The translations under genes were made by a program, and so were the position numbers. This document shows positions 1 through 64,000 of a stretch of 64,000 nt of DNA, in pieces (the stretch's first letter is position 1; each line of letters starts with the position of its first letter). Source of the stretch: Haplodiscus bocki (lineage: Eukaryota). The notes beneath the pieces were generated by a model. That model saw nothing but the letters and a program-made list of their open reading frames with translations, made no database searches and was not told the DNA's origin. The stretch is from the NCBI GenBank assembly GCA_965655095.1, contig OZ296657.1, forward strand, positions 61,628,001 through 61,692,000. The letters run 5' to 3'.

Positions 1-3000
1 TGTTGTTCCAAACTTCTCTCATGTCCGGTTTGATGCAATCTTCAAGCGAATCATGAGCCAGTGCCAGGTAGAGGGAGTCTGTATCCATTTCCATTTCTTG
101 GAAGGAGTTAAAATCACAAACCTTTTGGAAAAAATTGTAATACAATTCAAGCATTCGGAGTTTTGCATACTGTAGGATAAAAAATCCCACAATGATGGGT
201 TCTTTGTGTTCTAAATCTGATTTCACTGATTCGACCTCGTACAAGTTATCATTCAGATGGTTAAGTTTTTTGAAAAACTTGCTGTTGATAGCTTTGTGCG
301 CTTTTTCATCATTCAGATACTTAGTTATAGTGTGTCGACTTTTATCCATAATTTGATAACCGTAGGAGCTATTCGCTAACAGCTTCATAGTCTCAGCTAC
401 TACACTCGAGTGTGGATTTTCATCAACTTTTCCCCGGGCATCCACTGCAGACTGAACAAAGCTATTAAAGCATTTCATTGGAGTGTACTGAACAAAGCGA
501 TAAATTCGGTCACATTCTAATCCAAGATCCAAATAAAAGTTTAAAAGCGGTGTGATAACTGTACCGTTTATGAGATGAAAACTGGATATTAACATTCTCC
601 GGGGTTGAGTCATCGGTTTGTTTTCCTCTGCGTATTTTTTCATTAAGGCGCCAATATCTGAGCGTGAAACGAATATAATTTTGAAAATGGGTGGAACAGA
701 TTCGAATTCCTCTCTCAAGTTTTCTGGTACTCTAAGATCACATTGTACGTAACCAAACAACTCTCCTTTCCGAATGCGAGAAAGTAGGTTCTCAAAGCTC
801 AGAGGACGCTTGTAGGGAAATTTTGATCTGACAAAAGACTTTATCTCATGATTCTCGCGCATGTGAAGCTTCCACTGACACTCCCACATCTCAATGACAG
901 AATTTTTTTCTCGCAAGTAAGATCGACATAAATCGTCCATTTCTCTTTTCCTTTGTCCCTTCACAATGTCTTTATCTGTAAGACAAGGATGCCCTTCCTC
1001 ATATTCGCAAAAGTGATAGAAGCAACCCAAAGCTTCAAAAATTGTGTTACAGTGACTGCAAAACCCATCAACGCTAAAGCAGTCAATCTTTCGCTGAGTT
1101 CCGGTTGTGGAAAAGCTCTCAATATTACATTCCGGTCGCGAGTTCTTGAAGAAAGCCATAACCATGTTCTCAAAGGGTCTGGTTTTATTGGATCGAGGTT
1201 TGAAACGCTGCAAGTCGGCATTAAATTCCCAACGTGTATAAAGTCCAGTCGGCATCGGCTGACACATGGCAAAGGGATATAGCTGACTAGCATCGATACC
1301 TACTATCGATTTGCAAGTCTTTGAAGATGAACGAATACGTGTCTGTCCCACCACTGCTTTTCTAGTGAAAACAATGGAAGGACCGCCAACCATGTCTTCT
1401 CTTATTTTTTCAAGCAAGTCGTTGTCTCCTTCTGGGAATGGGTAAAACTTGACATTCGTGGAGCTATGAAGACAAATGTTTGCGAGATTTGGTAATGTAC
1501 AACCCAGCTTCAACATATCAATTCGCTTACTATGATGAAACTCAATCATTTTTTTCATCGCTTCAAGCGTTGGCAGAACATCCTTGTTATTGTACCATCG
1601 AAGAAAATCTTTGAATGATTGCATGTCGTGGTTTTTCCATACTTGCTCTAAATAAGCATATTTCTCTTGTCCTGTGGGAGGAATTGAAGAAACTCGAAGT
1701 TTTTTCAGCGCTTCTTCACTGCTGCATCCAGAGTTGACGAAACTTTGATAATCATAGTAGGCTTTATCCAGCGGGTTGCAATTACGTAATCGGCTGAAAA
1801 ACTCGTCGTACGGTGGAAGTGTCGGATACGTGAGTTTTTCGGGACTATCAAACCATTTGTACGGGAAAAACCCTTTCGTTTCGGTAGTCTTGTAAGCCTT
1901 CAAGAAGGAATCATGACTAGTTGCACCACCGAGAAAGTTCATAATGTCGAGGAATTGCACGTTTCCAAATTTGGAAGATATATATTGGTTTGCTTTTTTG
2001 ATAACTGTTGGTTCAATCTCCCTGTCATTCACAAGAAGAGGATTCAAGTAAGCTTTTATCAGATTCAAATCATATTTGGCACTGTTGAAGCCGAAAACTG
2101 GAAAGGTATTAACATATCTCTCAAAATGTTGTTGAAGCTCAAATAGCTTGTTTTTCTGAGTCAACAAAAACTGTGTGGAGACGCTAATTTCATCATCATC
2201 GTCACCCATATCCACCAAGCGTTCTTGCGGTTCATTTCCATTTGATAACTGTCTCCTCTTCGTGTTGATGGCTGACAACACACGATCCAGTTTTTCTTTT
2301 ATCCTCGTGGCAATATCATGAAATTTGAGGTTCAACTCCAGTTTATTTTTCTCTGCCAAGCTTTCCACAGAGTTTTTGAATGCTGAGACTAGTGAATGGG
2401 GCTCAGTGTTGCAGATAATTATAGGTTCTTCGAGTAGATTTGACGTTATAGACACTGAAATGGGTTCGTGTTTACCAACCCACGTTGTAGTCTCGGTGTC
2501 AACGAGTTTACAGTTTTTGGCACAAATTGATTCGAAGTCAAAGACTGCAAAATTGTTGAAAAGCGTATCACCGTCTCCCACCTCGATATCGAATGCCCTC
2601 AGTTTGTCAAAAAGAGTTTCTCGAAGTTGATAAACGTATTTTGGATAAATGTTTTTAACCAACTCTTCACACTTCGGCATATGACGTTGTAAATTGGAGC
2701 TCTTTGTGAAAAAAGTATTGCATGTAGAACACCGAAAAGATTCAAAAACCTTTTCACATCAGTAACATAACAGATATGGTTGTTAAATCTCAAGAGAGTT
2801 GCTGTGGAAATGAATCGTCGCAAAGAACGCTCAGCAAGTTCTCCAATAATTCCACCATCAGAAACTTCAATGTCATACACCACAATGTTCACTTCTGCCA
2901 GTCGTTCAACAATATGAAGATCTTCTAACCCATCACCTCGAAAGTTTTGAACTGATAAATGTGGGTTGGCTGTAAGATAGGCAGTGAGTAGTTTCTTTGT

Positions 3001-3920
3001 CTCTTCCTCCACCCTTTCGTTTCCTGTTTTGTGCATACACACAGCCCTTAGCAAGCAAAGGTTGTCTTTGTAACGTTCTTTGTTGGACTTGTAAGTGAGG
3101 CAGTTAACATCGCTTCGTTTAATTAGGTTGGGAGGAAGTAAAATATCCTTACAACCAACAGGAACACTCTTCAGCAATGCAGCAAAAATGGTTACATTTG
3201 TAGTAAAAAGCAACTTCGATTGGTAGAAGATCTTTCCCTTGTACTCAATTCCACAATGTTCAAACCATCCAGTCTCTGCTGAAAATCCGTCAAATCTTCT
3301 TTGTTAGCTATGAGAAGTGACCTTTCTAGAAGTAAACTATTCTCGTGCGCATAGAAATAACGATAACTTCCATCTTCCACATTACGAAGAACGAAACCCA
3401 GTGCTAAAGTAACTTTAGCTGCACAGAGCAAACTTTCGAAAACTTGTTGAATTTTCTCTCGCAGGAACTTTGGTGTAACAATTGTTGAGGCAAAATCGAA
3501 AAGATGCTGTCTACCTCTGACGAATTCGGAATCAACTAAAAAGTGTTGACAGGCTGTGAGCTCCTGACGAAGAGCTTGATCGTCGTAATCGCCCATAAAT
3601 GCGTCCAGGTTCACATTAACATTTTGTATTCTTGACGTTGTACCATGTACCGATTTCTTGTGCCTTTGCAGTGAATAGAAGCTGGGATATTCTTCCTCGC
3701 AAATATTGCATTTTGTTTTTGCTATCATGAAGGGTATTGCATGCTTTGTAGCAGTGTGATGATCCATCTCAGTTTGAGTCTTGCAGAAAAAGTTGGGACA
3801 TTGCGGACAAGATTTTGTTCCAGAGGTGCACGATTTCTTATGCCGTGATAAATTCACTTTTTTCACATTCTTTCCACAGTAATTGCAGGTTGTTTGTTGA
3901 TTACGATCGAGAGATGGCAT
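1..3920 (-). pseudogene. polB: Protein-primed family B DNA polymerase (pPolB), two N-terminal frameshifts, runs off window
   Basis: Manual translation places these motifs in one minus frame between ~2750 and <1: ExoI FDFES (~2530-2545), ExoII GFNSAKYD (~2070-2095), motif A GIDASQLYP (~1275-1300), motif B KLLANSSYG (~360-385), motif C DTDS (74-85). Upstream parts are ORFs 2599..3213 and 3192..3920 (C2H2 fingers), joined by frameshifts at ~2752 and ~3220. Confidence 0.95.
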
Positions 3921-4149
3921 CTTTCCTTCAGTTAGATTAAGTTAGATTATGGAAGAGTTCAAAAATCCTTGAATCAATTTGATAGTCACTAAGCAAAGTT
4001 TAAAGTAAATTAAAAAACGAACTATTTCGTAGTCAATCATTATTCCATAAAAGGATAGAACGAATCAAGTAAAAAATATGATGAAAGAACGAAGTCAAGG
4101 CAGCAACTCGTATCATTCGTTTATTGAATTCGTTTATACTCTGCTACAA

Positions 4150-4470
4150 AATTATTGAAGTGGAACACTTTTCCTCCAGTGAAAACTGAATGTCTGCAGC
4201 AATTAATCAAGTGGAACAGTTAATTCTTAAACCTACCACACTTTGTATGCTGTGTTCACTCATTCGGAACACTCCCCTTCCAAATAGAGACAGTTAGTCT
4301 GAGAAAATTGATCAAGTGGAATATTGCCGCTACAAATAGAGACAGTAAATCTGAGAAAATTGATCAATTGCAACGGTTCCCCGCACAGTTGACGACAGGT
4401 TCTCTGAGAAAATTGATCAACTGTAATTTTTTTCTCCGCCGGTGATGAAGAAGCTCCTGAGATAATTATT
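4150..4470. repeat. Degenerate ~52-bp tandem array in the divergent intergenic region upstream of pPolB
   Basis: TCTGAGAAAATTGATCAA at 4298, 4350 and 4403; weaker copies at ~4150, ~4201 and ~4457. Confidence 0.85.
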
Positions 4471-4760
4471 TCTTTCCGTCATGCTTTTCTCCTCTGCTGA
4501 CGTTGTTACACAAGAATTCAATGGAGCGCAGTAAAATTTAAACTAATCGAACATGCGTGGGATTGGTTGTTTTTCGCCTACACTTACTTTAAAAGAAGAA
4601 AATAAAATCTTTTTATCAAGATATTCTATTTTTTTTTGCAGAGTATAAACCAATAAAAATTCAACACGATAGCACTACTTTTTCATTGGATGTAACACTA
4701 GCTCAAATTTTCTAGTCATATTTTGTTTCTTCTGCATTCAGTAATTCTAAAGACAAGTAG

Positions 4761-5378
4761 ATGCCTATCAAAAATGAACTACCCACGCTCTCTAAACTCT
4801 ACTCAATTTACGAGGAGATTCCCGAAGACTTATTGGATGAAGCTGACATTGATTCCTATTTCTACCACAGCATTTTTTGCATTTTAAACATTACCAAAAA
4901 AGAAAATCGTCTTGTTCGTCTCAGCAAAACATCGAACAAAAATAACTTCAACCTTAAAGTTTTTAAATTCGACTGCTCCACAATACAACAAAAATATTCC
5001 TTGAGCGAAGAAATTACTTTTACAAGACGAGAATTGGGAGTAGTTCTGGATTGTTTGAACGATTTCTTACTACAATTCGAAGCAGCTAGACCATCTAATT
5101 ATTACTCTTTACCAACACCGAAAGCTCCCATTGGCTACACGTTTCTGAAAGACGGTCTTTTTTGTCATCATATACACGAGATCAGAGAACATTCAAAACG
5201 GCACATACGACTCTCGTTTCGACTCGAATTGAACAAGGACTGGATATTTTCTTTTAAAAAATTTACTCTGACTGACAGCGAGTTTCTCCTCGAGGAAATT
5301 ATCGATTTGCGTCACTTCGAAGTAAAAAGCCTCTTATCTAATCGAAAATTTATTAGATCCACGTGTTTTCTCACGTGA
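4761..5378 (+). CDS. Polinton accessory protein, 205 aa, possibly tandem PC4-like ssDNA-binding domains
   Basis: Intact ORF. Two similar halves, each beta-strands followed by EEITFTRRELG / EEIIDLRHFEVK helices; resembles ORF 8026..8613. Confidence 0.6.
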   Translation: MPIKNELPTLSKLYSIYEEIPEDLLDEADIDSYFYHSIFCILNITKKENRLVRLSKTSNKNNFNLKVFKFDCSTIQQKYSLSEEITFTRRELGVVLDCLNDFLLQFEAARPSNYYSLPTPKAPIGYTFLKDGLFCHHIHEIREHSKRHIRLSFRLELNKDWIFSFKKFTLTDSEFLLEEIIDLRHFEVKSLLSNRKFIRSTCFLT

Positions 5379-5530
5379 ATTTTGCTGCAATTTTCATTGG
5401 TTGATCAAATTCCCCAAGAGAAATTTTTCTACAAAATTCACTTCATACAGAATTCATTTCTCATTTTGTCTCAATTCAATACAGTTATCACTTTCCGATC
5501 TTTCTATCTCGCTTCGCAACCTTACTCAAC

Positions 5531-6191
5531 ATGATTTTTTCCGTGTCGAACAACAACATGAACTGGTCTCTGGAATTTGGACCACATACTGTCTCCCTGA
5601 AGTGCAAAATTTCGCGGACCAGGCAGTTCTGAATTCAATTGAGATTCCATTAGCTGTGTGGAATCTACTCGAAAGTCAAAGACTGCGATTTTTGGAGGAT
5701 GCAATTAGTGGCGCACCTCTAACAGAAGATGAGCAGGCGAGACCCTATGAAGTGCACGAGCAAGCAAATGTACCCAACCTACTCCCCAATCATGCAATGC
5801 GACAAGACGCTCTTCGAGGCTGGGAGGGACAAGAAATTGTAATCGATAACGGTTCAACAACAGATTCAGGCGTAGGCACTATGTCTCCTGGAACCAGTAC
5901 GGTCATAGAGACAACAAATGTTTCTTCCAGCATCTTCGATCTGTGGCTATTGATCGCTACGGATTCGATTATCCGGTGTGGACAGACAACTCTGGAGATG
6001 ATGTTGATGTGCATGGACAGGAGCATTTCGACGATGATGAAGAAGACGAGGAAGATAGGGAGAACACTCCACCTGCAGGAGTCCATGACGATGACGACAA
6101 CCAACCTCAACGTCTCAGAGGCAGCAATGGAGTACCTTTTCAAAGGGTTGAAAACATAACTAATTCCGTAATCAGATCATTGTTTGAATAA
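5531..6191 (+). pseudogene. Acidic, largely disordered accessory protein with short linear motifs (oncoid-like), frameshifted
   Basis: Combines ORF 5401..6159 and ORF 5943..6191 (frameshift ~5941; start at 5531 and a shift at ~5628 are tentative). DSGVGT at 5863-5880, DDDEEDEED tract, C-terminal IRSLFE. Confidence 0.6.
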
Positions 6192-6306
6192 TGTTTATAA
6201 TATTTTTTTTTCACCATCGTACAAATTTAATCATCTCACTTAATACCTAATGTTCTCTGTTTCTAAATTCAACTTTTCGAAATTGTTTTTCTTTTCATTC
6301 CGCGAA

Positions 6307-6594
6307 ATGTACTTGTTAGATAAGGTTGTATGCATTAGTTTAGTTCTAGTATTGGTAATCGCATTTCTGGTTGCTACGATAGTTATGTACGAAGCGAATC
6401 GTGTCTTGGTACACAATGATACTACTACGTCTTTCACGTTCCAAACGTTATGTAAAGAAGACTACCATGAATATTGTCTTAACGGAGGAGAATGTTATGT
6501 TGTATCAATGAAAGATCAAGAGGAAGCTGTAGCCTGTATGTGTACATCTTTTTATGGAGGTGGTAGATGTGAAAAATATATGTGGTGGACGTAA
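6307..6594 (+). CDS. EGF-family growth-factor-like protein with N-terminal signal/TM anchor (95 aa)
   Basis: Hydrophobic VVCISLVLVLVIAFLVATIVM, then an NDT sequon, then C-x7-C-x5-C-x13-C-x-C-x8-C with CLNGGEC and YGGGRC. Confidence 0.9.
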   Translation: MYLLDKVVCISLVLVLVIAFLVATIVMYEANRVLVHNDTTTSFTFQTLCKEDYHEYCLNGGECYVVSMKDQEEAVACMCTSFYGGGRCEKYMWWT

Positions 6595-6852
6595 AATCAC
6601 AACAAAACAACCTGACGGAAGTTGCTTAATAGGTAAGTAACGATATGTTTTTGAAACAGATCATGAAAATCTGAACAAAAAACGTGACGCGTCAGAAATT
6701 TTAACTGTTTTTTTCTAACATGTTTGAAATTAATAATGAAATTTTCACAACAGTTGACGAATACAAATATCACAAAACCTTGACAAGTTGAAGAATATTA
6801 AACGTAATATTAATCAAACTAAAGTTCTTGATATACAGTCATCCTTTCCATC

Positions 6853-7467
6853 TTAGAAAAACAATTGTTTGGAAGCTTTTATTTTGAACGATACCAAATT
6901 ACTTTCAAAACCACCGTATCCATCAAGGAAACAGTCAATGATTTTAAATAGTTCCAGTTCAAATTTTGTTTTTCTCCTCACACTCTCGACTCTCTCCACA
7001 AAAACTGATCCGGTTGTTTGAACTGAAATTGACCTTTGAACTGATGTCAGCATGTGTTTTTTCAACTTCTTTCTGAGTAGTCGCTTTTTTGCAATGCTGG
7101 GCATCTTATCCACTCCTTTATTGAGTTTGTTGAACGAAACGGCTCTCTCCACACTATCGAATATTTCTCCATTTTTCTCCAACACCTTGCCGCTGAATCT
7201 CAACTTGAATAGAGTGTAGAAACAATCAACGTGTTGATATGTGAAGCAAAAACGGTCCAGTTTGACAAGTAGGTCATTCAAATCCCTGTCTGCAATGAGA
7301 AGGTGGAAATGGCAATTTTTCAAATAACAAAATGCAGGATCGTGGACTGCTACACAATAGTCACGACAGACTAGGAATTTCTCGTAGTCATCGGTTGAAA
7401 TAAACAAAGATGTCTCGGAAAACTTTTGGAAAAAGCTTGGAATTACTTGCAACATAACTGCAGCCAT
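6853..7467 (-). CDS. Putative HUH-superfamily endonuclease-like protein
   Basis: Intact ORF (likely start M38 of 6853..7578). VAVHD...CHFHLLI (HUH plus hydrophobic strand), downstream Tyr candidates (TYQH, CFYTLFK), basic NLS-like KKRLLRKKLKK. Confidence 0.55.
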   Translation of the reverse strand: MAAVMLQVIPSFFQKFSETSLFISTDDYEKFLVCRDYCVAVHDPAFCYLKNCHFHLLIADRDLNDLLVKLDRFCFTYQHVDCFYTLFKLRFSGKVLEKNGEIFDSVERAVSFNKLNKGVDKMPSIAKKRLLRKKLKKHMLTSVQRSISVQTTGSVFVERVESVRRKTKFELELFKIIDCFLDGYGGFESNLVSFKIKASKQLFF

Positions 7468-7598
7468 TGCTTCGCTTCCTAAATGACAGAATGGAACGTT
7501 GTAAACTTTTACGTTACTAAATGACAGAAAGGAACGTTGTACACTTTTACTTTTCAGATCAGTTAGGTTGTTTTTCATTCAATAGAAACTTGATTTGC

Positions 7599-7885
7599 TT
7601 TTGACCAAAAACAACCATTTCGTTAGCCAATGAAATTTCAACACACCACTTGCTACTGTTTCTCAACACCTTACTCTCGTAAATTAGAAGGAAGCTTATA
7701 TGGCAATGTGTTCCAAATAAGGAATAGATTATTCACAGTGCAACCAAAAAATCACTTTTGACCAAACACAGTCATTTCGTTAATCAATGAAGTTTGGACA
7801 CACTACTTGTTACTGTTTATCAATAGCCTATTCTCGTAGGTCAGAAGGAACCATATATGGAAAAGAGTTCCTAAAAAGGAAATAA
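7599..7885. promoter_or_regulatory. Duplicated (157-bp period) divergent promoter module with CCAAT-like box and paired CArG boxes
   Basis: Units start at 7599 and 7756. GCTTATATGG 7694, CCAAATAAGG 7713, CCATATATGG 7851, CCTAAAAAGG 7870. GGAA directly precedes the first box of each pair. Confidence 0.65.
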
Positions 7886-8025
7886 AGGCAATTGCGAATG
7901 AGAAGGAAAAAAATAACCTTTTCGGTTGTTGTAAACTCAACTGCAATAATCATTTCATCCCGATTCTGTTTCAAATACACTCGATCTAACTTCAATTTCA
8001 ACAAAAATAATTTATTTTAAAAAAG

Positions 8026-8613
8026 ATGATTTTCAACATTACTTCAGCACTCGACAAAACGTCTTGTACGGACTATGTTGATTTCGGCAAAAATGCGGAC
8101 CGATTTGGGAGAATTTCTTGGTCCCAAATCGCAAAAGACAATCAGAAATATCTGGACATCCAACTGAAAGTTTTCCGAAAAGATGACAAGGGAGACTTCC
8201 GCAGACATCAGCAGATAAAGTTGGGGGTATTCGATTTCAAAGAACTCCTCTGTTTGCGGAACCCAATTGTTCTGGCTGTTGGAGAGTTTTCCACAGACGA
8301 GACGCTTAAAGAAGTTGTCACTTCACCCCTATCCAAAGATTTGGATGAACAGCTAAAACATATTCAAAAGGCTATCACAATTGTGGAGCGTCCCAAAAGG
8401 AAGATAATTGCTACCATGAAGAAACACTGCATGGATAAACCGGAAACCACATACGTGCAACTCCGCCTTTTCACGAGAAATAGTGAACATGATAAACTTC
8501 AGCAGCTAGTTCTTGTTAACTATAAATATGATGAATTTTTGTATTTGTTAGATGTTATTACTTCTATAGCTGATCAAGTGTTGTCGAATCAGTCTCTATG
8601 TAACATTGTTTAA
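8026..8613 (+). CDS. Polinton accessory protein, 195 aa, probable tandem PC4-like fold
   Basis: Internal duplication YLDIQLKVFRK...IKLGVFDFKELL / YVQLRLFTR...VNYKYDEFLYLL, resembling PC4 (IDIREYW...ISLNPEQWSQL). Confidence 0.65.
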   Translation: MIFNITSALDKTSCTDYVDFGKNADRFGRISWSQIAKDNQKYLDIQLKVFRKDDKGDFRRHQQIKLGVFDFKELLCLRNPIVLAVGEFSTDETLKEVVTSPLSKDLDEQLKHIQKAITIVERPKRKIIATMKKHCMDKPETTYVQLRLFTRNSEHDKLQQLVLVNYKYDEFLYLLDVITSIADQVLSNQSLCNIV

Positions 8614-8659
8614 TTCAGGTTATTTCTGTCGAATCATTTTTATAATAGAGAGTGTCGAG

Positions 8660-9077
8660 ATGAGTTGGAACATTGGAGATAACAGAAATGTTTTCCTAAA
8701 ATTGAGAACAAAATTGGGGCTTTATCATGTACTTTTAACTTCATCGCAAAAAACTCCCAAAAAAGTAAATCTCACAATTGTTGAGATGCAACAATTACCA
8801 GAAGTCCGAAAGTTCGATTCTGAAAACGAAATCTCTTGTCTCAGGTGGATAATCTTCAACGGAAGACGAAAAATTTGTCTTTTACAAAAGCGATACCGAT
8901 TATGTAGGAATTACGGTATATCGATACCGCAAAAACATGTATATGAAAGATTCGGATAATGAGCTCAAATTAACCGAATACAACACACTTTTGGAAAAGA
9001 AAAAGTATCTTTTAAGTTATCTCGAAACCTTTTCCAAAAAATTTATCGTAGTGGAGGAGTCAACTCATCACAATTGA
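8660..9077 (+). pseudogene. Accessory protein, possibly PC4-like, 1-nt frameshift at ~8880
   Basis: MSWNIGDNRNVFL...GRRKICL joins the +1 frame YKSDTDYVGITVYRYRKNMYMKDSDNELKLTEYNTLL to TGA at 9075-9077. Confidence 0.5.
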
Positions 9078-9529
9078 TACTATTTTGCTGGGAGATGGAC
9101 GTCTTCTTTGTTGTTGCTGTTATTCAATCTTACTCGGGATTGAAACTTTGTTCCCCATTCAAAAAAAACACAGAGAGGAAAAATTTATTTTTGAGTGTTT
9201 GTCACTGCTTGGATCCAAAAATCTCCTTGAGTGAGATGAATGATTTGTACCCTCACGGTGGACTTATTGGTTATGGTGATTCATACCTGGACAGTGTGTT
9301 ACGTTACTCGAAAGTATTTCGTCTACATGCAATTTTGCACGATGCTGCTGGTGCTGTGTATACAGAGAAGAGGAAAGGACCGGGTTATTGCTAGATTATT
9401 AGACGCGGACCAAACTCGTGTTTGTTTGGTCATATCACAGGACTTCTTTTTTGTCTCTATTTGAAGTTTTTTGTACCTTCCATATTCAACCGATTCAACT
9501 GTAGACCAAAATACCATGAGTTACGATAG
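9074..9529 (+). pseudogene. Phospholipase A2-like (HD motif) protein, premature TAG at 9392
   Basis: GGLIGYG...LHAILHDAAG...GPGYC; the frame continues past the TAG (GPNSCLFGHITGLLFC) to 9529. Confidence 0.5.
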
Positions 9530-9708
9530 TGATAATGTTTGTCAGAAAACATTCTTAACGATGTATTTTGATAAGTTGCGATTTTGTAAGTTTGTATTTA
9601 TTTATGTGTCCAATTTCTTATATGTTCATGAAATCGAATTGAAGTTTTTCATTGTGTCTCATTTTTCTTCCACTGAAACATTACATAACTTTGCACCTTG
9701 AGAATCGG

Positions 9709-9969
9709 ATGGCTAACCATGCAGATCAAATCAACTTAGATAAAATTGTATTCGACGAAAACAATTCAGAAAGAAAATCCTGGAGTTGTATTGGACATTC
9801 TTGTTCAACATCGCTAATAGTGTTTTTGTCCCAATTTTTCGCCATCTTGTTAGTTATTCTGGGCAGTTTTTGGAGAATACACTTATCAAAATCTTGCGAC
9901 GAGAGTACAGTTTGGGTGGGAATTTTGTGTAGTGCTGCTGGAATCATTGTCCTTACTCAAAGACTATGA
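9709..9969 (+). CDS. Small two-TM membrane protein typical of Polinton-like elements
   Basis: WSC...LIVFLSQFFAILLVILGSFW...SCDESTVWVGILCSAAG; lies directly upstream of the ATPase. Confidence 0.65.
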   Translation: MANHADQINLDKIVFDENNSERKSWSCIGHSCSTSLIVFLSQFFAILLVILGSFWRIHLSKSCDESTVWVGILCSAAGIIVLTQRL

Positions 9970-10625
9970 ATAAACTTATTTCTACAAAAAATAGAGTTTT
10001 CATCTCTTTAGTGGGACCCGGTGAATCAGGGAAATCTCTACTTAGCCATCAATGGTTAAAAAACGACACCTTCCAACCAAAGTTTGGAAAAATTTTATTT
10101 TTCTACCAGCATTTGCAACCGCTTTACGATGTAAGGCTGAAGGAAATCGAAAACATTGAATTTGTTCAGGGTGTCAATTTTGACTTTATAGATTCTCTGG
10201 AGAACAATGGAACTAAATACCTATTAATTTTTAATGACTCTTGTCAAAAAATTTGTAACTCCAGGGAATTCGAGAAAATTGCTGTAGCAGGAAGACATCG
10301 CGGACTAAGTACTATTTACATAAAGCACAATTTATTCCACAAGAGTAAATTGGGAAGAGATATCGAGCTTCAAAATACTCATATTGTTCTATTCAAGTCA
10401 CCGCGAGATGTATTACAAGTTGGTAGGCTCAGTGTTCAGTTGGGGCTAGGTTTGTCGCTTGTGGATTGGTATAAAGATGCAACATCCGTACCATTTGGTC
10501 ATTTATTAATTGACTTGTCTCCCCGAACGGACGATCGTTTACGATACTGTACAAACAGTGGAAAAAAACCCTCAAAATTTTACATACCTGAACAGTTGAA
10601 ACCTTTGGAGAATTTTGGACGATGA
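9966..10625 (+). CDS. A32/FtsK-like genome-packaging ATPase (degenerate Walker B)
   Basis: Walker A GPGESGKS, Walker B YLLIFNDS (DD to ND), arginine finger GRH..LSTIYIKHNLF. The C-terminus probably frameshifts into the 10615..10911 frame. Confidence 0.92.
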   Translation: MNKLISTKNRVFISLVGPGESGKSLLSHQWLKNDTFQPKFGKILFFYQHLQPLYDVRLKEIENIEFVQGVNFDFIDSLENNGTKYLLIFNDSCQKICNSREFEKIAVAGRHRGLSTIYIKHNLFHKSKLGRDIELQNTHIVLFKSPRDVLQVGRLSVQLGLGLSLVDWYKDATSVPFGHLLIDLSPRTDDRLRYCTNSGKKPSKFYIPEQLKPLENFGR

Positions 10626-10924
10626 CCACACAAAATCGCTCTATTCTCCAAGCATTCCAACACTTTTCCCCCAAGTGCAAAATACAATTTCTACAAAACT
10701 CCCCGAAAGAATTCATTCGGTTCCTAAGCGAATGTATAGTGAACCTGCTCCACGGAAATTTGCAAGATTTGAAAAAAGAGCAAGTAATAAAATATCGAAA
10801 ACAAATCTACGCACTTTCTCTGGTGAGAACAACTTGGAAAGAAAGACGAAGAAATTTGTCAACAAAAAAAGGACTGTTACTAATAAAAACAATATCCCCA
10901 TTCGTCATTAGTCATTTATCTTGA
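10622..10924 (+). CDS. Conserved small basic Polinton protein (ECxxNLLxGN family; 'gasderminX' in adintovirus nomenclature)
   Basis: FIRFLSECIVNLLHGNL...KKGLLLI motif; located after the ATPase. Confidence 0.65.
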   Translation: MTTQNRSILQAFQHFSPKCKIQFLQNSPKEFIRFLSECIVNLLHGNLQDLKKEQVIKYRKQIYALSLVRTTWKERRRNLSTKKGLLLIKTISPFVISHLS

Positions 10925-10925
10925 C

Positions 10926-11338
10926 ATGGAAGAGTTCGTGCTTGTACCAATTTCCGTGTATAACAGTAACAAAAAAACCAACCATTGTTACAAAGAAGGA
11001 ACTAACAACTTATCACAGCGAAAAAAAAACCCACGTACCAGATTGAATCTGTGAAGAAAGAAATCAATAAAAACCTTTTTGCTAAAACTGATTCTCTCGT
11101 TGATAAAGTTTTGTCTTCACCTCGCATAAAACTTTCGACCTCGAACTTTTTAATCTTGGATGGAAGGGATACTGGAGTTTGTCTGACAAACTTTGCCCAG
11201 ACATTGAAACTTAAAAAGGCGGAGGTACCAGATATTTATTTTACTTTACTTGATGCTGCTGATATTACAACCAGCCTGGTTCTGAATAATCATGCCAAAG
11301 AAAAAGAGAGAGGGAGCTGGGTTCCTTTCAAGATCTGA
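10926..11338 (+). pseudogene. Conserved Polinton protein upstream of integrase, frameshifted
   Basis: MEEFVLVP start at 10926; A-run frameshifts lead into ORF 11051..11338 (LILDGRDTG...W). Confidence 0.55.
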
Positions 11339-11966
11339 GAAACAAAAATTGCAGAAGTTGTACAGCGAAGGTCCTGCAGCTTATGGTTCAGTCAAAAACT
11401 TGACAAAGGCAAGCAAACTCCCAGTTTCAAAAGTGCAATATTTTCTTCATTCAAAGTCCTCCTACACGAGATTTAACCAAGCAACCAGAAAATTCCGAAG
11501 AATGAGAGTTTTCGCTAGATTCAAAAACGAAGTTTGGTGTATGGACTTGGCATTTGTCGACAAATTAGCCAAAGATAACAATGGAGTAAAACATTTGCTC
11601 GTTCGTCAAGACATGTTTGACAGAACGGTGGATGCAAAAGGAATGAAAACAAAGGATTCAAAAGAAACCGTTAAAATTTTTTCCAAAATGATTACAAAAA
11701 AGAATCGACCAAAAAAGATTTGGGTAGACCAAGGTACAGAATTTGCCGGAGATTTCACTCCACCCAAATTCGCTATAGGCGATAAAGTTCGGATTTCTAA
11801 GATTGATTTACCCTTCAGAAAAGGTTATAAACCTCAGTTTATGGAAGAAAATTTTGAGATTGTTGCCCTTGCTAGCAGAAAACCTCCGACATACACTATA
11901 AAAGACAATCAGAATTTGGTTATACGTGGTAAATTTTACGAAAAGGAAATGATTAAAGTCATTTGA
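11292..11966 (+). pseudogene. int: Retroviral-type (rve) integrase with in-frame internal deletion
   Basis: WCMDL and WVDQGTEF (first two D of DDE) run directly into PKFAIGDKVRISK...KGY...GKFYEKEM; the catalytic-Glu (ERxxR) segment is absent. Confidence 0.9.
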
Positions 11967-11968
11967 GA

Positions 11969-12753
11969 ATGGATTCCTTCACAATAGAGTTGGTCTCAAA
12001 CGCATCCTCCGAATTGTTTCCGGATAATACTTTAAGTTCTTTCACGAACTTCCTTCCCGAACAAGTCAACTTTGAAGGTCAATGGGAGGTCACAGTATCA
12101 GAGATTTCGTATCCCTCAATGTACCAGAATGTAACGGAAGGAAAATTCTTATTTCACGACAATGAATTATCAAAAACAAAAGATTACTACTACCTTGAAC
12201 CAGGATTATATCATTCTATTACCGACATAGTAGAAGCGATGAACTCACTCATTCAGAATAGAAACAATCACAACACGACCTGCATCGGCGTGAAAGTTGA
12301 TCGTAGATCCCAGAAAGTGACTTTTTCGCTTGTTAATGATAAATCTAGTTTGGTGATATCTAGTATCGACTTGAGTCACATTTTTGGAGGTGACGTCCGG
12401 AACGATCGGGGGATTTTGATGCTTGGTAAGGGACCACACAAACCGTTGTTTGCATACGACATTGTTCGAATTCATTCGCTCATGATTTACACTGATATTG
12501 TAGAGTACAACATAGTCGGAGAAACAAAAGCACCCTTATTGCGATGCTTTTCTTTCATATCGAAGGTAAAGTCCGGTGATGTCATTACCACGGGACAGTA
12601 CATGAATTATCAGACTTTCAGTAATCTACAAACTCCTTTCATAGTGTACAAATTGATTTGCGTGATACGTCTGGGGAGCAAATTCCTTTTGTTTCTGTGG
12701 GAATAACCAGACTTGTTCTCATGTTCAGAAAAGTGTCTGATTTTCATTTTCAA
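11969..12753 (+). pseudogene. Minor capsid (penton) protein, C-terminal deletion/frameshift
   Basis: FTIELVSNAS..FPDNTLSSFTNFLP...GQWEV..SEISYP; IYTDIVE..IVG..KAPLLR. The tail IDLRDTSGEQIPF...LMFRK is in another frame. Confidence 0.85.
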
Positions 12754-12771
12754 ACAAAAAACGTGTACCAA

Positions 12772-13065
12772 ATGGTCGCTTCAAGAGAAGTAAAACTTCC
12801 CTATTACAAAGGAGTGGGAAGACAACGAGGACGAGGGTTTGGCGCTCTCGCTCAAGTTATTGGGAGAACTGCTATTCCTTTCTTGAAAAAATATGTTGTC
12901 CCAGCTGCTAGACGTATCGGTGCTGATATGTTAGGGTTCGCAGTACCTGAAATTGCTGACGTTGTCAGTGGTAAACAAAATTTCAAAGCAGCTGCTAAAA
13001 ACGTGGGAAGGCAAACTCTAAAAAAACAACTCGGTGGTGGAAGTAGGAAAGGCTCCGCGAGCTAA
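12772..13065 (+). CDS. Basic core/membrane-active virion protein with protease-type cleavage site
   Basis: YKGVGRQRGRGFG followed by amphipathic ALAQVIGRTAIPFLKK; lies between the minor and major capsid genes. Confidence 0.7.
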   Translation: MVASREVKLPYYKGVGRQRGRGFGALAQVIGRTAIPFLKKYVVPAARRIGADMLGFAVPEIADVVSGKQNFKAAAKNVGRQTLKKQLGGGSRKGSAS

Positions 13066-13139
13066 GTCATTCAGTCCAAATCCAAGAAGCGCAACAGTCG
13101 GTCACGCAGAGATATATTCACTAACGTTGCGACGTGAAA

Positions 13140-14504
13140 ATGACTTCACAAAATAACTTTCGGTACCAACCATATGTGGCAGCTTCTGGCAATCTTGGTG
13201 GTAAAGTCCCAGTTGTAGATGATGTTCTATCATCTCATGAACAACAAATTTACACCACCACGTCGCTGGATGAAAGCAGCATTGAATTTGAGTTTCAAAC
13301 AGATCGTAACTATTACGTTGATTTGCGTCAGTCTTATTTAGCTCTTAAAGTTAACTTAGTCAAAGGACGTGGTTATGACAAACAAAAATCGAAAGAAGCT
13401 AAGAAGGAACACAAAAACGAAGAACAGCCAACAGAAGCAGCAGCCAATGATGAAGAGGATGATACTAACTCGGTACCCCTTCTTACATATGTAAACAATA
13501 TAATGCATTCTATTTTTTCTAATGTGGAGGTGTATATAAACAATCAGCAAATATACAACTCAAATGGACTCTATGCTCACAAGTCGTATATTTCCAACAA
13601 CTTTAAGGGAGCGATCTCTGAGTACAGGGGTGTTTTGCATTGTGAAGGTTATGACTTCGAAGAGAATCCTGATGACATTCAAGACTCGCTCCTGTCGGAT
13701 CCCTTCTTTTCAAGAAGAATGAAAATGCTACTGAGAAGTGACCGAATTGCGTTATACGGAAAATTGGGTGTTGATTTTTTCACAACCTCCGAATTACTTT
13801 ATCCAAATATGAAAGTTAGAATACGATTAATCAGAGCGAGACCTAACTTTTACATGATTAGCGACAACCCTAATGTTAGTTTAGGAAGTTTAGACTGTAC
13901 GTTGTACACACGTCGCATTGGACTAAAGGAGGATTATCACAAGAAAAGAATGGACATGCTTGCATATGCTCCGATGGAATACAACTATATGGAAACGTTG
14001 GCAAAGACAATTATCATTCCATCCAGTCAAAATCAATTCATTCAAGAAAATATTTTCAACAATGCTCCCATTCGTCGAATCGCGATAGCCATGAATACAA
14101 ACTCCGCTTTCACTGGTTCTTTCACTGAAAACCCGTTTTGGTATCAACAATTCGATCTCAGACAAATTAGAATACTCAGGGGAGGCCAACCAAATGTAGA
14201 TTATGACACTTCCGATAATTGTCGCCTATACGTAACTACGATGAAAGCAATGAACTTCCAAGACGACATACCATCGATTCCTATTGATAATTTTCAAGAC
14301 CATTACGTTCTAGTATTTGGTTTGACGTCAATGCAGGATGCCACCGAACATTGTCATTATCCAGAGTTGGTTGGAGAACCGCTGAGATCGGAGCTTAACT
14401 TTAACACTGCTCTGGAACATGTTACTGAAGTCATTGTATTAGGAGAACGAATGTCTTCAGTTGCAGTCGACAAGTTTGGAGTTGTTGGAAAACATATTCA
14501 GTAA
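13140..14504 (+). CDS. Double jelly-roll major capsid protein
   Basis: Intact ~454-aa ORF with Polinton MCP motifs (IEFEF...YVDL..SYL; NNIMHSIFSNVEVYIN; P.RIAIAM..N.AF.GS..ENPF.YQ.FDL). Confidence 0.9.
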   Translation: MTSQNNFRYQPYVAASGNLGGKVPVVDDVLSSHEQQIYTTTSLDESSIEFEFQTDRNYYVDLRQSYLALKVNLVKGRGYDKQKSKEAKKEHKNEEQPTEAAANDEEDDTNSVPLLTYVNNIMHSIFSNVEVYINNQQIYNSNGLYAHKSYISNNFKGAISEYRGVLHCEGYDFEENPDDIQDSLLSDPFFSRRMKMLLRSDRIALYGKLGVDFFTTSELLYPNMKVRIRLIRARPNFYMISDNPNVSLGSLDCTLYTRRIGLKEDYHKKRMDMLAYAPMEYNYMETLAKTIIIPSSQNQFIQENIFNNAPIRRIAIAMNTNSAFTGSFTENPFWYQQFDLRQIRILRGGQPNVDYDTSDNCRLYVTTMKAMNFQDDIPSIPIDNFQDHYVLVFGLTSMQDATEHCHYPELVGEPLRSELNFNTALEHVTEVIVLGERMSSVAVDKFGVVGKHIQ

Positions 14505-14510
14505 ACTTTC

Positions 14511-15014
14511 ATGGATAACGTTGCTCTTCGTCAAACAAAAAACCGCATTCCACTTCTCAAGTATCGGTACAATGGTTCTTTTCCTTGCGATTATGTTCCA
14601 ACACTCCCGAATGATACGTTTGCCATTATCAACACCCAACCGAGCAACATGCAAGGTGAGCATTGGATTATGATAGCAAAGCTTCGTCATCGGTTATACT
14701 TTGCTGATTCTCTTGGTCGCAAAGACTACAGCTTCCTCAGGAGAAACTACAAACGGATGATCCCAGAACGGTTGCAGCTTCATCAGAGTCTTTGTGGATT
14801 TTATACAATATATGCGGCTCTTCTCTTCAAGTTTGGACAAGAAGAAATTACTGGTGTTCACGATTTAAATGTACTCTCTTTTATTAGTAATTATATGTAT
14901 TGCTCCATAAAATGTAAATGTAAGTATGCAGTGTATACATTTCACTTGTTCCTTTTTGTACTTCTAATTAACATTTTTCAACTTAAAATCAACCTTTTTT
15001 TACATAACATCTAG
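14511..15014 (+). CDS. Adenain-like cysteine protease
   Basis: IINT..S...GEHW, FADSLG, LQ..QSLCGFY (His-Asp-Cys triad). Confidence 0.92.
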   Translation: MDNVALRQTKNRIPLLKYRYNGSFPCDYVPTLPNDTFAIINTQPSNMQGEHWIMIAKLRHRLYFADSLGRKDYSFLRRNYKRMIPERLQLHQSLCGFYTIYAALLFKFGQEEITGVHDLNVLSFISNYMYCSIKCKCKYAVYTFHLFLFVLLINIFQLKINLFLHNI

Positions 15015-15079
15015 TCCAAAGCACGGTCGGAAAAGTTCACTCAACCTTTTTACATAGCAATAGGTGAGTAGTCGTAACA

Positions 15080-15359
15080 ATTTTGCACGGTCGCGCCGCC
15101 ACCGGAAGCTGAAAAACTGCTGCCGAAAAATTACATAATAATGTCGCTGCCGCCCGCCTCGACGTTTCCGCCGCCCGCCTCGGCCTATGCCGAAAAATTA
15201 CCTAATAAAGTCTCCGCCGGCCGCCTCGGGGCCCCTGGAAAAAATCAAAACAGGGGGTGAAGACCCTTCTTGGCTCTCGTGTGCTATAGGATAGCTTAAA
15301 ACATGAGGGTCTTCACCCCCCCCCCCCCCCCTGGCTGTCTAGCTCGCCTATATACTACT
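15080..15359. repeat. Right terminal (TIR) region of the Polinton
   Basis: GCCGAAAAATTAC.TAATAA.GTC..CGCC..CCGCCTCG twice (15122, 15189); hairpin GGGGGTGAAGACCCT / AGGGTCTTCACCCCC (15253-15321); poly-C tract; ACTACT end. Confidence 0.8.
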
Positions 15360-17382
15360 CATGAGTCTGGCAGCTAAATGTGCTGCGCACAGTTCCAACT
15401 TCGGAATACTGATTGACTTCAGAGGAGCAACCTTCGTTTTGCATGCATGGAGCTTTGTGGTAACTGATCCATCTAATTTTTCCACTCTGGCGTAGAGAAC
15501 AGCTGCATAGGCCTTTTCTGATGCGTCTGCTAATATATGCAATTCTATGTTTTTCTTACTTTCTGAGCGAATAGATCTGCGAAATTGTATCTGATCTGGT
15601 GAGTTCAATTGCTCATGGCTGCTTGCCACGTTTCTTCTAGGTCGACGGGTAATGTATCGTTCCATTGTAAGCCTTTTACCCAAGCTGCTTGCATCAACAT
15701 TTTGAGGATAATTGTGATCGGAGCTATCCATCCCAAATGATCGAAGAGTTTCGCTATCTCTGAGAGTAGTTTTCGCTTTGTGCTGTCTGTCTCAAAGCTT
15801 CCGTTATCTCTAAAGCAGAAAACATCTCTTGAGGGATACCACACTACTCCCAAAGCTTTGATCGACTTATCTTTCTTGTTCAACTCTAGAACGTCTTTGC
15901 TCTCAAGGAGATGTGGTGTAAGATCTTTGAGGACTTCAACACTTGATGACGACCATTTCCGCAAGGGAAAGCCCCCGCCAAGAAGTTTTTCCTGCAACTC
16001 ATTTCGCAACTTCTTCGCTTCGTCAATTGATTCTGCTCCTGTGAGAAAATCGTCTACGCAACTGTCCCAAAGAATAACTTCATCCACCAGAGAATCGGTG
16101 GAAACCAGACGAGCGAATTCCATATGTTACACGAGTCATCCGTAAATGTTGCAACTCTTCGTTAGGGTCAGGTCTCCAAAATATTCGATGAAAGTCCTTG
16201 GCTTCTTTACTCAACGCCATTTGCCGGTACATTTTTTCAATGTCTGCTGACAGCGCTACTGCGTGTAACTAACACGTAGAAGGATTCCGAAGATGTCGTC
16301 TTGTTGCTTGGCACCCACCATGAGATTTGCATTGAGGGAATTTCCGTTGGTAGTTAACGCTGATCCATCCAAAACAACTCAATTTCGTCGTTGTTGACAA
16401 CTCTTTCATTTCAGCATGATGCGGTAAGTAGAATGATTTCGAAGTTTCAACTGGCACCTCCTCCTCTGGTATGACCTCCATATGTTGCATATCCAAGATT
16501 TCTTGAATGAATGCGGTATACCTTTGCTTCAAATTGCCATCTTGCTGGAACTTCTTTTCCAACGAACTGAATCTGTTCAGAGCCTTTGGTAAACTATGTC
16601 CCAACGATTTGCTATCTGGTTTGAATGGAAGGGAGACTACATACCTGCCATCCTCTTGACGTGTAGTAGTCTCAATGAAGTGCCTTTCACACTCTTTTTC
16701 TTCCTCTGTAAGTAGGGAAGCATATGGAATTTCTTCGATTTCCCAGAATTTTCTGTGCTGGTCGTTGATATCCGGCTGTAGAACTTGAGCATGCAACGCT
16801 ACTGCTTCATCTGGATGAGCGGATGAACTGACGTACTTCCCTGTGACGACCCATCCAAATACTGATTCGCGATAGGACAATTCTTCGGTCTCTTCAATTT
16901 TTCCAGCCATCATGAGTCTTTCATACACGTCGTTCCCAATGAGAATGTCGATTGGACCGGGCTGATAAAATTTTGGATCTGCAAGTTTCAGACGTCTTGA
17001 ACGCTTGAGTGCTTTAGGATCCAATGGTGCGGAAGGTGGTTCCCTTGTGACCTTGTCTAGTACAAATGCTTCGACTGGTATGACACGATCATCACCAAGA
17101 AGATTGAAACTGACCTTGTATTTTGAGAGTGTGCTCCCGACGCACCTATGCTGAAGATTTGCATCGAAAACCTCTCTTTCGCCAGTCCCAAGGTTTGTAC
17201 GCATTGTTCTGGCACCAGCTCAACTGTGCTCCAGGATCTAAGAATGCACGACACTTGATTTGTTCGTGGGATCCAGGTTTTTGTATTGATACCAACGCTG
17301 TGGCAAGACTAACATGAGGATTTCCGTTGATTGCTATTGACAGCTTCGGAGGATTGAGCCATTGCAATATGAGCTCTTTCAT
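15360..17382 (-). pseudogene. pol: BEL/Pao pol fragments (protease, RT, RNase H)
   Basis: RAFLDPGAQ; LADPKFYQPGPIDILIG; YLPHH; CVDDFLTGA (from YVDD); ADASEKAYAA...KTKVAP..SIPKLEL; many frameshifts. Confidence 0.9.
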
Positions 17383-18662
17383 TACTCAGCCTTTCTCTGT
17401 GAATCAAGGAATGATGCTTTCCACGGCAAGTTCGGCAAACTGACTTGCTTGGGCATTGACTGATCATGTGAGACGATCGTAGACAATTGAAACACAGCTT
17501 CTTTTGCCTCAAGTTGACTCGAGCAGCAACATCGAGAGATGTAAATTCTTGAAATTCTGCACCTTGTGATTTCCTCGGCAAATTTGGCAAATATTGGTCT
17601 CTGTGACACTTGCACCGTACGCTTGACCGCGTTCTGGTCCGGATTGAGTATGTCCATACCCTCTTCTAGTATTGGAGCCTTTTTTGCGCTATTGACGGTT
17701 TTCGTTTCTGCGGGGAGCACGCTTTTGAGTTTTGCAGAACTAGATTCTAGCGCACGACATCGCTCTCACAAGAAATCTGTTATCTGTTGAATTGTTTGAA
17801 GATCATTGCCTGCATGAGCTAGTTCCCATGCCTTCCTTGATTCTGAGTCGAGCTTCTGACTGATGTGGTAGACTAGGATTGCATCCCATTGATGTACAGG
17901 CACACCAAATGTCTCTAATGCTTGCATTTGTTCTCGAAAAGTTTCAAGAAGATTCCGCATTTCTTGGGCTGTTTCACCCTTCATGAATGGAACTTCCAGC
18001 ATTGCTCTGATGTGGCCTCTAACAACCAATCTAAGGTTGGCAAACCTTGTTTGAAGTGCGTTTCTGGTTCCCGCGCAATTTGCATCTGTAATTGTCAAAT
18101 TTCTGATAATTTTGGCTGCATCTCCTTTCAACGATGCCTTAAGATATTGCAATCTCTGAGCATCCGTCAAGGTTTCGTTGGTGTGCACTGAGGCATTGAA
18201 TAAATCCCAAAAGCGGTTCTACTGTAGATATTCTCCGGAAAGTACCGGAATGTTCATTTTTGGTAGTTTGAATCCTTGACGCGTTTGTCGTCTCTCATCT
18301 TGCATTGCCTGCGGAGCCTGATTGACGAGAGCCATTGGTTGATCTGCTTCTGCGAGCAGTCTCGTGATCAGAAGGATCGTTTGCGTAATGGCATCGAGGT
18401 TCTCTGACGATTCTGCCACCTCTGCTTCCGATGCATCGTCGTCCTCAATCAGCATTTCAATCTCTTCGCCTAAATCTGCTATTAGGCTTCTCTTCGACTC
18501 GAGTGCTGTTTTCAAGCCAAACAATTCATTTGGCTGTGCTACTGTGAGCTGTGCCATCGGAACTGCTAAAATTTGCGCTGCTTTGTTGGTGTAACGTGTT
18601 GCTACACCTTTGTGCGAGGCACGTGGGCGTACTAATCTCATTTTCCTTTCGTGGTCTTCCAT
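17309..18662 (-). pseudogene. gag: BEL/Pao gag fragments
   Basis: KLPKMNIP; QRLQYLKASLKGDA; zinc knuckles CFNCLRSSHMISQC and CRTCRGKHHSLIH. Confidence 0.9.
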
Positions 18663-18740
18663 TTCTGTGTAGAACTAATTTCCAACAGGCAAATTGGAAG
18701 GAAGAAAGATTACTGAAGCTTGACTAAATAAGCACTGAGT

Positions 18741-18761
18741 ATCCGAGGTAACGGAGGACCA
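18741..18761 (-). other. Primer-binding site
   Basis: Minus strand TGGTCCTCCGTTACCTCGGAT, 6 nt after the LTR end; resembles the tRNA-Tyr-type TGGTCCTTCG PBS of BEL elements. Confidence 0.7.
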
Positions 18762-18767
18762 AAGATA

Positions 18768-19142
18768 TGTTAGTTGAACTGACGAGAAACCTGTGTTGAG
18801 AGATACAAAAAATAAATTGGGAAAAAAAGGACGTGAACAACTCAACTTGCTTCGGTGAAAAAACACCACCAAAAAAAAGTTGTGAACAAAACTGCCAGCT
18901 CCAACAAATCTGACAAACATGAATTGATTGGTTTTGCTGAAGTGATAATGAATGTGACTCAATTTAACATGGAACAAATGAATGAACTTTTCAGAAATCA
19001 TAAACAACTTCCATTGACTTTGACTGCTGATCCAAAACTTAGGGGAACTCTTTAGAAAATTGTCCTATAATCGAAACAAAGCAGTATAGTGTCCAAATAG
19101 ACTTCAGAAAGCTTCGGGAAAAGCGATGCGATCATGTCAACA
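18768..19142 (-). repeat. 5' LTR of the BEL element
   Basis: TGTT...AACA termini, immediately followed on the minus strand by the PBS; second LTR not in window. Confidence 0.65.
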
Positions 19143-20249
19143 TTGTGAAGTAAAAGAGCAGAATTGAGCGCTTAACTACAGTCCCAACAGGAAAAGGAAT
19201 ACCTTACACGTATCAAAAAATAAATCTATCGTCCGGTAAAGAGGCCAACTATTACAGTAACTGTTCTTTCTCGTAATACAAGAGACTAACTTCAAGCAGA
19301 CCCAATTTTGACAGATCTGCTGAAAGAAGAAATCTTGACGAATTATAGCACACCTTCCAAAACTTCCAAATATGAAAAAAAAACGTTGCGAATAACCCTA
19401 TCTTTCTGCATTTTGAAAACTCTTGAAACCTCCCTGCATATACTGGGAAACTATTGATGCCACTTCCTTTCCAGAGAGAAACATTTTCCAAAACGCCACC
19501 ACTTGGACCATCCTTGTTGGCGAAAAATGTTCTCTTTCAGTGTCTTTGTTATCAGAGAAACAATTACTGAAGTTGGAATTTGACTTTGGCGCTGGCCAGT
19601 TTTTCCGACCAGTAACACATTCCTTCGTAGAAAAAATGCTCCTGTTTGTCGGTTCACCTCAACTATTTGGATTTCAAGTTCCAGAAGGTGCAGAAAGGTC
19701 GTAATGAGAAAGACTATGGCTATAACTTTTTCCTCATAGGAAGCAGTTCCAACGAACTGTGACCGAAGTGAACCACTGTTACAATAATTGTTGTGTCTAT
19801 TGATTGTCGAAATTCTATTTCTGGTGCGTCTGGTAAGCCGCAAAACCAGACAAGAGAGGCACATCTTGTTGATTACTCCAATGGCGTGCCACACTATGAT
19901 CCTGTTGGTTTCGAGACATTTTCAGCGAAGATGTCATCCGCGACTTGGTCACAGATTTACGATATCCAGTCAAAAATTGGTTCCTAAGCATTCACATACA
20001 GTGTGTCTGAGATTTGTTTGGGGCTAACAAACCCGTTGCAATGGCTGCCAAAGTGGCTTCAAAAAACTCGTCTCGTTGCTGAAGTGGGCAATACAGTGCA
20101 TTTAAGGGTTCATTGAAACAAAGTGTCTGGCCGAAGGATTGTCCTGATAGACTGGGCGAACATCTCTTTTCGACCTGATCTTGGTTGTACCTACACATCA
20201 TCCATACAGCCGCTCAGCTCTATCACTTTTACCTCCGGGGAAGAGTCTT

Positions 20250-21262
20250 TGCGCCCCGAACAGTCGAACTCAACCAAGAAATGCGCACAGTATTGGCTGG
20301 GCAAAACGGCGTTATTGCCCAAAATGCCAAGCGCAACACCAAAAACTATCTGCATTTTTTGCAGTGAGTATTGGTAGGGTTTATAGAGTTGAAGCCAAAG
20401 TTGGAAGCGCTCATCAAGAGTTTATAGCCCATGGAAAACTTTCCAATGAAAGCCCTGCATATATTACTGGTCCCTACTCGAAAGCTATTGAACGTAAAAT
20501 TACCGTTTCCATTACCCATGCTGTGGCAAGACCTTTCAAAATATTCAGAGGAAAATTCCGAGGAACACTGCTCCCGTAATCTTTCTGGATTGAGGACCAG
20601 AACCACCGGTGTTTTTGAAAATGGACCAGAAACATATCATTGGTCATTAGTTGAGAGACCCAGCTTGAAGTTGCTCTGCTGACTATCAAGGTGGCATTGC
20701 TACGTTGAATAATATTGATGATGATGATGACCATTAGAAGAAACATACTGGAACCATAATACAGTGACCACAGGAAACCCGAAGAAGTACAAGAATCCGC
20801 TGCTGGTCTTGAAGGCGACTGGTTCGCGAACCAAAGCAGTTTTATGACGAATTGGTAACTTACAGAGATCCTTATTTCCCCGGCGCGCGTCATTGAAAAG
20901 CCACATTGTTTTGAGGGGGCTGAAAGTGCTGAAACTTAGAGAGGGCATACGACTATGATACGAAAGCTATTGCGCACGGCCATAACGACAGCACTACGTT
21001 TCCTGGAATCTGCTGAAAATCCGGCACTATTGAGGAAGGTTCAAAATGTGGTGCAAGGTTTACTGGTGTGGTGGACAAGTAGCCACATGCGTGCGAAAGT
21101 GTATAGGAAATCAACTGCCTGGGTTGAAATGTTGGTTTCAGGAAAGACAGCTTGGAATAACATGTTTGGAAGCCTCGTCGTTAAACCGAAAGACAAGTGA
21201 CGAGGATCTTTAAAAACATCTTCGACTGCATTTGTTGGTGATGAAGTATTTTGATAGTTCAT
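20250..21262 (-). pseudogene. Possible decayed ionotropic glutamate receptor / IR-like gene
   Basis: Collinear fragments across frames: AVDFLYTF..LLV..SKP..F*TFL..FS (S1-M1), RILVLL..IMV (M3 region), PP**SAEQL (S2 start), AHFLVEF (M4 end). Confidence 0.4.
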
Positions 21263-21298
21263 TTTTCTAAATAAAAGAAGCTTATAGCAAAGATCGAA

Positions 21299-23200
21299 TT
21301 AGTGGTTAATTAGCAACTCTACCAATGCCTTCTTACACCAGAGGCTAGGTGGGCAGTATCGTTGCTTTCGCACGCTGTTCACAGATTGAAGCCACCACAT
21401 CGGTGAGGAAAACCAGCATTCCGCCATTAAAAATCTTCCCACGATTCTATCTAGGCTGAAAAGTAACTTGCCGTCAAAGGTGACGAACACTTCTCCGGTG
21501 GACTAAGCTGGTGTTGTTCTTAATAGTTACCTAACTTTGCAAGAACTTAGACAGTCTCAAAAAAAACACCTGACTATGCTATAGTTGTGAGGGCCTTCAA
21601 AAATTGTGACAATTATTCGACAAACGATAACACCAGCGATTTTTCGAACTGCAAGTCGCCAACGCATATACCGAGTTTTGGGCAATAGCAGTATGGAATC
21701 CACAAACAAGGTAATGTTGGCATCAGATGGATTAAAAACATCGCATTTGCTCAGTTTGACAGAAAGGTCCAATGGCGTTCCAAGAGACTCATTAATTTCA
21801 AAAGCTTTACTAACTTCAGAAGATCCAAACAACACCTCATAATTAAAGTACCAGACGTCAAATGTCAGAGGAATTTGAGCGGATACGTATTCAATGCCTT
21901 TGAAAAGAGCGAAAGCAAAAAACAGAGGCCCTAAAGGGTCAGCTTGCTGCACACCCGATGCAATAAGAACAGGGAAAATTTCGGAACCATGGTGTGTTTA
22001 TCTCCACAGGAGTTGACGAAATTGAAATCTTCGGCAAAGATTTCTCTGACAATCTCTAAGCAACTTGAGCTGCCCACTCGATTGAAAGCTTATTCAAAGA
22101 CATTTTTAAGAGCTTGGCACTTTTCGGTTAAATGTTAATTTGATTTCAGATCTCTCAAAGAGAATGAATTATATACTCACAGCCTGACTGAAAGCCTACG
22201 CCCACCTGGGGTCGGAAGAGTAGGTTTCGCACTAAAAGTCATTTGTCAGCAAACGAATTGAACAGACACGCCGTATTATGTCTCCTCTTTTGCAAAAGGC
22301 CAAAATCCTCCGTCAGGTTTTTTTCAGATCAATGAGTCTACTAACACGAAAAAGCTCGCGAACCTTAGACGATCCCTCGTTGAAAAGCAGTAGATCAATG
22401 CGGTTATTCATTCCAGTGTTCTCGGCTGTAGCTATTGGGGACATGGCACTGCATCTTTCAGATTTTCGGGGACATGGCACTGCATCTTTCAAATTTTCGA
22501 ACTTTCGGGAAGATCTCTTAGGAGCGGAACCTTTAGCAAAGCTGCTGAGCCTCATTATCATCGCAGTTGACGGAAAAAATGGAGTACATGGTCCGGCTAG
22601 TAAGTGTTTAGAGCACCGAATTTTGGTTGTTTTCAAGCAGTTACCTGCAATGCCATTGGAAACAGGATATTCTGAGGCTTTGGCCAGATTCTCCTCGCAG
22701 AATATTAGAAGAGCTCTCCGCGTATTCAGTTCTATTCGGGAAAGTTTTTGTTTAGCTTCCGCATTTCTGCAAACCGATCTTGATAGTCCAACAAGCCGCT
22801 CGCTAATCACCTGTCAAGGAGGGACATGATTCAACCAATGGTTTAGCGCTTTTTCCAATGTCCCATTGGCTGCGATGAACGGAAACAACACTGGTAGTAT
22901 GAGTAGCAGTTATAGACATCTTGAAAGTCTGGGGTTTTTTTTCAACAACTACTGACAGGTGCAACTAAATCCAAGAGCCCACTAATTCCTGCAAGTTTGA
23001 GGCATATGGCGAACAATGGGAAATCGAAAATCAGGGATATCCTTAATGTCAGACATTGTTTACGAATTAGGTCCTTCCGAGGGAGCAGGCTGCCAAAAAC
23101 TCCGTGATCAGAGTCGATGTTTGGCATACAATCGAGAAATATTTGTCCCTTGTGGGTTCTGGCTTTGCTCAGGACAGTGCACGAACAAGTGTTGAAAAAT
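21299..23200 (-). mobile_element. Decayed CRE-like (RLE-type) non-LTR retrotransposon
   Basis: SFAKGSA; QVGVGFQSGCEYIIH (~22160-22205); AFNRV; GVQQADPLGPLFF; WYFNY (from WYLDD). 5' boundary approximate. Confidence 0.75.
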
Positions 23201-25874
23201 GGTGCTTGGATTGAGAAAAAAAACGGGACATAATTCCCTGGGGAACGAAGGGAAGGTGAACATGTAACATGTACCAAAAATTTTCGCAAAGACAAAGGCC
23301 ATAAAAACTTCGCGATACTGTGCTTTTCGAAATATGAAAACTTTCGAGAAAGGGAAAACAAAACTTTCCGTGATTAACTCTTTTCCCATATGCCGAAGTT
23401 TTATCGGACAAGAATTTTTTCAGCGATACCAGTTTGTCTCCCAATTATTTTGACTTTCCAAAATTTTTTTTTTCGTGACATACCATAATTTTTCAAGATA
23501 CCACCGCTTTTCATTCTTCATGGAAATTTTGAAAAATTTTTGATGCATAAAAGTTTTATGATTTCGCTCAAGTCATTTTCCAGATTTCCGGAATTTCCAG
23601 GAAGTGTTAAAAAGTCTCAAGTTTGTGCAAGTTGTTGGCACAGTGAAAACTAAAAACTGTGATACCCCGTGCTTCAACACATGGAACTTTCGCAACCCCG
23701 CGCCATTTATCGGCTCAGTGGAAAGACAAAAAGGTTCCAGAATACAAAATAACACGTTGGGGGTTCGAATCTCAACATACATTCTTCTTAAAGATAATAT
23801 AACATAGGTCAACTCGGTGTTTACAGTTGCCCTTGGTCATGTGCCGCCCTCGCTTATCCCCAAAAGTTCACTTGCATGCTGGTGGAAAATTGTGGGACTA
23901 TTTATCCTCCCTTTTTTATACCGATTTTCTTTGGGAAAAAACCAGTCGAAAAATCAAGGTTTTCCCCTCCAAGAATTTCTTGGCTTGTTGCAACTAATTG
24001 TGAATTACTGGCGCGTAACAAAAGTTATAAAAATATTTTAGAGACGTGGAAAGACATCTCCGATGTAGCTATTGCAGAAAAGCGTCGACAGCTACATACC
24101 CAGGAATTACAAACTGCTGGTAAAGCAACGATCCAAAAAGGGTCCCAATTGTTCTTTCTCACACAAAAATTAACGAGACTTGAAAAAGGAAGGGTGGGAA
24201 TGAAAGTGAAGGCCTGTCTGTCCACTGAATGAAACCTGAAACCTCAAGCCAACACTTGAACGGAAATTATCAATTCAAACCGTAGGGGAGGAGATGGGAA
24301 CACTCCATTTTGCAAAGGAAAGAGTTCAGACTGCAGACGTGAACTAGCCGAGAAAAGCACATAGCCGCATCAACTAAAGTAAGGCGTCATTTTTGCCGGG
24401 GCAAGTTGCCCCATATAGCCAAACAATTGCTTGTCTCGGTTTTGATCGTAATACACGATAATGGTTTCGATCATCTGCAAACTTTCTTATTTTCCAACAT
24501 TGGCCGCTCTCGCCGAAATGAGTTAGTTAAAAAATGAGATTGTAATTTAAACTAAAAGAACCGACTAACAAGCCGGGAATGGCTCAATTTTGGTGCCGGT
24601 CGTAAGGCTCAACATGTACATTGGGGACAGTGTTCTGGAAAAAAATGTTACTTGTTAAAAAAAAGCCTTTCATACTATGGCTTTACGGTAGAAGGTCTTC
24701 CCGGTGTTCTTACAATTGATAAAAATTTGAAATGGAAAAACAATTATTGTAATAGTCAGCCTCTTTTTTGCGTAAATTACCGACGAAAAAGACGTCGGTC
24801 AGGAACCAAAAAAAATTAAGTAATCAATTAGAAGGTAATGACTACGGTACAAAGTAATACAAGAAGTTCCATTCAATTATTTTCTGGATGGACAATAGAG
24901 TAGAAGTCTCTCCCAATTTTCGTCAACTATTGTGACAAAAATCAATCCACTTTACCCCTCATTTGTGATACCGCATTCGATAAAATTTTGAATTCAAAGA
25001 CTAGAGGCAAAGCGACGTTTCTGCACAACAGAAACCATGAATACTTCACCCCCAAGAAAGCCATTTTTTTCATAGAACTGATTCCTTTCGCAAAAGAAAC
25101 TCTGCAAAACCATGATGAATGTAGATAACAGAATAGTTTGAGTCTCGTTTCCCTTAACAGTTATAAAAACCAATTCTTTGTTCAAAAGAGTAATTAATCA
25201 TAAAAACAGTTTACAGCGTGAAGTTTCCTTTTTCGCTCCCACCAACCCGTGACATATTTCCCAATCCATCCAAAAAAAAACATTTTTTTTACCAAACACA
25301 AAGCATCTATTTTAACATGCTGCAGAAGACTTACTCGCGTGTACTTCGAGGAAATCGATGTTTACCGATTTGCGCTTTCGTTTTTGTCTAATGTTAATTG
25401 AGTGACCTGAAACGCTAAAAACCATTCGTCTAAACACCTGCGAAACTATAGCTGCGCAACACAAACATCAACCACAAAAATTCAAACTTTCTCGAAAGAT
25501 GAAGCCGAATCCAAAATTCCCAAAAGACAATTGATAACATGATGCGAGACATTTTGAAAATTAACGTTTTTCATATTAACCTCTTTTCATAACCAGAATA
25601 TTGCTTTAAACTTAAAGCGGAGTCTTATACGCCGCGGAAGAAAACCACAACTCAATAAAAGAATCCAAAATAAATTAAAATGGGTCATTGAATTATTTAA
25701 CTTTTTCATAAGAACTTTACTGTTTAATTTTGAAATTTTTGTTGTTTTGATGAATATAATTTATTACCAAAGAATTCTTTTTATTTCTTTCAATGTATTT
25801 CTCGATATTTATACACACAAAAAACTTTTTTGAATAAAGAAGTCTCAATAGAATTTTTCATCTTCAGGTACGTA

Positions 25875-25976
25875 TACCGTTATTTTATAAAGGGTCCTAT
25901 AAGGCGAGGATGTGCCAAATCCTAGTTTTTTTTTCATTAAAATTCAAGGGGATCTTATACGCCAAACTTTACGGTA
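25875..25976. mobile_element. Tiny Tc1/pogo-like MITE relic
   Basis: TACCGT...ACGGTA ends; internal TATAAG / CTTATA inverted motifs. Confidence 0.4.
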
Positions 25977-26199
25977 ACTATCAACTGTCCGAATTACGAC
26001 CATCAACAGGGACAGTGCTTCATTCTCAATTATTTGTCATGTTCATCATGCTCTTTTTGGACACGCCGTTGTTCATTTTGCAATCGTTTTCAAAAAAATT
26101 TACATAATATGGAACGCGAAAAAAAAGAACGAGGCAAATGCGTAAAACAAACAAAGCAAAAGGAACTGCACAACACTTCGATTTGTCAATAGAGATGAA

Positions 26200-26860
26200 A
26201 GATCCAGGCAGACGTTGAAACCATGATTGACACATGATTGACGCAGTTAGAATTACTACACCATTTTTCAACCAGACGTTTATTCGAAAAAGTCAAAAGT
26301 TCGTCATTGAGACAAGTACCTGGCACAGGGTCTCACGCTAGAGCATTATATCTATCAATCATGTCTCTATAGGTCACGCTATTTTACAACCCAATGTTTA
26401 GGAAACTTGCGTATTTTATAGCACGAAAATGAACAAGTACCTGCCAAACTATCCTATTCAGAAAATTGAGGTATCAAGCATGACCTTTAAGGATACTGTA
26501 GTTCAATTTTTGAAACCTGTGTCTAAAAAATGAGCACTTGTCAGAGCACGAAAACAGAGAAGTACCCGTCGATCGACATTGTCACCATGTCATGATCATT
26601 CTATTTTCCATGACGGCCATGACATGATCCTACCATGATCATATCATGTCATAGCATGATCGTCATGTTTGACCATGGCTGTTGGTTGTCAACCCGGGGA
26701 AAATTTCAAAAAATGACGTTTTTGAACGTTTACACTTCATCTCCAGCCTTTTTGATGACGTCCAAGGAGTAAATTTTGGACTGGATAAAAAAACTAGGCA
26801 TAAGCCGGTTTTAATACGCATTCGCCTTTCCAGTCAGAATGTGTTCAAAAAGTAGTTTTT
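26200..26860 (+). repeat. Dispersed repeat family A, copy 1 (with CATG-rich insertion ~26580-26700)
   Basis: Similar to 35570-36440, 42148-42640 and 50395-50870 (e.g. TTAGAATTACTACACC, GAGACAAGTACCTG, CCCAATGTTTA, TGATGACGTC, GCATAAGCCGGTTT). Confidence 0.8.
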
Positions 26861-27889
26861 AACGTTGAAGCTAACTGATGACGTCAAATAAATGTAACTT
26901 TGGACGAAAAAAAGTGACCCAACCAAGCAGTAAAAAAATCGTTTCAGCCGGTATAACAATCGGACACAGATCCGTTCCATGTTGCTGAAAGTCCAATAGC
27001 CAGATTTCTACTTGCGCACAAAGGCATCTTGATGTAGATCAGTTTTCCGCCTTTTTCTAGATTTCCAAAAAACTACAAGAACGGGGTCAGCTTGATGCTA
27101 GTTACACCTCAGAAAAAATGAGAAACAACCAAAATATTAATCACCAACTGAGGACCAAGAATGCAAGGTAAGGAAACAATCGGTAAAGCAGGAAGCGAAA
27201 GAATTTGGGTTTTTATTCATTTCGAAAAAAAAACTAACAACTGTTTGTCACCGTTATTGACACTTAGAAAGTAAGTCTGGTTCGGCTCCTACAATGAACG
27301 GAAGAAATGTAGCTGACTATGCTTGCTTTTTCTCTATTCTGACGTCTAATAGACTTGGACAAAAATTGAACGAGAAAAAATGAGATTTACACCAAAAACG
27401 TTAAACTTCAAAATTTTCCGAAGTCAGCAATTAGCGAAACGATCAACCTTCCGACAACGATACTCTCCGATAATCAAAAAAAGCAAGGTAAATCATCTCT
27501 TTTCAAATTCAGAGAATTCAATTCATTTTATCTCCTTTTAAATTCACAGAAATCAATTTATTTTAGAACTTGACTACTGAACAATTTCTAATTAGAAGCG
27601 GTTGGTGCCTTAGGAACGTCTTACAGGGTTACATGACATTTCAACCCGAAGCCATTTCCCCCAAACATTCAATCCGTTTTATGAATCGCGAACGCTATGA
27701 ATCAAGTGATACGAGACGACCGGCTAGCACTGACATATTTTTCGCCTAATTACAAAATTTTCGAAGAACTTTTGCAAACAGTTAAAAAACGATAATACTG
27801 CTTTGAATCTAGTTTTCAAAAGCCTTCCACACATATCAATTCCACCACTGATTTCGACAATCTATAGCATTATCCATTTATCGGGGCTC

Positions 27890-28950
27890 CGAAGCAAAGT
27901 ACTAAACTCGAGGTATTTTTCTGAATCACCTAAATAATCTGAGAGAAGCCACTACAAATCGCACTTTTGCCAATTTCAGCCCGAGAGTACGAATGCCGGG
28001 AGTACATTTCGGAATAAGTTTATCGAGTATTCTTATACACAGATAAAATTAGCCACTGGGACCTTGATGAAAGAAGTCCAGCCAGCCGGTAGTTCTGGAG
28101 ATAGATGAAATGGAATCTAAAAAAGAATCACTTTCAAATACAAGTTTTGGAATTCTCAGCCAATCAAGTTTCCCTGAGAGTAATAAATCTCAAAGTTTCT
28201 CATTTCAATCCATCCAAAACTTGTCGATTGACGTCTTGATGAAAAAATCCAGCCGGTAGCTTTGGAAAAAATATAGATCTAAAACAAAGTAGCATCATAC
28301 ATATACAAAACTATTGGCAATTCAGCCCTATCTATGTTTCGAAACGATGAAAAAAGAAGATACGGGTGTTGAATCATCTTTTACAAAAACGAAACTTTTG
28401 ATTGAGACCTTGACGGAAGAACTCCTAACAGTTGCTTTCAAGGAAACTGAGCTGCAATATCAAGACGAATCAGACCAATAACCATTTTTGGCCAGTTTGG
28501 TCCATCAAAATTTCGTTGCAAGGAACTAAATGCATTGGCAATCAAGTTACTTTTTACGAGTAGAAAAACGTCAATTGATACCTCATGGACGAAATGCAGG
28601 TAGTTTTGACCAAAAAGTTTGATTCTCCAGAAAAATGGAAAACTTTTGCACCTTCTGGCCACTTCGGTCCTCAATGTTTCCGATGTGAAAAAAACGTTTC
28701 CCAAAAAAAAAATATTATTGAATGATGCTCATCCATTGCAGAATTGTTGAGAAGGACCTTGAAGTGAGAAATTCAGCCGATTATTCTGAAAACATTAAAT
28801 CTATAAAGACAAATTAAAAGAAAATGCTATTTTTGGCATTTGTCGCCTATCCAGTTTGCGTTGCGATGAACCAAATGCAGCAATTGACATTCCCGTATAT
28901 TTTCGAAAGTACCTTAAAAAGCGACAACTTGCTGAATCAAATGCAGCTAC
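27890..28950 (+). repeat. Degenerate ~170-175-bp tandem array (family B)
   Basis: Recurring TTTTGGCAATT.AGCC motif at ~27963, 28143, 28310, 28481, 28651 and 28828, plus ACCTTGATGAA-like motifs. Confidence 0.6.
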
Positions 28951-30439
28951 TGGTTTTTGAGATGTAGCTTTGTTTTTGAATAAAAATCAGAGAACAAAAA
29001 TGGATGGTTAAATAACGAGGCACAACATTCTGAAAGAGCACAAAGTTGACAATTCAGGTCACATTTTCATAGAGATGCTTCCATAGAGACGAAAAGAAAA
29101 AACTTACAATTCCCTTCGCCTGGTAGTTTGTCACACGTTGGGTTTCCGGAAAAACCGCTTCGTGGAAGAGTCGATGAAGTTTCGACAAAACATTTAGTGA
29201 AGGTCGATTAAAAAAACAAGTACCACAACTCCGGGGAAATGTGTCAATGCTGTTGCTCTGTTGGAAAAAGTTCGAAAGACGAAATGAGAAAAAAAATCCT
29301 ATGAAAAAAGTTTCATTAATGGATAATCAAAACATCAATTTAATTTGAAACAAGTCATTTAGCTACTGCACATGGAACCACCACTAACGTGGAACTCAGT
29401 ACTGTCATAATGGTTCAATTACCAAGAATGATCATACGTAAAAGGAGGTAGAGCTAGTTTCCGTCAAAGATTGAGTGGGAAAAGTAAAATCGCTTTACGA
29501 GTTCAAAACTATTTGCTGAACACCCTCCCAAGTGCTGACAGTAGTCGAGTAAGACGTTGACGGATAAAAAAAACGGGTAATTTTGAAAAAAAATTTGGTT
29601 CTATTTTCGATTTGAAAAATTACCCAAAAATGATCCTTTCTTCAGATGCCAGGTATTTAGATCGAAGTACTTCGATAAAGACACCTTCTACAAGTGAAAA
29701 ATTGATTGTGGCCCCGATGGAAGAAGTTCAGTCGGTCGATTTGGAGGAAAATGACTTTGAATATCGAGAATATTACTTACCATGTTTTTTCAGGCTGGGC
29801 TGACTCTAAAGACTATATACCGTACAAAACGTCGTGTTACCGCCAAAAGGTGATTGAATGGCTTTTTTGGTATTTCAAGCGCAGATAAGAAAACAACATA
29901 CACGTTCGAGGAGTCTTTTGAGGGAAACACAATTCAAATTTCTGGAACAAAAGTAATTTTACAAAATGAAGATAAAATTTTCGGATAATTGAAAATCATC
30001 CAAAGGTCCAAAATTCAATCCAGTTTTCATAAAAGTTGGAAAAAGTTGGGTTGATTCATTCATTCAGAACAAGGGAGTCTTCGGAAGACAGAAAAACCCT
30101 AGTTTATCGAAGAAAAAACTGTATTGAGGTACAAAAAAACTCCGAAAATGTATAAAACTTTCAGAAAACAAAAAACCACCTGGTGAAAGTTTTAGTGCGT
30201 TCTAAGTTTGGGATACCTATCTGCAGTGACACCGCATATATTATGCAAGTGGCTAATAAGTCTGCAACAAGTAGTTTGCGTAACTTTCGCAAATTCCGGA
30301 AATTACACTAATGAAATGACCATTTTCTTTTTCGAAAATCAACGGACGGAAACTAAAACAAGTCGAGGACACGTCACAGTCGACAATGTTCATCTGTCCG
30401 ATGCGAAAGCTTCGGTAAACCATCGGAGGATACCACCGA

Positions 30440-30850
30440 AAAATATGGAAAAATTTTTGTCTGACATTACCAAAAAAAGAGTAAGGAAAGGCCCTTTTTT
30501 GTAAGTCTTTGGTTTTTCCGAAAGCTTGTGTTGCTGCCCATTTGTCGGGTGCAAAAATTTTAGCGAATCATAGAGTGGGTTATCACAAAAAGTTGATGAA
30601 AACTTTTTGTCTCCAAGAATCATTTCTTGAGGGGGCCCCTTTGGTTTTTCTGAAAGTTTCTGGTATCGAGAAACTATCCGTAACGGGGCTATCACAACTT
30701 TTTGTCCAAACTTTCTGTCCACAGTAATGAAAAAAAAATTAAGAAAGATTCCGTCCGTGTTTCTGAAAATTCCTGGTATCGAAAAACACTCATGCACAAG
30801 AGGGTGTATCCCGATTTTCCGTTTCACACTGCCGAAAAATTTCGAACAGG
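30440..30850. repeat. Degenerate tandem array (GTTTCTGAAA.TT.CTGGTATCG / GG.TATCAC units)
   Basis: Several ~100-120-bp units visible by eye. Confidence 0.6.
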
Positions 30851-31132
30851 ACCATTTGGTGTTTGCAAGTACTTGCCTGTGTTTAGCATAAAATGGAGTA
30901 CATGCTTTGAAATAATATGCCGAGGAAAACAATTATGGAAAAAGATATAAAATTCGTTGTGCTATTGAAAAGAATAATATTGGAAAAAATAACACAACAC
31001 CTACAAAAGTCAAATTTTCAATTCGTAAAGAGCCGAAAAAAATCGCCGGAATCTAATAATTTTGATAAGAGTAGAAAAAAACAAACCTAAAAATTCTAAT
31101 TCGTAATTCTGAAGTAAAAAATATATAAAAAA

Positions 31133-31305
31133 TGCACGGATTCGAACCCGTACCTATGGCTTCAGAACCTTGTTGTCCTACCCACTGTGCAATGGGACTC
31201 ACAAGAACTTCGGACAAATAATGAAATCGTAAAAATATATGACACGACAGAGATTCGAATCCGGACCTACTGCTTGAGAAACTTTTGTCCTAACCTCACT
31301 GCCGG
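31133..31305 (-). repeat. Two tandem tRNA-derived (SINE-head-like) segments
   Basis: Minus strand TGCACAGTGG (A-box-like) and GGTTCGAATCC (B-box) at 31135-31195; second degenerate copy at ~31245-31300. Confidence 0.55.
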
Positions 31306-32254
31306 CATTTATTTTCTAAGAAAAATAGTTGGTGAAATACACAAAAAAACGACCCTACTGAATGAAAAATTTTTCTTGCACATTTAATAATAATATAATA
31401 CTAATGATAATAGATTAATGATAATAGTTCATTAAAAATAACTTTAATAACAATAATAAAACGATATCTTGCTCTCTTGTAATATTCGTAGCCGTCTACT
31501 ACCAGAATTATTTTGGATGTGCCAGATTGCACTAATTTAATTAACACTACTCATTACTGCAGTGTTTGAACTCAACTGTGATAGCTTTTCACAGTGTGAT
31601 TTTACACCAAGTTTTAACATTTAATACTTATACTGAGGCAAACAAAATGAAATGTGTCTACTTTTTAAATTGTGTCCGCTCAATTAAACTGCATCTACTA
31701 AAGCGGAAGTATAATTGCTTTCATTGAGGACGCTAATTACTCACAATTTATAGACTTATGATTGATAATTGGGTGTGAAGAGATTTCACCCGACATTTGA
31801 ACAATATTAAGGCAACAAATTGAGAGTACTGAGCGTCTTCAATGAAAACAAAATTTTTTCCGCGTTTGTATTTGCCATTTAATTAACAAGACGCAATTTA
31901 AAAAGTGGACGCAATTCATTTCGGCTGCCTCAAAACGAGTGTCAAACTTACTACAATAGAGAACAGGTTATCTTTTCATCCCACTTTTCATTCATTACTT
32001 TCGCCATGTACCCAGCAGTTCCTATTAAAAGTCCCTCCCACGTACTGTATGAGCCACAAAATTGGCGAACCCCTCCCTAAATTTGACCGCCTTGGTATGG
32101 ATTTTTGATATTTTTCAAAAGGCAAGAATCGTTTTGCCATTTTTTGTTCACATAATTGCATTTTGCTTGATCAGCCACTCAGAAACTCTACGCTTTCCCC
32201 ACCTCAATTGATAGAAAGTTGTTGGTGGACTGAAGAAATTCGCACATTTGGGAT

Positions 32255-33074
32255 GGTGATGCCACAATTCGGACCGAAAACAAATTCGGCCCAAAATTTT
32301 GATTACTTCTAATTAGCGGTAATTAGCAGCGTTTATAAAATCTTTGACAATTGTAGCTCATTATAGTAATTATCGCCAATTACAAGCGTGAATGAATACA
32401 AACCAACATATTACACAGGCGCTTTCATCTTGTAACTTTCAAAATTTTGGCATTTCTCAATGCCCTGAAATATACCTTAATATTTAACGTTTTCCGATTT
32501 TGTCAAAATGCATTAAATACACAGAATTCGTTAGATGTACATTTCAGTAGAGAAAATGGATTCCGCGGAGTTTTTTTTACTTCTTCCCACAAAAACTGCC
32601 AGAACCGTGCAGTTGGCAAGTTTACATAAAAGAACGCAACTGGCGAGTGAATTATTTTTCTTCCATGGGCGGAAAATACTAATCCACCGCATCGTCGTAC
32701 CCCCTTTGTAATTTCGAAAATAGATTTCTGAGAAAACTTTATGTAGCACAAAAAATCCCCCCACTAATCGGGAAGGACGGATTTCGGCCCTTCTTAGTTG
32801 GTTGCTTCAAAAGTTATACTAGTATTCTAGCTTGTGGGATATTTACTGCAATATCTACCACCGCCAAAGAAAGTTATTGCCGCCCGTTTAATTATATCAG
32901 AACTGGTTGCAAAATTGATATATTTTTAGAAAATAAATTGATCTAAGTTTACATGCTCATTAAGTAATTAGCGAAATAATTTTGGCCGAATTTCAAAATT
33001 CGGACCGAATTTGTCTTTTGTCCAAATCTGGTTTTCGGTCCGAATTTGTCTTTGGTCCGAACTGTCGTAGAGCC
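32255..33074. mobile_element. Non-autonomous Mutator-like element
   Basis: GG...CC ends, inverted subterminal AATTCGGACC repeats, 9-bp TSD ATTTGGGAT / ATTTGGGAC. Confidence 0.8.
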
Positions 33075-35569
33075 ATTTGGGACCAACAAAGCTGATTAAT
33101 TTGAAAAGTTTAGACCCCCTCCTCATTAGAACTCCCCCTCTTAAGTGTCGCTCACTTTCAATTTCACCCACCTCTAAATATAGCACAGACTCTTTATAGG
33201 AAGCGCACTGTAAGTACGGGGGTGAACTGTACAGGTGTTAAATGTCCTGTGGTGAATTGTCTTTGGAGTGAAATGCTATTTAACCCAGTAACTGCTACCT
33301 CTTCAAAAGAAATATTGCTGGGCCACACTAATCAAATATTTCGGGGTGAAATATAGGGGGACTGTTATATCCGTGGTGACATGTATCAGGGTGAAATGTT
33401 TGTGGGGTGATTGTCTTGGCACTGTTTTACGGTACAGTAAACGTATTTGCTCCTGTTTGGTCTTCAGGTCTTCGCTATCTTGTTTCAGTGTCGTAAAAAA
33501 GAACTACGTGTCATAATACGGCACTTCCTTTTCTATTGATCGCCGACTAAAAATGGAAATGAAGCAGAATTTTTCCATGTGTGGAGAAAGTTATTATAGC
33601 GAGTTTTCGCGTAACTATTGCAAATACATACTAACGAAGAAAATATTTTGAAAACAGGCCATGTCGGGATTCGAATGTTGCAGAAATTAAATCAAGAGTA
33701 TTTTTGAAGCTATCACATGAAAATTGATACTATCACCAATCACATTCTTTATGCAATTATTGGGAAAACAAAACCTAAATGAAAATCAAGTTCATCTATA
33801 GCTAGCTTTGATAGATAAACTGATAGATAGTTAGCTTTGAATTAAAGTTCGAGTATGAACAATCCGCAAACGGCCCAAGTCGGCGCCGTCCATAAAGGTC
33901 AAAATATCCGTGCGGTATATTGTTATCGAAAATTCGTCGTTTCAACGATAAAAATTGGCATAATGACGTTTTTTTTGGACAAAAATTTTTACACAGAGGC
34001 AAAGCTGAGCTTCGCAATACTTGCGATAATGAAAGACTGGTGAACAAATAGAAAAAGTGTAACTGATTTTTGGGCGCCACGGTACAACAAAAACTACTGA
34101 ATAAAACAATTAAACAGAAGTTTAATTAACTCAGTCAATTCTTAAACTTAAATACAAGTGAAAAGTACGAACTGCTACAGCAAGTAAGTCATTCTATATT
34201 TTAAACAAGCGGGCACAATGAAAAATAGGCCACGCGAACAAAATTTTGCAACTATGCGAGAGCGCATAACTAAAATCTAAGCAACATTAGAACGTAGGCA
34301 CAAATGCGAGTTGTGAACGGATCGAAAAAAAAAGAATCAGGCGCCGGTGGTACAGAAAAAAAATCATTAGAGGGGCTCGTTAGTACGTCGTATATTATTT
34401 GAAGAAGTCCTGAGTTCAAACATCTTTGGTATGTGCCTTTGTGGAAAATTTTGGTATATGTCACGGGGCATCACGAAAAACATATGGTCTGACAGCTCAG
34501 TATATTTTCATACACAAATACGCTATTTTTTGTTCCAGGAGTGAAATCCTAGTACGCTGGTCCTGAATTCAATGGGTGAGCTGAAAAAATTTGACCCCAA
34601 CAGTTTGTAGCTTTATGCGCTGAAAAAAAGCTGTTGTAATTGTAGCCGGCACTTTTCCTAGTCGAACTCAAGTACTGCACGTATTAGAAGTGTGTCAAAC
34701 CAAACGACACCTAAAATGTGGTGAAAGTGCTCTTCACATAGTTTGGGTGGCGTAAAACAAGACAACGTGGTCCCTATGAAGTCTTTCGCCTTTGAGTTCG
34801 ATATCAGAAAGAAAGCCCAGCTTGGCTCAGACAACAAAGCAAAAGTACTGTAGACGAAAAAAGTCTTTCAAATCAATTGCTTCGTTCCGGGAGTTTAAAA
34901 AAAATTAGGTGTCAGGACATGATACCCAAAGTCACAGTACCCAATGCTATGATACCCAATTCGGCATAATACTCAAAAATTAAAAAAATTGTTCGCTATT
35001 TAACACTTAAGAAATCACAAGTCTTGTTATTTTAAATAGCTGATTACAAGTCCAATATTTCTAGTGTCAAAATCACAACAGGGAAAACTACTCGGACTAT
35101 TGAGCGATTTTTGAAAGTTCTCGAAAATTTTTAGACAAGACATACGAAATTTTGAAAATTTTGCAGGTTTTCCCCTTTTCACTATTTTTCAGTTATTAAA
35201 CCGATGTTAAACAATATGAGTTGTATCTGTCCAGGTAGAGAATTCTAAAAATTATTTCTGCCTACGCTTTGTGTTTTCTACAAAAGGGATTCATCGGTTC
35301 ACAATTTTCTGAGTAATATCTCCTTTCCATATGCCGAAACTTTTCGAAAAGACTGAAACCGAACATACTGAGCGCGTGGTTTCTTCGGTGTATTGATTGC
35401 AGTAAAAACTCCCACACGAAATATTCGACACAGCGAGACCAATAGAAAATTGTGATTATACCCATTTCCGGTCGCAAAATCCAGCATTTTTCAATACAGA
35501 GGCAAAGCGGGAATTCGAAACACATTCTGACTTGTTAGTAAAGACCAAAAATAAGAATTCCACATCAAA

Positions 35570-36440
35570 AGTCCAGAGACATTTGAAAACATGATCGGAA
35601 ATGTGATTGACACATTTAGAATTACTACACCTGCTGTCAATTGAAAGTTTGGTCGAAAAAGTCGACATCAGTCAAGTACCTCTCACAGTGCCAAATCCTC
35701 AAACATTTAAGCTGTTAATCATGCCTTTTTAGGTTTGACCACTTTGCAGCCCAATGTTTAAGATTTGAATAGTAAACAAAGCGGGAATGAACAATATACC
35801 ACCAATCGTGTTTCCTACAAGGTGACGAAAAAAAAACGATACATGCTTAAAATTTGAAGCTCTCAAAATAGTGATTGTCGGTAAATAGGCTGGCGGAGCT
35901 TTTTTCAAGTCATTTTATCTCGCCTGTCAATCATCAGATTCGACGCCTAAATTGAATCACAAAATGTGATGATGCCAATTTTCGATTCAAAGTATGAAAA
36001 TTGTTTTAATTCATTTGACCAAAATTAGCAATTTTCATTTCAATGTTAGAAATCAGTGCTCTAATTTGCAATGATTGACAGTTGATTCAAGAAATTTTTG
36101 TAGAATTCTGACGTCCAGTTTACTAATATTAGCATTGTTGACAGCTGAAACTTTCGTTTCTTCGGTCACCTCGTATTCAGAAAATTGAAGACATTGGTAT
36201 GTAAAACATGACGTTTCAGCAGGCTGATGTTCTTTTTTCCGACCATATGTTTACAAAATTAAAACTTTTACAATGCAAAAATAAGAGCTACCTACCAAGA
36301 GAGGCAGTTTTTGATCATTTTCACAACAGCGCCACACTCTCTGATGACGTCACAAAAATTCAAGTTTTGGACAGGATAAAAAAATATGCATAAGCCGGTT
36401 TCCAATACATATTCCTCCTGAGTCAAAATGTGTAAAAACA
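35570..36440 (+). repeat. Dispersed repeat family A, copy 2 (interrupted by a MITE)
   Basis: Similarity to 26200-26860. Confidence 0.75.
35820..36171. mobile_element. MITE with AGGTGAC...GTCACCT termini
   Basis: Inverted ends; related copy at 41587-41794 (shared ATGCTTAAAATTTGAAGCTCT). Confidence 0.75.
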
Positions 36441-36779
36441 TGTTTATTGATAACATGATTAAGTTATTGATATCGTGCAGACCCGATTCAAATCAATATC
36501 TGAGAGAAATAAAGACGCTGTTAATTACTTAATTACTAATAAACAAGCAATTACACTTTAATTTTGGGTTTTTTAGCATGGGGTATTGTGGTATTACGTC
36601 AGATTGGTATTTTGCCATTGGGTTTTATGAATAGGGGTATTGATATGTAACCAGAAAATTAGGTTAAAACTTGAAAGTGAAATTGAGTATTGGTTAGAAA
36701 AAACAGAAAGTTGCCTCAGGATAAAAGTGTAAACATATTTCTCCCAAATCTATATAATTTTCCAGATACTTTCGATGCA

Positions 36780-37833
36780 ATGCCTCGAACTAACGAACAA
36801 ACTGTTTCAAAATTTTTCACCGCTCCGAAAGAAAACGACTGGAAATGCAAATGTGGAAAAGTTACTTCAGAAGAAAGGCACTGGATGCACAAACTTGATG
36901 ATCTATATCAAAACCCACCAACGCGGGCAAATCAAAGACAAAGCCCAAACCTCGATATAATCATTCTTCCAGTCGGGTGAATCCATGACCCGATCAAGGT
37001 AAAACATTTTCGTTGCATCGACTGGATTTGTCAAAATTTACAGCCATTTTCATTTGTGGAAAAAGAATTAAAACGAAAATACACCAATTAAAATTCAATT
37101 CCAAGGAGTAACCCACTGAAATAAATGGAAATGTCGACAAAACGAGTCGAAAAAAAAATGCGAAAAAGCAGTCGGAAATATTGCGCTGATTATAGAAGGG
37201 CGGACAATTGATTCTACACATTTTGTTGTGTGGTCCGCTTCTTAACTCAGCAAGCAAGTAGTTTTAGCCTTTCTTACATTTTCACCACTCCAATCTATTC
37301 GAAATAGAGAGCCTGAATTTGAAGAAAAATTGTCACCTGAAAGCAAAATTGTGCAGATGCCGGTATCGAAACTGCTGTCATCAAGCTCCTGTAAAAGAAA
37401 GACTTCTCTCACGACAGAGGAAAAACAGCGCTGGAAACATTACTCATTGAAAATAGTCGTTGCTAGTGATGACGGAGAAATGGAAGACTCTACCCGTGTT
37501 TCCTGGAAAAAAAGTTGGAAAATAAAAACTGCTGAAGCTCTTACTTGAGAGCGAGCCCTTTGCAGTCAACTTCCAATATTTTGGAACGCTTCTTAAGCAT
37601 TGCAAAATTTGCCGTCAATGATTACAGAAAGAATCTACTAACCATGAATCTGGAAATACCATTTTTCTGAATGTAAACCTTTGTTTTTGGGCAGAAAAAA
37701 AACAGATGACGTTGTTAAAAGAGGCATAGAGAAACAACCAAATAATTGCAATCAAGTGCTATTTAATTTTTGATTAACCAATTAATCGCAGTTTATATTT
37801 TTTAGCCAAAAATTAATTTCCTAAAAACCCCTG
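36780..37833 (+). mobile_element. Internally deleted hAT transposon relic
   Basis: BED-like finger WKCKCGK..QKKGTGCTNLMIYIKTH; dimerisation-domain STSNILERFLSIAK...DYRKNL...LE (~37560-37690); CCCCTG right end. Confidence 0.75.
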
Positions 37834-40800
37834 GTCGCTATCCGAAAATTGTCGAGTCATCGGCCTGTGAAAAGTCTTATCTAATTCATTTTTCCGGGAA
37901 TGCACAGGAAGTGCTGTTCCTGAGCCTCCAGTTTTAATTACGTTCATATAGTTCAAGAAATGGATTGAATTCTTTCTCTCTAGTTTCCATTGCTTCCCTC
38001 TAGCTTTAGCGGCTAAAACTTTGAGATTTCAAATTACACGTCAAGAGAGCAAAACACAACCGAAGGCGGATAGGACTTCGGAAAATTTTTTTGAGACAAC
38101 CATAAGGTCCATCTTTTACCCTTATCCCCACGAATTGGGTTGAATGAATTCAAAATGTCCCGCGGTTCACACTTGAATAATTATATTGACAGGGGAACGA
38201 AAAAAAAATCATATTATTTGTGCTCTCTCACCGCTACTATGATGGTCCGAATGGTCTCTCCTGCACTCCCACACAGCTTAGCTGCGTTTAGAAAAATGAA
38301 AAATTGAAATGTCGCACCAAAATTCTAATTTCGGACCAGGTCGCAATATGACGTACGAAAAAGCGTCAAACACACAAAAACCGAGTAATAAATACTATAC
38401 GTTCTTCGTAAAAACAACATTGTTCGCAGCCGTAAAAACAAAAACCGCGTATCACTATAAATACTAGGTAAAGTTGAAATTTTCCGTAGTCCTAAAAATG
38501 CCAAGGAGTGTGGCATTTGTATACGAATAATTTCTTCAACTTCGTTTACGACGATTTGTTGAGTCAAGAAATATAGCACATTTTTTTTGTTTCCATAGTT
38601 TCAAAATGCTTCATATTAGCTGAAGCCCGCATCTATTTCAAAACTGGCGAGCGATTTAGCAGCGATTGATCGACCAATTCAAATTTTCAGACAAATATGG
38701 AATATTTCCGGGCTCGATATCGAACGCGGCCATCAAGCCCAACTCTATGAAGATAGGCTGAAAGAAAAATATATAACTCAAATTTGAAATAGAAAGGGAA
38801 GATTATTATCGCTGCAGATTTTACAACATGTGTTCAAATTTACTAATTCATCACGCTTCTTCTTTTTCGTAGAAAAAAAAACTTGAGAAATAGTTTGGTG
38901 GATAAATTGTTCGTGCAAAATGCAATATGAGCGCTCTCGAGAGAATGGCAATTTCTGAATATTCATAAAACAATCTCATATTCTTGTTGTTTTTTTTATC
39001 GTAATCCAAAACTCTTAACCGAAACTCTAACACAACTTACCCAAATTTGAAATGCAGACACGAATAAACCCAAAAGTAAGGACTATCTGTTATCAGTACA
39101 TTTAATTTTGGAACATGATTCACATTTCAACCCAAAGTCGGGTTCTATAGAACAACAGACTAAATGCAAACAAACTAAGGAAAGTAATAAATAAACGAAG
39201 AGAGTTGATAAAAAAAAGTGAATAAATTATAGCCGTGTCTTGTGAACAAGACTATAAATACAACATAATCATAGGCTGCGATGGCAGTTAAAATAAAGTA
39301 ACAGCAGGTGTTTGAGAGAGAAAATTGTAGATTGTTTCTGACTGATTCTGCACTTTCAGTTTTCATATCTTCTCATCTTTTGACACCAATAACTATTCCG
39401 GCTATTTTGTGACTAGACCAAAGACAGTAGCCGCACTGTGGCCGCCGACAAAATTACTGGCTCTGTTCAGATTTCCTGTTTTTTTTCTGCCCTTTCTTAA
39501 TCTTCCTTCTCTGTTGTCTTCAGTATTTCAGTATACTGTTTCTTCATTCGCCAATATTACAGCATCCGAAAAACATACAACATATTCCTATTAGCTGAAA
39601 CAGCTTACCGTTACAAAACCGAAGATTCCTAGTGGCTACGATGGAAACATTCGGAAAAACGAAGGATTCCAATAGGTCAAAAGATTGATCAATTATTGTT
39701 TATGACGTAATTCGATAATACCATGATAAGAAGTAGTGATAGGAACGTGCCATGGTGTACTACGAATGAAAAAAGTATACCTTGGATTTTCCTCTCGTCT
39801 TCCCACCACCTACTTATTTTCAATACTTCGCTTTCCACGCGAAAAGAAGGAATTTATATATTTGCCATTGAATTTTTATTCATACTTGGAAGACACATAA
39901 TAAAAATGACATAAAAAAGGTTTCGGAGGGTAACTCGTGCTCATCCATTTTATATACCCTCATAAAACTACATGTGAATCGTTCCTTCCCAATTTCGGTT
40001 AACTAACATCCCTTGCCTAAATACCTCAACGCCTGCGCGTGCTTGAATCCCCTTCCTTTTCCCGATTTGCCATCTTTCTATGCATTCTCAAAAAAAACGC
40101 AGGAAATGCTTCACGGAACGTTACCTCCAAGATTAACACAAGCATTGCTACTTCTTATCCTGATAGAGAACAAAAGTGCCATAAAAGGGAATACCATTGA
40201 CGTAACACCTTATCAAAAACCGACAACGTCATAGATATATTACGTCATAAGATGATGACTGAAGCCAAGGTGTAGACAACCTGTTCATTGTGGGATTTAT
40301 TTGCACATATAGGGGAATAAATTAAGAGGGATTGAAAAATGAAGGCATCAAAAATTATCAATTCGGACGCTTTCATGGATTAATGATTCGCTGGTTGGCA
40401 GATTAGAAAGTGCTGCTAACTTGGCTCAGGTAATATTACCAGTACTAACTAACCATCGGTGAACGCAAGGTTATTTCGATAGTCTCGTTCAAGCTAACTT
40501 TTGGTAAGTTACTGCCTTAATTTGTATACCTAGTACACGCTTGGTCGGTATCGGTAGTACGTAATAACAGCAACATTCCTGTAATGACGTTTACATTAGG
40601 CAGCAGGATTTCTTTTGGTTTTTACATTTCTTAGATTCTTGAATCAATCTCGACTTCCTTCTTTCCTTACACGGTAATCAACCGGTACACTTCACTACCT
40701 TTGGCTGATCCGCCACGTAGGCGAATGATAAACTACACCAACCAACGAACAAACAACCCCCGCCTAAAAAAATAATATAGATATACGACCATCTCTTGAT

Positions 40801-41327
40801 TTTTGTTTGCTTCACAGCGTTTCCTGTTATCCCGCTTTTTCTTGTCCCAGTTTCACAATATTCTTCATCACAAATCTTTTATACTAATAAAAGGATCAAT
40901 ACAACGACTGTTTGACGTAAATAAATTCTCTTACAATGCTAGCGAACGTCGCTTTCAGGAGATATGATTTACTAAAATAGAAACATTTCCTGAAAATCGT
41001 TCAAGGAGAAAACAGATTAAAAATTGAACAGCTTCAAAACGGACAGATAAACATCTTGCACAGGAAGAAGATGTATCTTATATGTATTTTATATGACAGC
41101 AGATTTATCAGAGCATGAAGCACTTCTGTTACTCGCAAGCATTAGGGCTAAATAATTCAACAGCCGAGAAGAGCTAAATGTATATGCGTTTTGATAGAAA
41201 TGTTTGAACGCTAATATAAAAATATAAAACTTAGCGAGTGAACTCGCTGAAATTTTCATGCCTGAAATATAAATGACACCTAGAACGCACATGAGAAAAA
41301 CTAATTGAGAACTGGAATTTTTTCAGT

Positions 41328-41469
41328 TAACTCAACCTCCTCCTCCCCCCCTCCCACACACACCATAAATCATAATGGATATGCGGCGTAATTAACTCGC
41401 GCGCGAATGAATTCTAGCCAATCAGAAACGAGTTCGCTTCTGCGTGGTGGGGGGGGGGAGGAGGAGTTA
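41328..41469. mobile_element. Short MITE with C-rich/G-rich TIRs
   Basis: TAACTC..CCTCCTCCTCCCCCC ... GGGGGGGAGGAGGAGTTA. Confidence 0.7.
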
Positions 41470-41586
41470 TATTTTGAGCTCCTACTGTGGCATTATCTCA
41501 TTTTGAACCTTACAAAATTTCGACTTCGAATTTTCCACTACTACTCCCAAAAACTAAGATACTAAGCAACCCAAAAACCAGAATCT

Positions 41587-41794
41587 TAGGTGACCCAAAA
41601 AAAACCATAGATGCTTAAAATTTGAAGCTCTTAACATAGTTGTTGTTGATAAATAAAGATTGGCAAAGATTGACAGCACATGAAGTTTCTGAAGCATTCT
41701 CACGTCCTGTTTACCAATATTAGCATTTTAAGAGTTAAAATTTAAACAGATGGGTCACCTTTAAAATTTAAACAGACGTTATTTGGGTCACCTA
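41587..41794. mobile_element. MITE with TAGGTGACCCAAA...TTTGGGTCACCTA termini
   Basis: Perfect 13-bp TIR; deleted relative of 35820-36171. Confidence 0.8.
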
Positions 41795-42147
41795 GTTTTT
41801 CATCAAAACATCTTTTCATCACAGAAGCGAAGCGGATCTTCGCAACAATTTCTGAATAGTCATCTGTTATAGCATTCACTAGTATGGTAAGTTGTCATCA
41901 CGAAGAAGCCTTGAATTACAAGTTCAAGCAGAAGAGAGCTGATAAATCTCTAAGTGACGCGGACCGGTGACTCAATGGTTCAAAAGCACTCAGGCCACAA
42001 GATTGCAATCAAGATGGATTGCGGGGTCGCCACCCACGAAGGTCCCAATGTTTTCTCCACTATAGAAGTTGATATTGAATCTACAAATAGAGCTTACATT
42101 GCTTAAAGATCATCAGTTGCGATCAAAGATGAAGAGTACACATCAAA

Positions 42148-42640
42148 GATCCTGAAAGACATTTGATACCATGATCGGAGATGTAATTGACACTCTAAGA
42201 AATAATGCACCACCTGTCAATTAAATCAATTAAATACTTGTCCTAAAAAATCGAAATGAGACATGCACCTGTCTAAGTGTCTCGTACTCAAACACTTGAT
42301 GCGCCAATCAAATCTTTTTAGATAGGCCATTTTTTCAGCCCTATGTTCCAGAGATTTTCACAGCAAACAATGCGAAAATGAGCAATCGCCGCCCAAACAA
42401 TCTCTTATTCAAAACATTGATATCTCAAACAAGACCTTTCAGGATGCTATTGTTCATTTTTCACACCAACGTTTTAAAATTTGGCCTTTTCAGAGCGCGA
42501 AAATAAACAAGTTCCGGCCAAATGTACCAGAAACCATTTTTATCGTTTACACTAGATGATTAGATTCTCCGATGACGTCAAAAAATGCAAGTTTTGAACA
42601 AGATTGAAAATTGGGCATAATCCGTTTTCACATATTCAAT
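42148..42640 (+). repeat. Dispersed repeat family A, copy 3
   Basis: Similarity to 26200-26860 and 35570-36440. Confidence 0.75.
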
Positions 42641-43926
42641 ACGTACATACAGCACCATACCGTTTCTCAAACGGGTGATGAAAGACCTTATATAGCAAAT
42701 ACCGAGAATTGCTCTACTGCTGTGCAAAAAACAGTAATGAAATAGAAAAAAAATCGATAGTTCTTCTAATATTCAATTTATGGGACAGCAAATGGATCAA
42801 AAACAAATAATAGGAAATACATTTTATTATTGTACCTGACAAGTTAAGCGTTCTTCTGTTAGAAATAAATGGTAACAATCATCTAATAGACGTGGAAAAC
42901 GTTAAAAAGGTTTATAACCTGCTGTATACGGCGCCCTACACGATTAACGGTAGAGGAAAGTGTATAGGCCAAAGTAGCCTGTATAGAACAAAAAGCAACA
43001 AATTACCCATCCCTGCACATTCTTCCTTCCAGTTAGAGTGTCAAAATAATCTTTTTGAACAGAACAACATATCGAAAAATTCACTTGAAAATTTGCAACC
43101 GGTGGAGGCACCGACTCTGAGCGTTCCCTGTCGGTTAATCTCCCAGCAAAGGAATCGGTAACACAATACGATAGCCTCGAGGTTTAAGAATTTGTAATGA
43201 CATTGAGGCACATCTCATTGGGACAACAATAGATTAAAAGCCGAAAGACCAACCGGCAACCTGTAAAGACTTGGAATCTCAATTTTAATCCGCTTAAAGA
43301 CCCGCACCCGTGAAAGCCCTTTGGGCATATAGGGAAAATGTAATCCACATTGATTGGATGGAATCGACAGAACAGACTGAATCATTCCATCTCACAGCAC
43401 AAGAGGATTTATTACGTCAAATGAATGACGTCAATATTTAGAATTTATTGCACTGTAACTTCAATAAAGATAGCCAATTGGGTGCCATTCAATTAGCCCA
43501 CCGCTCAAATTAATGGACTATGCTATTGAACGAATTTTCATGGCGCGTATTTGATATCCACTTATCGCTCGGAAATCTCATGTAACCGAATCTCGCTACC
43601 TCAACTAATAATAGAAACTCTCGAAATTCGGCTCAAAGAACAATCAATTTAATGAGCAGTCGGCTATTTGATACGTCAGCGGCATTTATAACAGTAGACT
43701 GCATTATTAAAGACTTGTTTTCATTTATAACTTAAATGACGTCACAATTTAGAATATTTTAAGTCATGACAATAATGACGTCACATCTTAAGCTATATCA
43801 CCTCATTCATTGGTGTACCTTGAGGATAATTTTGATATCAACCAAAGTTTTTCATAGGAACATCCACTCTGCTGATCGTTGATAATTTTGAGCAAACAGC
43901 CAGCTCAAGGAAAAGTTTGGTAAATC

Positions 43927-46900
43927 TGTTCAACGCCTTAGGTAATATTAAAAAGCAGATTCAACGGTGTAAATACTGTATTCGTATTTCATAGCGGTAC
44001 AAAAGTTCAACAGAAACTACGTACAGAAGCATCAGTCATTAAGTACATTATTTACCAATGTTTGGCTAAAAATGTGTCTTTTCGCTGTTATCACATTTTC
44101 CCCTCCGTGGAAATTCATAACTTCTCGCCTTCTCCTTTTTGCATCTTTTCCATCTCAATCGTTTTCGCTGTTCCTCCGCCATTAATATAATCCCGGCACA
44201 GGAAACAATTGATATTTCAACTGTTTGATATTGCATCTTACCGATTTGGCAATTTTGCTAACGGTAGTTTCTGATGACCTCTGGCTTTTTCCGGGTTAAT
44301 TTATTCGGTGAACCCCCATAATCATTATCAATTTGACTTTCTCGACCTGCCGGTGCTGATTGTATGACGCTTTCGTCTGCCGAGTTCGGGTGCAGTATCA
44401 TGTCGTCTTCTAGATTGTTGTACACCGGATTGCAGTCCAACTTGTAAAGTCAAACTCGGCAACACTTACTCAGGTTCACGTCTTCCCGATCCTCGCTCCC
44501 AAATTTTCCATTACAGTCCTATTTGGCTGATCCATTTTCTTCTTTTCGCAGAAGCTATTGTTGCTGTTGTAACCATTCAAGGCCTGTGCGGTCCTCGCTC
44601 CTCTGTCTGGTTGCAGGTCATGGCTCTCGTCGTCATTGATCTGGTATTGTAATTGATGTTCGGGTTGGGTGGTCCGTGGTTTTCTGGTCTAAGACTTCGT
44701 CTCGTCCTTGCTTCGGAAAGCTGCAAATTAGACTGGAGTTCATCGTTAGTGCTGGTCACGTCGTTCCCCCTCTAGCACTATCAAGGGGTTATGGTGTTGC
44801 CTGGTCCGCCAACCGTTAAGGTTCATGTGGGCAGTGTCAATTGAAATATGACTGCTTTGCAGCTCATTGGCAGTGTCAGCAGTCTTGGTGGTCTGGTGCC
44901 AATCCGAGAGGTCTCCAGCGACCACTACTGGTTTTCTCTGGTTTCTATCAGCAGGTCTGTTTTTCTCAAGAGACCTGTTACTCTGGCTGTTCTCATGTTC
45001 GTTTTCAGTCAGTTTTAGGAAGGCTGCCGCTTCAACAGGCTGATTCTAAAGGCTGCGTACAGTAAGGTCGGTTTCATTGCCCGGAAAGTTAAAAAGATGG
45101 TGAGTGTCGTGGGGGCCGGTTTTACACAGTTCGCATTGGTCAGGTACATTTATATTTATTCGACTGTTGTAGCTGTTGAGAACAGAGGAATAGCTCGATC
45201 GTAGTTGTGACAGTTTAACTCTTGCTTCCGTTGGAAGTTTCTCTTTATCGCCTTTGATTTCGGGAGCAGTGGTTTGTAGCAGTTTTGAGGTACCTATATA
45301 CACTTCTTTCACTTCAGGTGTGTGCATGTTTCAGCCCTTTTTTGTATGCAGCCTTGATTAGTGTTTTGGTCGAAAAGATAAGGAATTGATGTTTTGAATA
45401 ACCCATTGAGCGCGGGACAGGCCGTTCTTTTGCCTTCGAGTTCCGTGACGATGTTATGGTCCGATCTTGAGGGGAGGTAGCTGCCCAGTAGGAACTGTTT
45501 TGAAAGGAGTTCCTTGCGCTTCTTTACTGGTAGCATTTTCGTCTCTCTGTGCAGGTGTTCGATTGGGGCCAATTTCAGGTTACCTGTAACAGTACGGAGG
45601 GCAGCGTTTTGTTTAGTTTGCAGTATGTTCCAGTTGGTATGAATGAGTGTGGGTGTCCAGATTGGAGCTGCATAGTTCAGTACGCTGCGCCCTATTGCCT
45701 TGTATCTCACTAAGAGCGTCTCTTTGGTGCACCCCCAATCAGAGCCTGCAATTTGTTTTAGGACATTGTGTCTTTTTTCAGTTTTTCGCTGATGTTCTTG
45801 CTGTGGCGACCGAAGGTCATCATGTTGTCCAACTTGACGCCAAGGATCTTGGGAAATCTTGTCACGGGTATAATTTTGCCATTCACGATGACGTTTGGGC
45901 TGAAGAAGGGTTACATCATCTACGTATGTCACGATTGAGATTTCGCCTGGTGGTAATCGCAGAGATCTCATGTACAGATTGAAAAGGAAGCGCAAGACCA
46001 CCCCACCATGTGGGACTCCTTGTTTCACTTTTCGCCGTTTCGATTTAGTTCCTTCGTATTCTGTGTATGTTTGTCTATCTCGCAGGTATGAGAGCAACCA
46101 TCGTTTAGCATGATTGGGCAGGTCGGTGTTGTTGAAGTCATGCAGCAGCGTTCCGTGACTGACTGTGTCAAAAGCTAACTTCAGATCTAACGCAAAGAGT
46201 ACGGCGCGGTGGCATGGCTTGGGTTTGTTAAGACCATTTTTAATCATATGGTTGATACAATTTAGTGCCGTGTTGGTGGATCTATTCGGTCGAAACCCAT
46301 GTTGGTGGTTTTGGAAATTCATGTGAGTTTCGAGAGTCTGGAGCAGGAGTTTCTCAGCTAGTTTCGCCACAGGTGAAACTAGCGCTATTGGTCTCTACTT
46401 CTTCGACTGCTAGAGATCCTTACCTGATTTTGGTATTGGAACCACCCTTCCTACTCTCCAGGTTTGGGGAATGATGGCACTATTGAAAGAGGCGTTGATC
46501 TTAAGGTGCAAGTAGGCATGGCCCAGTTCGCCTAGGTAGTGCAGGTGGATGGGAGCTATGCCATCATGTCCAAGGGCCTTACTTTTTTGCTACTTTTGAT
46601 GGCCTCACAGATCATGTTTGTGCTGACCGCGTTGTAATCAATTCTTAGTTTACAGCACGTTCGCACCTCTTGCGGAATGTTGTCAGGTTTTGTCTGGTGC
46701 GAAGTAAACTGCAGGTTGAAGAGATTTGCGATCTTTCTTGGTTTCACAATAGGTAGATTCTCGAACTTTATGAGACGGTTGACGGATTTTTTGGCCGACC
46801 CCCTGTCAGTGCTTTCACTGTTGACCAAAGCTTAGCTGATTCGCTTTCGTGGTTGACAGTTGTGAGGAAATCTACCCATCTCCGCTTTTTGTGTTCTTGT

Positions 46901-48417
46901 ACAATGAGGTTGATGCATCTGGTCATTTCGGGCATGCGTGAGTAACCGGGAGGATATTGTTGCAGTTGGTCTCGTTGCTTCGCTGGTTCTGCGGCTTCAG
47001 TGGGAAAGTTGTGGAGTATTGTCTTGATGCAGCCTTGTGAGATGTGCCTGCCCGCTGTTTTGGTGACAATTCTTCTGAATGTTTTTTTCAGCTTCGTGCA
47101 CCATTTTGAAAGGTTTAGTTTTCCCGAAGCGCCTTTCAGTTTCTTCCGTGAAGCCTTTCCAATCTGCTTTTTTGAAGTTGATGAACGTCCTGTGGGGAGT
47201 AGCGATGGTGGTGATATCGCAAGTGAGCCTCAGCGTTATGGGTCTATGGTCAGAACCGAGTGCCGTCTCTGCAGCCCAGTCGATATTCATCGCTAAGTTC
47301 GAGTCAGAAGTTATTGTCATTCGGATCCTTGGATATTCCGGTTTGTCGCCAGCTCTTGTGGTCCATGAAATCTGTACATTCAGTGTTTTTGATTTCAGTT
47401 TTCTTTGTACGAATTTCATCCCCTGTTACGGTATGATTCGTGCCTGCTTCTGCCACCTGCGGCTTATCAGATAATTCACTAGTCAATGATGACGTATTGT
47501 AGTTTCCCCCTAGAAAGTGGATGGATATTTAATTTTCTTCTTTCGCACATACTAAACTTGTAGGTTTACGCGGTTGGGAAATCATCACTCCCCGCATGCC
47601 ATATTCATGACCGGTTCGATTCTTGGACCCAACAGTGTGGTCTGTTATTTCACTGTCTTTGATGATGTATTCCGGGGAGCGTCCTGGTTAACCTGAATTA
47701 AATTCATCCCGATTTAGATCGGTTTCTAAATTACTCCTCCTGAGATCAGTTTCAGGCCAAAATGGGCCGTCAACAGTGTTATAGTTATTCCGTTATATGT
47801 TGTAAACTGCAATAATTTCAGTGCAGAGTTGACACTTCTTTTCAACTCTAGCATCGAAGGTATTTTTCGGCATATAAAATTCTTTACATTATGTCCAAAT
47901 TTTGTCTACTTCTATTGTATCGGGTACTACGTTGTGTCCTGCCTTCATTATTTCTGCGAAAGGCTCCAGGCCCCACCACTCAGATAGTCTTTGTGGTTTC
48001 ATCTTTTTTTTTGTTCCAATCCTCCTTGCGTTGGTTCGGTTCCATGCGTAAGAATTAGTTTGATATCGATATTGTGAATTCTGCTAGGCTGGTGTCAGAA
48101 TGAATAGGGCCATTCGCTGTGTACAGTTTTTTTCCATCCAGTACAGCGTCTTCGAGGTATAGTATTGTTGTTTCTGCGGTAATCATCTTAGTTTCTTTTC
48201 TTCGTTAACTTGAGATCAAATAACAAGTACAGTAAAAAAAACTTACTATCTTGTTGACTGTGCCTTGATAAAAAAGCATATTCAACAGGGTAAAAACTTT
48301 GTTAGTAATCCGCAGCGGTACAAAAGTTCAATTCAAACTGTATACAAAAGCATCAATGAGTAAGTTGATTTTTAAAACTAATATTTGGCCACAAATGTGT
48401 CTTTTCGCCGTTTCACA
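43927..48417 (-). mobile_element. Old, internally deleted LTR retroelement
   Basis: Diverged direct repeats 43927-44095 and 48252-48417, both TG...CA. Purine-rich PPT (GGAGGGGAAAA) precedes the 3' LTR on the minus strand. No TSD visible. Confidence 0.75.
44562..47304 (-). mobile_element. 5'-truncated APE-type non-LTR retrotransposon (I superclade, Ingi/Vingi-like)
   Basis: GSDHRPI (APE end); QHGFRPNRST, LDLKLAFDTV, GVPHGGV and YVDD (RT); CELCKTGPHDTHHLF; (ACA)-type tail; 13-bp TSD CAGAAG(C/T)TATTGT at 44549 and 47305. Confidence 0.88.
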
Positions 48418-48654
48418 GAGGGAAAGTAGAAAAAATTAAAGAGAACGAAATTATAGCCACATCGTTGTCGAATGAACGGCAAATTATGTCCACATTTCAA
48501 AAACTTGTGGAAATGATACAATATCATCGAGATACGCTGTCGTACTAGTTAAAAAGAAACAAGAGACTACAAGGGACTTCTGCCATGTTTAAGAAGTCGC
48601 TCGTGGTCGAAGTTGACCATGCCGAAAAACTTCGGCTGCCGAAAAATTTTGAAA

Positions 48655-49330
48655 GCCGAAAAACTGGCGAAAAAAATTGACAAAAACTGTTTCTTCGGAG
48701 GGCAAATGGAATAATTTTCTACTTTTTTGGGCTGATACTGACCCAATAGTCTGCCAATGCTATCCAATTGATGAAACAACAAGAGTAAACTCATTTCAGA
48801 CTTTGCCGAAACAATCCGGCTTTTTTTTCGTATGAGTTTTAATGAATTTTTTTTGCAAATTTTGGGACATCTTCAGGAACGTTTTATTAAAACGCCTCTA
48901 TTTATGCGCCTAGGAAAGTTATCGGTATAATTCTGTCGTAGACACAAGCGCAAGTACAGGATGAAATGTTTTTCAAAAAGTTAGGCCGACATTTTTTGGT
49001 TGCCGAAAAACTGGCGAAATTGAGAAATTGTTCTTTCAGAGAGCAGTTGGTATATTTTTTCTACTTTGGGGGTTCAAGCTGAAAAACAGTTTACTAATGC
49101 TATCTAATCGAAGAAACATCAACGACTAGTTCATGTTTATTTGATAAGTTGCCGAAAAAGTTCGGCTTTTTTGGCTGTTTTAGCGATTTTTTTCGCTTTC
49201 TTTGCAAATTTCGTGACATCTTCGGAACATGTTTTTAAATGACTATATCTCCCAGCCCATCTGTACGATGGTTTCGTAGATATAGGCGCAGGACAAGGAA
49301 GAATACTTTGCTGAAAGAATTCAACGAAAC
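48655..49330. repeat. Diverged ~345-bp tandem duplication rich in GCCGAAAAA
   Basis: GCCGAAAAACTGGCGAAA at ~48655 and ~49002; AATGCTATC and TTTGCAAATTT..GACATCTTC in both units. Confidence 0.7.
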
Positions 49331-50394
49331 TTTTTGGCCAACATAGTTTTTTTAAACGACACATTTTGAGTATTGTCCATTTTACATACTTAATCTGTAC
49401 TTCTGGAAATAAAAGAACTCTCCCAAAGCTGTGTAGAACCTGGTGTGCCAAGTGAACAAACTGGACATGATTTTCAGCAAAAAAGGTTTACCGAAACTTC
49501 TTCAGAATGATTTCGCAATCAAAGTTTTTCTGCAGAAAATTTTTAAACTTACGTCTAATATCGGTGCTTTAGCACTCAAAAACACTTCTCCAAAAGTGTG
49601 TACAGACTGGTGCACCAAGTACTTATTGTTCGCGCTTCTACTTTCACCATTTTTTGACTTTTGGTTTGTCGGAAATTTTTACACCCAGCAAATATGGTCA
49701 GAAGTCTGATTTTTTTTTGTTTTTTAGCAGCATTTTCCACATCTCCCGGAAAATTTTCCTAGCACGGCTTTATTGCGGAGCCTATTCGATATATTGGTTC
49801 AATGTGTTCGGAGGATCCCCCGCAAGACTTAGCGGTATTTTTTGGCCAAAGAAAATTTCGGCCAACTTGTTTTTTTTCGGCAGAGAAAGCTTGATTGTAG
49901 GTGCATAACATCCGAATTTGGTATTTTTAAGTTGTGTAAGAACTTCCTCTGCATTCTAACTTGCTTCCCTCGCTGCAATAAAATATGATGGTTTCGAAGT
50001 TGAGTGAGAAAGCATTCTGCAAAAGGCCGGGTGTGTGGCTCGAAGCCGTTCGCTAAGATTCCTAGCGCCTATGGTTTTCCCTTAAAACGCCAATCTAACC
50101 AATATTGAAAGCCCAAAAAATATACCACAGGTAGTCAAATGTCTTGTCCTGATGAAAATCCGACGCAAGAAACAAACAGAGTAAAGCGACACGTTGATTT
50201 CGTTTTGACGCCCCAAGGTGAACGAGTTCACTGCATCGATTCAAAACAAAAAATGAAAGCTGTTTTTCCAGAAAATTCTGACCAACAATCATTAACACAT
50301 GAAAAATGGACAATTATAATTTGAGTTCAACGTATAGCTTTTAGATTTCCATGCATTTCGAGAAATGAGACGGAAGAATAAAAACTCGAATTCG

Positions 50395-50870
50395 AAATTA
50401 GGACCGGAGATGCGTTGGACACTTTTAGATATATTACACCGGCTGTCAAACAAGCGATAGTTAGAAAAATTCGAACTGAGACAAACACCTGTCACAGTGT
50501 CTGATACTCGAAAAGGTGATCTGTCAATCATTTCTTTTGACGTTACGCCATTTTCCTGCCCAATGGTTAAGAAGTTCGCACAGTAAAAAAACTGGAAAGT
50601 GAAGAAGTAGCTAACCACACTTTCTCATCTTTAAAAACGTCACTTTGCTGCTTAATGTTCCAAAAGTTTGCACAGCAAACAACGTGAAGATGAACGAGTA
50701 CCTGCCAAAAAGAGGCCGTTTTTGACCGTTAAAACTAAATTACTAGACTCTCTGATGACCTCAAAGAATGCAAATTTTGGACAGATTAAAAAAACTATGC
50801 ACAAACCGGTTTTAATACACGTTCGTCTTTTCAGACAGAATATGAAAAAAAACCCATTGAGCAATATCCT
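50395..50870 (+). repeat. Dispersed repeat family A, copy 4
   Basis: Similarity to the other family A copies. Confidence 0.7.
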
Positions 50871-50910
50871 AGTTTTATGATAACAGACTGAAAATTATCA
50901 TTCCACTAAC

Positions 50911-51075
50911 TTCTTTTGAGAGAAGCGGCTTGTAGAGAAGCAGTGATGATGTCACAGTAGTTGTGTTGTCTCTCCATCATTTTGTCTTTTTTCTTCAACA
51001 GACGCACCAACCGAGACGAGGTTTGGGCTACTCTGTGTTGCAGCTCAGCTATCATCGCTCGCAGCTCCAACACAG
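50911..51075 (-). CDS. TBC1D30: Internal coding exon of a TBC1D30-like Rab-GAP host gene
   Basis: 165-bp phase 1-1 exon bounded by TTTAG and GTTAGT. Encodes ...SSRLVRLLKKKDKMMERQHNYCDIITASLQAASLKR, matching the recalled TBC1D30 coiled coil (CDIVTACLQAVSQKR). Confidence 0.75.
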
Positions 51076-51829
51076 CTAAACATACATTTACACGACCACA
51101 TGAAAACAATCAACACAAGGGTGATAAAACATTCGGATGACACATTGTGAAAAGTTTCAAACATGGCTAAACTAGCAAGTTTCGAGAAAAATTTTGAAAG
51201 CAAAAGTATGCCAGAATTTCACAAAATCACAATGGTTGTTTTGAAAATTTCGTACAATTTCTGCAGATAGACACTGCGTTTTTACAAATGAATTATTCCA
51301 TCTTTCAACATTTTCGTCATTTTAGCTAAAAGTAAAATTTCAAAACTATGTAATCAACAGATGCCCCCTGAGTTGAAAGCCGTAATATGAATTAATTCTC
51401 AAAAATCAAGAGTTATGGAATTTAATCAATAAGTTAATCAATAATCTTAATACACATTAGGGTAAATTATAGAAGCAAGTTGATTTTCTATAAACATGCA
51501 TACGTTTTGAACCTTCCAACTTGAGAGAAATTAACAGTTGGGGAGCATCTTGTGAGCATATAAAACGTAAAAACTAATGAAGCTTAAGGTACTTAAAACA
51601 ACAAGTTCTGATGCAAAAAGAAAAAGCTATCTTAAAAGGGAAGAATACACAGTTTTCGAACTACTGTAACAACAATCCTGGAAGTTCCACAAACCAATTC
51701 AACTCGTTGAAAGGATGGCTGAACAATTTTTGTGGAACTTCATCTATGCGTTGATTTTGCGTTGTTTTGAGCATTGAACTTCTCTCAACACACAGTGAAA
51801 AGTATAGTCTGACAAGAAATCTGTAATTA

Positions 51830-54260
51830 TTTGTGTACCGCGAATGCGCAGTTTTGCTATATATTATATAGCCTTGAATGTCGTCCTCTCGTTCTCTGTC
51901 TAACTGAAATTCGGCTTCTCAAAAACGATAACGACAAAAATCTAGCAGCAGGCTATGAACAAATGGCTAGGAATAGAGATAAATTATCACGTGGAGCTAT
52001 GATACAAGTGCGAGAAAATTGTAATCTAAAAACTTACTCTAGCCCTTTCAAGGAAAGCGTAACCAGTAATGTGAAAGCAAAGGCCTCAAACGTGACGTAC
52101 TACAGAAATTATTCGTTTTTGAAAAACCTCAGGTTTTTGCGCGCTATTTGCAAATTCTAACTATTGAATTATCCGGAGCCCAAAATTGCATTGAAAACAT
52201 TGATGGCATAAACAGTGCATTTTAATGTTTTTTCAAAAATTTTTGTAAGTAACGCACTCCTTTGCTCCCTAAAAGGAATCTTCCAAAAATTCGAAATAAC
52301 CTGAGTGGTTTAACAACCGGGTGAGAAATTTCAATAGCAAGAGAAATAAAATTCAGAGACAATGGAAAGTAACAAATTAGACCTAAATTTGCTGCAAAAA
52401 ATCAACGATAATAGACAGGAGACAGAGAGCGAGATCAAATGGGCAAAAAAACTAGTATCTAACAAAATTCCAGAAACGCTTGGCAGCTTTAAAAACAATA
52501 TTCAAATTGATAGGTGAAATGAATGGTCCGAAAACAGAAGGCGGTCAAACATCGATACTAAATACATGCCAATTGCAGTTTGAAGATCCAACTCAAAAAG
52601 ATATTGCGAACCGGTTCAACGATTAATTCAATAACAACGGAAAAACTGTCACGAAGAAATTACCAGCGATGAAATTTGTTCTGCCTGAATCTGTCGTAGA
52701 CAGTATGTTTCTGTATCAAAAAAGCTGCCCTGAATTTACTTCGATGATTGATTCTCTTGATGAGGAATTCTTCTAGGGATACGATGAAATACATAACGTC
52801 CTTGTAAAGGTGACCAGTAACGTTACCGTGCCGAACATGACTACCGTTATCAATCGGTCTCTCGATGACGGTGTTTTTTCTGATTCTCTCAAAAAAAGTA
52901 AATTGATTCCAATTCATAAGAAGGGGTCGAAGTTAGATGAAGATAACTACCGCCCGATATCAGTACTCATTGCATGATGCAAAATTTCCGAAAGAGTTTA
53001 CATAGACTTCGGAAAATTCATACTTTTCGATGACAAACAGTACGGTTCCAGGAAGAAACATCGCACTGTCGATGCAATTGCTGAAAATACTGAACAAAAG
53101 TGACAAAAAATAGCGAAAATGTAATCAACTTTTTTCTGCACTTAAGAAAAGCTTTTGATAACATCGACCATGCATTACTCCTGAAAAATCTATATTTGTA
53201 CGGACTGCGAAATTACTGCTCAACCTGGTTTAGAAGCTATCTTATGATCGGCAACAACGCGTTCAGTTGAGTAATGATACGTCCGACTCGTTAGATACAA
53301 CTTGTGGTGTTCCTGAGGGATCGATCTTAGGACCACACCCTTCTTGATAATTATAAATGATCTGCCCGAAGTTTCAAAGCACACAGAAATGTTCCTTTTT
53401 TGCTAAGGATACAAATGTTACTGCTCAAAATTAACCAAATGAAAATACAGAAGAGGACCTAATGGCAATCTCGAATTGGTTAACTGCGAAAAAACTATTA
53501 ATGCAAAATTGAAAAAACTTTAAACATGACCATAAGTTCTAGTACTTCAAGTCTTTCGATATATCCTGATGTAATTTGTAACTCAACCATCAGTTGCAAC
53601 CAGCATGCAAGTATTTAGGAATAAATATTGACTGCAAACATTCTTTCCAAACAAATCCAATCTGTGATGGGGAGATTCGGAAAACAAAGGGGTTCGATGA
53701 GCAAACTTCGCCACTATGTTCCCAGGAAGACACTGGTAACTTATTACAAATCAAATAGAAATCCAATCATTCAATATGGTATCCTTATTTATGGCTCCTC
53801 TAGCAAGGGCCAATTGAAACGATAGTATTTCTTCAGAGAAAAATTCTGAAGATGATTTTCTTCAGGTGCAAGCGCAATCACTATGAAGATATTTTTAATT
53901 CGGACAAAATTTTAAAGGCGTTTGAATTGCACGTTCATGCACTTCTCAAATATCTACTACCATCTAGAACCGAAAATCACATCAAAAAAGTGTTTAAACG
54001 ATCCGTTTTGCTACGAAAATTCTCTAAGATCAACTCCGCGGTCAGCTCAAAATGTGCTGAAGGTTCCTGCATCGAAATCAAAACTTATCAACCAGTCGAT
54101 TAAGTATCGAGGGCCAACACTACAAATTACGATGATATCTGCAGCATGTTGCCTGAAAATGTCAATACCTGAAAAATTGAACAAATTCAATTGTACAACC
54201 ATAAGCTCGAATCCAGCTTCATTCTGAATAACAGTGAACTAATCAAATTCTTCACTGGCT
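51830..54260 (+). mobile_element. Decayed CR1/L2-group non-LTR retrotransposon ORF2
   Basis: LCLTE (APE); PIHKKG..NYRPIS; QYGSRKKHRT; LRKAFDNIDH; GVPEGSILGP; KYLGI; PIIQYGILIYG; heavily frameshifted. Confidence 0.85.
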
Positions 54261-56289
54261 AGGAATGTCCTCACCATGAAATTCACCGAAAAAGTGAACA
54301 GTACCTACTACGTAAGTACCCCGATATCGAAAAAAACATCGAAATAGCTCAATTCGCATTTTTAAGAGCTGTACAACATTTCAGGAATTTAAAGTTTTCG
54401 GATTTTTGAAAAAAAAATTCACAAAAGGTGAAAAACTGATACTCGCTCTCAGCCTTCAAAATTCCAACGGTAGGAGCTTCGTGTTGCTCTTCCCAGGCAC
54501 TTGAGACCACAAAAAAGAATCAGAAGAAATTAAGCAAATATAAAAGGTCTGTTACAATTTTCAAAATTATCGGTTTCTTTTAAGTTAAATTTTTTCTTGC
54601 TTTGAAAATTGTTATTGATACCTTCTAGGCCTCACTTGGATTTTGACACGCTATAGCTGGTTGGTAAGCAGATCTGTTGATCTCGTTACCAGTCCTCTCC
54701 GAGTCTCTCCATTAAATATCGAAGTTTAATAATAATTTGATGACATTCGGAGAAACTACTTCTTCCTCAAAAACTAATGAAACTCATCGGATATGGTCGA
54801 AACGAAAGTTTCCTGAACTTCATCTAGTTTGCAATGATGCTTCGTTGAGGAGCTTCGTTTAGAATCACAGCTTCTGACATTTTGATTGCCTTAAACTCTA
54901 ACAATAAGCACATTTTATGTACTGTCCAGATGCCCGTCAACGAATAAATGCACTCGAAAGCTGGTAGCTTCTTTTTTAAACTGTCGAAGAAAATCAACTA
55001 TATCCATTACCCTGAGCCTGCATAAAGACGAGGTATTAAATTGCTTTCGAAAGATTGATTTTCTTCAGTGTAAACATTAGGTAGCTGCTAACTTTTGAGT
55101 CCAACCAGTAGGTGACGGGCACAAAATGTGAACATAGTCAGATTTTTAGGCACCCAAAACGTCAAGAGTTGTGATTTGAAACCAAGCTCCAATATTAATT
55201 CACGCAAACTTATGTTCTTCAAATCGTTGTAATACTAATCCTAGAAGCTTCAAACAAACATCGTAAACTGCGTAAAATTCCATCGTAAACTGCGTAAAAT
55301 TCCATATAACTTTCATTTTGGGCAAAACTTCCGGTTCTTTTTGCATATTTGGCAAAAACTCATTGACACAGATAGAACGGATCAAGTCAATTGTAAAAGC
55401 GATACAATGGGCTCAGAGAAAGCGAGAAGAGAAAGTTAAATCTTCGCAGAAAAAAGGAAGTTATACCAAAATATCGATATGAATCCCAGGAAGACATCTA
55501 TTGCAATTCTGAAACTTGAAATTACTCAATAATATACTTGAAATAATCCGGTGTTACACTTATACCGGGCCTCACAAGCACTACAGCAGTAACCTCTAAA
55601 CCATGAACCTTCGCCGAGCATCGGCTCAGAAGATCACATGACATTTCTCTCGTCTAACCATCGAGTATACGATGATGTCATGCTAATCAAATAACATTTT
55701 CCAAAAAATATCTGCGTTCTCTGAAAATTATAGGGTCATTAGCGTCGCCAACTATTTGAAATTTTGATTATTTAAAGTCCACCAGTATCGAATAACAACC
55801 ATCTCCAATCATGTGGTCATAGTTTAAACAACACTAAATTTTATCAAGTTTTATTAACATTGACAACGTTCAAACACACGATTTTAATTACTTTTGAGGG
55901 TAATGATGTTCCGATGTCAAAGATGCCACTTTTTGTCAGCAAGCCGTGCTCGTTTCTAACTGCGAGTATTTTGAACCTGTTTATTATTTTCTGTCGTAAT
56001 ATATTACGAAAGGAAAATCATTCTATCAGTATCTAAACCAATTTTCTCCGTATTCTGCAACATGTTCACGTTTTTTGATCTTTGCAATGTTCCTCTGGAC
56101 ACGTGCAATGCAGTTTTGACAGCCCCGCCGAAACTGTTTTGATTTCGACTTTTTTCGTTGGAAGTACCAAAAAGTATATTAGATTACAAATTTATCTCAA
56201 AAAGTTTTTCCCCCCAAAAGGTTCCTAAATATACGTACTCTTGATTAGATTTTGAATTTGCTCAACGTTGAAAACCATTTTCCCAAAAA

Positions 56290-56900
56290 TCAGACAGTTC
56301 AATTTTTTCATCAGGGTTTCAGTCGACAGCCTCTTACTTGAGGACTTTTCAAAAAAAATCATCAAGGTTTTTCTTTGCGTCTGATTCCTGACAAGCCGAA
56401 ACTGCCAAAAAGGCTATTGAAAAATCAATACATATATCGGTTTTCAAACTCAGGACGTTTTAAAACTATCAACTTGAAGTTTTTCATCAAGTGTTTAACC
56501 AAGAGCTCTCTACTTGATGAAGGCTATCCAATAGAAAAAAAATCGATCATTAACTTTTCATAGGCATCCTGATAGTGCAAATGCAATATTCACAATCACA
56601 TTCGTCTAAAGATTGGCTCGACCCCTTCCATCAAGGTCTTAATCATCACCATTCCACTTTTGCATGTCTACGGCAACAACAAATATCGATTTTTTATGTG
56701 CCGGAATCTGACACTGGGAAAACGACAAGTGATCGTATTATTCACAAATCTCGACATTCGGAATCCAATTTCTTCACCAATTCCTGCTTCACTGCTGCTG
56801 CAAATGTTTAGATCAACATTTTCGACTGGATGAGGACTTTTCAAAAACTCATCGACTTCAGCCGAGCGTAACGAAAGCGAAGGACAGCTTTATCAGACAC
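56290..56900 (-). repeat. Inverted-orientation relative of array family B
   Basis: Reverse complements such as GTCGACTGAAACCCTGATGAAAAAA and GATTAAGACCTTGATGGAAG match motifs at ~28225 and ~28400. Confidence 0.55.
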
Positions 56901-58244
56901 TCACACTGGAAAAATCAGAGGCAAGTTCTTTTTTTCCACAATCAATTCATATTTAATTTAAAACTCAATATTTCAACACCTTTGACAAAATTTTCTGATT
57001 TCTGCAAAAACGTTACAACAGGACTACAGGCAATCACATAAGACATTTTGGTTGCAGTTCGATCAATTTTCGAGTCCTCTTTGCAAAAGAAATTTGGAAC
57101 TCGAACTAATTTGGGATAACTTGACCAGAGTTGTAAAACTGTTGGTCCTTCTTTTCCGCATGTAAGATTTCATAACTGTCTGCATAGTGCACAAGGTTGG
57201 CAAAGGGCCTCTGCTCTAACACATACTAGATTTCAATGGCGGTCCCACCATTTCCGAAACTGATTAATAGTAGTTGCTGTCATAAAGATATTCCAATAAT
57301 TTTTTTGCGAACGAATATTGAAGACCAAGCTTTTTACAAAATTCTTCGTCGAATTTAAGTCCTTTGTAACGGCAGCAGGTCCCAAAGACCCCAAATTGCC
57401 ATGACATGGAAAAAGGAAACCAATTCACAATCTATAACATTTTCGGTTGCTGACAAAATCTTTCGTTGGTTTTTTCCCCCGAAAGTTTTTTCCAAACGAG
57501 CTTATTTTGGTGTTCCGAAGATAACTGTCAGTTTGATCTCTTTTACCTTTGCACCTAGGTCATAACCCTATTTGAATTTTGTATAATTTTACTGACAATT
57601 TGAAGACTCCCATTTCAAAGATGGTAACTCTTCGTTTCGGTGTTAAAGTGTCTCGAGAGGTTTTCTTTCTGCGAAAAAATTCAAAAACGAGCTTTTTTGA
57701 AACTTGTCAATTCATAGTCCTATATACTGGAAAAAGTTCCAATAATAATCCATATTTGGCACAGGGCTTGCGCAAGACCTTAGGCGAATGTCTTATGATT
57801 GGGCTGCGGTCACAGAAAACAGAAGTTTTCTTGAGTTTTTTTTTAGCGAGAGAAACTAACAGTTCAAGAGAGTCATTTATTTACCAATTGAAAATTTTGT
57901 GAATGTTTAGTCATATATCCTCGAAACAAGGACTAGAAATCACACCGGATTCGCATTTCAACAGCAGAGACACTCCAACGAATCATACTTTTTTAGTTGC
58001 AGTCAGAGTTTTTTGGAAGGTTTTCTCCGGCAAAAAGTAAAATCGATCTATCTTATATACTTTGATTAAAATGTCGAATTCAATATTCATATCATTTCAA
58101 CAATGGTAGCTCCCTTAAAATGCATAACATTTGATTTGGAGCTTTAATTTTTTTTTGATGGTTTCAAATCCGGTTATGGCATCCAAAAAATAAGAAAAGG
58201 TTAATAAAATCATAAAGAAGCGGCACTGCACCTCTCGCAATGTA

Positions 58245-59027
58245 CAGTAGTGTCAAAAATGCATGAAACCTTTATTTGAATTATTATTGGAACGACAAAT
58301 ACTTGCCTAACAGTGAAAAACAACTGAAGATCACAAGTTATGGTCCGAACAAACGGTTCTGAAAATTTTATCAAGTTTACAATAGTGTTTGTTTGAAACG
58401 TCTAAAATGGTTCATATGGAAACTGGGACATACTGTATGTGTATGTTTTAAGATAGGAGGTCGATTTTGCATCGCAACTTTCGATGTTTTAAGTACCTTT
58501 TACCACGTTTTTGTTTACATTTCATTTATTGTCAAGATGCCCCTCACTTACTGATAACACTCATAAGTTAGCAGCTCTCCAGTGTTTACACTATCAGAGA
58601 ACAAAGACATTCTTTGAAAAAAATACCATTTTGAATATTATTACGTTGTAAAATTGTCATGCCTCAAAGAATGTCTATGTTCTTTGATAGTGTAAACACT
58701 GAGAGCTGCTAACTTATGAATGTACTCAGTAGGTGAGGGGCATCTTGACAGTATATGAAATGTAAAGAAAAACGTAGTAGAAGGTACTTAAAACACCGAA
58801 TGTTGCTATGCAAAATCAACCTCCTATCTTAATACATACACATACAAAATCTCCTAATTTCTATAAAAACGATACTAGAAGTTTCACTAACTTGATAAAA
58901 TTTTAAGAAACCTTCTTTTCGACCATAATTTGCGATCTTCAGTTATTTTTTTTTGTATTAGGCAAATATATGTATCGTTCCAATAATAATTCTCAAATAA
59001 AGGTTCAATTACCTTCTGACACTACTG
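58245..59027. mobile_element. Foldback Tc1/mariner-type MITE (783 bp, nearly all inverted repeat)
   Basis: TA|CAGTAGTGTCA ... TGACACTACTG|TA; ~370-bp imperfect arms around a short loop near 58640. Confidence 0.9.
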
Positions 59028-62000
59028 TATTCTTCATCGTTATGTTAGCAATGCATAATAGCGACGGTCAAAATCACCACTGTCGACATAAAATAGCATT
59101 CTATCTATACATTTTCTACATAATTTGGACCTTGTGTTGACCTTATTACTCATTTCCCCCAAACGCATTTTGGAGTTATAAGTAAAATGATACGTTCTCA
59201 CTGCTTTTCCTAATGTGCACTTGGTCTTGGAAGACTTTGAAACATTCACTGTATTTTTCTTGGCTTCCTGTTATTCAAATTTCTTTTAAAGCAATTTCAT
59301 TAACCCATATATGACCTCATGAATGGACATCAGAAATTAATATCCCGTGCTCCTCCTCTATAACATCAACATCTAATTTTTCAAGCGCAAATATATTTTG
59401 AAACAAAATTATCAATAAAACTACCATTTATTCTCATCAAAAGATCTTATTAAAGCTGATACAATAAACTTACTTTAACACGGTCAAAAAAATCGACGAG
59501 CGGGAACAAGAAGCTTAATCAACCGGTCAATTGTTAAAGAATTAAATAAACATCAACAAGTTTTCATACTATGTCGCTCCTTGAATTAAGCGACGCCACC
59601 AAAGTTGAACTCCCCTTCCAAATTGATTTGAACTTTTCTTATTGCTAGACCAAAGACAGCTAATTCAAAATTCATTGCAGTCACACATACTCAACGATCG
59701 CCTTTAAAAAGCGCCGATAAATTATTCTCAATGCAGCAACCATGAAAGACAATGAATGTAAAGATTTGTTTAACGTGGTTTTTGTTGTTTTCGGTCCCAA
59801 AGCTTTTCTTCAGCTTCTAAACCAACGGTCAAACAAAAATATTGGGGCCATTTGTACAGATTAGAGTTGTACGATTTTTATCAACAGTTCAAATGCTTGA
59901 TTGAAGAACTAACTGATGTATATTATTTTTGGAAAGGCTGTTTTTTTCGAGTGGGAAGAAGATATATTTTTCGTGAAGAGATTTGAGCGGAAAATGAAAC
60001 GTTAAGGAAAGTTTGCATCATCTTAAAAGAATTTAGCATGACTGGAAAAGAGCGAGCAGATTGCTGTAATACAAATAGGCAATCAAAACATCAGAATTCA
60101 TTTTGAATATTTTCCAATGTGCGCATAATTCAAAAATTGGCTCAGTATTGGCAAAGAAACCTGGTTGAAAACTCATTCAGGGGAAGAGCCAAACTCAATC
60201 ACCGAGGGCTGCTCCCAAATTCAGAAAAAAAACGCTTCCCGATGCAAGCAAGAACACAATTGCAATCAATTGAAGTTAAAACTGTTAAATCTATTTCGAC
60301 AACTTTTAGAAAAGCGTCTGTTTCACGGTTCAGACAAAATACTATTTCCAAGCTGCTAACTTGAAACAACCTTTTTCAAAAATACCACCTATTTCCCAAA
60401 ATACAAAATAGTCATCCAGTGTCAACAAGATACGTTAATGGCATACATCAGTGTTAAAATTTCGGGCTGGGACCGGATTTGACACTGGAGTTGCTCGGTA
60501 CAGTCCTGGTATGAGTTGCTTGGAAAAATTTGCTCATAATTGATAGTGAAAATCCAATAGTCGTAATTACGTCATAAAATAACGTTCTCTCAAAAAATCA
60601 GGCCACTTCATTTTGTCGAGATTTTCGAGAAATGAGAAAATTCCTCCGTTCAGATAATGAGGACACTTTCATTTACCCAGGACATTATTAATATTCATTC
60701 AGGAACTGCTTATTTGACGGTAAACAGGGAATCAAACATAGCTGCATATCTAATCACCCCTTCAGCTACACTAAATTGATTCGTGTCCTTGAAAAGCAGA
60801 TATTGAGTTTAGGAGGGGACAATCGAATGGGGCAAATAAGACGTCAATCACTTCAAAGAAGGAAATGTGTTAGCTGCAGAAACGGAATTAATCTTTCAAA
60901 CCACCGAAATGCAAATTTCAGATCGATCTAACCTTTTGAAGAATTACTGCAGGATGGAAATGCACTTCAAATTCAAATTTTGCAAAATATAGTCCGTGGT
61001 GAAGCGAAAAATATCGTGCATCATATATGCATTTCCAATTTTTATGGAAATACATGCAGCTCCAGGTTATATTTTACAAGCAAGGCCTTCGCCATCCAAG
61101 TTAGCACCCTTGGAGGTCTCTTCTGGCCTCATCACTCGTACATCGAAGACTGAAAAATATGTACCAATTATTTTCGCCGGACCAATTACATTTCAACAAT
61201 GGAGGGAAAATGATTCTCGTCAAGCGTGTTCTTTTCACGAAAACTTGCCAGTTGCATGATTTCGATAAATTATGAATCACAGAATTTTTTTAACCAAAAG
61301 AAACCAAATTTGACGCGGAACAGAAAGTGAAGTTTTTAGTGGAAATTTGAAGTTACTAGCACGAGCTGGTTAATAATAGCCTTCCAATGACATTGTCAGG
61401 AACTCATTCAAATATTTCTAATTGAACTATCTTTCTCAAATAACGCGATATATTTTCAACTAAGCTGTACTTTTGAGGACTGGTCTGAACAGTGCACTTA
61501 TTCGGCTGCCGATTTTTCTGTGTGAGGCCAGTTTTCAAGTCGTTTTCGTTCTAAAGATAAGGCCGAGATACTGGAAAATCATGCAAAATGGCTAGAACGT
61601 CTTCGGAAAAGCTTGTTTTACATATGAATCTGTGTGTTGGTATTGTTCCTGATAATCCTGGGAGCACTATAAAATTGGGAGGACGTCATCTATTCCAGCC
61701 AGGTATTTTTAGACTTTGTACTTTTCAAAGGAAAAATTTCAACAATTCAAAATTTTGACTGCTTTTCTCTCCTCATGTCAATTATTCTTCCCTTCTTATT
61801 TTTTGCATCAATATTTTATATGGAAAGGAAAAATATTCAAGGGTTAGTGTCGTTTTTTCAGACACATTTTGCCAATTTACAATTCACATCTAACGACAAT
61901 TTACAATTTCTTGCAGTCCGAGTTGCGGCATGCCCTCTGCGTTTCCTGACTTTGAAGCATTATATCTCCGAGCGTATTGGTTGGAGCGTTCTAATTTTTC

Positions 62001-64000
62001 AAAAAGCTGAAAAGAAGGTTGCAACTGACCATGCGCCAAATTTTCAGCGTCCGAAATCTTTTTGCCCAGAAGTTGCTAGCGAAAAAATATTGTAAACGCA
62101 GAAAAAACTTAGAGCAACTCGTCGAATTTGACCAGCATCAGTATCATTTGCTTACGATGGGTGCCTATGTTAGTGGAATCGGTGCAAAATCAACCCAGCT
62201 TCATGCCCTACCAGTTTGAAAAAAATCCAACTTTCCGGTTGAGATTTAGCGGAAACTTTTGCGATAAATCTAATAATCCATGTTTTTTTTTGTTTGTTAC
62301 TGCCGTAGAGGCCTCGAACTGTCTTGATTTTCTTTCATATGTTCCTTTAACCTCGTGAGACCGAAAGAAAATATCGCAGGTGAGGGAAACATTCCGAGTT
62401 TTTTTCGGTAATTGGTCGGTACAAAAAAAATTGCCAGAAAAGGCTTTCACTTTTTGGCGACTTTGTAACTTAAGGGATTTTCATAAAGCTCGGAAGTGCA
62501 ACGTTATTTCTGTTTCCGATATGCAATTCCAAAACACGCCGGAGCTTAGAACCATTTTTTTGGGGGGGGGGGGGTGTAAATGTAAGTTTGCCGAGAGTTT
62601 CATAAAAAATGTCGGGTACCTCTATTTCTTCCGTTAAATAATCATCTTTTCACTTGGTCCTCCTATTGTTCTCTGTAGGTGAGTGAGGCATTATAACGGA
62701 AAACCGAAGAACAATCATCGGTAGACAGTTTGTTTTATGCGAAGCTGCATTTCGACCTTTTGCAAATGATTGCAACTAATGCCCGGAAGACCCATATTTT
62801 CAGAAAGTACTCAATTGATTATGGGGCGAAAGATTTTAGCAACGAATAACAAATTCTGGCAATAGAATTTCCAACACACAGGGTGCTCATTTTCGGCGTT
62901 TCTTCTATTCCTCGGGAGCCCAACGTAGAGCACTTTGGGAGAATGTTTTGCCACAAATTTCGTTTTTTGCAGATTCTGCAGACTTTATTTTTTTTTTGAA
63001 AAGCGCCACCATCTTAGCGCCCATGGTTATCCAATGGGATAGTTTTCGCTGACTCAACTCGGAAAAACGTGAAGTTTCTCAAAGATTTTACTTTGGCATG
63101 TATGGTTTTCTCCGGAGGAAACAAGAAAAATTGGATGTTTTTCGAACTAATCACGTAATTTTTCAACTCTAGTACCTCCGAGCCTTGTACACTGCCTAAA
63201 TGAACTAACAATTTTCCACTAATTCCAATGGTTTATTGAAGTAGTGAAAAAATTGACAAATTAAAAAATGGTATAAATTAGGCTGTTCTCACGTTAACCT
63301 GAAGCCAATGATTTTCCATTATCATATCCCGTAAAAAAATATTTCTACTCCTCACGGGGATCGGATTCAAAGGGAATCAACACAAGTTTTGCATTAGTCC
63401 CTCCATTGGCTTCGCCGTTTAGGAAAGAATGGCTATAGAATGTTATTCCCTGAAGAAAACTTTCTTTGCATAACTTTCAGTAATGGAGGGGCGAGCTACC
63501 GCAAAACACCCTATGACGCCCCATTTGTCCATTTCAACAGGATGGACGCCACTCGTGAGTCGGTTAAACAGGTGGCCAGACAAACTACATTTTTCCGGTC
63601 AAAACAAAAACAACGCGCCACTATTTTCAAACAATTCATTTTTGAAAACCCAAAAACAAAATATTGAGACTAAATCAGCCTCTACAACATTCATGGGCAC
63701 GACTGACAGCACCAACAATGGAAGGCAGAAAGAAAACTGACATCAGAAAACCAGAAAAAACCGAAAGTTCAAAGGATTGATTAGATTTCGCTTTCTTTGG
63801 CTTCATAGCACGCCGATCATTGGACTGGCTTTCCATCAATTGGTGCAAAAACATTAGCAATTTCGAGCTGACTTGAACGGCAGGACTCAGAAAAATAGCC
63901 CTTGTTCTCTAAAGAAACCTAAAATTGAAATCGGCGACTGAAAATTTGGAATATAGTAGATCGTGAACCCAACGTATTTATGCAAAAATCAGATAAATCC

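Follow-up and report, generated by a model that had tools for sequence, protein, structure and literature searches.

A Maverick/Polinton element in the genome of Haplodiscus bocki carries an accessory gene whose product, to judge from sequence, belongs to an unnamed family of lysine-desert proteins in which the degron motifs are interchangeable and the RxLF tail is conserved. The gene is real, single and under selection; the copy described here is broken twice. The reading that we favour, quite possible rather than probable, is that the product is a hard-to-ubiquitinate decoy of the APC/C and, in some lineages, of SCF-betaTrCP, and that it would also dock cyclins.

Results

The accessory gene and its element

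The window analysed is a stretch of 64,000 nucleotides (contig OZ296657.1, positions 61,628,001 to 61,692,000 of the forward strand). The features listed here are numbered from its first letter; lineages A to D are described in the next section.

1..15363, no strand: Maverick/Polinton element holding the gene; its left end lies ~1.5 kb outside the window and its right terminal inverted repeat at ~15121-15359
4761..5378, plus strand: upstream ORF of an unnamed family, syntenic in 28/29 A, 39/40 B and 79/88 C loci
5531..6191, plus strand: accessory gene (~219 codons in sister copies), with two frame breaks here, near 5600 and 5943
5531..5709, plus strand: head-coding region (residues 1-60 of P0001), predicted four-strand meander and helix, PUR/PC4-like; cut by the first break here
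5863..5880 and 5881..5889, plus strand: DSGVGT, then MSP; beta-TrCP-type DSGxxT phosphodegron and proline-directed site, lineages A and B only
5970..5987, plus strand: YPVWTD, ABBA-like (YPVFDE in many B copies); departs from the strict consensus and is absent from C1
6030..6056, plus strand: acidic run, directly before RENTPP
6057..6074, plus strand: RENTPP, the KEN-box position (DKENTPP in older A, NKENVPP in P0045, DKENAPP in C1, DKENEYP in C2)
6114..6155, plus strand: LRGSN-GVPFQRVEN conserved block; its second half stands where lineage D has its canonical D-box and lacks the P1 arginine
6174..6191, plus strand: RSLFE-stop (RSLF at 6174-6185), an RxLF cyclin-docking-type motif, among the best-conserved tail elements
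6250..6594, plus strand: next gene downstream, EGF-like (Pfam EGF at a sub-threshold E=0.018), whose N-terminal segment is hydrophobic
6853..7578, minus strand: opposite-strand ORF, syntenic in 29/29 A, 37/40 B and 76/88 C loci

The gene runs from an ATG at 5531 to a stop at 6189-6191 and is spread over three frames in the window (pieces 5531-5602, 5599-5943 and 5943-6188). A first-pass annotation of this DNA had placed a frameshift at ~5941; there is indeed a break near 5943, and it is not the only one, a second lying near 5600. The same annotation had joined the separate frames into one gene, a claim that could have failed in other copies. Of 40 scored DNA matches we took the 30 best, among them the window itself, and 23 of the 29 sister copies proved to hold a single natural, unbroken ORF of 211-222 aa; the three pieces are therefore one gene. 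Each of the motifs that had been named (DSGVGT, MSP, an acidic run, ENTPP and RSLF) lies where it was claimed to lie. The analyses that followed used natural unbroken ORFs, with P0001 (219 aa) as the reference.

A sister copy bounded by 244-bp terminal inverted repeats matches the element at 96-97% identity. The context features of a Maverick/Polinton (terminal inverted repeats, integrase, packaging ATPase, adenain protease and multiple copies) were all found, with the Pfam matches to the integrase rve (E=5e-6), an adenain-type Peptidase_C5 (E=0.002) and an A32-type ATPase (E=0.025) all below the curated cut-offs. In a sister copy the gene lies upstream of, and divergent from, a 1452-aa minus-strand ORF, which we take to be PolB; the capsid label is likewise presumed. 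Lineages A, B and C all keep the order of upstream ORF, accessory gene, EGF-like gene and opposite-strand ORF. Between these lineages the EGF-like gene shares ~39% identity; it resembles a viral growth-factor mimic, presumably of the kind found in poxviruses, and it follows on the same strand in 29/29 A, 32/40 B and 85/88 C loci, so that the reported position of the gene directly upstream of an EGF gene holds in all three lineages of the Haplodiscus bocki genome. Comparison of the head with the neighbouring ORFs at 4761 and 8026 gave an hhalign probability of 0.1, and no paralogy was seen.

Several other structures were observed in and around the element. Three 52-bp direct repeats at 4266-4422, which separate the large minus-strand ORF from the divergent plus-strand block, are possibly promoter or origin elements. 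Decayed LTR-retrotransposon pieces, which from their translations we take to be of Bel/Pao look, lie at 15348-18662 on the minus strand, right after the right end of the element. Nested long inverted repeats at 58316-58950, with 186-nt arms that are 86% complementary, are probably a MITE-like element. Upstream of the gene, lineage-C elements have ORFs that are rich in cysteine and contain repeated CxxC pairs (L118, 2191-3067, minus strand), none with a Pfam match over the cut-off; the lineage-A sister copy has no cysteine-rich ORF of at least 100 aa at that place. Several lineage-C copies occur in close pairs of opposite orientation, 2-4 kb apart (genome coordinates C2:38998338-39003084; C5:2627775-2630654; C5:80766725-80770867), which suggests that they may be short inverted-duplicated derivatives.

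Lineages of the family and selection on the gene

Protein searches divided the family into lineages. Lineage A is the type found in the window, and lineage B (P0045 and 40 decayed loci) is ~54% identical to it. C1 is ~30% identical to A and has at least 150 matches in the Haplodiscus bocki genome, which measures 1.5 Gb; C2 is represented by P0231 and its 165-member cluster; and lineage D comprises P0118, P0139 (D2, with a 230-member cluster) and P0146 (D3). Identity falls as low as 25-35% in relatives. In a tree built from 26 rows, A+B stood apart from C+D at 100/100 support. Lineage D is probably from other host genomes, because a D2 tail query found the tail in 0/120 candidates in the Haplodiscus bocki genome and the best matches there were 45% for P0118 and 37% for P0139.

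None of the family members examined is named, and no description of this lysine-desert family was found among open-access papers. Eight members gave no Pfam match over the cut-off; rows for Roughex (E=0.21) and GOLD_2 (E=0.12) were rejected as low-complexity matches. A search of PDB sequences with the family profile returned 0 matches at E<=10, the ESM Atlas held no usable match for P0001 or for the P0231 head, and no relative of P0118 was found in viral contigs. The sole match in a metagenome contig (L198) was discounted as an accidental likeness of short length, the contig itself being unrelated. The sequencing runs searched listed no RNA match.

The ratio of non-synonymous to synonymous changes, counted in unbroken ORFs only, was, for variants common to at least three copies, 0.17 among the 37 ORFs of C1 and 0.53 among the 23 ORFs of A, where there were only 14 such changes; for private variants it was 0.48 and 0.60, respectively. 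The gene is under purifying selection and has a fixed position beside the EGF-like gene; selection in A is weak and rests on few sites.

A lysine desert

P0001 has no lysine in 219 aa and has 12 arginines, so arginine is not depleted. The 16 other ORFs of the element contain 234 lysines in 2949 aa (7.9%), which gives a binomial p of 1.4e-8 for P0001. When its codon positions were shuffled, 9.8 lysines were expected and 0/5000 shuffles gave none; and none of 35 other ORFs of at least 150 aa had a lysine-free run of 120. P0139, P0334 and P0146 also have no lysine, and P0002 and P0045 have one each, the lysine of the KEN box. Higher counts are found in P0093 (two) and P0231 (three), with one in P0118, and the extra lysines are confined to the head. 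Lysine outside KEN is absent from 19/23 unbroken A ORFs and 25/37 C1 ORFs, stray lysines being mostly single-copy changes. In C1, 10 gains of lysine were private and one was shared, numbers that alone are too few to show selection against lysine.

The lack of lysine is thus conserved across the family, and many copies have no lysine but that of KEN. Among disordered proteins of the ubiquitin system, lysine deserts are over-represented (PMC10169902). Those of viral proteins have also been proposed to give general protection against degradation, so a lysine desert is not specific to decoys (PMC10169902).

Degron motifs and the RxLF tail

Tail conservation was scored in an alignment of nine representatives in which the partly decayed P0063 and P0206 were kept and mean tail identity was 0.23. 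RxLF scored 0.78 (rank 2/141 tail placements), and LRRS and the F..[VIL]EN block 0.53-0.55 (rank 4-5). The K/REN columns scored 0.29-0.39 (rank 20-45 of 142); this rank speaks against the decoy reading, whose weakest point is that the young lineage of the window keeps no consensus APC/C degron. A comparison of A with 40 B loci, of modest power because many columns are equally kept, ranked DSGxxT 2/128, RxLF 20/132 and xEN 51/136.

The KEN position is occupied differently from lineage to lineage. KEN is present in 35/37 C1 ORFs, with the full [DNE]KENxxP in 20/37, and also in P0045, P0093 and P0231, after an acidic run, as in the KEN consensus (PMC5717348). In lineage A, 16/23 unbroken ORFs have REN and 6/23 have KEN, and the window copy has REN; among the 23 unbroken sister copies, 20 read RENTPP and three KENTPP. 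Decayed B copies have KEN in 7/37 cases and several others have AEN; P0118 has DEN. Lineages D2 and D3 have no KEN. In D2 a canonical D-box, RxxLxx[ILV]xN, stands just before the C-terminus in 12 of the 15 members listed from the 230-member cluster (RPALRSIEN-type), and P0146 has the canonical D-box RPALAEIQN; none was found in A (0/23) or C1 (0/37). The strict ABBA motif Fx[ILV][FY]x[DE] is absent from A (0/23) and present in 1/37 C1 ORFs. Lineage A has a Y-start look-alike in 21/23 ORFs, which C1 lacks, and the idea of an ABBA-KEN-D-box cassette is accordingly weakened.

Most lineages therefore appear to carry either a KEN box or a canonical D-box, and the young lineage of the window has REN. 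With REN (16/23), no D-box (0/23) and no strict ABBA (0/23), this lineage is without any consensus APC/C degron, and in it DSGxxT and RxLF may carry the function.

A SUMO-interacting-like hydrophobic-acidic stretch was also observed at ~5839-5853 on the plus strand; it reads IVID in 21/23 A ORFs and is of IVLDE type in 35/37 C1 ORFs.

RxLF stands within the last eight residues in 20/22 A and 38/48 C1 ORFs. In 20,000 composition shuffles of the P0001 tail, [RK]xL-hydrophobic arose by chance anywhere in 7.6% and in the last eight residues in 0.28%, and DSGxx[ST] in 1.5%. Single motifs are only modestly beyond chance, so it is conservation that decides. The RxL cyclin motif, proposed in the first-pass annotation, is upheld on this measure, since the C-terminal RxLF is retained against the disordered background.

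A protein whose main job was cyclin-CDK docking or inhibition through RxLF, whether by competing through a Cy motif as p21/p27 do or by serving as a scaffold for CDK substrates, would account for part of this pattern; its degrons would be secondary and its lysine desert would give stability. RxLF is the only motif present in nearly every lineage, KEN, D-box and DSG come and go between lineages, SP/TP sites are present in the tail, and cyclins A, B, D and E have the RXL site in conserved form (PMC6170502). However, P0146 ends without RxLF yet keeps its D-box, and the consensus degrons of C and D would be left unexplained. The likeness to the Cip/Kip proteins p21 and p27 is one of sequence match in the RxL motif only; the protein stops 1-2 residues after RxLF, with no CDK-binding segment beyond it, and has neither a KID domain nor a Pfam match. 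We consider cyclin docking as the main job unlikely, and retain the APC/C decoy as the preferred reading, in which docking would be one activity among others.

Predicted architecture: a folded head and a disordered tail

The AlphaFold2 model of P0001 has a confident head over residues 1-60 (pLDDT 89-98 per block), consisting of four strands and a helix; after residue 75 pLDDT is mostly <50, with a low-confidence helix at 211-218. The P0231 model is alike. The best structural match of the P0001 head was Pur-alpha repeat III (Z 7.0, rmsd 3.5, 57 aligned), and the P0231 head matched Pur-alpha at Z 6.8 and rmsd 3.0, with 57 aligned. Among the 16 leading structural matches, nine bear the name Pur-alpha or PC4/Sub1. 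The KhtT N-domain ties with Pur-alpha to within 1 Z, and all Z values are <8, the tool's threshold. Foldseek searches against the PDB and BFVD returned nothing at E<=0.001.

We conclude that the protein is predicted to consist of a 60-residue PUR/PC4-like head and a disordered tail. The likeness to the PUR repeat/PC4/Whirly-like fold lies in the four-strand meander plus C-terminal helix of the predicted head. The differences are that Z is <8, that there is no sequence similarity, and that the head is acidic rather than basic, with 1-5 basic and 5-11 acidic residues.

This architecture invites a different interpretation, that of an acidic transcriptional activator or replication helper in which the PC4/PUR-like head would be dimeric or bind single-stranded nucleic acid, the tail would be an activation domain ending in an amphipathic helix, and the cell-cycle motifs would be look-alikes. 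The prevalence of Pur-alpha and PC4/Sub1 among the structural matches, the acidic tail with its tentatively modelled terminal helix and the chance frequencies of short motifs (1.5-7.6%) are in line with it. Nucleic-acid binding is made less likely by the acidity of the head, however, and chance would have to be invoked twice, once for the consensus KEN that follows the acidic run in C and once for D's canonical D-box. We therefore regard an activator or replication helper as quite unlikely, and return to the decoy reading for what follows.

DSGxxT and membership of the Oncoids

DSGxxS recruits SCF-betaTrCP and is mimicked by HIV Vpu and rotavirus NSP1. In the family, DSGxx[ST] is present in 20/22 A ORFs (DSGxxT in 21 of the 23 unbroken sister copies), 16/40 decayed B copies and 0/48 C1 ORFs, and DSG-type motifs are absent from P0231, P0093 and P0118. 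Where C has KEN, 14 of the 15 listed D2 members have DEGFSE and P0146 has DSGFVND, which we take to be beta-TrCP-like degron variants. Across the nine representatives DSGxxT scored 0.07-0.09 (rank 108-113 of 139). DSGxxT works as a degron in Bora (PMC2287288). The beta-TrCP degron claimed in the first-pass annotation thus stands as a feature kept between A and B and falls as a feature of the family, being restricted to certain lineages.

The protein resembles the adintovirus/Maverick Oncoids and E1A/E7 in being an acidic, motif-driven Maverick accessory product that is probably aimed at the host cell cycle, and its gene would resemble theirs in position if the large minus-strand ORF that it lies upstream of, and divergent from, is PolB, as presumed. 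The Oncoid definition of Starrett et al. rests on LxCxE, CR1 and paired CxxC (PMC8502044), and in these the Maverick protein differs. LxCxE was found in none of 22 A ORFs, 48 C1 ORFs or seven representatives; CR1, as [DEN][LIMV]xx[LM][FY], in none of 23 A, 37 C1 or seven representatives; and CxxC in none of 22 A and 48 C1 ORFs. Six of seven representatives have no cysteine at all. The CK2 acceptor [ST]xx[DE] is present in 23/23 A and 37/37 C1 ORFs, a very common pattern that carries no weight without LxCxE. Strict Oncoid membership fails on these absences, and by that definition the gene product, as read from its motifs, is not an Oncoid; the oncoid or E1A/E7-style label is not supported. A loose use of the label could still be applicable under a later preprint, in which short linear motifs of interest are all that defines the class (10.1101/2024.03.25.586562). 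The broader suggestion of a cell-cycle manipulator still appears to be the best reading. The KEN position, the lineage-D D-box, the folded head and the lysine desert, none of which the first-pass annotation had picked out, point to the APC/C rather than Rb as the likely target.

The degrons might instead be self-destruction timers, the protein being a true substrate of APC/C and SCF that is tagged at its N-terminus or on Ser/Thr and so binds cyclins during only part of the cell cycle. KEN, D-box and DSG do normally mark substrates (PMC5717348, PMC2287288), and a few lysines are left in the lineage-C head. Yet tails that share only ~23% identity have no lysine outside KEN, which is the opposite of what a substrate needs, and cysteine too is nearly absent; we hold timers to be very unlikely. 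Just as unlikely, finally, is the model of the first-pass annotation itself, an E1A/E7-style Oncoid acting chiefly by beta-TrCP capture in the manner of Vpu and NSP1: retention of DSGxxT between A and B, the D2 and P0146 variants, the lack of lysine (which would suit a beta-TrCP decoy) and the presence of beta-TrCP in the host speak for it, but C1, P0231, P0093 and P0118 lack any DSG-type motif and no ORF tested has LxCxE, CR1 or CxxC.

Discussion

We favour the degron decoy because the degrons lack acceptor lysines, because K0/K1-Mes1 provides a precedent, and because the partners are encoded by the host. A Fzr/Cdh1 homologue (P0375) matches human FZR at E=7e-86, and cyclin E (P0275) is 31-38% identical to animal cyclin Es over the full query. 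A beta-TrCP D-domain was found, as was an exon-borne cyclin gene, presumably cyclin A-like. As a separate observation on this genome, the reading frames of cyclin E, other cyclins and the Fzr/Cdh1 homologue are long and unbroken, so that these genes have few introns or none (L189, L191, L192, L194, L199).

In the proposed mechanism, the KEN box or D-box of the tail would occupy APC/C coactivators, and DSGxxT would engage beta-TrCP in A, B and perhaps D. A degron with no acceptor lysine nearby would leave the ligase bound and tagging difficult, turning a substrate into an inhibitor, in the way of the engineered lysine-less Mes1. Since PUR and PC4 folds pair, the head may dimerise and thereby present two tails. 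RxLF would bring cyclin-CDK to the SP/TP sites of the tail, or would compete with host RxL proteins. The net effect could be to bring the cell, with help from the EGF mimic encoded next to it, into a G1/S- or G2-like state in which the element replicates more readily. A fuller picture, which we put forward with more reserve, is that Mavericks carry a naturally lysine-free, dimeric decoy in which the cyclin-docking tail stays fixed while KEN, D-box and beta-TrCP motifs are exchanged between lineages, and that this decoy and the EGF mimic form a two-gene module making the host replication-permissive.

The closest parallels are two pseudosubstrates that inhibit the APC/C, Acm1 of budding yeast and Mes1 of fission yeast, which are likewise disordered and carry KEN- and D-box-type degrons (PMC3084671, PMC3628523). 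Mes1 mutated at all lysines (K0) or at all but the KEN lysine (K1) blocks the APC/C (PMC3084671), and K1-Mes1, which arrests cells, is mirrored by the lack of lysines other than the KEN lysine in the Maverick protein (PMC3084671, PMC3628523). The Maverick protein differs in being encoded by a mobile element, in its PUR/PC4-like head, in its C-terminal RxLF and in its natural lysine desert, and no sequence homology to Acm1 or Mes1 was found. The canonical KEN and D-box pair of these inhibitors is in no lineage examined, because C1 has no D-box and D no KEN.

Emi1/Rca1 offers a second parallel, since it too joins a degron for the APC/C to one for beta-TrCP; Emi1 also has an RxL motif. Emi1 is both a beta-TrCP substrate and an APC/C pseudosubstrate (PMC2287288, PMC3628523). 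In contrast, the Maverick protein lacks both a zinc-binding region, CxxC being absent, and an F-box, for which Pfam gave no match, and without lysines its DSG motif would not easily be a destruction switch.

Viral antagonists of the APC/C (CAV Vp3/apoptin, HCMV pUL21a/pUL97, adenovirus E4orf4, HPV E2, orf virus PACR and HIV-1 Vpr) likely share its target and purpose (PMC13524340). They act by APC/C disassembly, degradation, phosphatase recruitment, coactivator sequestration or APC11 mimicry; a degron-mimic pseudosubstrate is not among these mechanisms, and the words KEN, D-box and pseudosubstrate are absent from the main text of that 2026 article (PMC13524340). Among open-access papers we found no viral KEN/D-box pseudosubstrate. 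If the decoy reading is true, the family would represent a degron-mimic mode of viral APC/C inhibition that is absent from the literature searched; if it fails, there remains an accessory family, so far unannotated, that combines a lysine desert with conservation of the RxLF tail. With 150-220 residues free of lysine, and with KEN traded for D-box between lineages, such a family would be a natural experiment in decoy evolution. If true, the decoy reading would also be evidence that Mavericks steer the host cell cycle as true viruses do, by a route other than that of the Rb-binding Oncoids.

What the first reader, a model, noticed from the sequence alone, without database searches (positions are those of the whole stretch)
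7599..7885. Duplicated Ets+CArG (serum-response-element-like) promoter inside the element
Seen: two diverged units, each with two CArG boxes 19 bp apart (three perfect CC(A/T)6GG, one with a single mismatch). GGAA abuts the first box of each pair, and a CCAAT-like box lies upstream. The A/T cores differ between units but the CC/GG frames are mostly kept. At roughly 60-65% AT, a perfect box is expected only about once per 13-14 kb. Known: Ets+CArG is the c-fos SRE architecture read by TCF/Elk-SRF downstream of EGFR-ERK. The module lies between divergent gene blocks.
Basis: partly seen in the sequence, partly recalled or inferred. Interest (0 to 1): 0.75.

Follow-up and report, generated by a model that had tools for sequence, protein, structure and literature searches.

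The report
Conserved CArG promoter in EGF-carrying Polinton
A virus-like jumping element in an animal genome keeps paired binding sites for the host's serum response factor in the gap between two of its genes, as distant sister elements appear to do, and it also carries its own growth-factor-like gene, so it may time its activity to host growth signals, though nothing has been tested at the bench.

Summary
The motifs are real: a 157-bp duplication (127 nt, 80% identical) carries two CArG boxes per unit, 19 bp apart. It lies in the 558-bp gap between divergent genes of a decaying, multi-copy Polinton. The duplication makes four boxes out of two, but one pair alone beats chance (1.5e-4 per unit; 3 of 300 window shuffles). 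No DNA of relatives could be fetched. Gene-caller read-throughs of sister elements (35-53% protein identity) translate their upstream DNA: two frames together fix a perfect CArG box and a CACGTG E-box there, and the module is tandemly repeated. This indirect evidence is the main support for an SRF-read promoter. Against it, boxes vary among close copies as much as their flanks (4 of 40 listed variants). The Ets/TCF reading is weaker: AAGGAA fits only the relaxed motif, abuts the box 2 bp closer than in c-fos, and that geometry is absent from 17 of 17 sister readings. CCAAT is in unit 1 only. The rightward gene encodes a PUR/Whirly-fold protein; a neuregulin-type EGF gene lies 1.1 kb away. SRF sites are known in HCMV, HTLV-1 and MERVL; I found none reported for Polintons.

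The parts
7468..8025 (.). Non-coding gap between divergent genes; candidate bidirectional promoter
   Evidence: Left gene's conserved start at 7467; right gene starts 8026; no Rfam match, no unusual fold, z -0.24
7598..7724 (+). Unit 1 of the 157-bp duplication
7755..7881 (+). Unit 2 of the duplication, 80% identical over 127 nt
7694..7703 (.). CArG box 1a, one mismatch in this copy; polymorphic among copies
   Evidence: (perfect form in 47% of X1 and 20% of X3 depth; a core break at 7699 in 29% and 12%)
7713..7722 (.). CArG box 1b, perfect
   Evidence: only an A/T swap at 7718 among the 40 rows shown
7851..7860 (.). CArG box 2a, perfect, 175 bp upstream of ORF 8026
   Evidence: matching box inferred in sister subfamily at 133-142 bp upstream
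7870..7879 (.). CArG box 2b, perfect; core broken in some copies
   Evidence: (7873 A>G in 36% of X3 depth, 0.5% of X1)
7688..7693 (+). AAGGAA abutting box 1a (weak Ets-like word)
   Evidence: relaxed motif only
7845..7850 (+). AAGGAA abutting box 2a (duplicate of the former)
7627..7631 (+). CCAAT, unit 1 only
7476..7551 (+). Two 38-bp tandem copies just upstream of the left gene, variable among element copies
   Evidence: D11; joints skipping 35, 38, 40, 49 bases
8026..8613 (+). 195-aa two-repeat PUR/Whirly (PC4-like) fold protein; likely single-strand nucleic-acid binding
   Evidence: model pLDDT 74; Foldseek PURA E 4e-5, Whirly, MRP1/2; 86 homologues
6853..7467 (-). 204-aa conserved element gene of unknown function
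   Evidence: 1393 homologues; no Pfam; model poor, pLDDT 44; no Atlas hit
6250..6594 (+). EGFR-ligand-like gene: N-terminal hydrophobic stretch, then one C-terminal EGF domain with six cysteines (likely start 6307); convergent with the left gene, so not driven from this gap
   Evidence: best PDB matches neuregulin-1 E 3.7e-6, epigen, EGF; 38 homologues; Atlas EGF clusters at 0.84, a lead only
4045..4054 (.). Perfect CArG box in the element's other divergent gap, about 105-125 bp upstream of the PolB gene
   Evidence: not followed up
2..3941 (-). Polinton type B DNA polymerase gene, split over three reading frames and cut by the window start
   Evidence: motifs DFES, FNSAKYD, DASQLYP, KLLANSSYG, DTDS read by eye (labels recalled); zinc fingers only in Pfam
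9966..15014 (+). Morphogenesis block: packaging-ATPase-like, integrase, minor and major capsid-like, adenain-like protease
   Evidence: rve E 5e-6 and Peptidase_C5 E 0.002, both below Pfam cut-off; ATPase and capsid labels rest on Walker A motif and gene order, recalled, no call confirmed them (empty)
15353..15359 (-). Probable right end of the element (AGTAGTA on the minus strand), followed by Pao retrotransposon sequence
   Evidence: terminus word recalled; Peptidase_A17 E 4e-15 at 15605-16123

Best explanation
The gap is the element's bidirectional RNA polymerase II promoter or enhancer, and its working core is a set of CArG boxes bound by the host's serum response factor (SRF). Shown: boxes, duplication, position between divergent genes, Polinton context. 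Inferred from peptides: a sister subfamily keeps a CArG box, an E-box 6 bp downstream and often a second CArG-like box upstream of the same gene, in 1 to 4 tandem 48-bp modules; a third subfamily has three compatible boxes. Inferred from known biology: SRF dimers bind the boxes, multimerisation raises output, and the promoter switches on a single-strand-binding protein and a second early gene when the host cell's SRF is active (growth, wounding or actin signals). Which SRF cofactor acts, TCF or MRTF type, is open.
For: Pair beyond chance. Between units all 3 changes in the A/T cores stay A/T, against 2 of 19 outside the boxes (Fisher p 0.0065; partly ascertained). Of 13 sister read-throughs of 50 aa or more, 7 have a perfect-compatible and 4 more a one-mismatch-compatible box 133-142 bp upstream of the gene. 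Two frames together allow only one 10-mer, a perfect CArG, for each of two core variants, which are the two cores seen in boxes 1a and 2a; a frame alone allows 72 or 8 words. E-box peptide SRD 5 seen, 0.26 expected. A left-gene relative (P0380) reads the same E-box and box from the other strand; cluster P0372 has three compatible boxes in 11 of 14 further members read. Box-to-box distance is 29 bp there and 19 bp here, one helical turn less. Precedents: HCMV, HTLV-1, MERVL.
Against: No relative was read as DNA (empty). The two-frame result assumes that peptides from different copies read the same site. Raw count of CArG-compatible peptides is only 17 against 11.4 expected from translated host DNA (P 0.07; 3 of 2000 residue shuffles reach it). 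The degenerate patterns were chosen after seeing the sequences, and sister copies are related by descent, so they are about one or two independent events. In an unbiased scan the box was one of two islands of likeness, with 4 proteins in one bin, a level reached in 2 of 15 shuffles. Among close copies 4 of the 40 listed variants fall in boxes (2.3 expected), two of them breaking a core; 57 rows were not shown. This subfamily has no CACGTG and no TATA(A/T)A in the gap. No binding, start-site or expression data.
Confidence: 0.62

Rival explanations
1. One reading: a c-fos-type serum response element in which a TCF/Elk-type Ets protein binds GGAA beside SRF and relays EGFR-ERK signals (a sub-case of the best explanation).
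For: AAGGAA meets the (C/A)(C/A)GGA(A/T) motif as given in PMC3310822 and is kept in both units; a GGA(A/T) 3-6 bp upstream of the box is possible in 10 of 17 sister readings; the element carries an EGFR-ligand-like gene.
Against: No match to CCGGAW, CGGAWG or GGAWGT next to the boxes (hexamers from PMC2794171). The core abuts the box, whereas c-fos has 2 letters between core and box and enriched spacings run 1-6 beyond that (PMC3159476). Abutting form possible in 0 of 17 sister readings. GGA(A/T) is common, 15.8 per kb, 27% chance within 10 bp of any box. The two GGAA are one duplicated event.
Confidence: 0.22
2. The words are conserved binding sites, but for something other than SRF: another host factor (for example YY1 on the ATGG half, recalled) or an element-encoded protein, or a cis signal for replication or packaging.
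For: The first box and the six letters after it look kept as a block between subfamilies; the second box sits in an A-run and is perfect-compatible in only some sister repeats (T-K-K-G or P-K-K-G in 3 of 13 long read-throughs); the left gene has no known function.
Against: Cores change freely among A and T while the CC/GG frame stays, which is the SRF signature; boxes 1b and 2b lack ATGG; the companion CACGTG is a host-factor site; no MADS gene among the 25 ORFs scanned.
Confidence: 0.22
3. Chance words in an A/T-rich, purine-skewed spacer, doubled by a neutral tandem duplication.
For: Boxes vary among close copies as much as flanks; single-unit forms exist as contigs (joints skipping 157 and 158 bases, one contig each in X3); 3 of 300 shuffled windows hold a pair; this copy is decayed.
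Against: Dead copies mutate neutrally, so within-family variation says little; the box recurs at the matching place in subfamilies 35-53% identical in protein.
Confidence: 0.14

Closest known systems
c-fos serum response element (SRF + TCF/Elk-1/SAP-1)
   Same: CC(A/T)6GG box with a GGA(A/T) core on its 5' side, upstream of a gene (definition in PMC3510432 and PMC4023608, passages read).
   Different: Boxes come in pairs and the pair is duplicated; the core abuts the box and has poor flanks; the geometry is not kept in sister elements.
Viral SRF sites: HCMV major immediate-early enhancer (SRF/ELK-1) and HTLV-1 LTR vCArG/vSRE
   Same: An animal virus promoter carrying host SRF sites (PMC7690695, PMC3510432; review passages).
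   Different: Those are a herpesvirus and a retrovirus of mammals with binding and function shown; this is an endogenous Polinton, internal and bidirectional, untested.
SRF motif in MERVL LTRs (MT2C_Mm, MT2_Mm_i)
   Same: A multi-copy endogenous element whose subfamilies differ in an SRF site and partner sites (PMC11960700, passages).
   Different: LTR retroelement of mouse with reporter and loss-of-function data; no growth-factor cargo described in the passages read.
Polintons/Mavericks (adintoviruses)
   Same: PolB, rve integrase, ATPase, capsid-like and adenain-like genes, host-manipulating extras upstream of PolB (PMC8502044 section 3.2).
   Different: That paper's main text has no 'promoter', 'EGF' or 'growth factor'; its listed extras are Rb-binding oncoids, Bcl2 and IAP.
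Poxvirus growth factors (vaccinia VGF); recalled, no call supports it (one search listed no paper with the term)
   Same: A DNA virus encoding an EGFR-ligand-like protein.
   Different: Poxviruses transcribe in the cytoplasm with their own polymerase, so the ligand cannot feed back on a host-factor site in their own promoters.

Membership tests
CArG box / SRF site | CC(A/T)6GG sequence | tested here: met
   3 perfect, 1 one-mismatch
CArG box / SRF site | Frame and A/T core constrained across lineages | tested here: inconclusive
   Supported by two-frame peptide inference in sister subfamilies; not seen among close copies; no DNA of relatives
CArG box / SRF site | SRF binds and is needed for transcription | not testable with these tools
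   needs EMSA, ChIP, reporter
c-fos-type SRE (TCF + SRF) | Ets motif (C/A)(C/A)GGA(A/T) next to the box | tested here: met
   AAGGAA at 7688 and 7845 (motif from PMC3310822)
c-fos-type SRE (TCF + SRF) | Elk-1-type flanks (CCGGAW, CGGAWG, GGAWGT) | tested here: not met
   AAGGAAGC and AAGGAACC; no C(C/A)GGA(A/T)(G/A) in the gap
c-fos-type SRE (TCF + SRF) | Spacing at or beyond that of the c-fos ternary complex | tested here: not met
   core abuts the box, 2 bp closer than c-fos; abutting form possible in 0 of 17 sister readings
c-fos-type SRE (TCF + SRF) | MAPK-dependent induction | not testable with these tools
   no RNA run listed
CCAAT box (NF-Y) | Exact CCAAT kept at a fixed place | tested here: not met
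   unit 1 only
Polinton/Maverick | Type B polymerase plus rve integrase | tested here: met
   polymerase motifs by eye; rve E 5e-6, below cut-off
Polinton/Maverick | Capsid, ATPase and protease module | tested here: inconclusive
   Peptidase_C5 E 0.002; capsid and ATPase by motif and order only
Polinton/Maverick | Terminal inverted repeats and target duplication | tested here: inconclusive
   one end word at 15353-15359; the other end lies outside the window
EGFR/ErbB ligand (ORF 6250) | Six cysteines spaced 7-5-13-1-8 with Y-x-G-x-R before the last (signature recalled) | tested here: met
   sequence; nearly all of 28 PDB matches are EGFR/ErbB ligands, neuregulin-1 first; Pfam EGF below cut-off
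EGFR/ErbB ligand (ORF 6250) | Binds and activates a host EGFR | not testable with these tools
   no host receptor at hand

The most novel reading that the evidence does not exclude
This Polinton subfamily runs a feed-forward loop through its host: it encodes a neuregulin-like ligand that activates host EGFR-ERK signalling in the same or neighbouring cells, and SRF complexes on its duplicated CArG modules then switch on its replication genes, tying the activity of an endogenous DNA virus to growth or wound signalling.
Probability: 0.18. Interest if true: 0.82.

Novelty: new variant of a known kind. Interest (0 to 1): 0.55.

Why it matters
How Polintons are transcribed and what triggers them in animals is not addressed in the Polinton papers I searched. 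A defined 558-bp promoter with paired SRF sites, natural variants across copies and subfamilies that differ in partner sites makes the question testable with EMSA and reporters. If the EGF-like cargo feeds back on it, the element would be a small DNA virus lineage that both induces and senses a host growth signal. If only the CArG part holds, it extends a known viral strategy to a new group.

Tried and rejected
No whole genome is held. Loci of relatives: none in viral, metagenome or prokaryote collections with ORF 8026, its alignments, P0110, the capsid-like ORF or the left-gene alignment. A CArG plus E-box pattern gave 1 match in viral contigs, unrelated to this element by tblastn and blastn. 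No RNA holder listed; this is no evidence on expression. Structured RNA: no Rfam match, folding z -0.24. Coding reading of 7468-7578: rejected, relatives start at 7467 and copies differ there by 35, 38, 40 and 49 bases. An HUH-endonuclease reading of the left gene, suggested by HFHLL in this copy, was dropped: relatives have K, T, Q, R or I in place of the first H and the model was unusable. ORF 4761 as a second PUR-like protein: probability 1.3%. PHROGs: 0 of 8 proteins; PDB sequence search with the polymerase frame: nothing below E 0.37. A TATA-compatible Y-I/Y-K peptide 90-114 bp upstream in 10 of 25 sister read-throughs is one frame only and is not used as evidence. Earlier findings of this scan: six look-ups, none on this locus or motif. 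Host lineage was not established.

Full report
Observation. A 127-nt block is repeated at a period of 157 bp with 25 differences. Each unit has two CArG boxes 19 bp apart (7694 with one mismatch, 7713, 7851, 7870) and GGAA directly before the first. The chance rate of one perfect box per 13 kb is right. CCAAT is exact only in unit 1. Because the whole block is duplicated, only one pair counts. One unit gave two perfect boxes in 0.015% of 20,000 shuffles, and 3 of 300 shuffled windows held a perfect pair within 40 bp anywhere.

Setting. The block lies in a Polinton-like element that fills the window from base 1 to about 15,359. It has a type B polymerase gene split over three frames (motifs read by eye), an rve integrase and an adenain-like protease (weak Pfam matches), ATPase-like and capsid-like genes (labels by motif and order, recalled), and an end word typical of Polintons followed by Pao retrotransposon sequence (end word recalled). 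The gap 7468-8025 separates divergent genes. The right gene folds as a two-repeat PUR/Whirly protein (pLDDT 74; PURA E 4e-5), a likely single-strand-binding protein. The left gene is widely kept (1393 homologues) but unexplained. At 6250-6594 lies a gene with a hydrophobic N-terminal stretch and one EGF domain whose best solved relatives are neuregulin-1, epigen and EGF. It had 38 homologues, 37 of them 71% identical or more; that search needs shared exact words, so distant forms may be missed. It is convergent with the left gene and so is not transcribed from this gap. The family is multi-copy: 86 homologues of the right gene, and 264 and 250 contigs laid from two runs.

Close copies. I laid 4 of the 6 listed runs on 7440-8140; all are contigs, none on record as RNA. 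Of 97 variant rows 40 were shown; 4 fall in boxes, against 2.3 expected. Box 1a is perfect in 47% (X1) and 20% (X3) of depth; a core break at 7699 reaches 29% and 12%; one at 7873 reaches 0.5% and 36%; 7718 is an A/T swap. Two X3 contigs skip 157 or 158 bases, so one-unit forms may exist. Close copies therefore show no extra constraint on the boxes. Most are probably dead and mutating freely, so this weakens the case little but does not help it.

Distant relatives. No DNA could be fetched. However, gene callers had extended some homologues upstream through stop-free DNA, and those extensions translate the promoter. Of 272 right-gene homologues held, 42 had 15 or more upstream residues and 30 belonged to a sister group, with 35-53% identity in those that carry the signature. 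Two peptide series recur there, of the types L-L-I-W-K-C-H-V-T and P-Y-M-E-M-S-R-D. Read as two frames of one site they allow a single 10-mer, a perfect CArG box, for each of two core variants, and these are the cores of boxes 1a and 2a; each frame alone allows 72 or 8 words. The same logic gives CACGTG 6 bp after the box, and a second perfect box 29 bp from the first where T-K-K-G occurs. Here the distance is 19 bp and there is no E-box. Of 13 extensions of 50 aa or more, 7 have a perfect-compatible box and 4 more a one-mismatch box 133-142 bp upstream of the gene; 12 of 17 box readings are followed by an E-box-compatible peptide; P0157 repeats the module four times at 48 bp. Among 120 left-gene homologues, 28 had extensions: P0380 reads E-box then box from the other strand, and a third group (cluster P0372, about 60% identical) has three compatible boxes and an E-box in one frame, in 11 of 14 further members read.

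Limits of that evidence. It is inference from peptides. The total of CArG-compatible peptides, 17, is only modestly above the 11.4 expected from translated host DNA (P 0.07), though above residue shuffles (3 of 2000). The loose patterns were chosen after looking. Sister copies share ancestry, so they amount to one or two independent events. An unbiased scan for likeness between sister extensions and this gap gave 25 blocks (shuffles 1-18); 9 blocks from 6 proteins fell on boxes 1a and 2a, but a second, A-rich island at 7731-7765 scored as well, and 2 of 15 shuffles reached 4 proteins in one place.

The Ets claim. AAGGAA meets the relaxed TCF motif (PMC3310822) but none of the Elk-1 hexamers (PMC2794171). 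In the c-fos structure two letters lie between core and box, and enriched spacings are 1-6 beyond that (PMC3159476); here there are none. An abutting core is possible in 0 of 17 sister readings, a core 3-6 bp away in 10 of 17, and such cores occur 15.8 times per kb. MRTF-SRF complexes need the box only (PMC3310822). A TCF role is thus neither shown nor excluded.

Mechanism. Most likely (0.62) host SRF dimers bind the boxes and drive the two flanking early genes, with subfamilies multiplying the module in different ways. The c-fos-type TCF version is a sub-case (0.22). Another reader of the words (0.22) or chance plus neutral duplication (0.14) remain. The boldest reading not excluded (0.18) is a loop in which the element's own neuregulin-like ligand activates EGFR-ERK and so its own promoter.

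Comparison and novelty. SRF sites are known in the HCMV enhancer (PMC7690695), the HTLV-1 LTR (PMC3510432) and MERVL LTRs (PMC11960700); for these and PMC4023608, PMC3159476, PMC2794171 and PMC3310822 I read passages only. For Polintons I read passages and section 3.2 of PMC8502044 and searched its one held supplement, which was cut when stored; I ran term searches in PMC11071296 and PMC11131425. None mentions EGF, growth factor or promoter. Ten library searches listed no report of CArG boxes or an EGFR ligand in a Polinton, judged from listings; supplements, figure maps and subscription papers that I could not see may hold one. Verdict: a real, probably functional promoter module; new variant of a known kind; interest 0.55.

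Noticed in passing
window 6250-6594: Neuregulin-type EGF gene carried by the element, apparently limited to this subfamily plus one 42% relative (P0309); no such Polinton cargo found in the papers searched. Worth a finding of its own.
   Followed up: partly
window 4045-4054: A further perfect CArG box in the element's other divergent gap, upstream of the polymerase gene; 4 of the element's 5 perfect boxes lie in its two gaps.
   Followed up: no
window 4266-4422: Three 52-53-bp tandem copies (65-83% alike) in the other divergent gap, with an inverted pair at 4128-4151 and 4631-4654.
   Followed up: no
window 7950-7955: TCATTT 76 bp upstream of ORF 8026, initiator-like (consensus recalled); sister read-throughs often show N-H at a similar distance.
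   Followed up: no
window 8026-8613: Two-repeat PUR/Whirly-fold protein family with 1196 representatives at E 0.001 or better and no Pfam match.
   Followed up: partly
window 15121-15228 and 15255-15320: G+C-rich 41-bp repeat pair and a hairpin-like stretch by eye just inside the element's right end.
   Followed up: no
window 15360-18662 and 45309-47425: Pao-type retrotransposon remains next to the element, and a LINE-type reverse transcriptase remnant further on.
   Followed up: no
run X5 on window 7440-8140: A coral-metagenome run holds six low-depth contigs of the same subfamily, one spanning boxes 2a and 2b with 4 other letters in 136.
   Followed up: no
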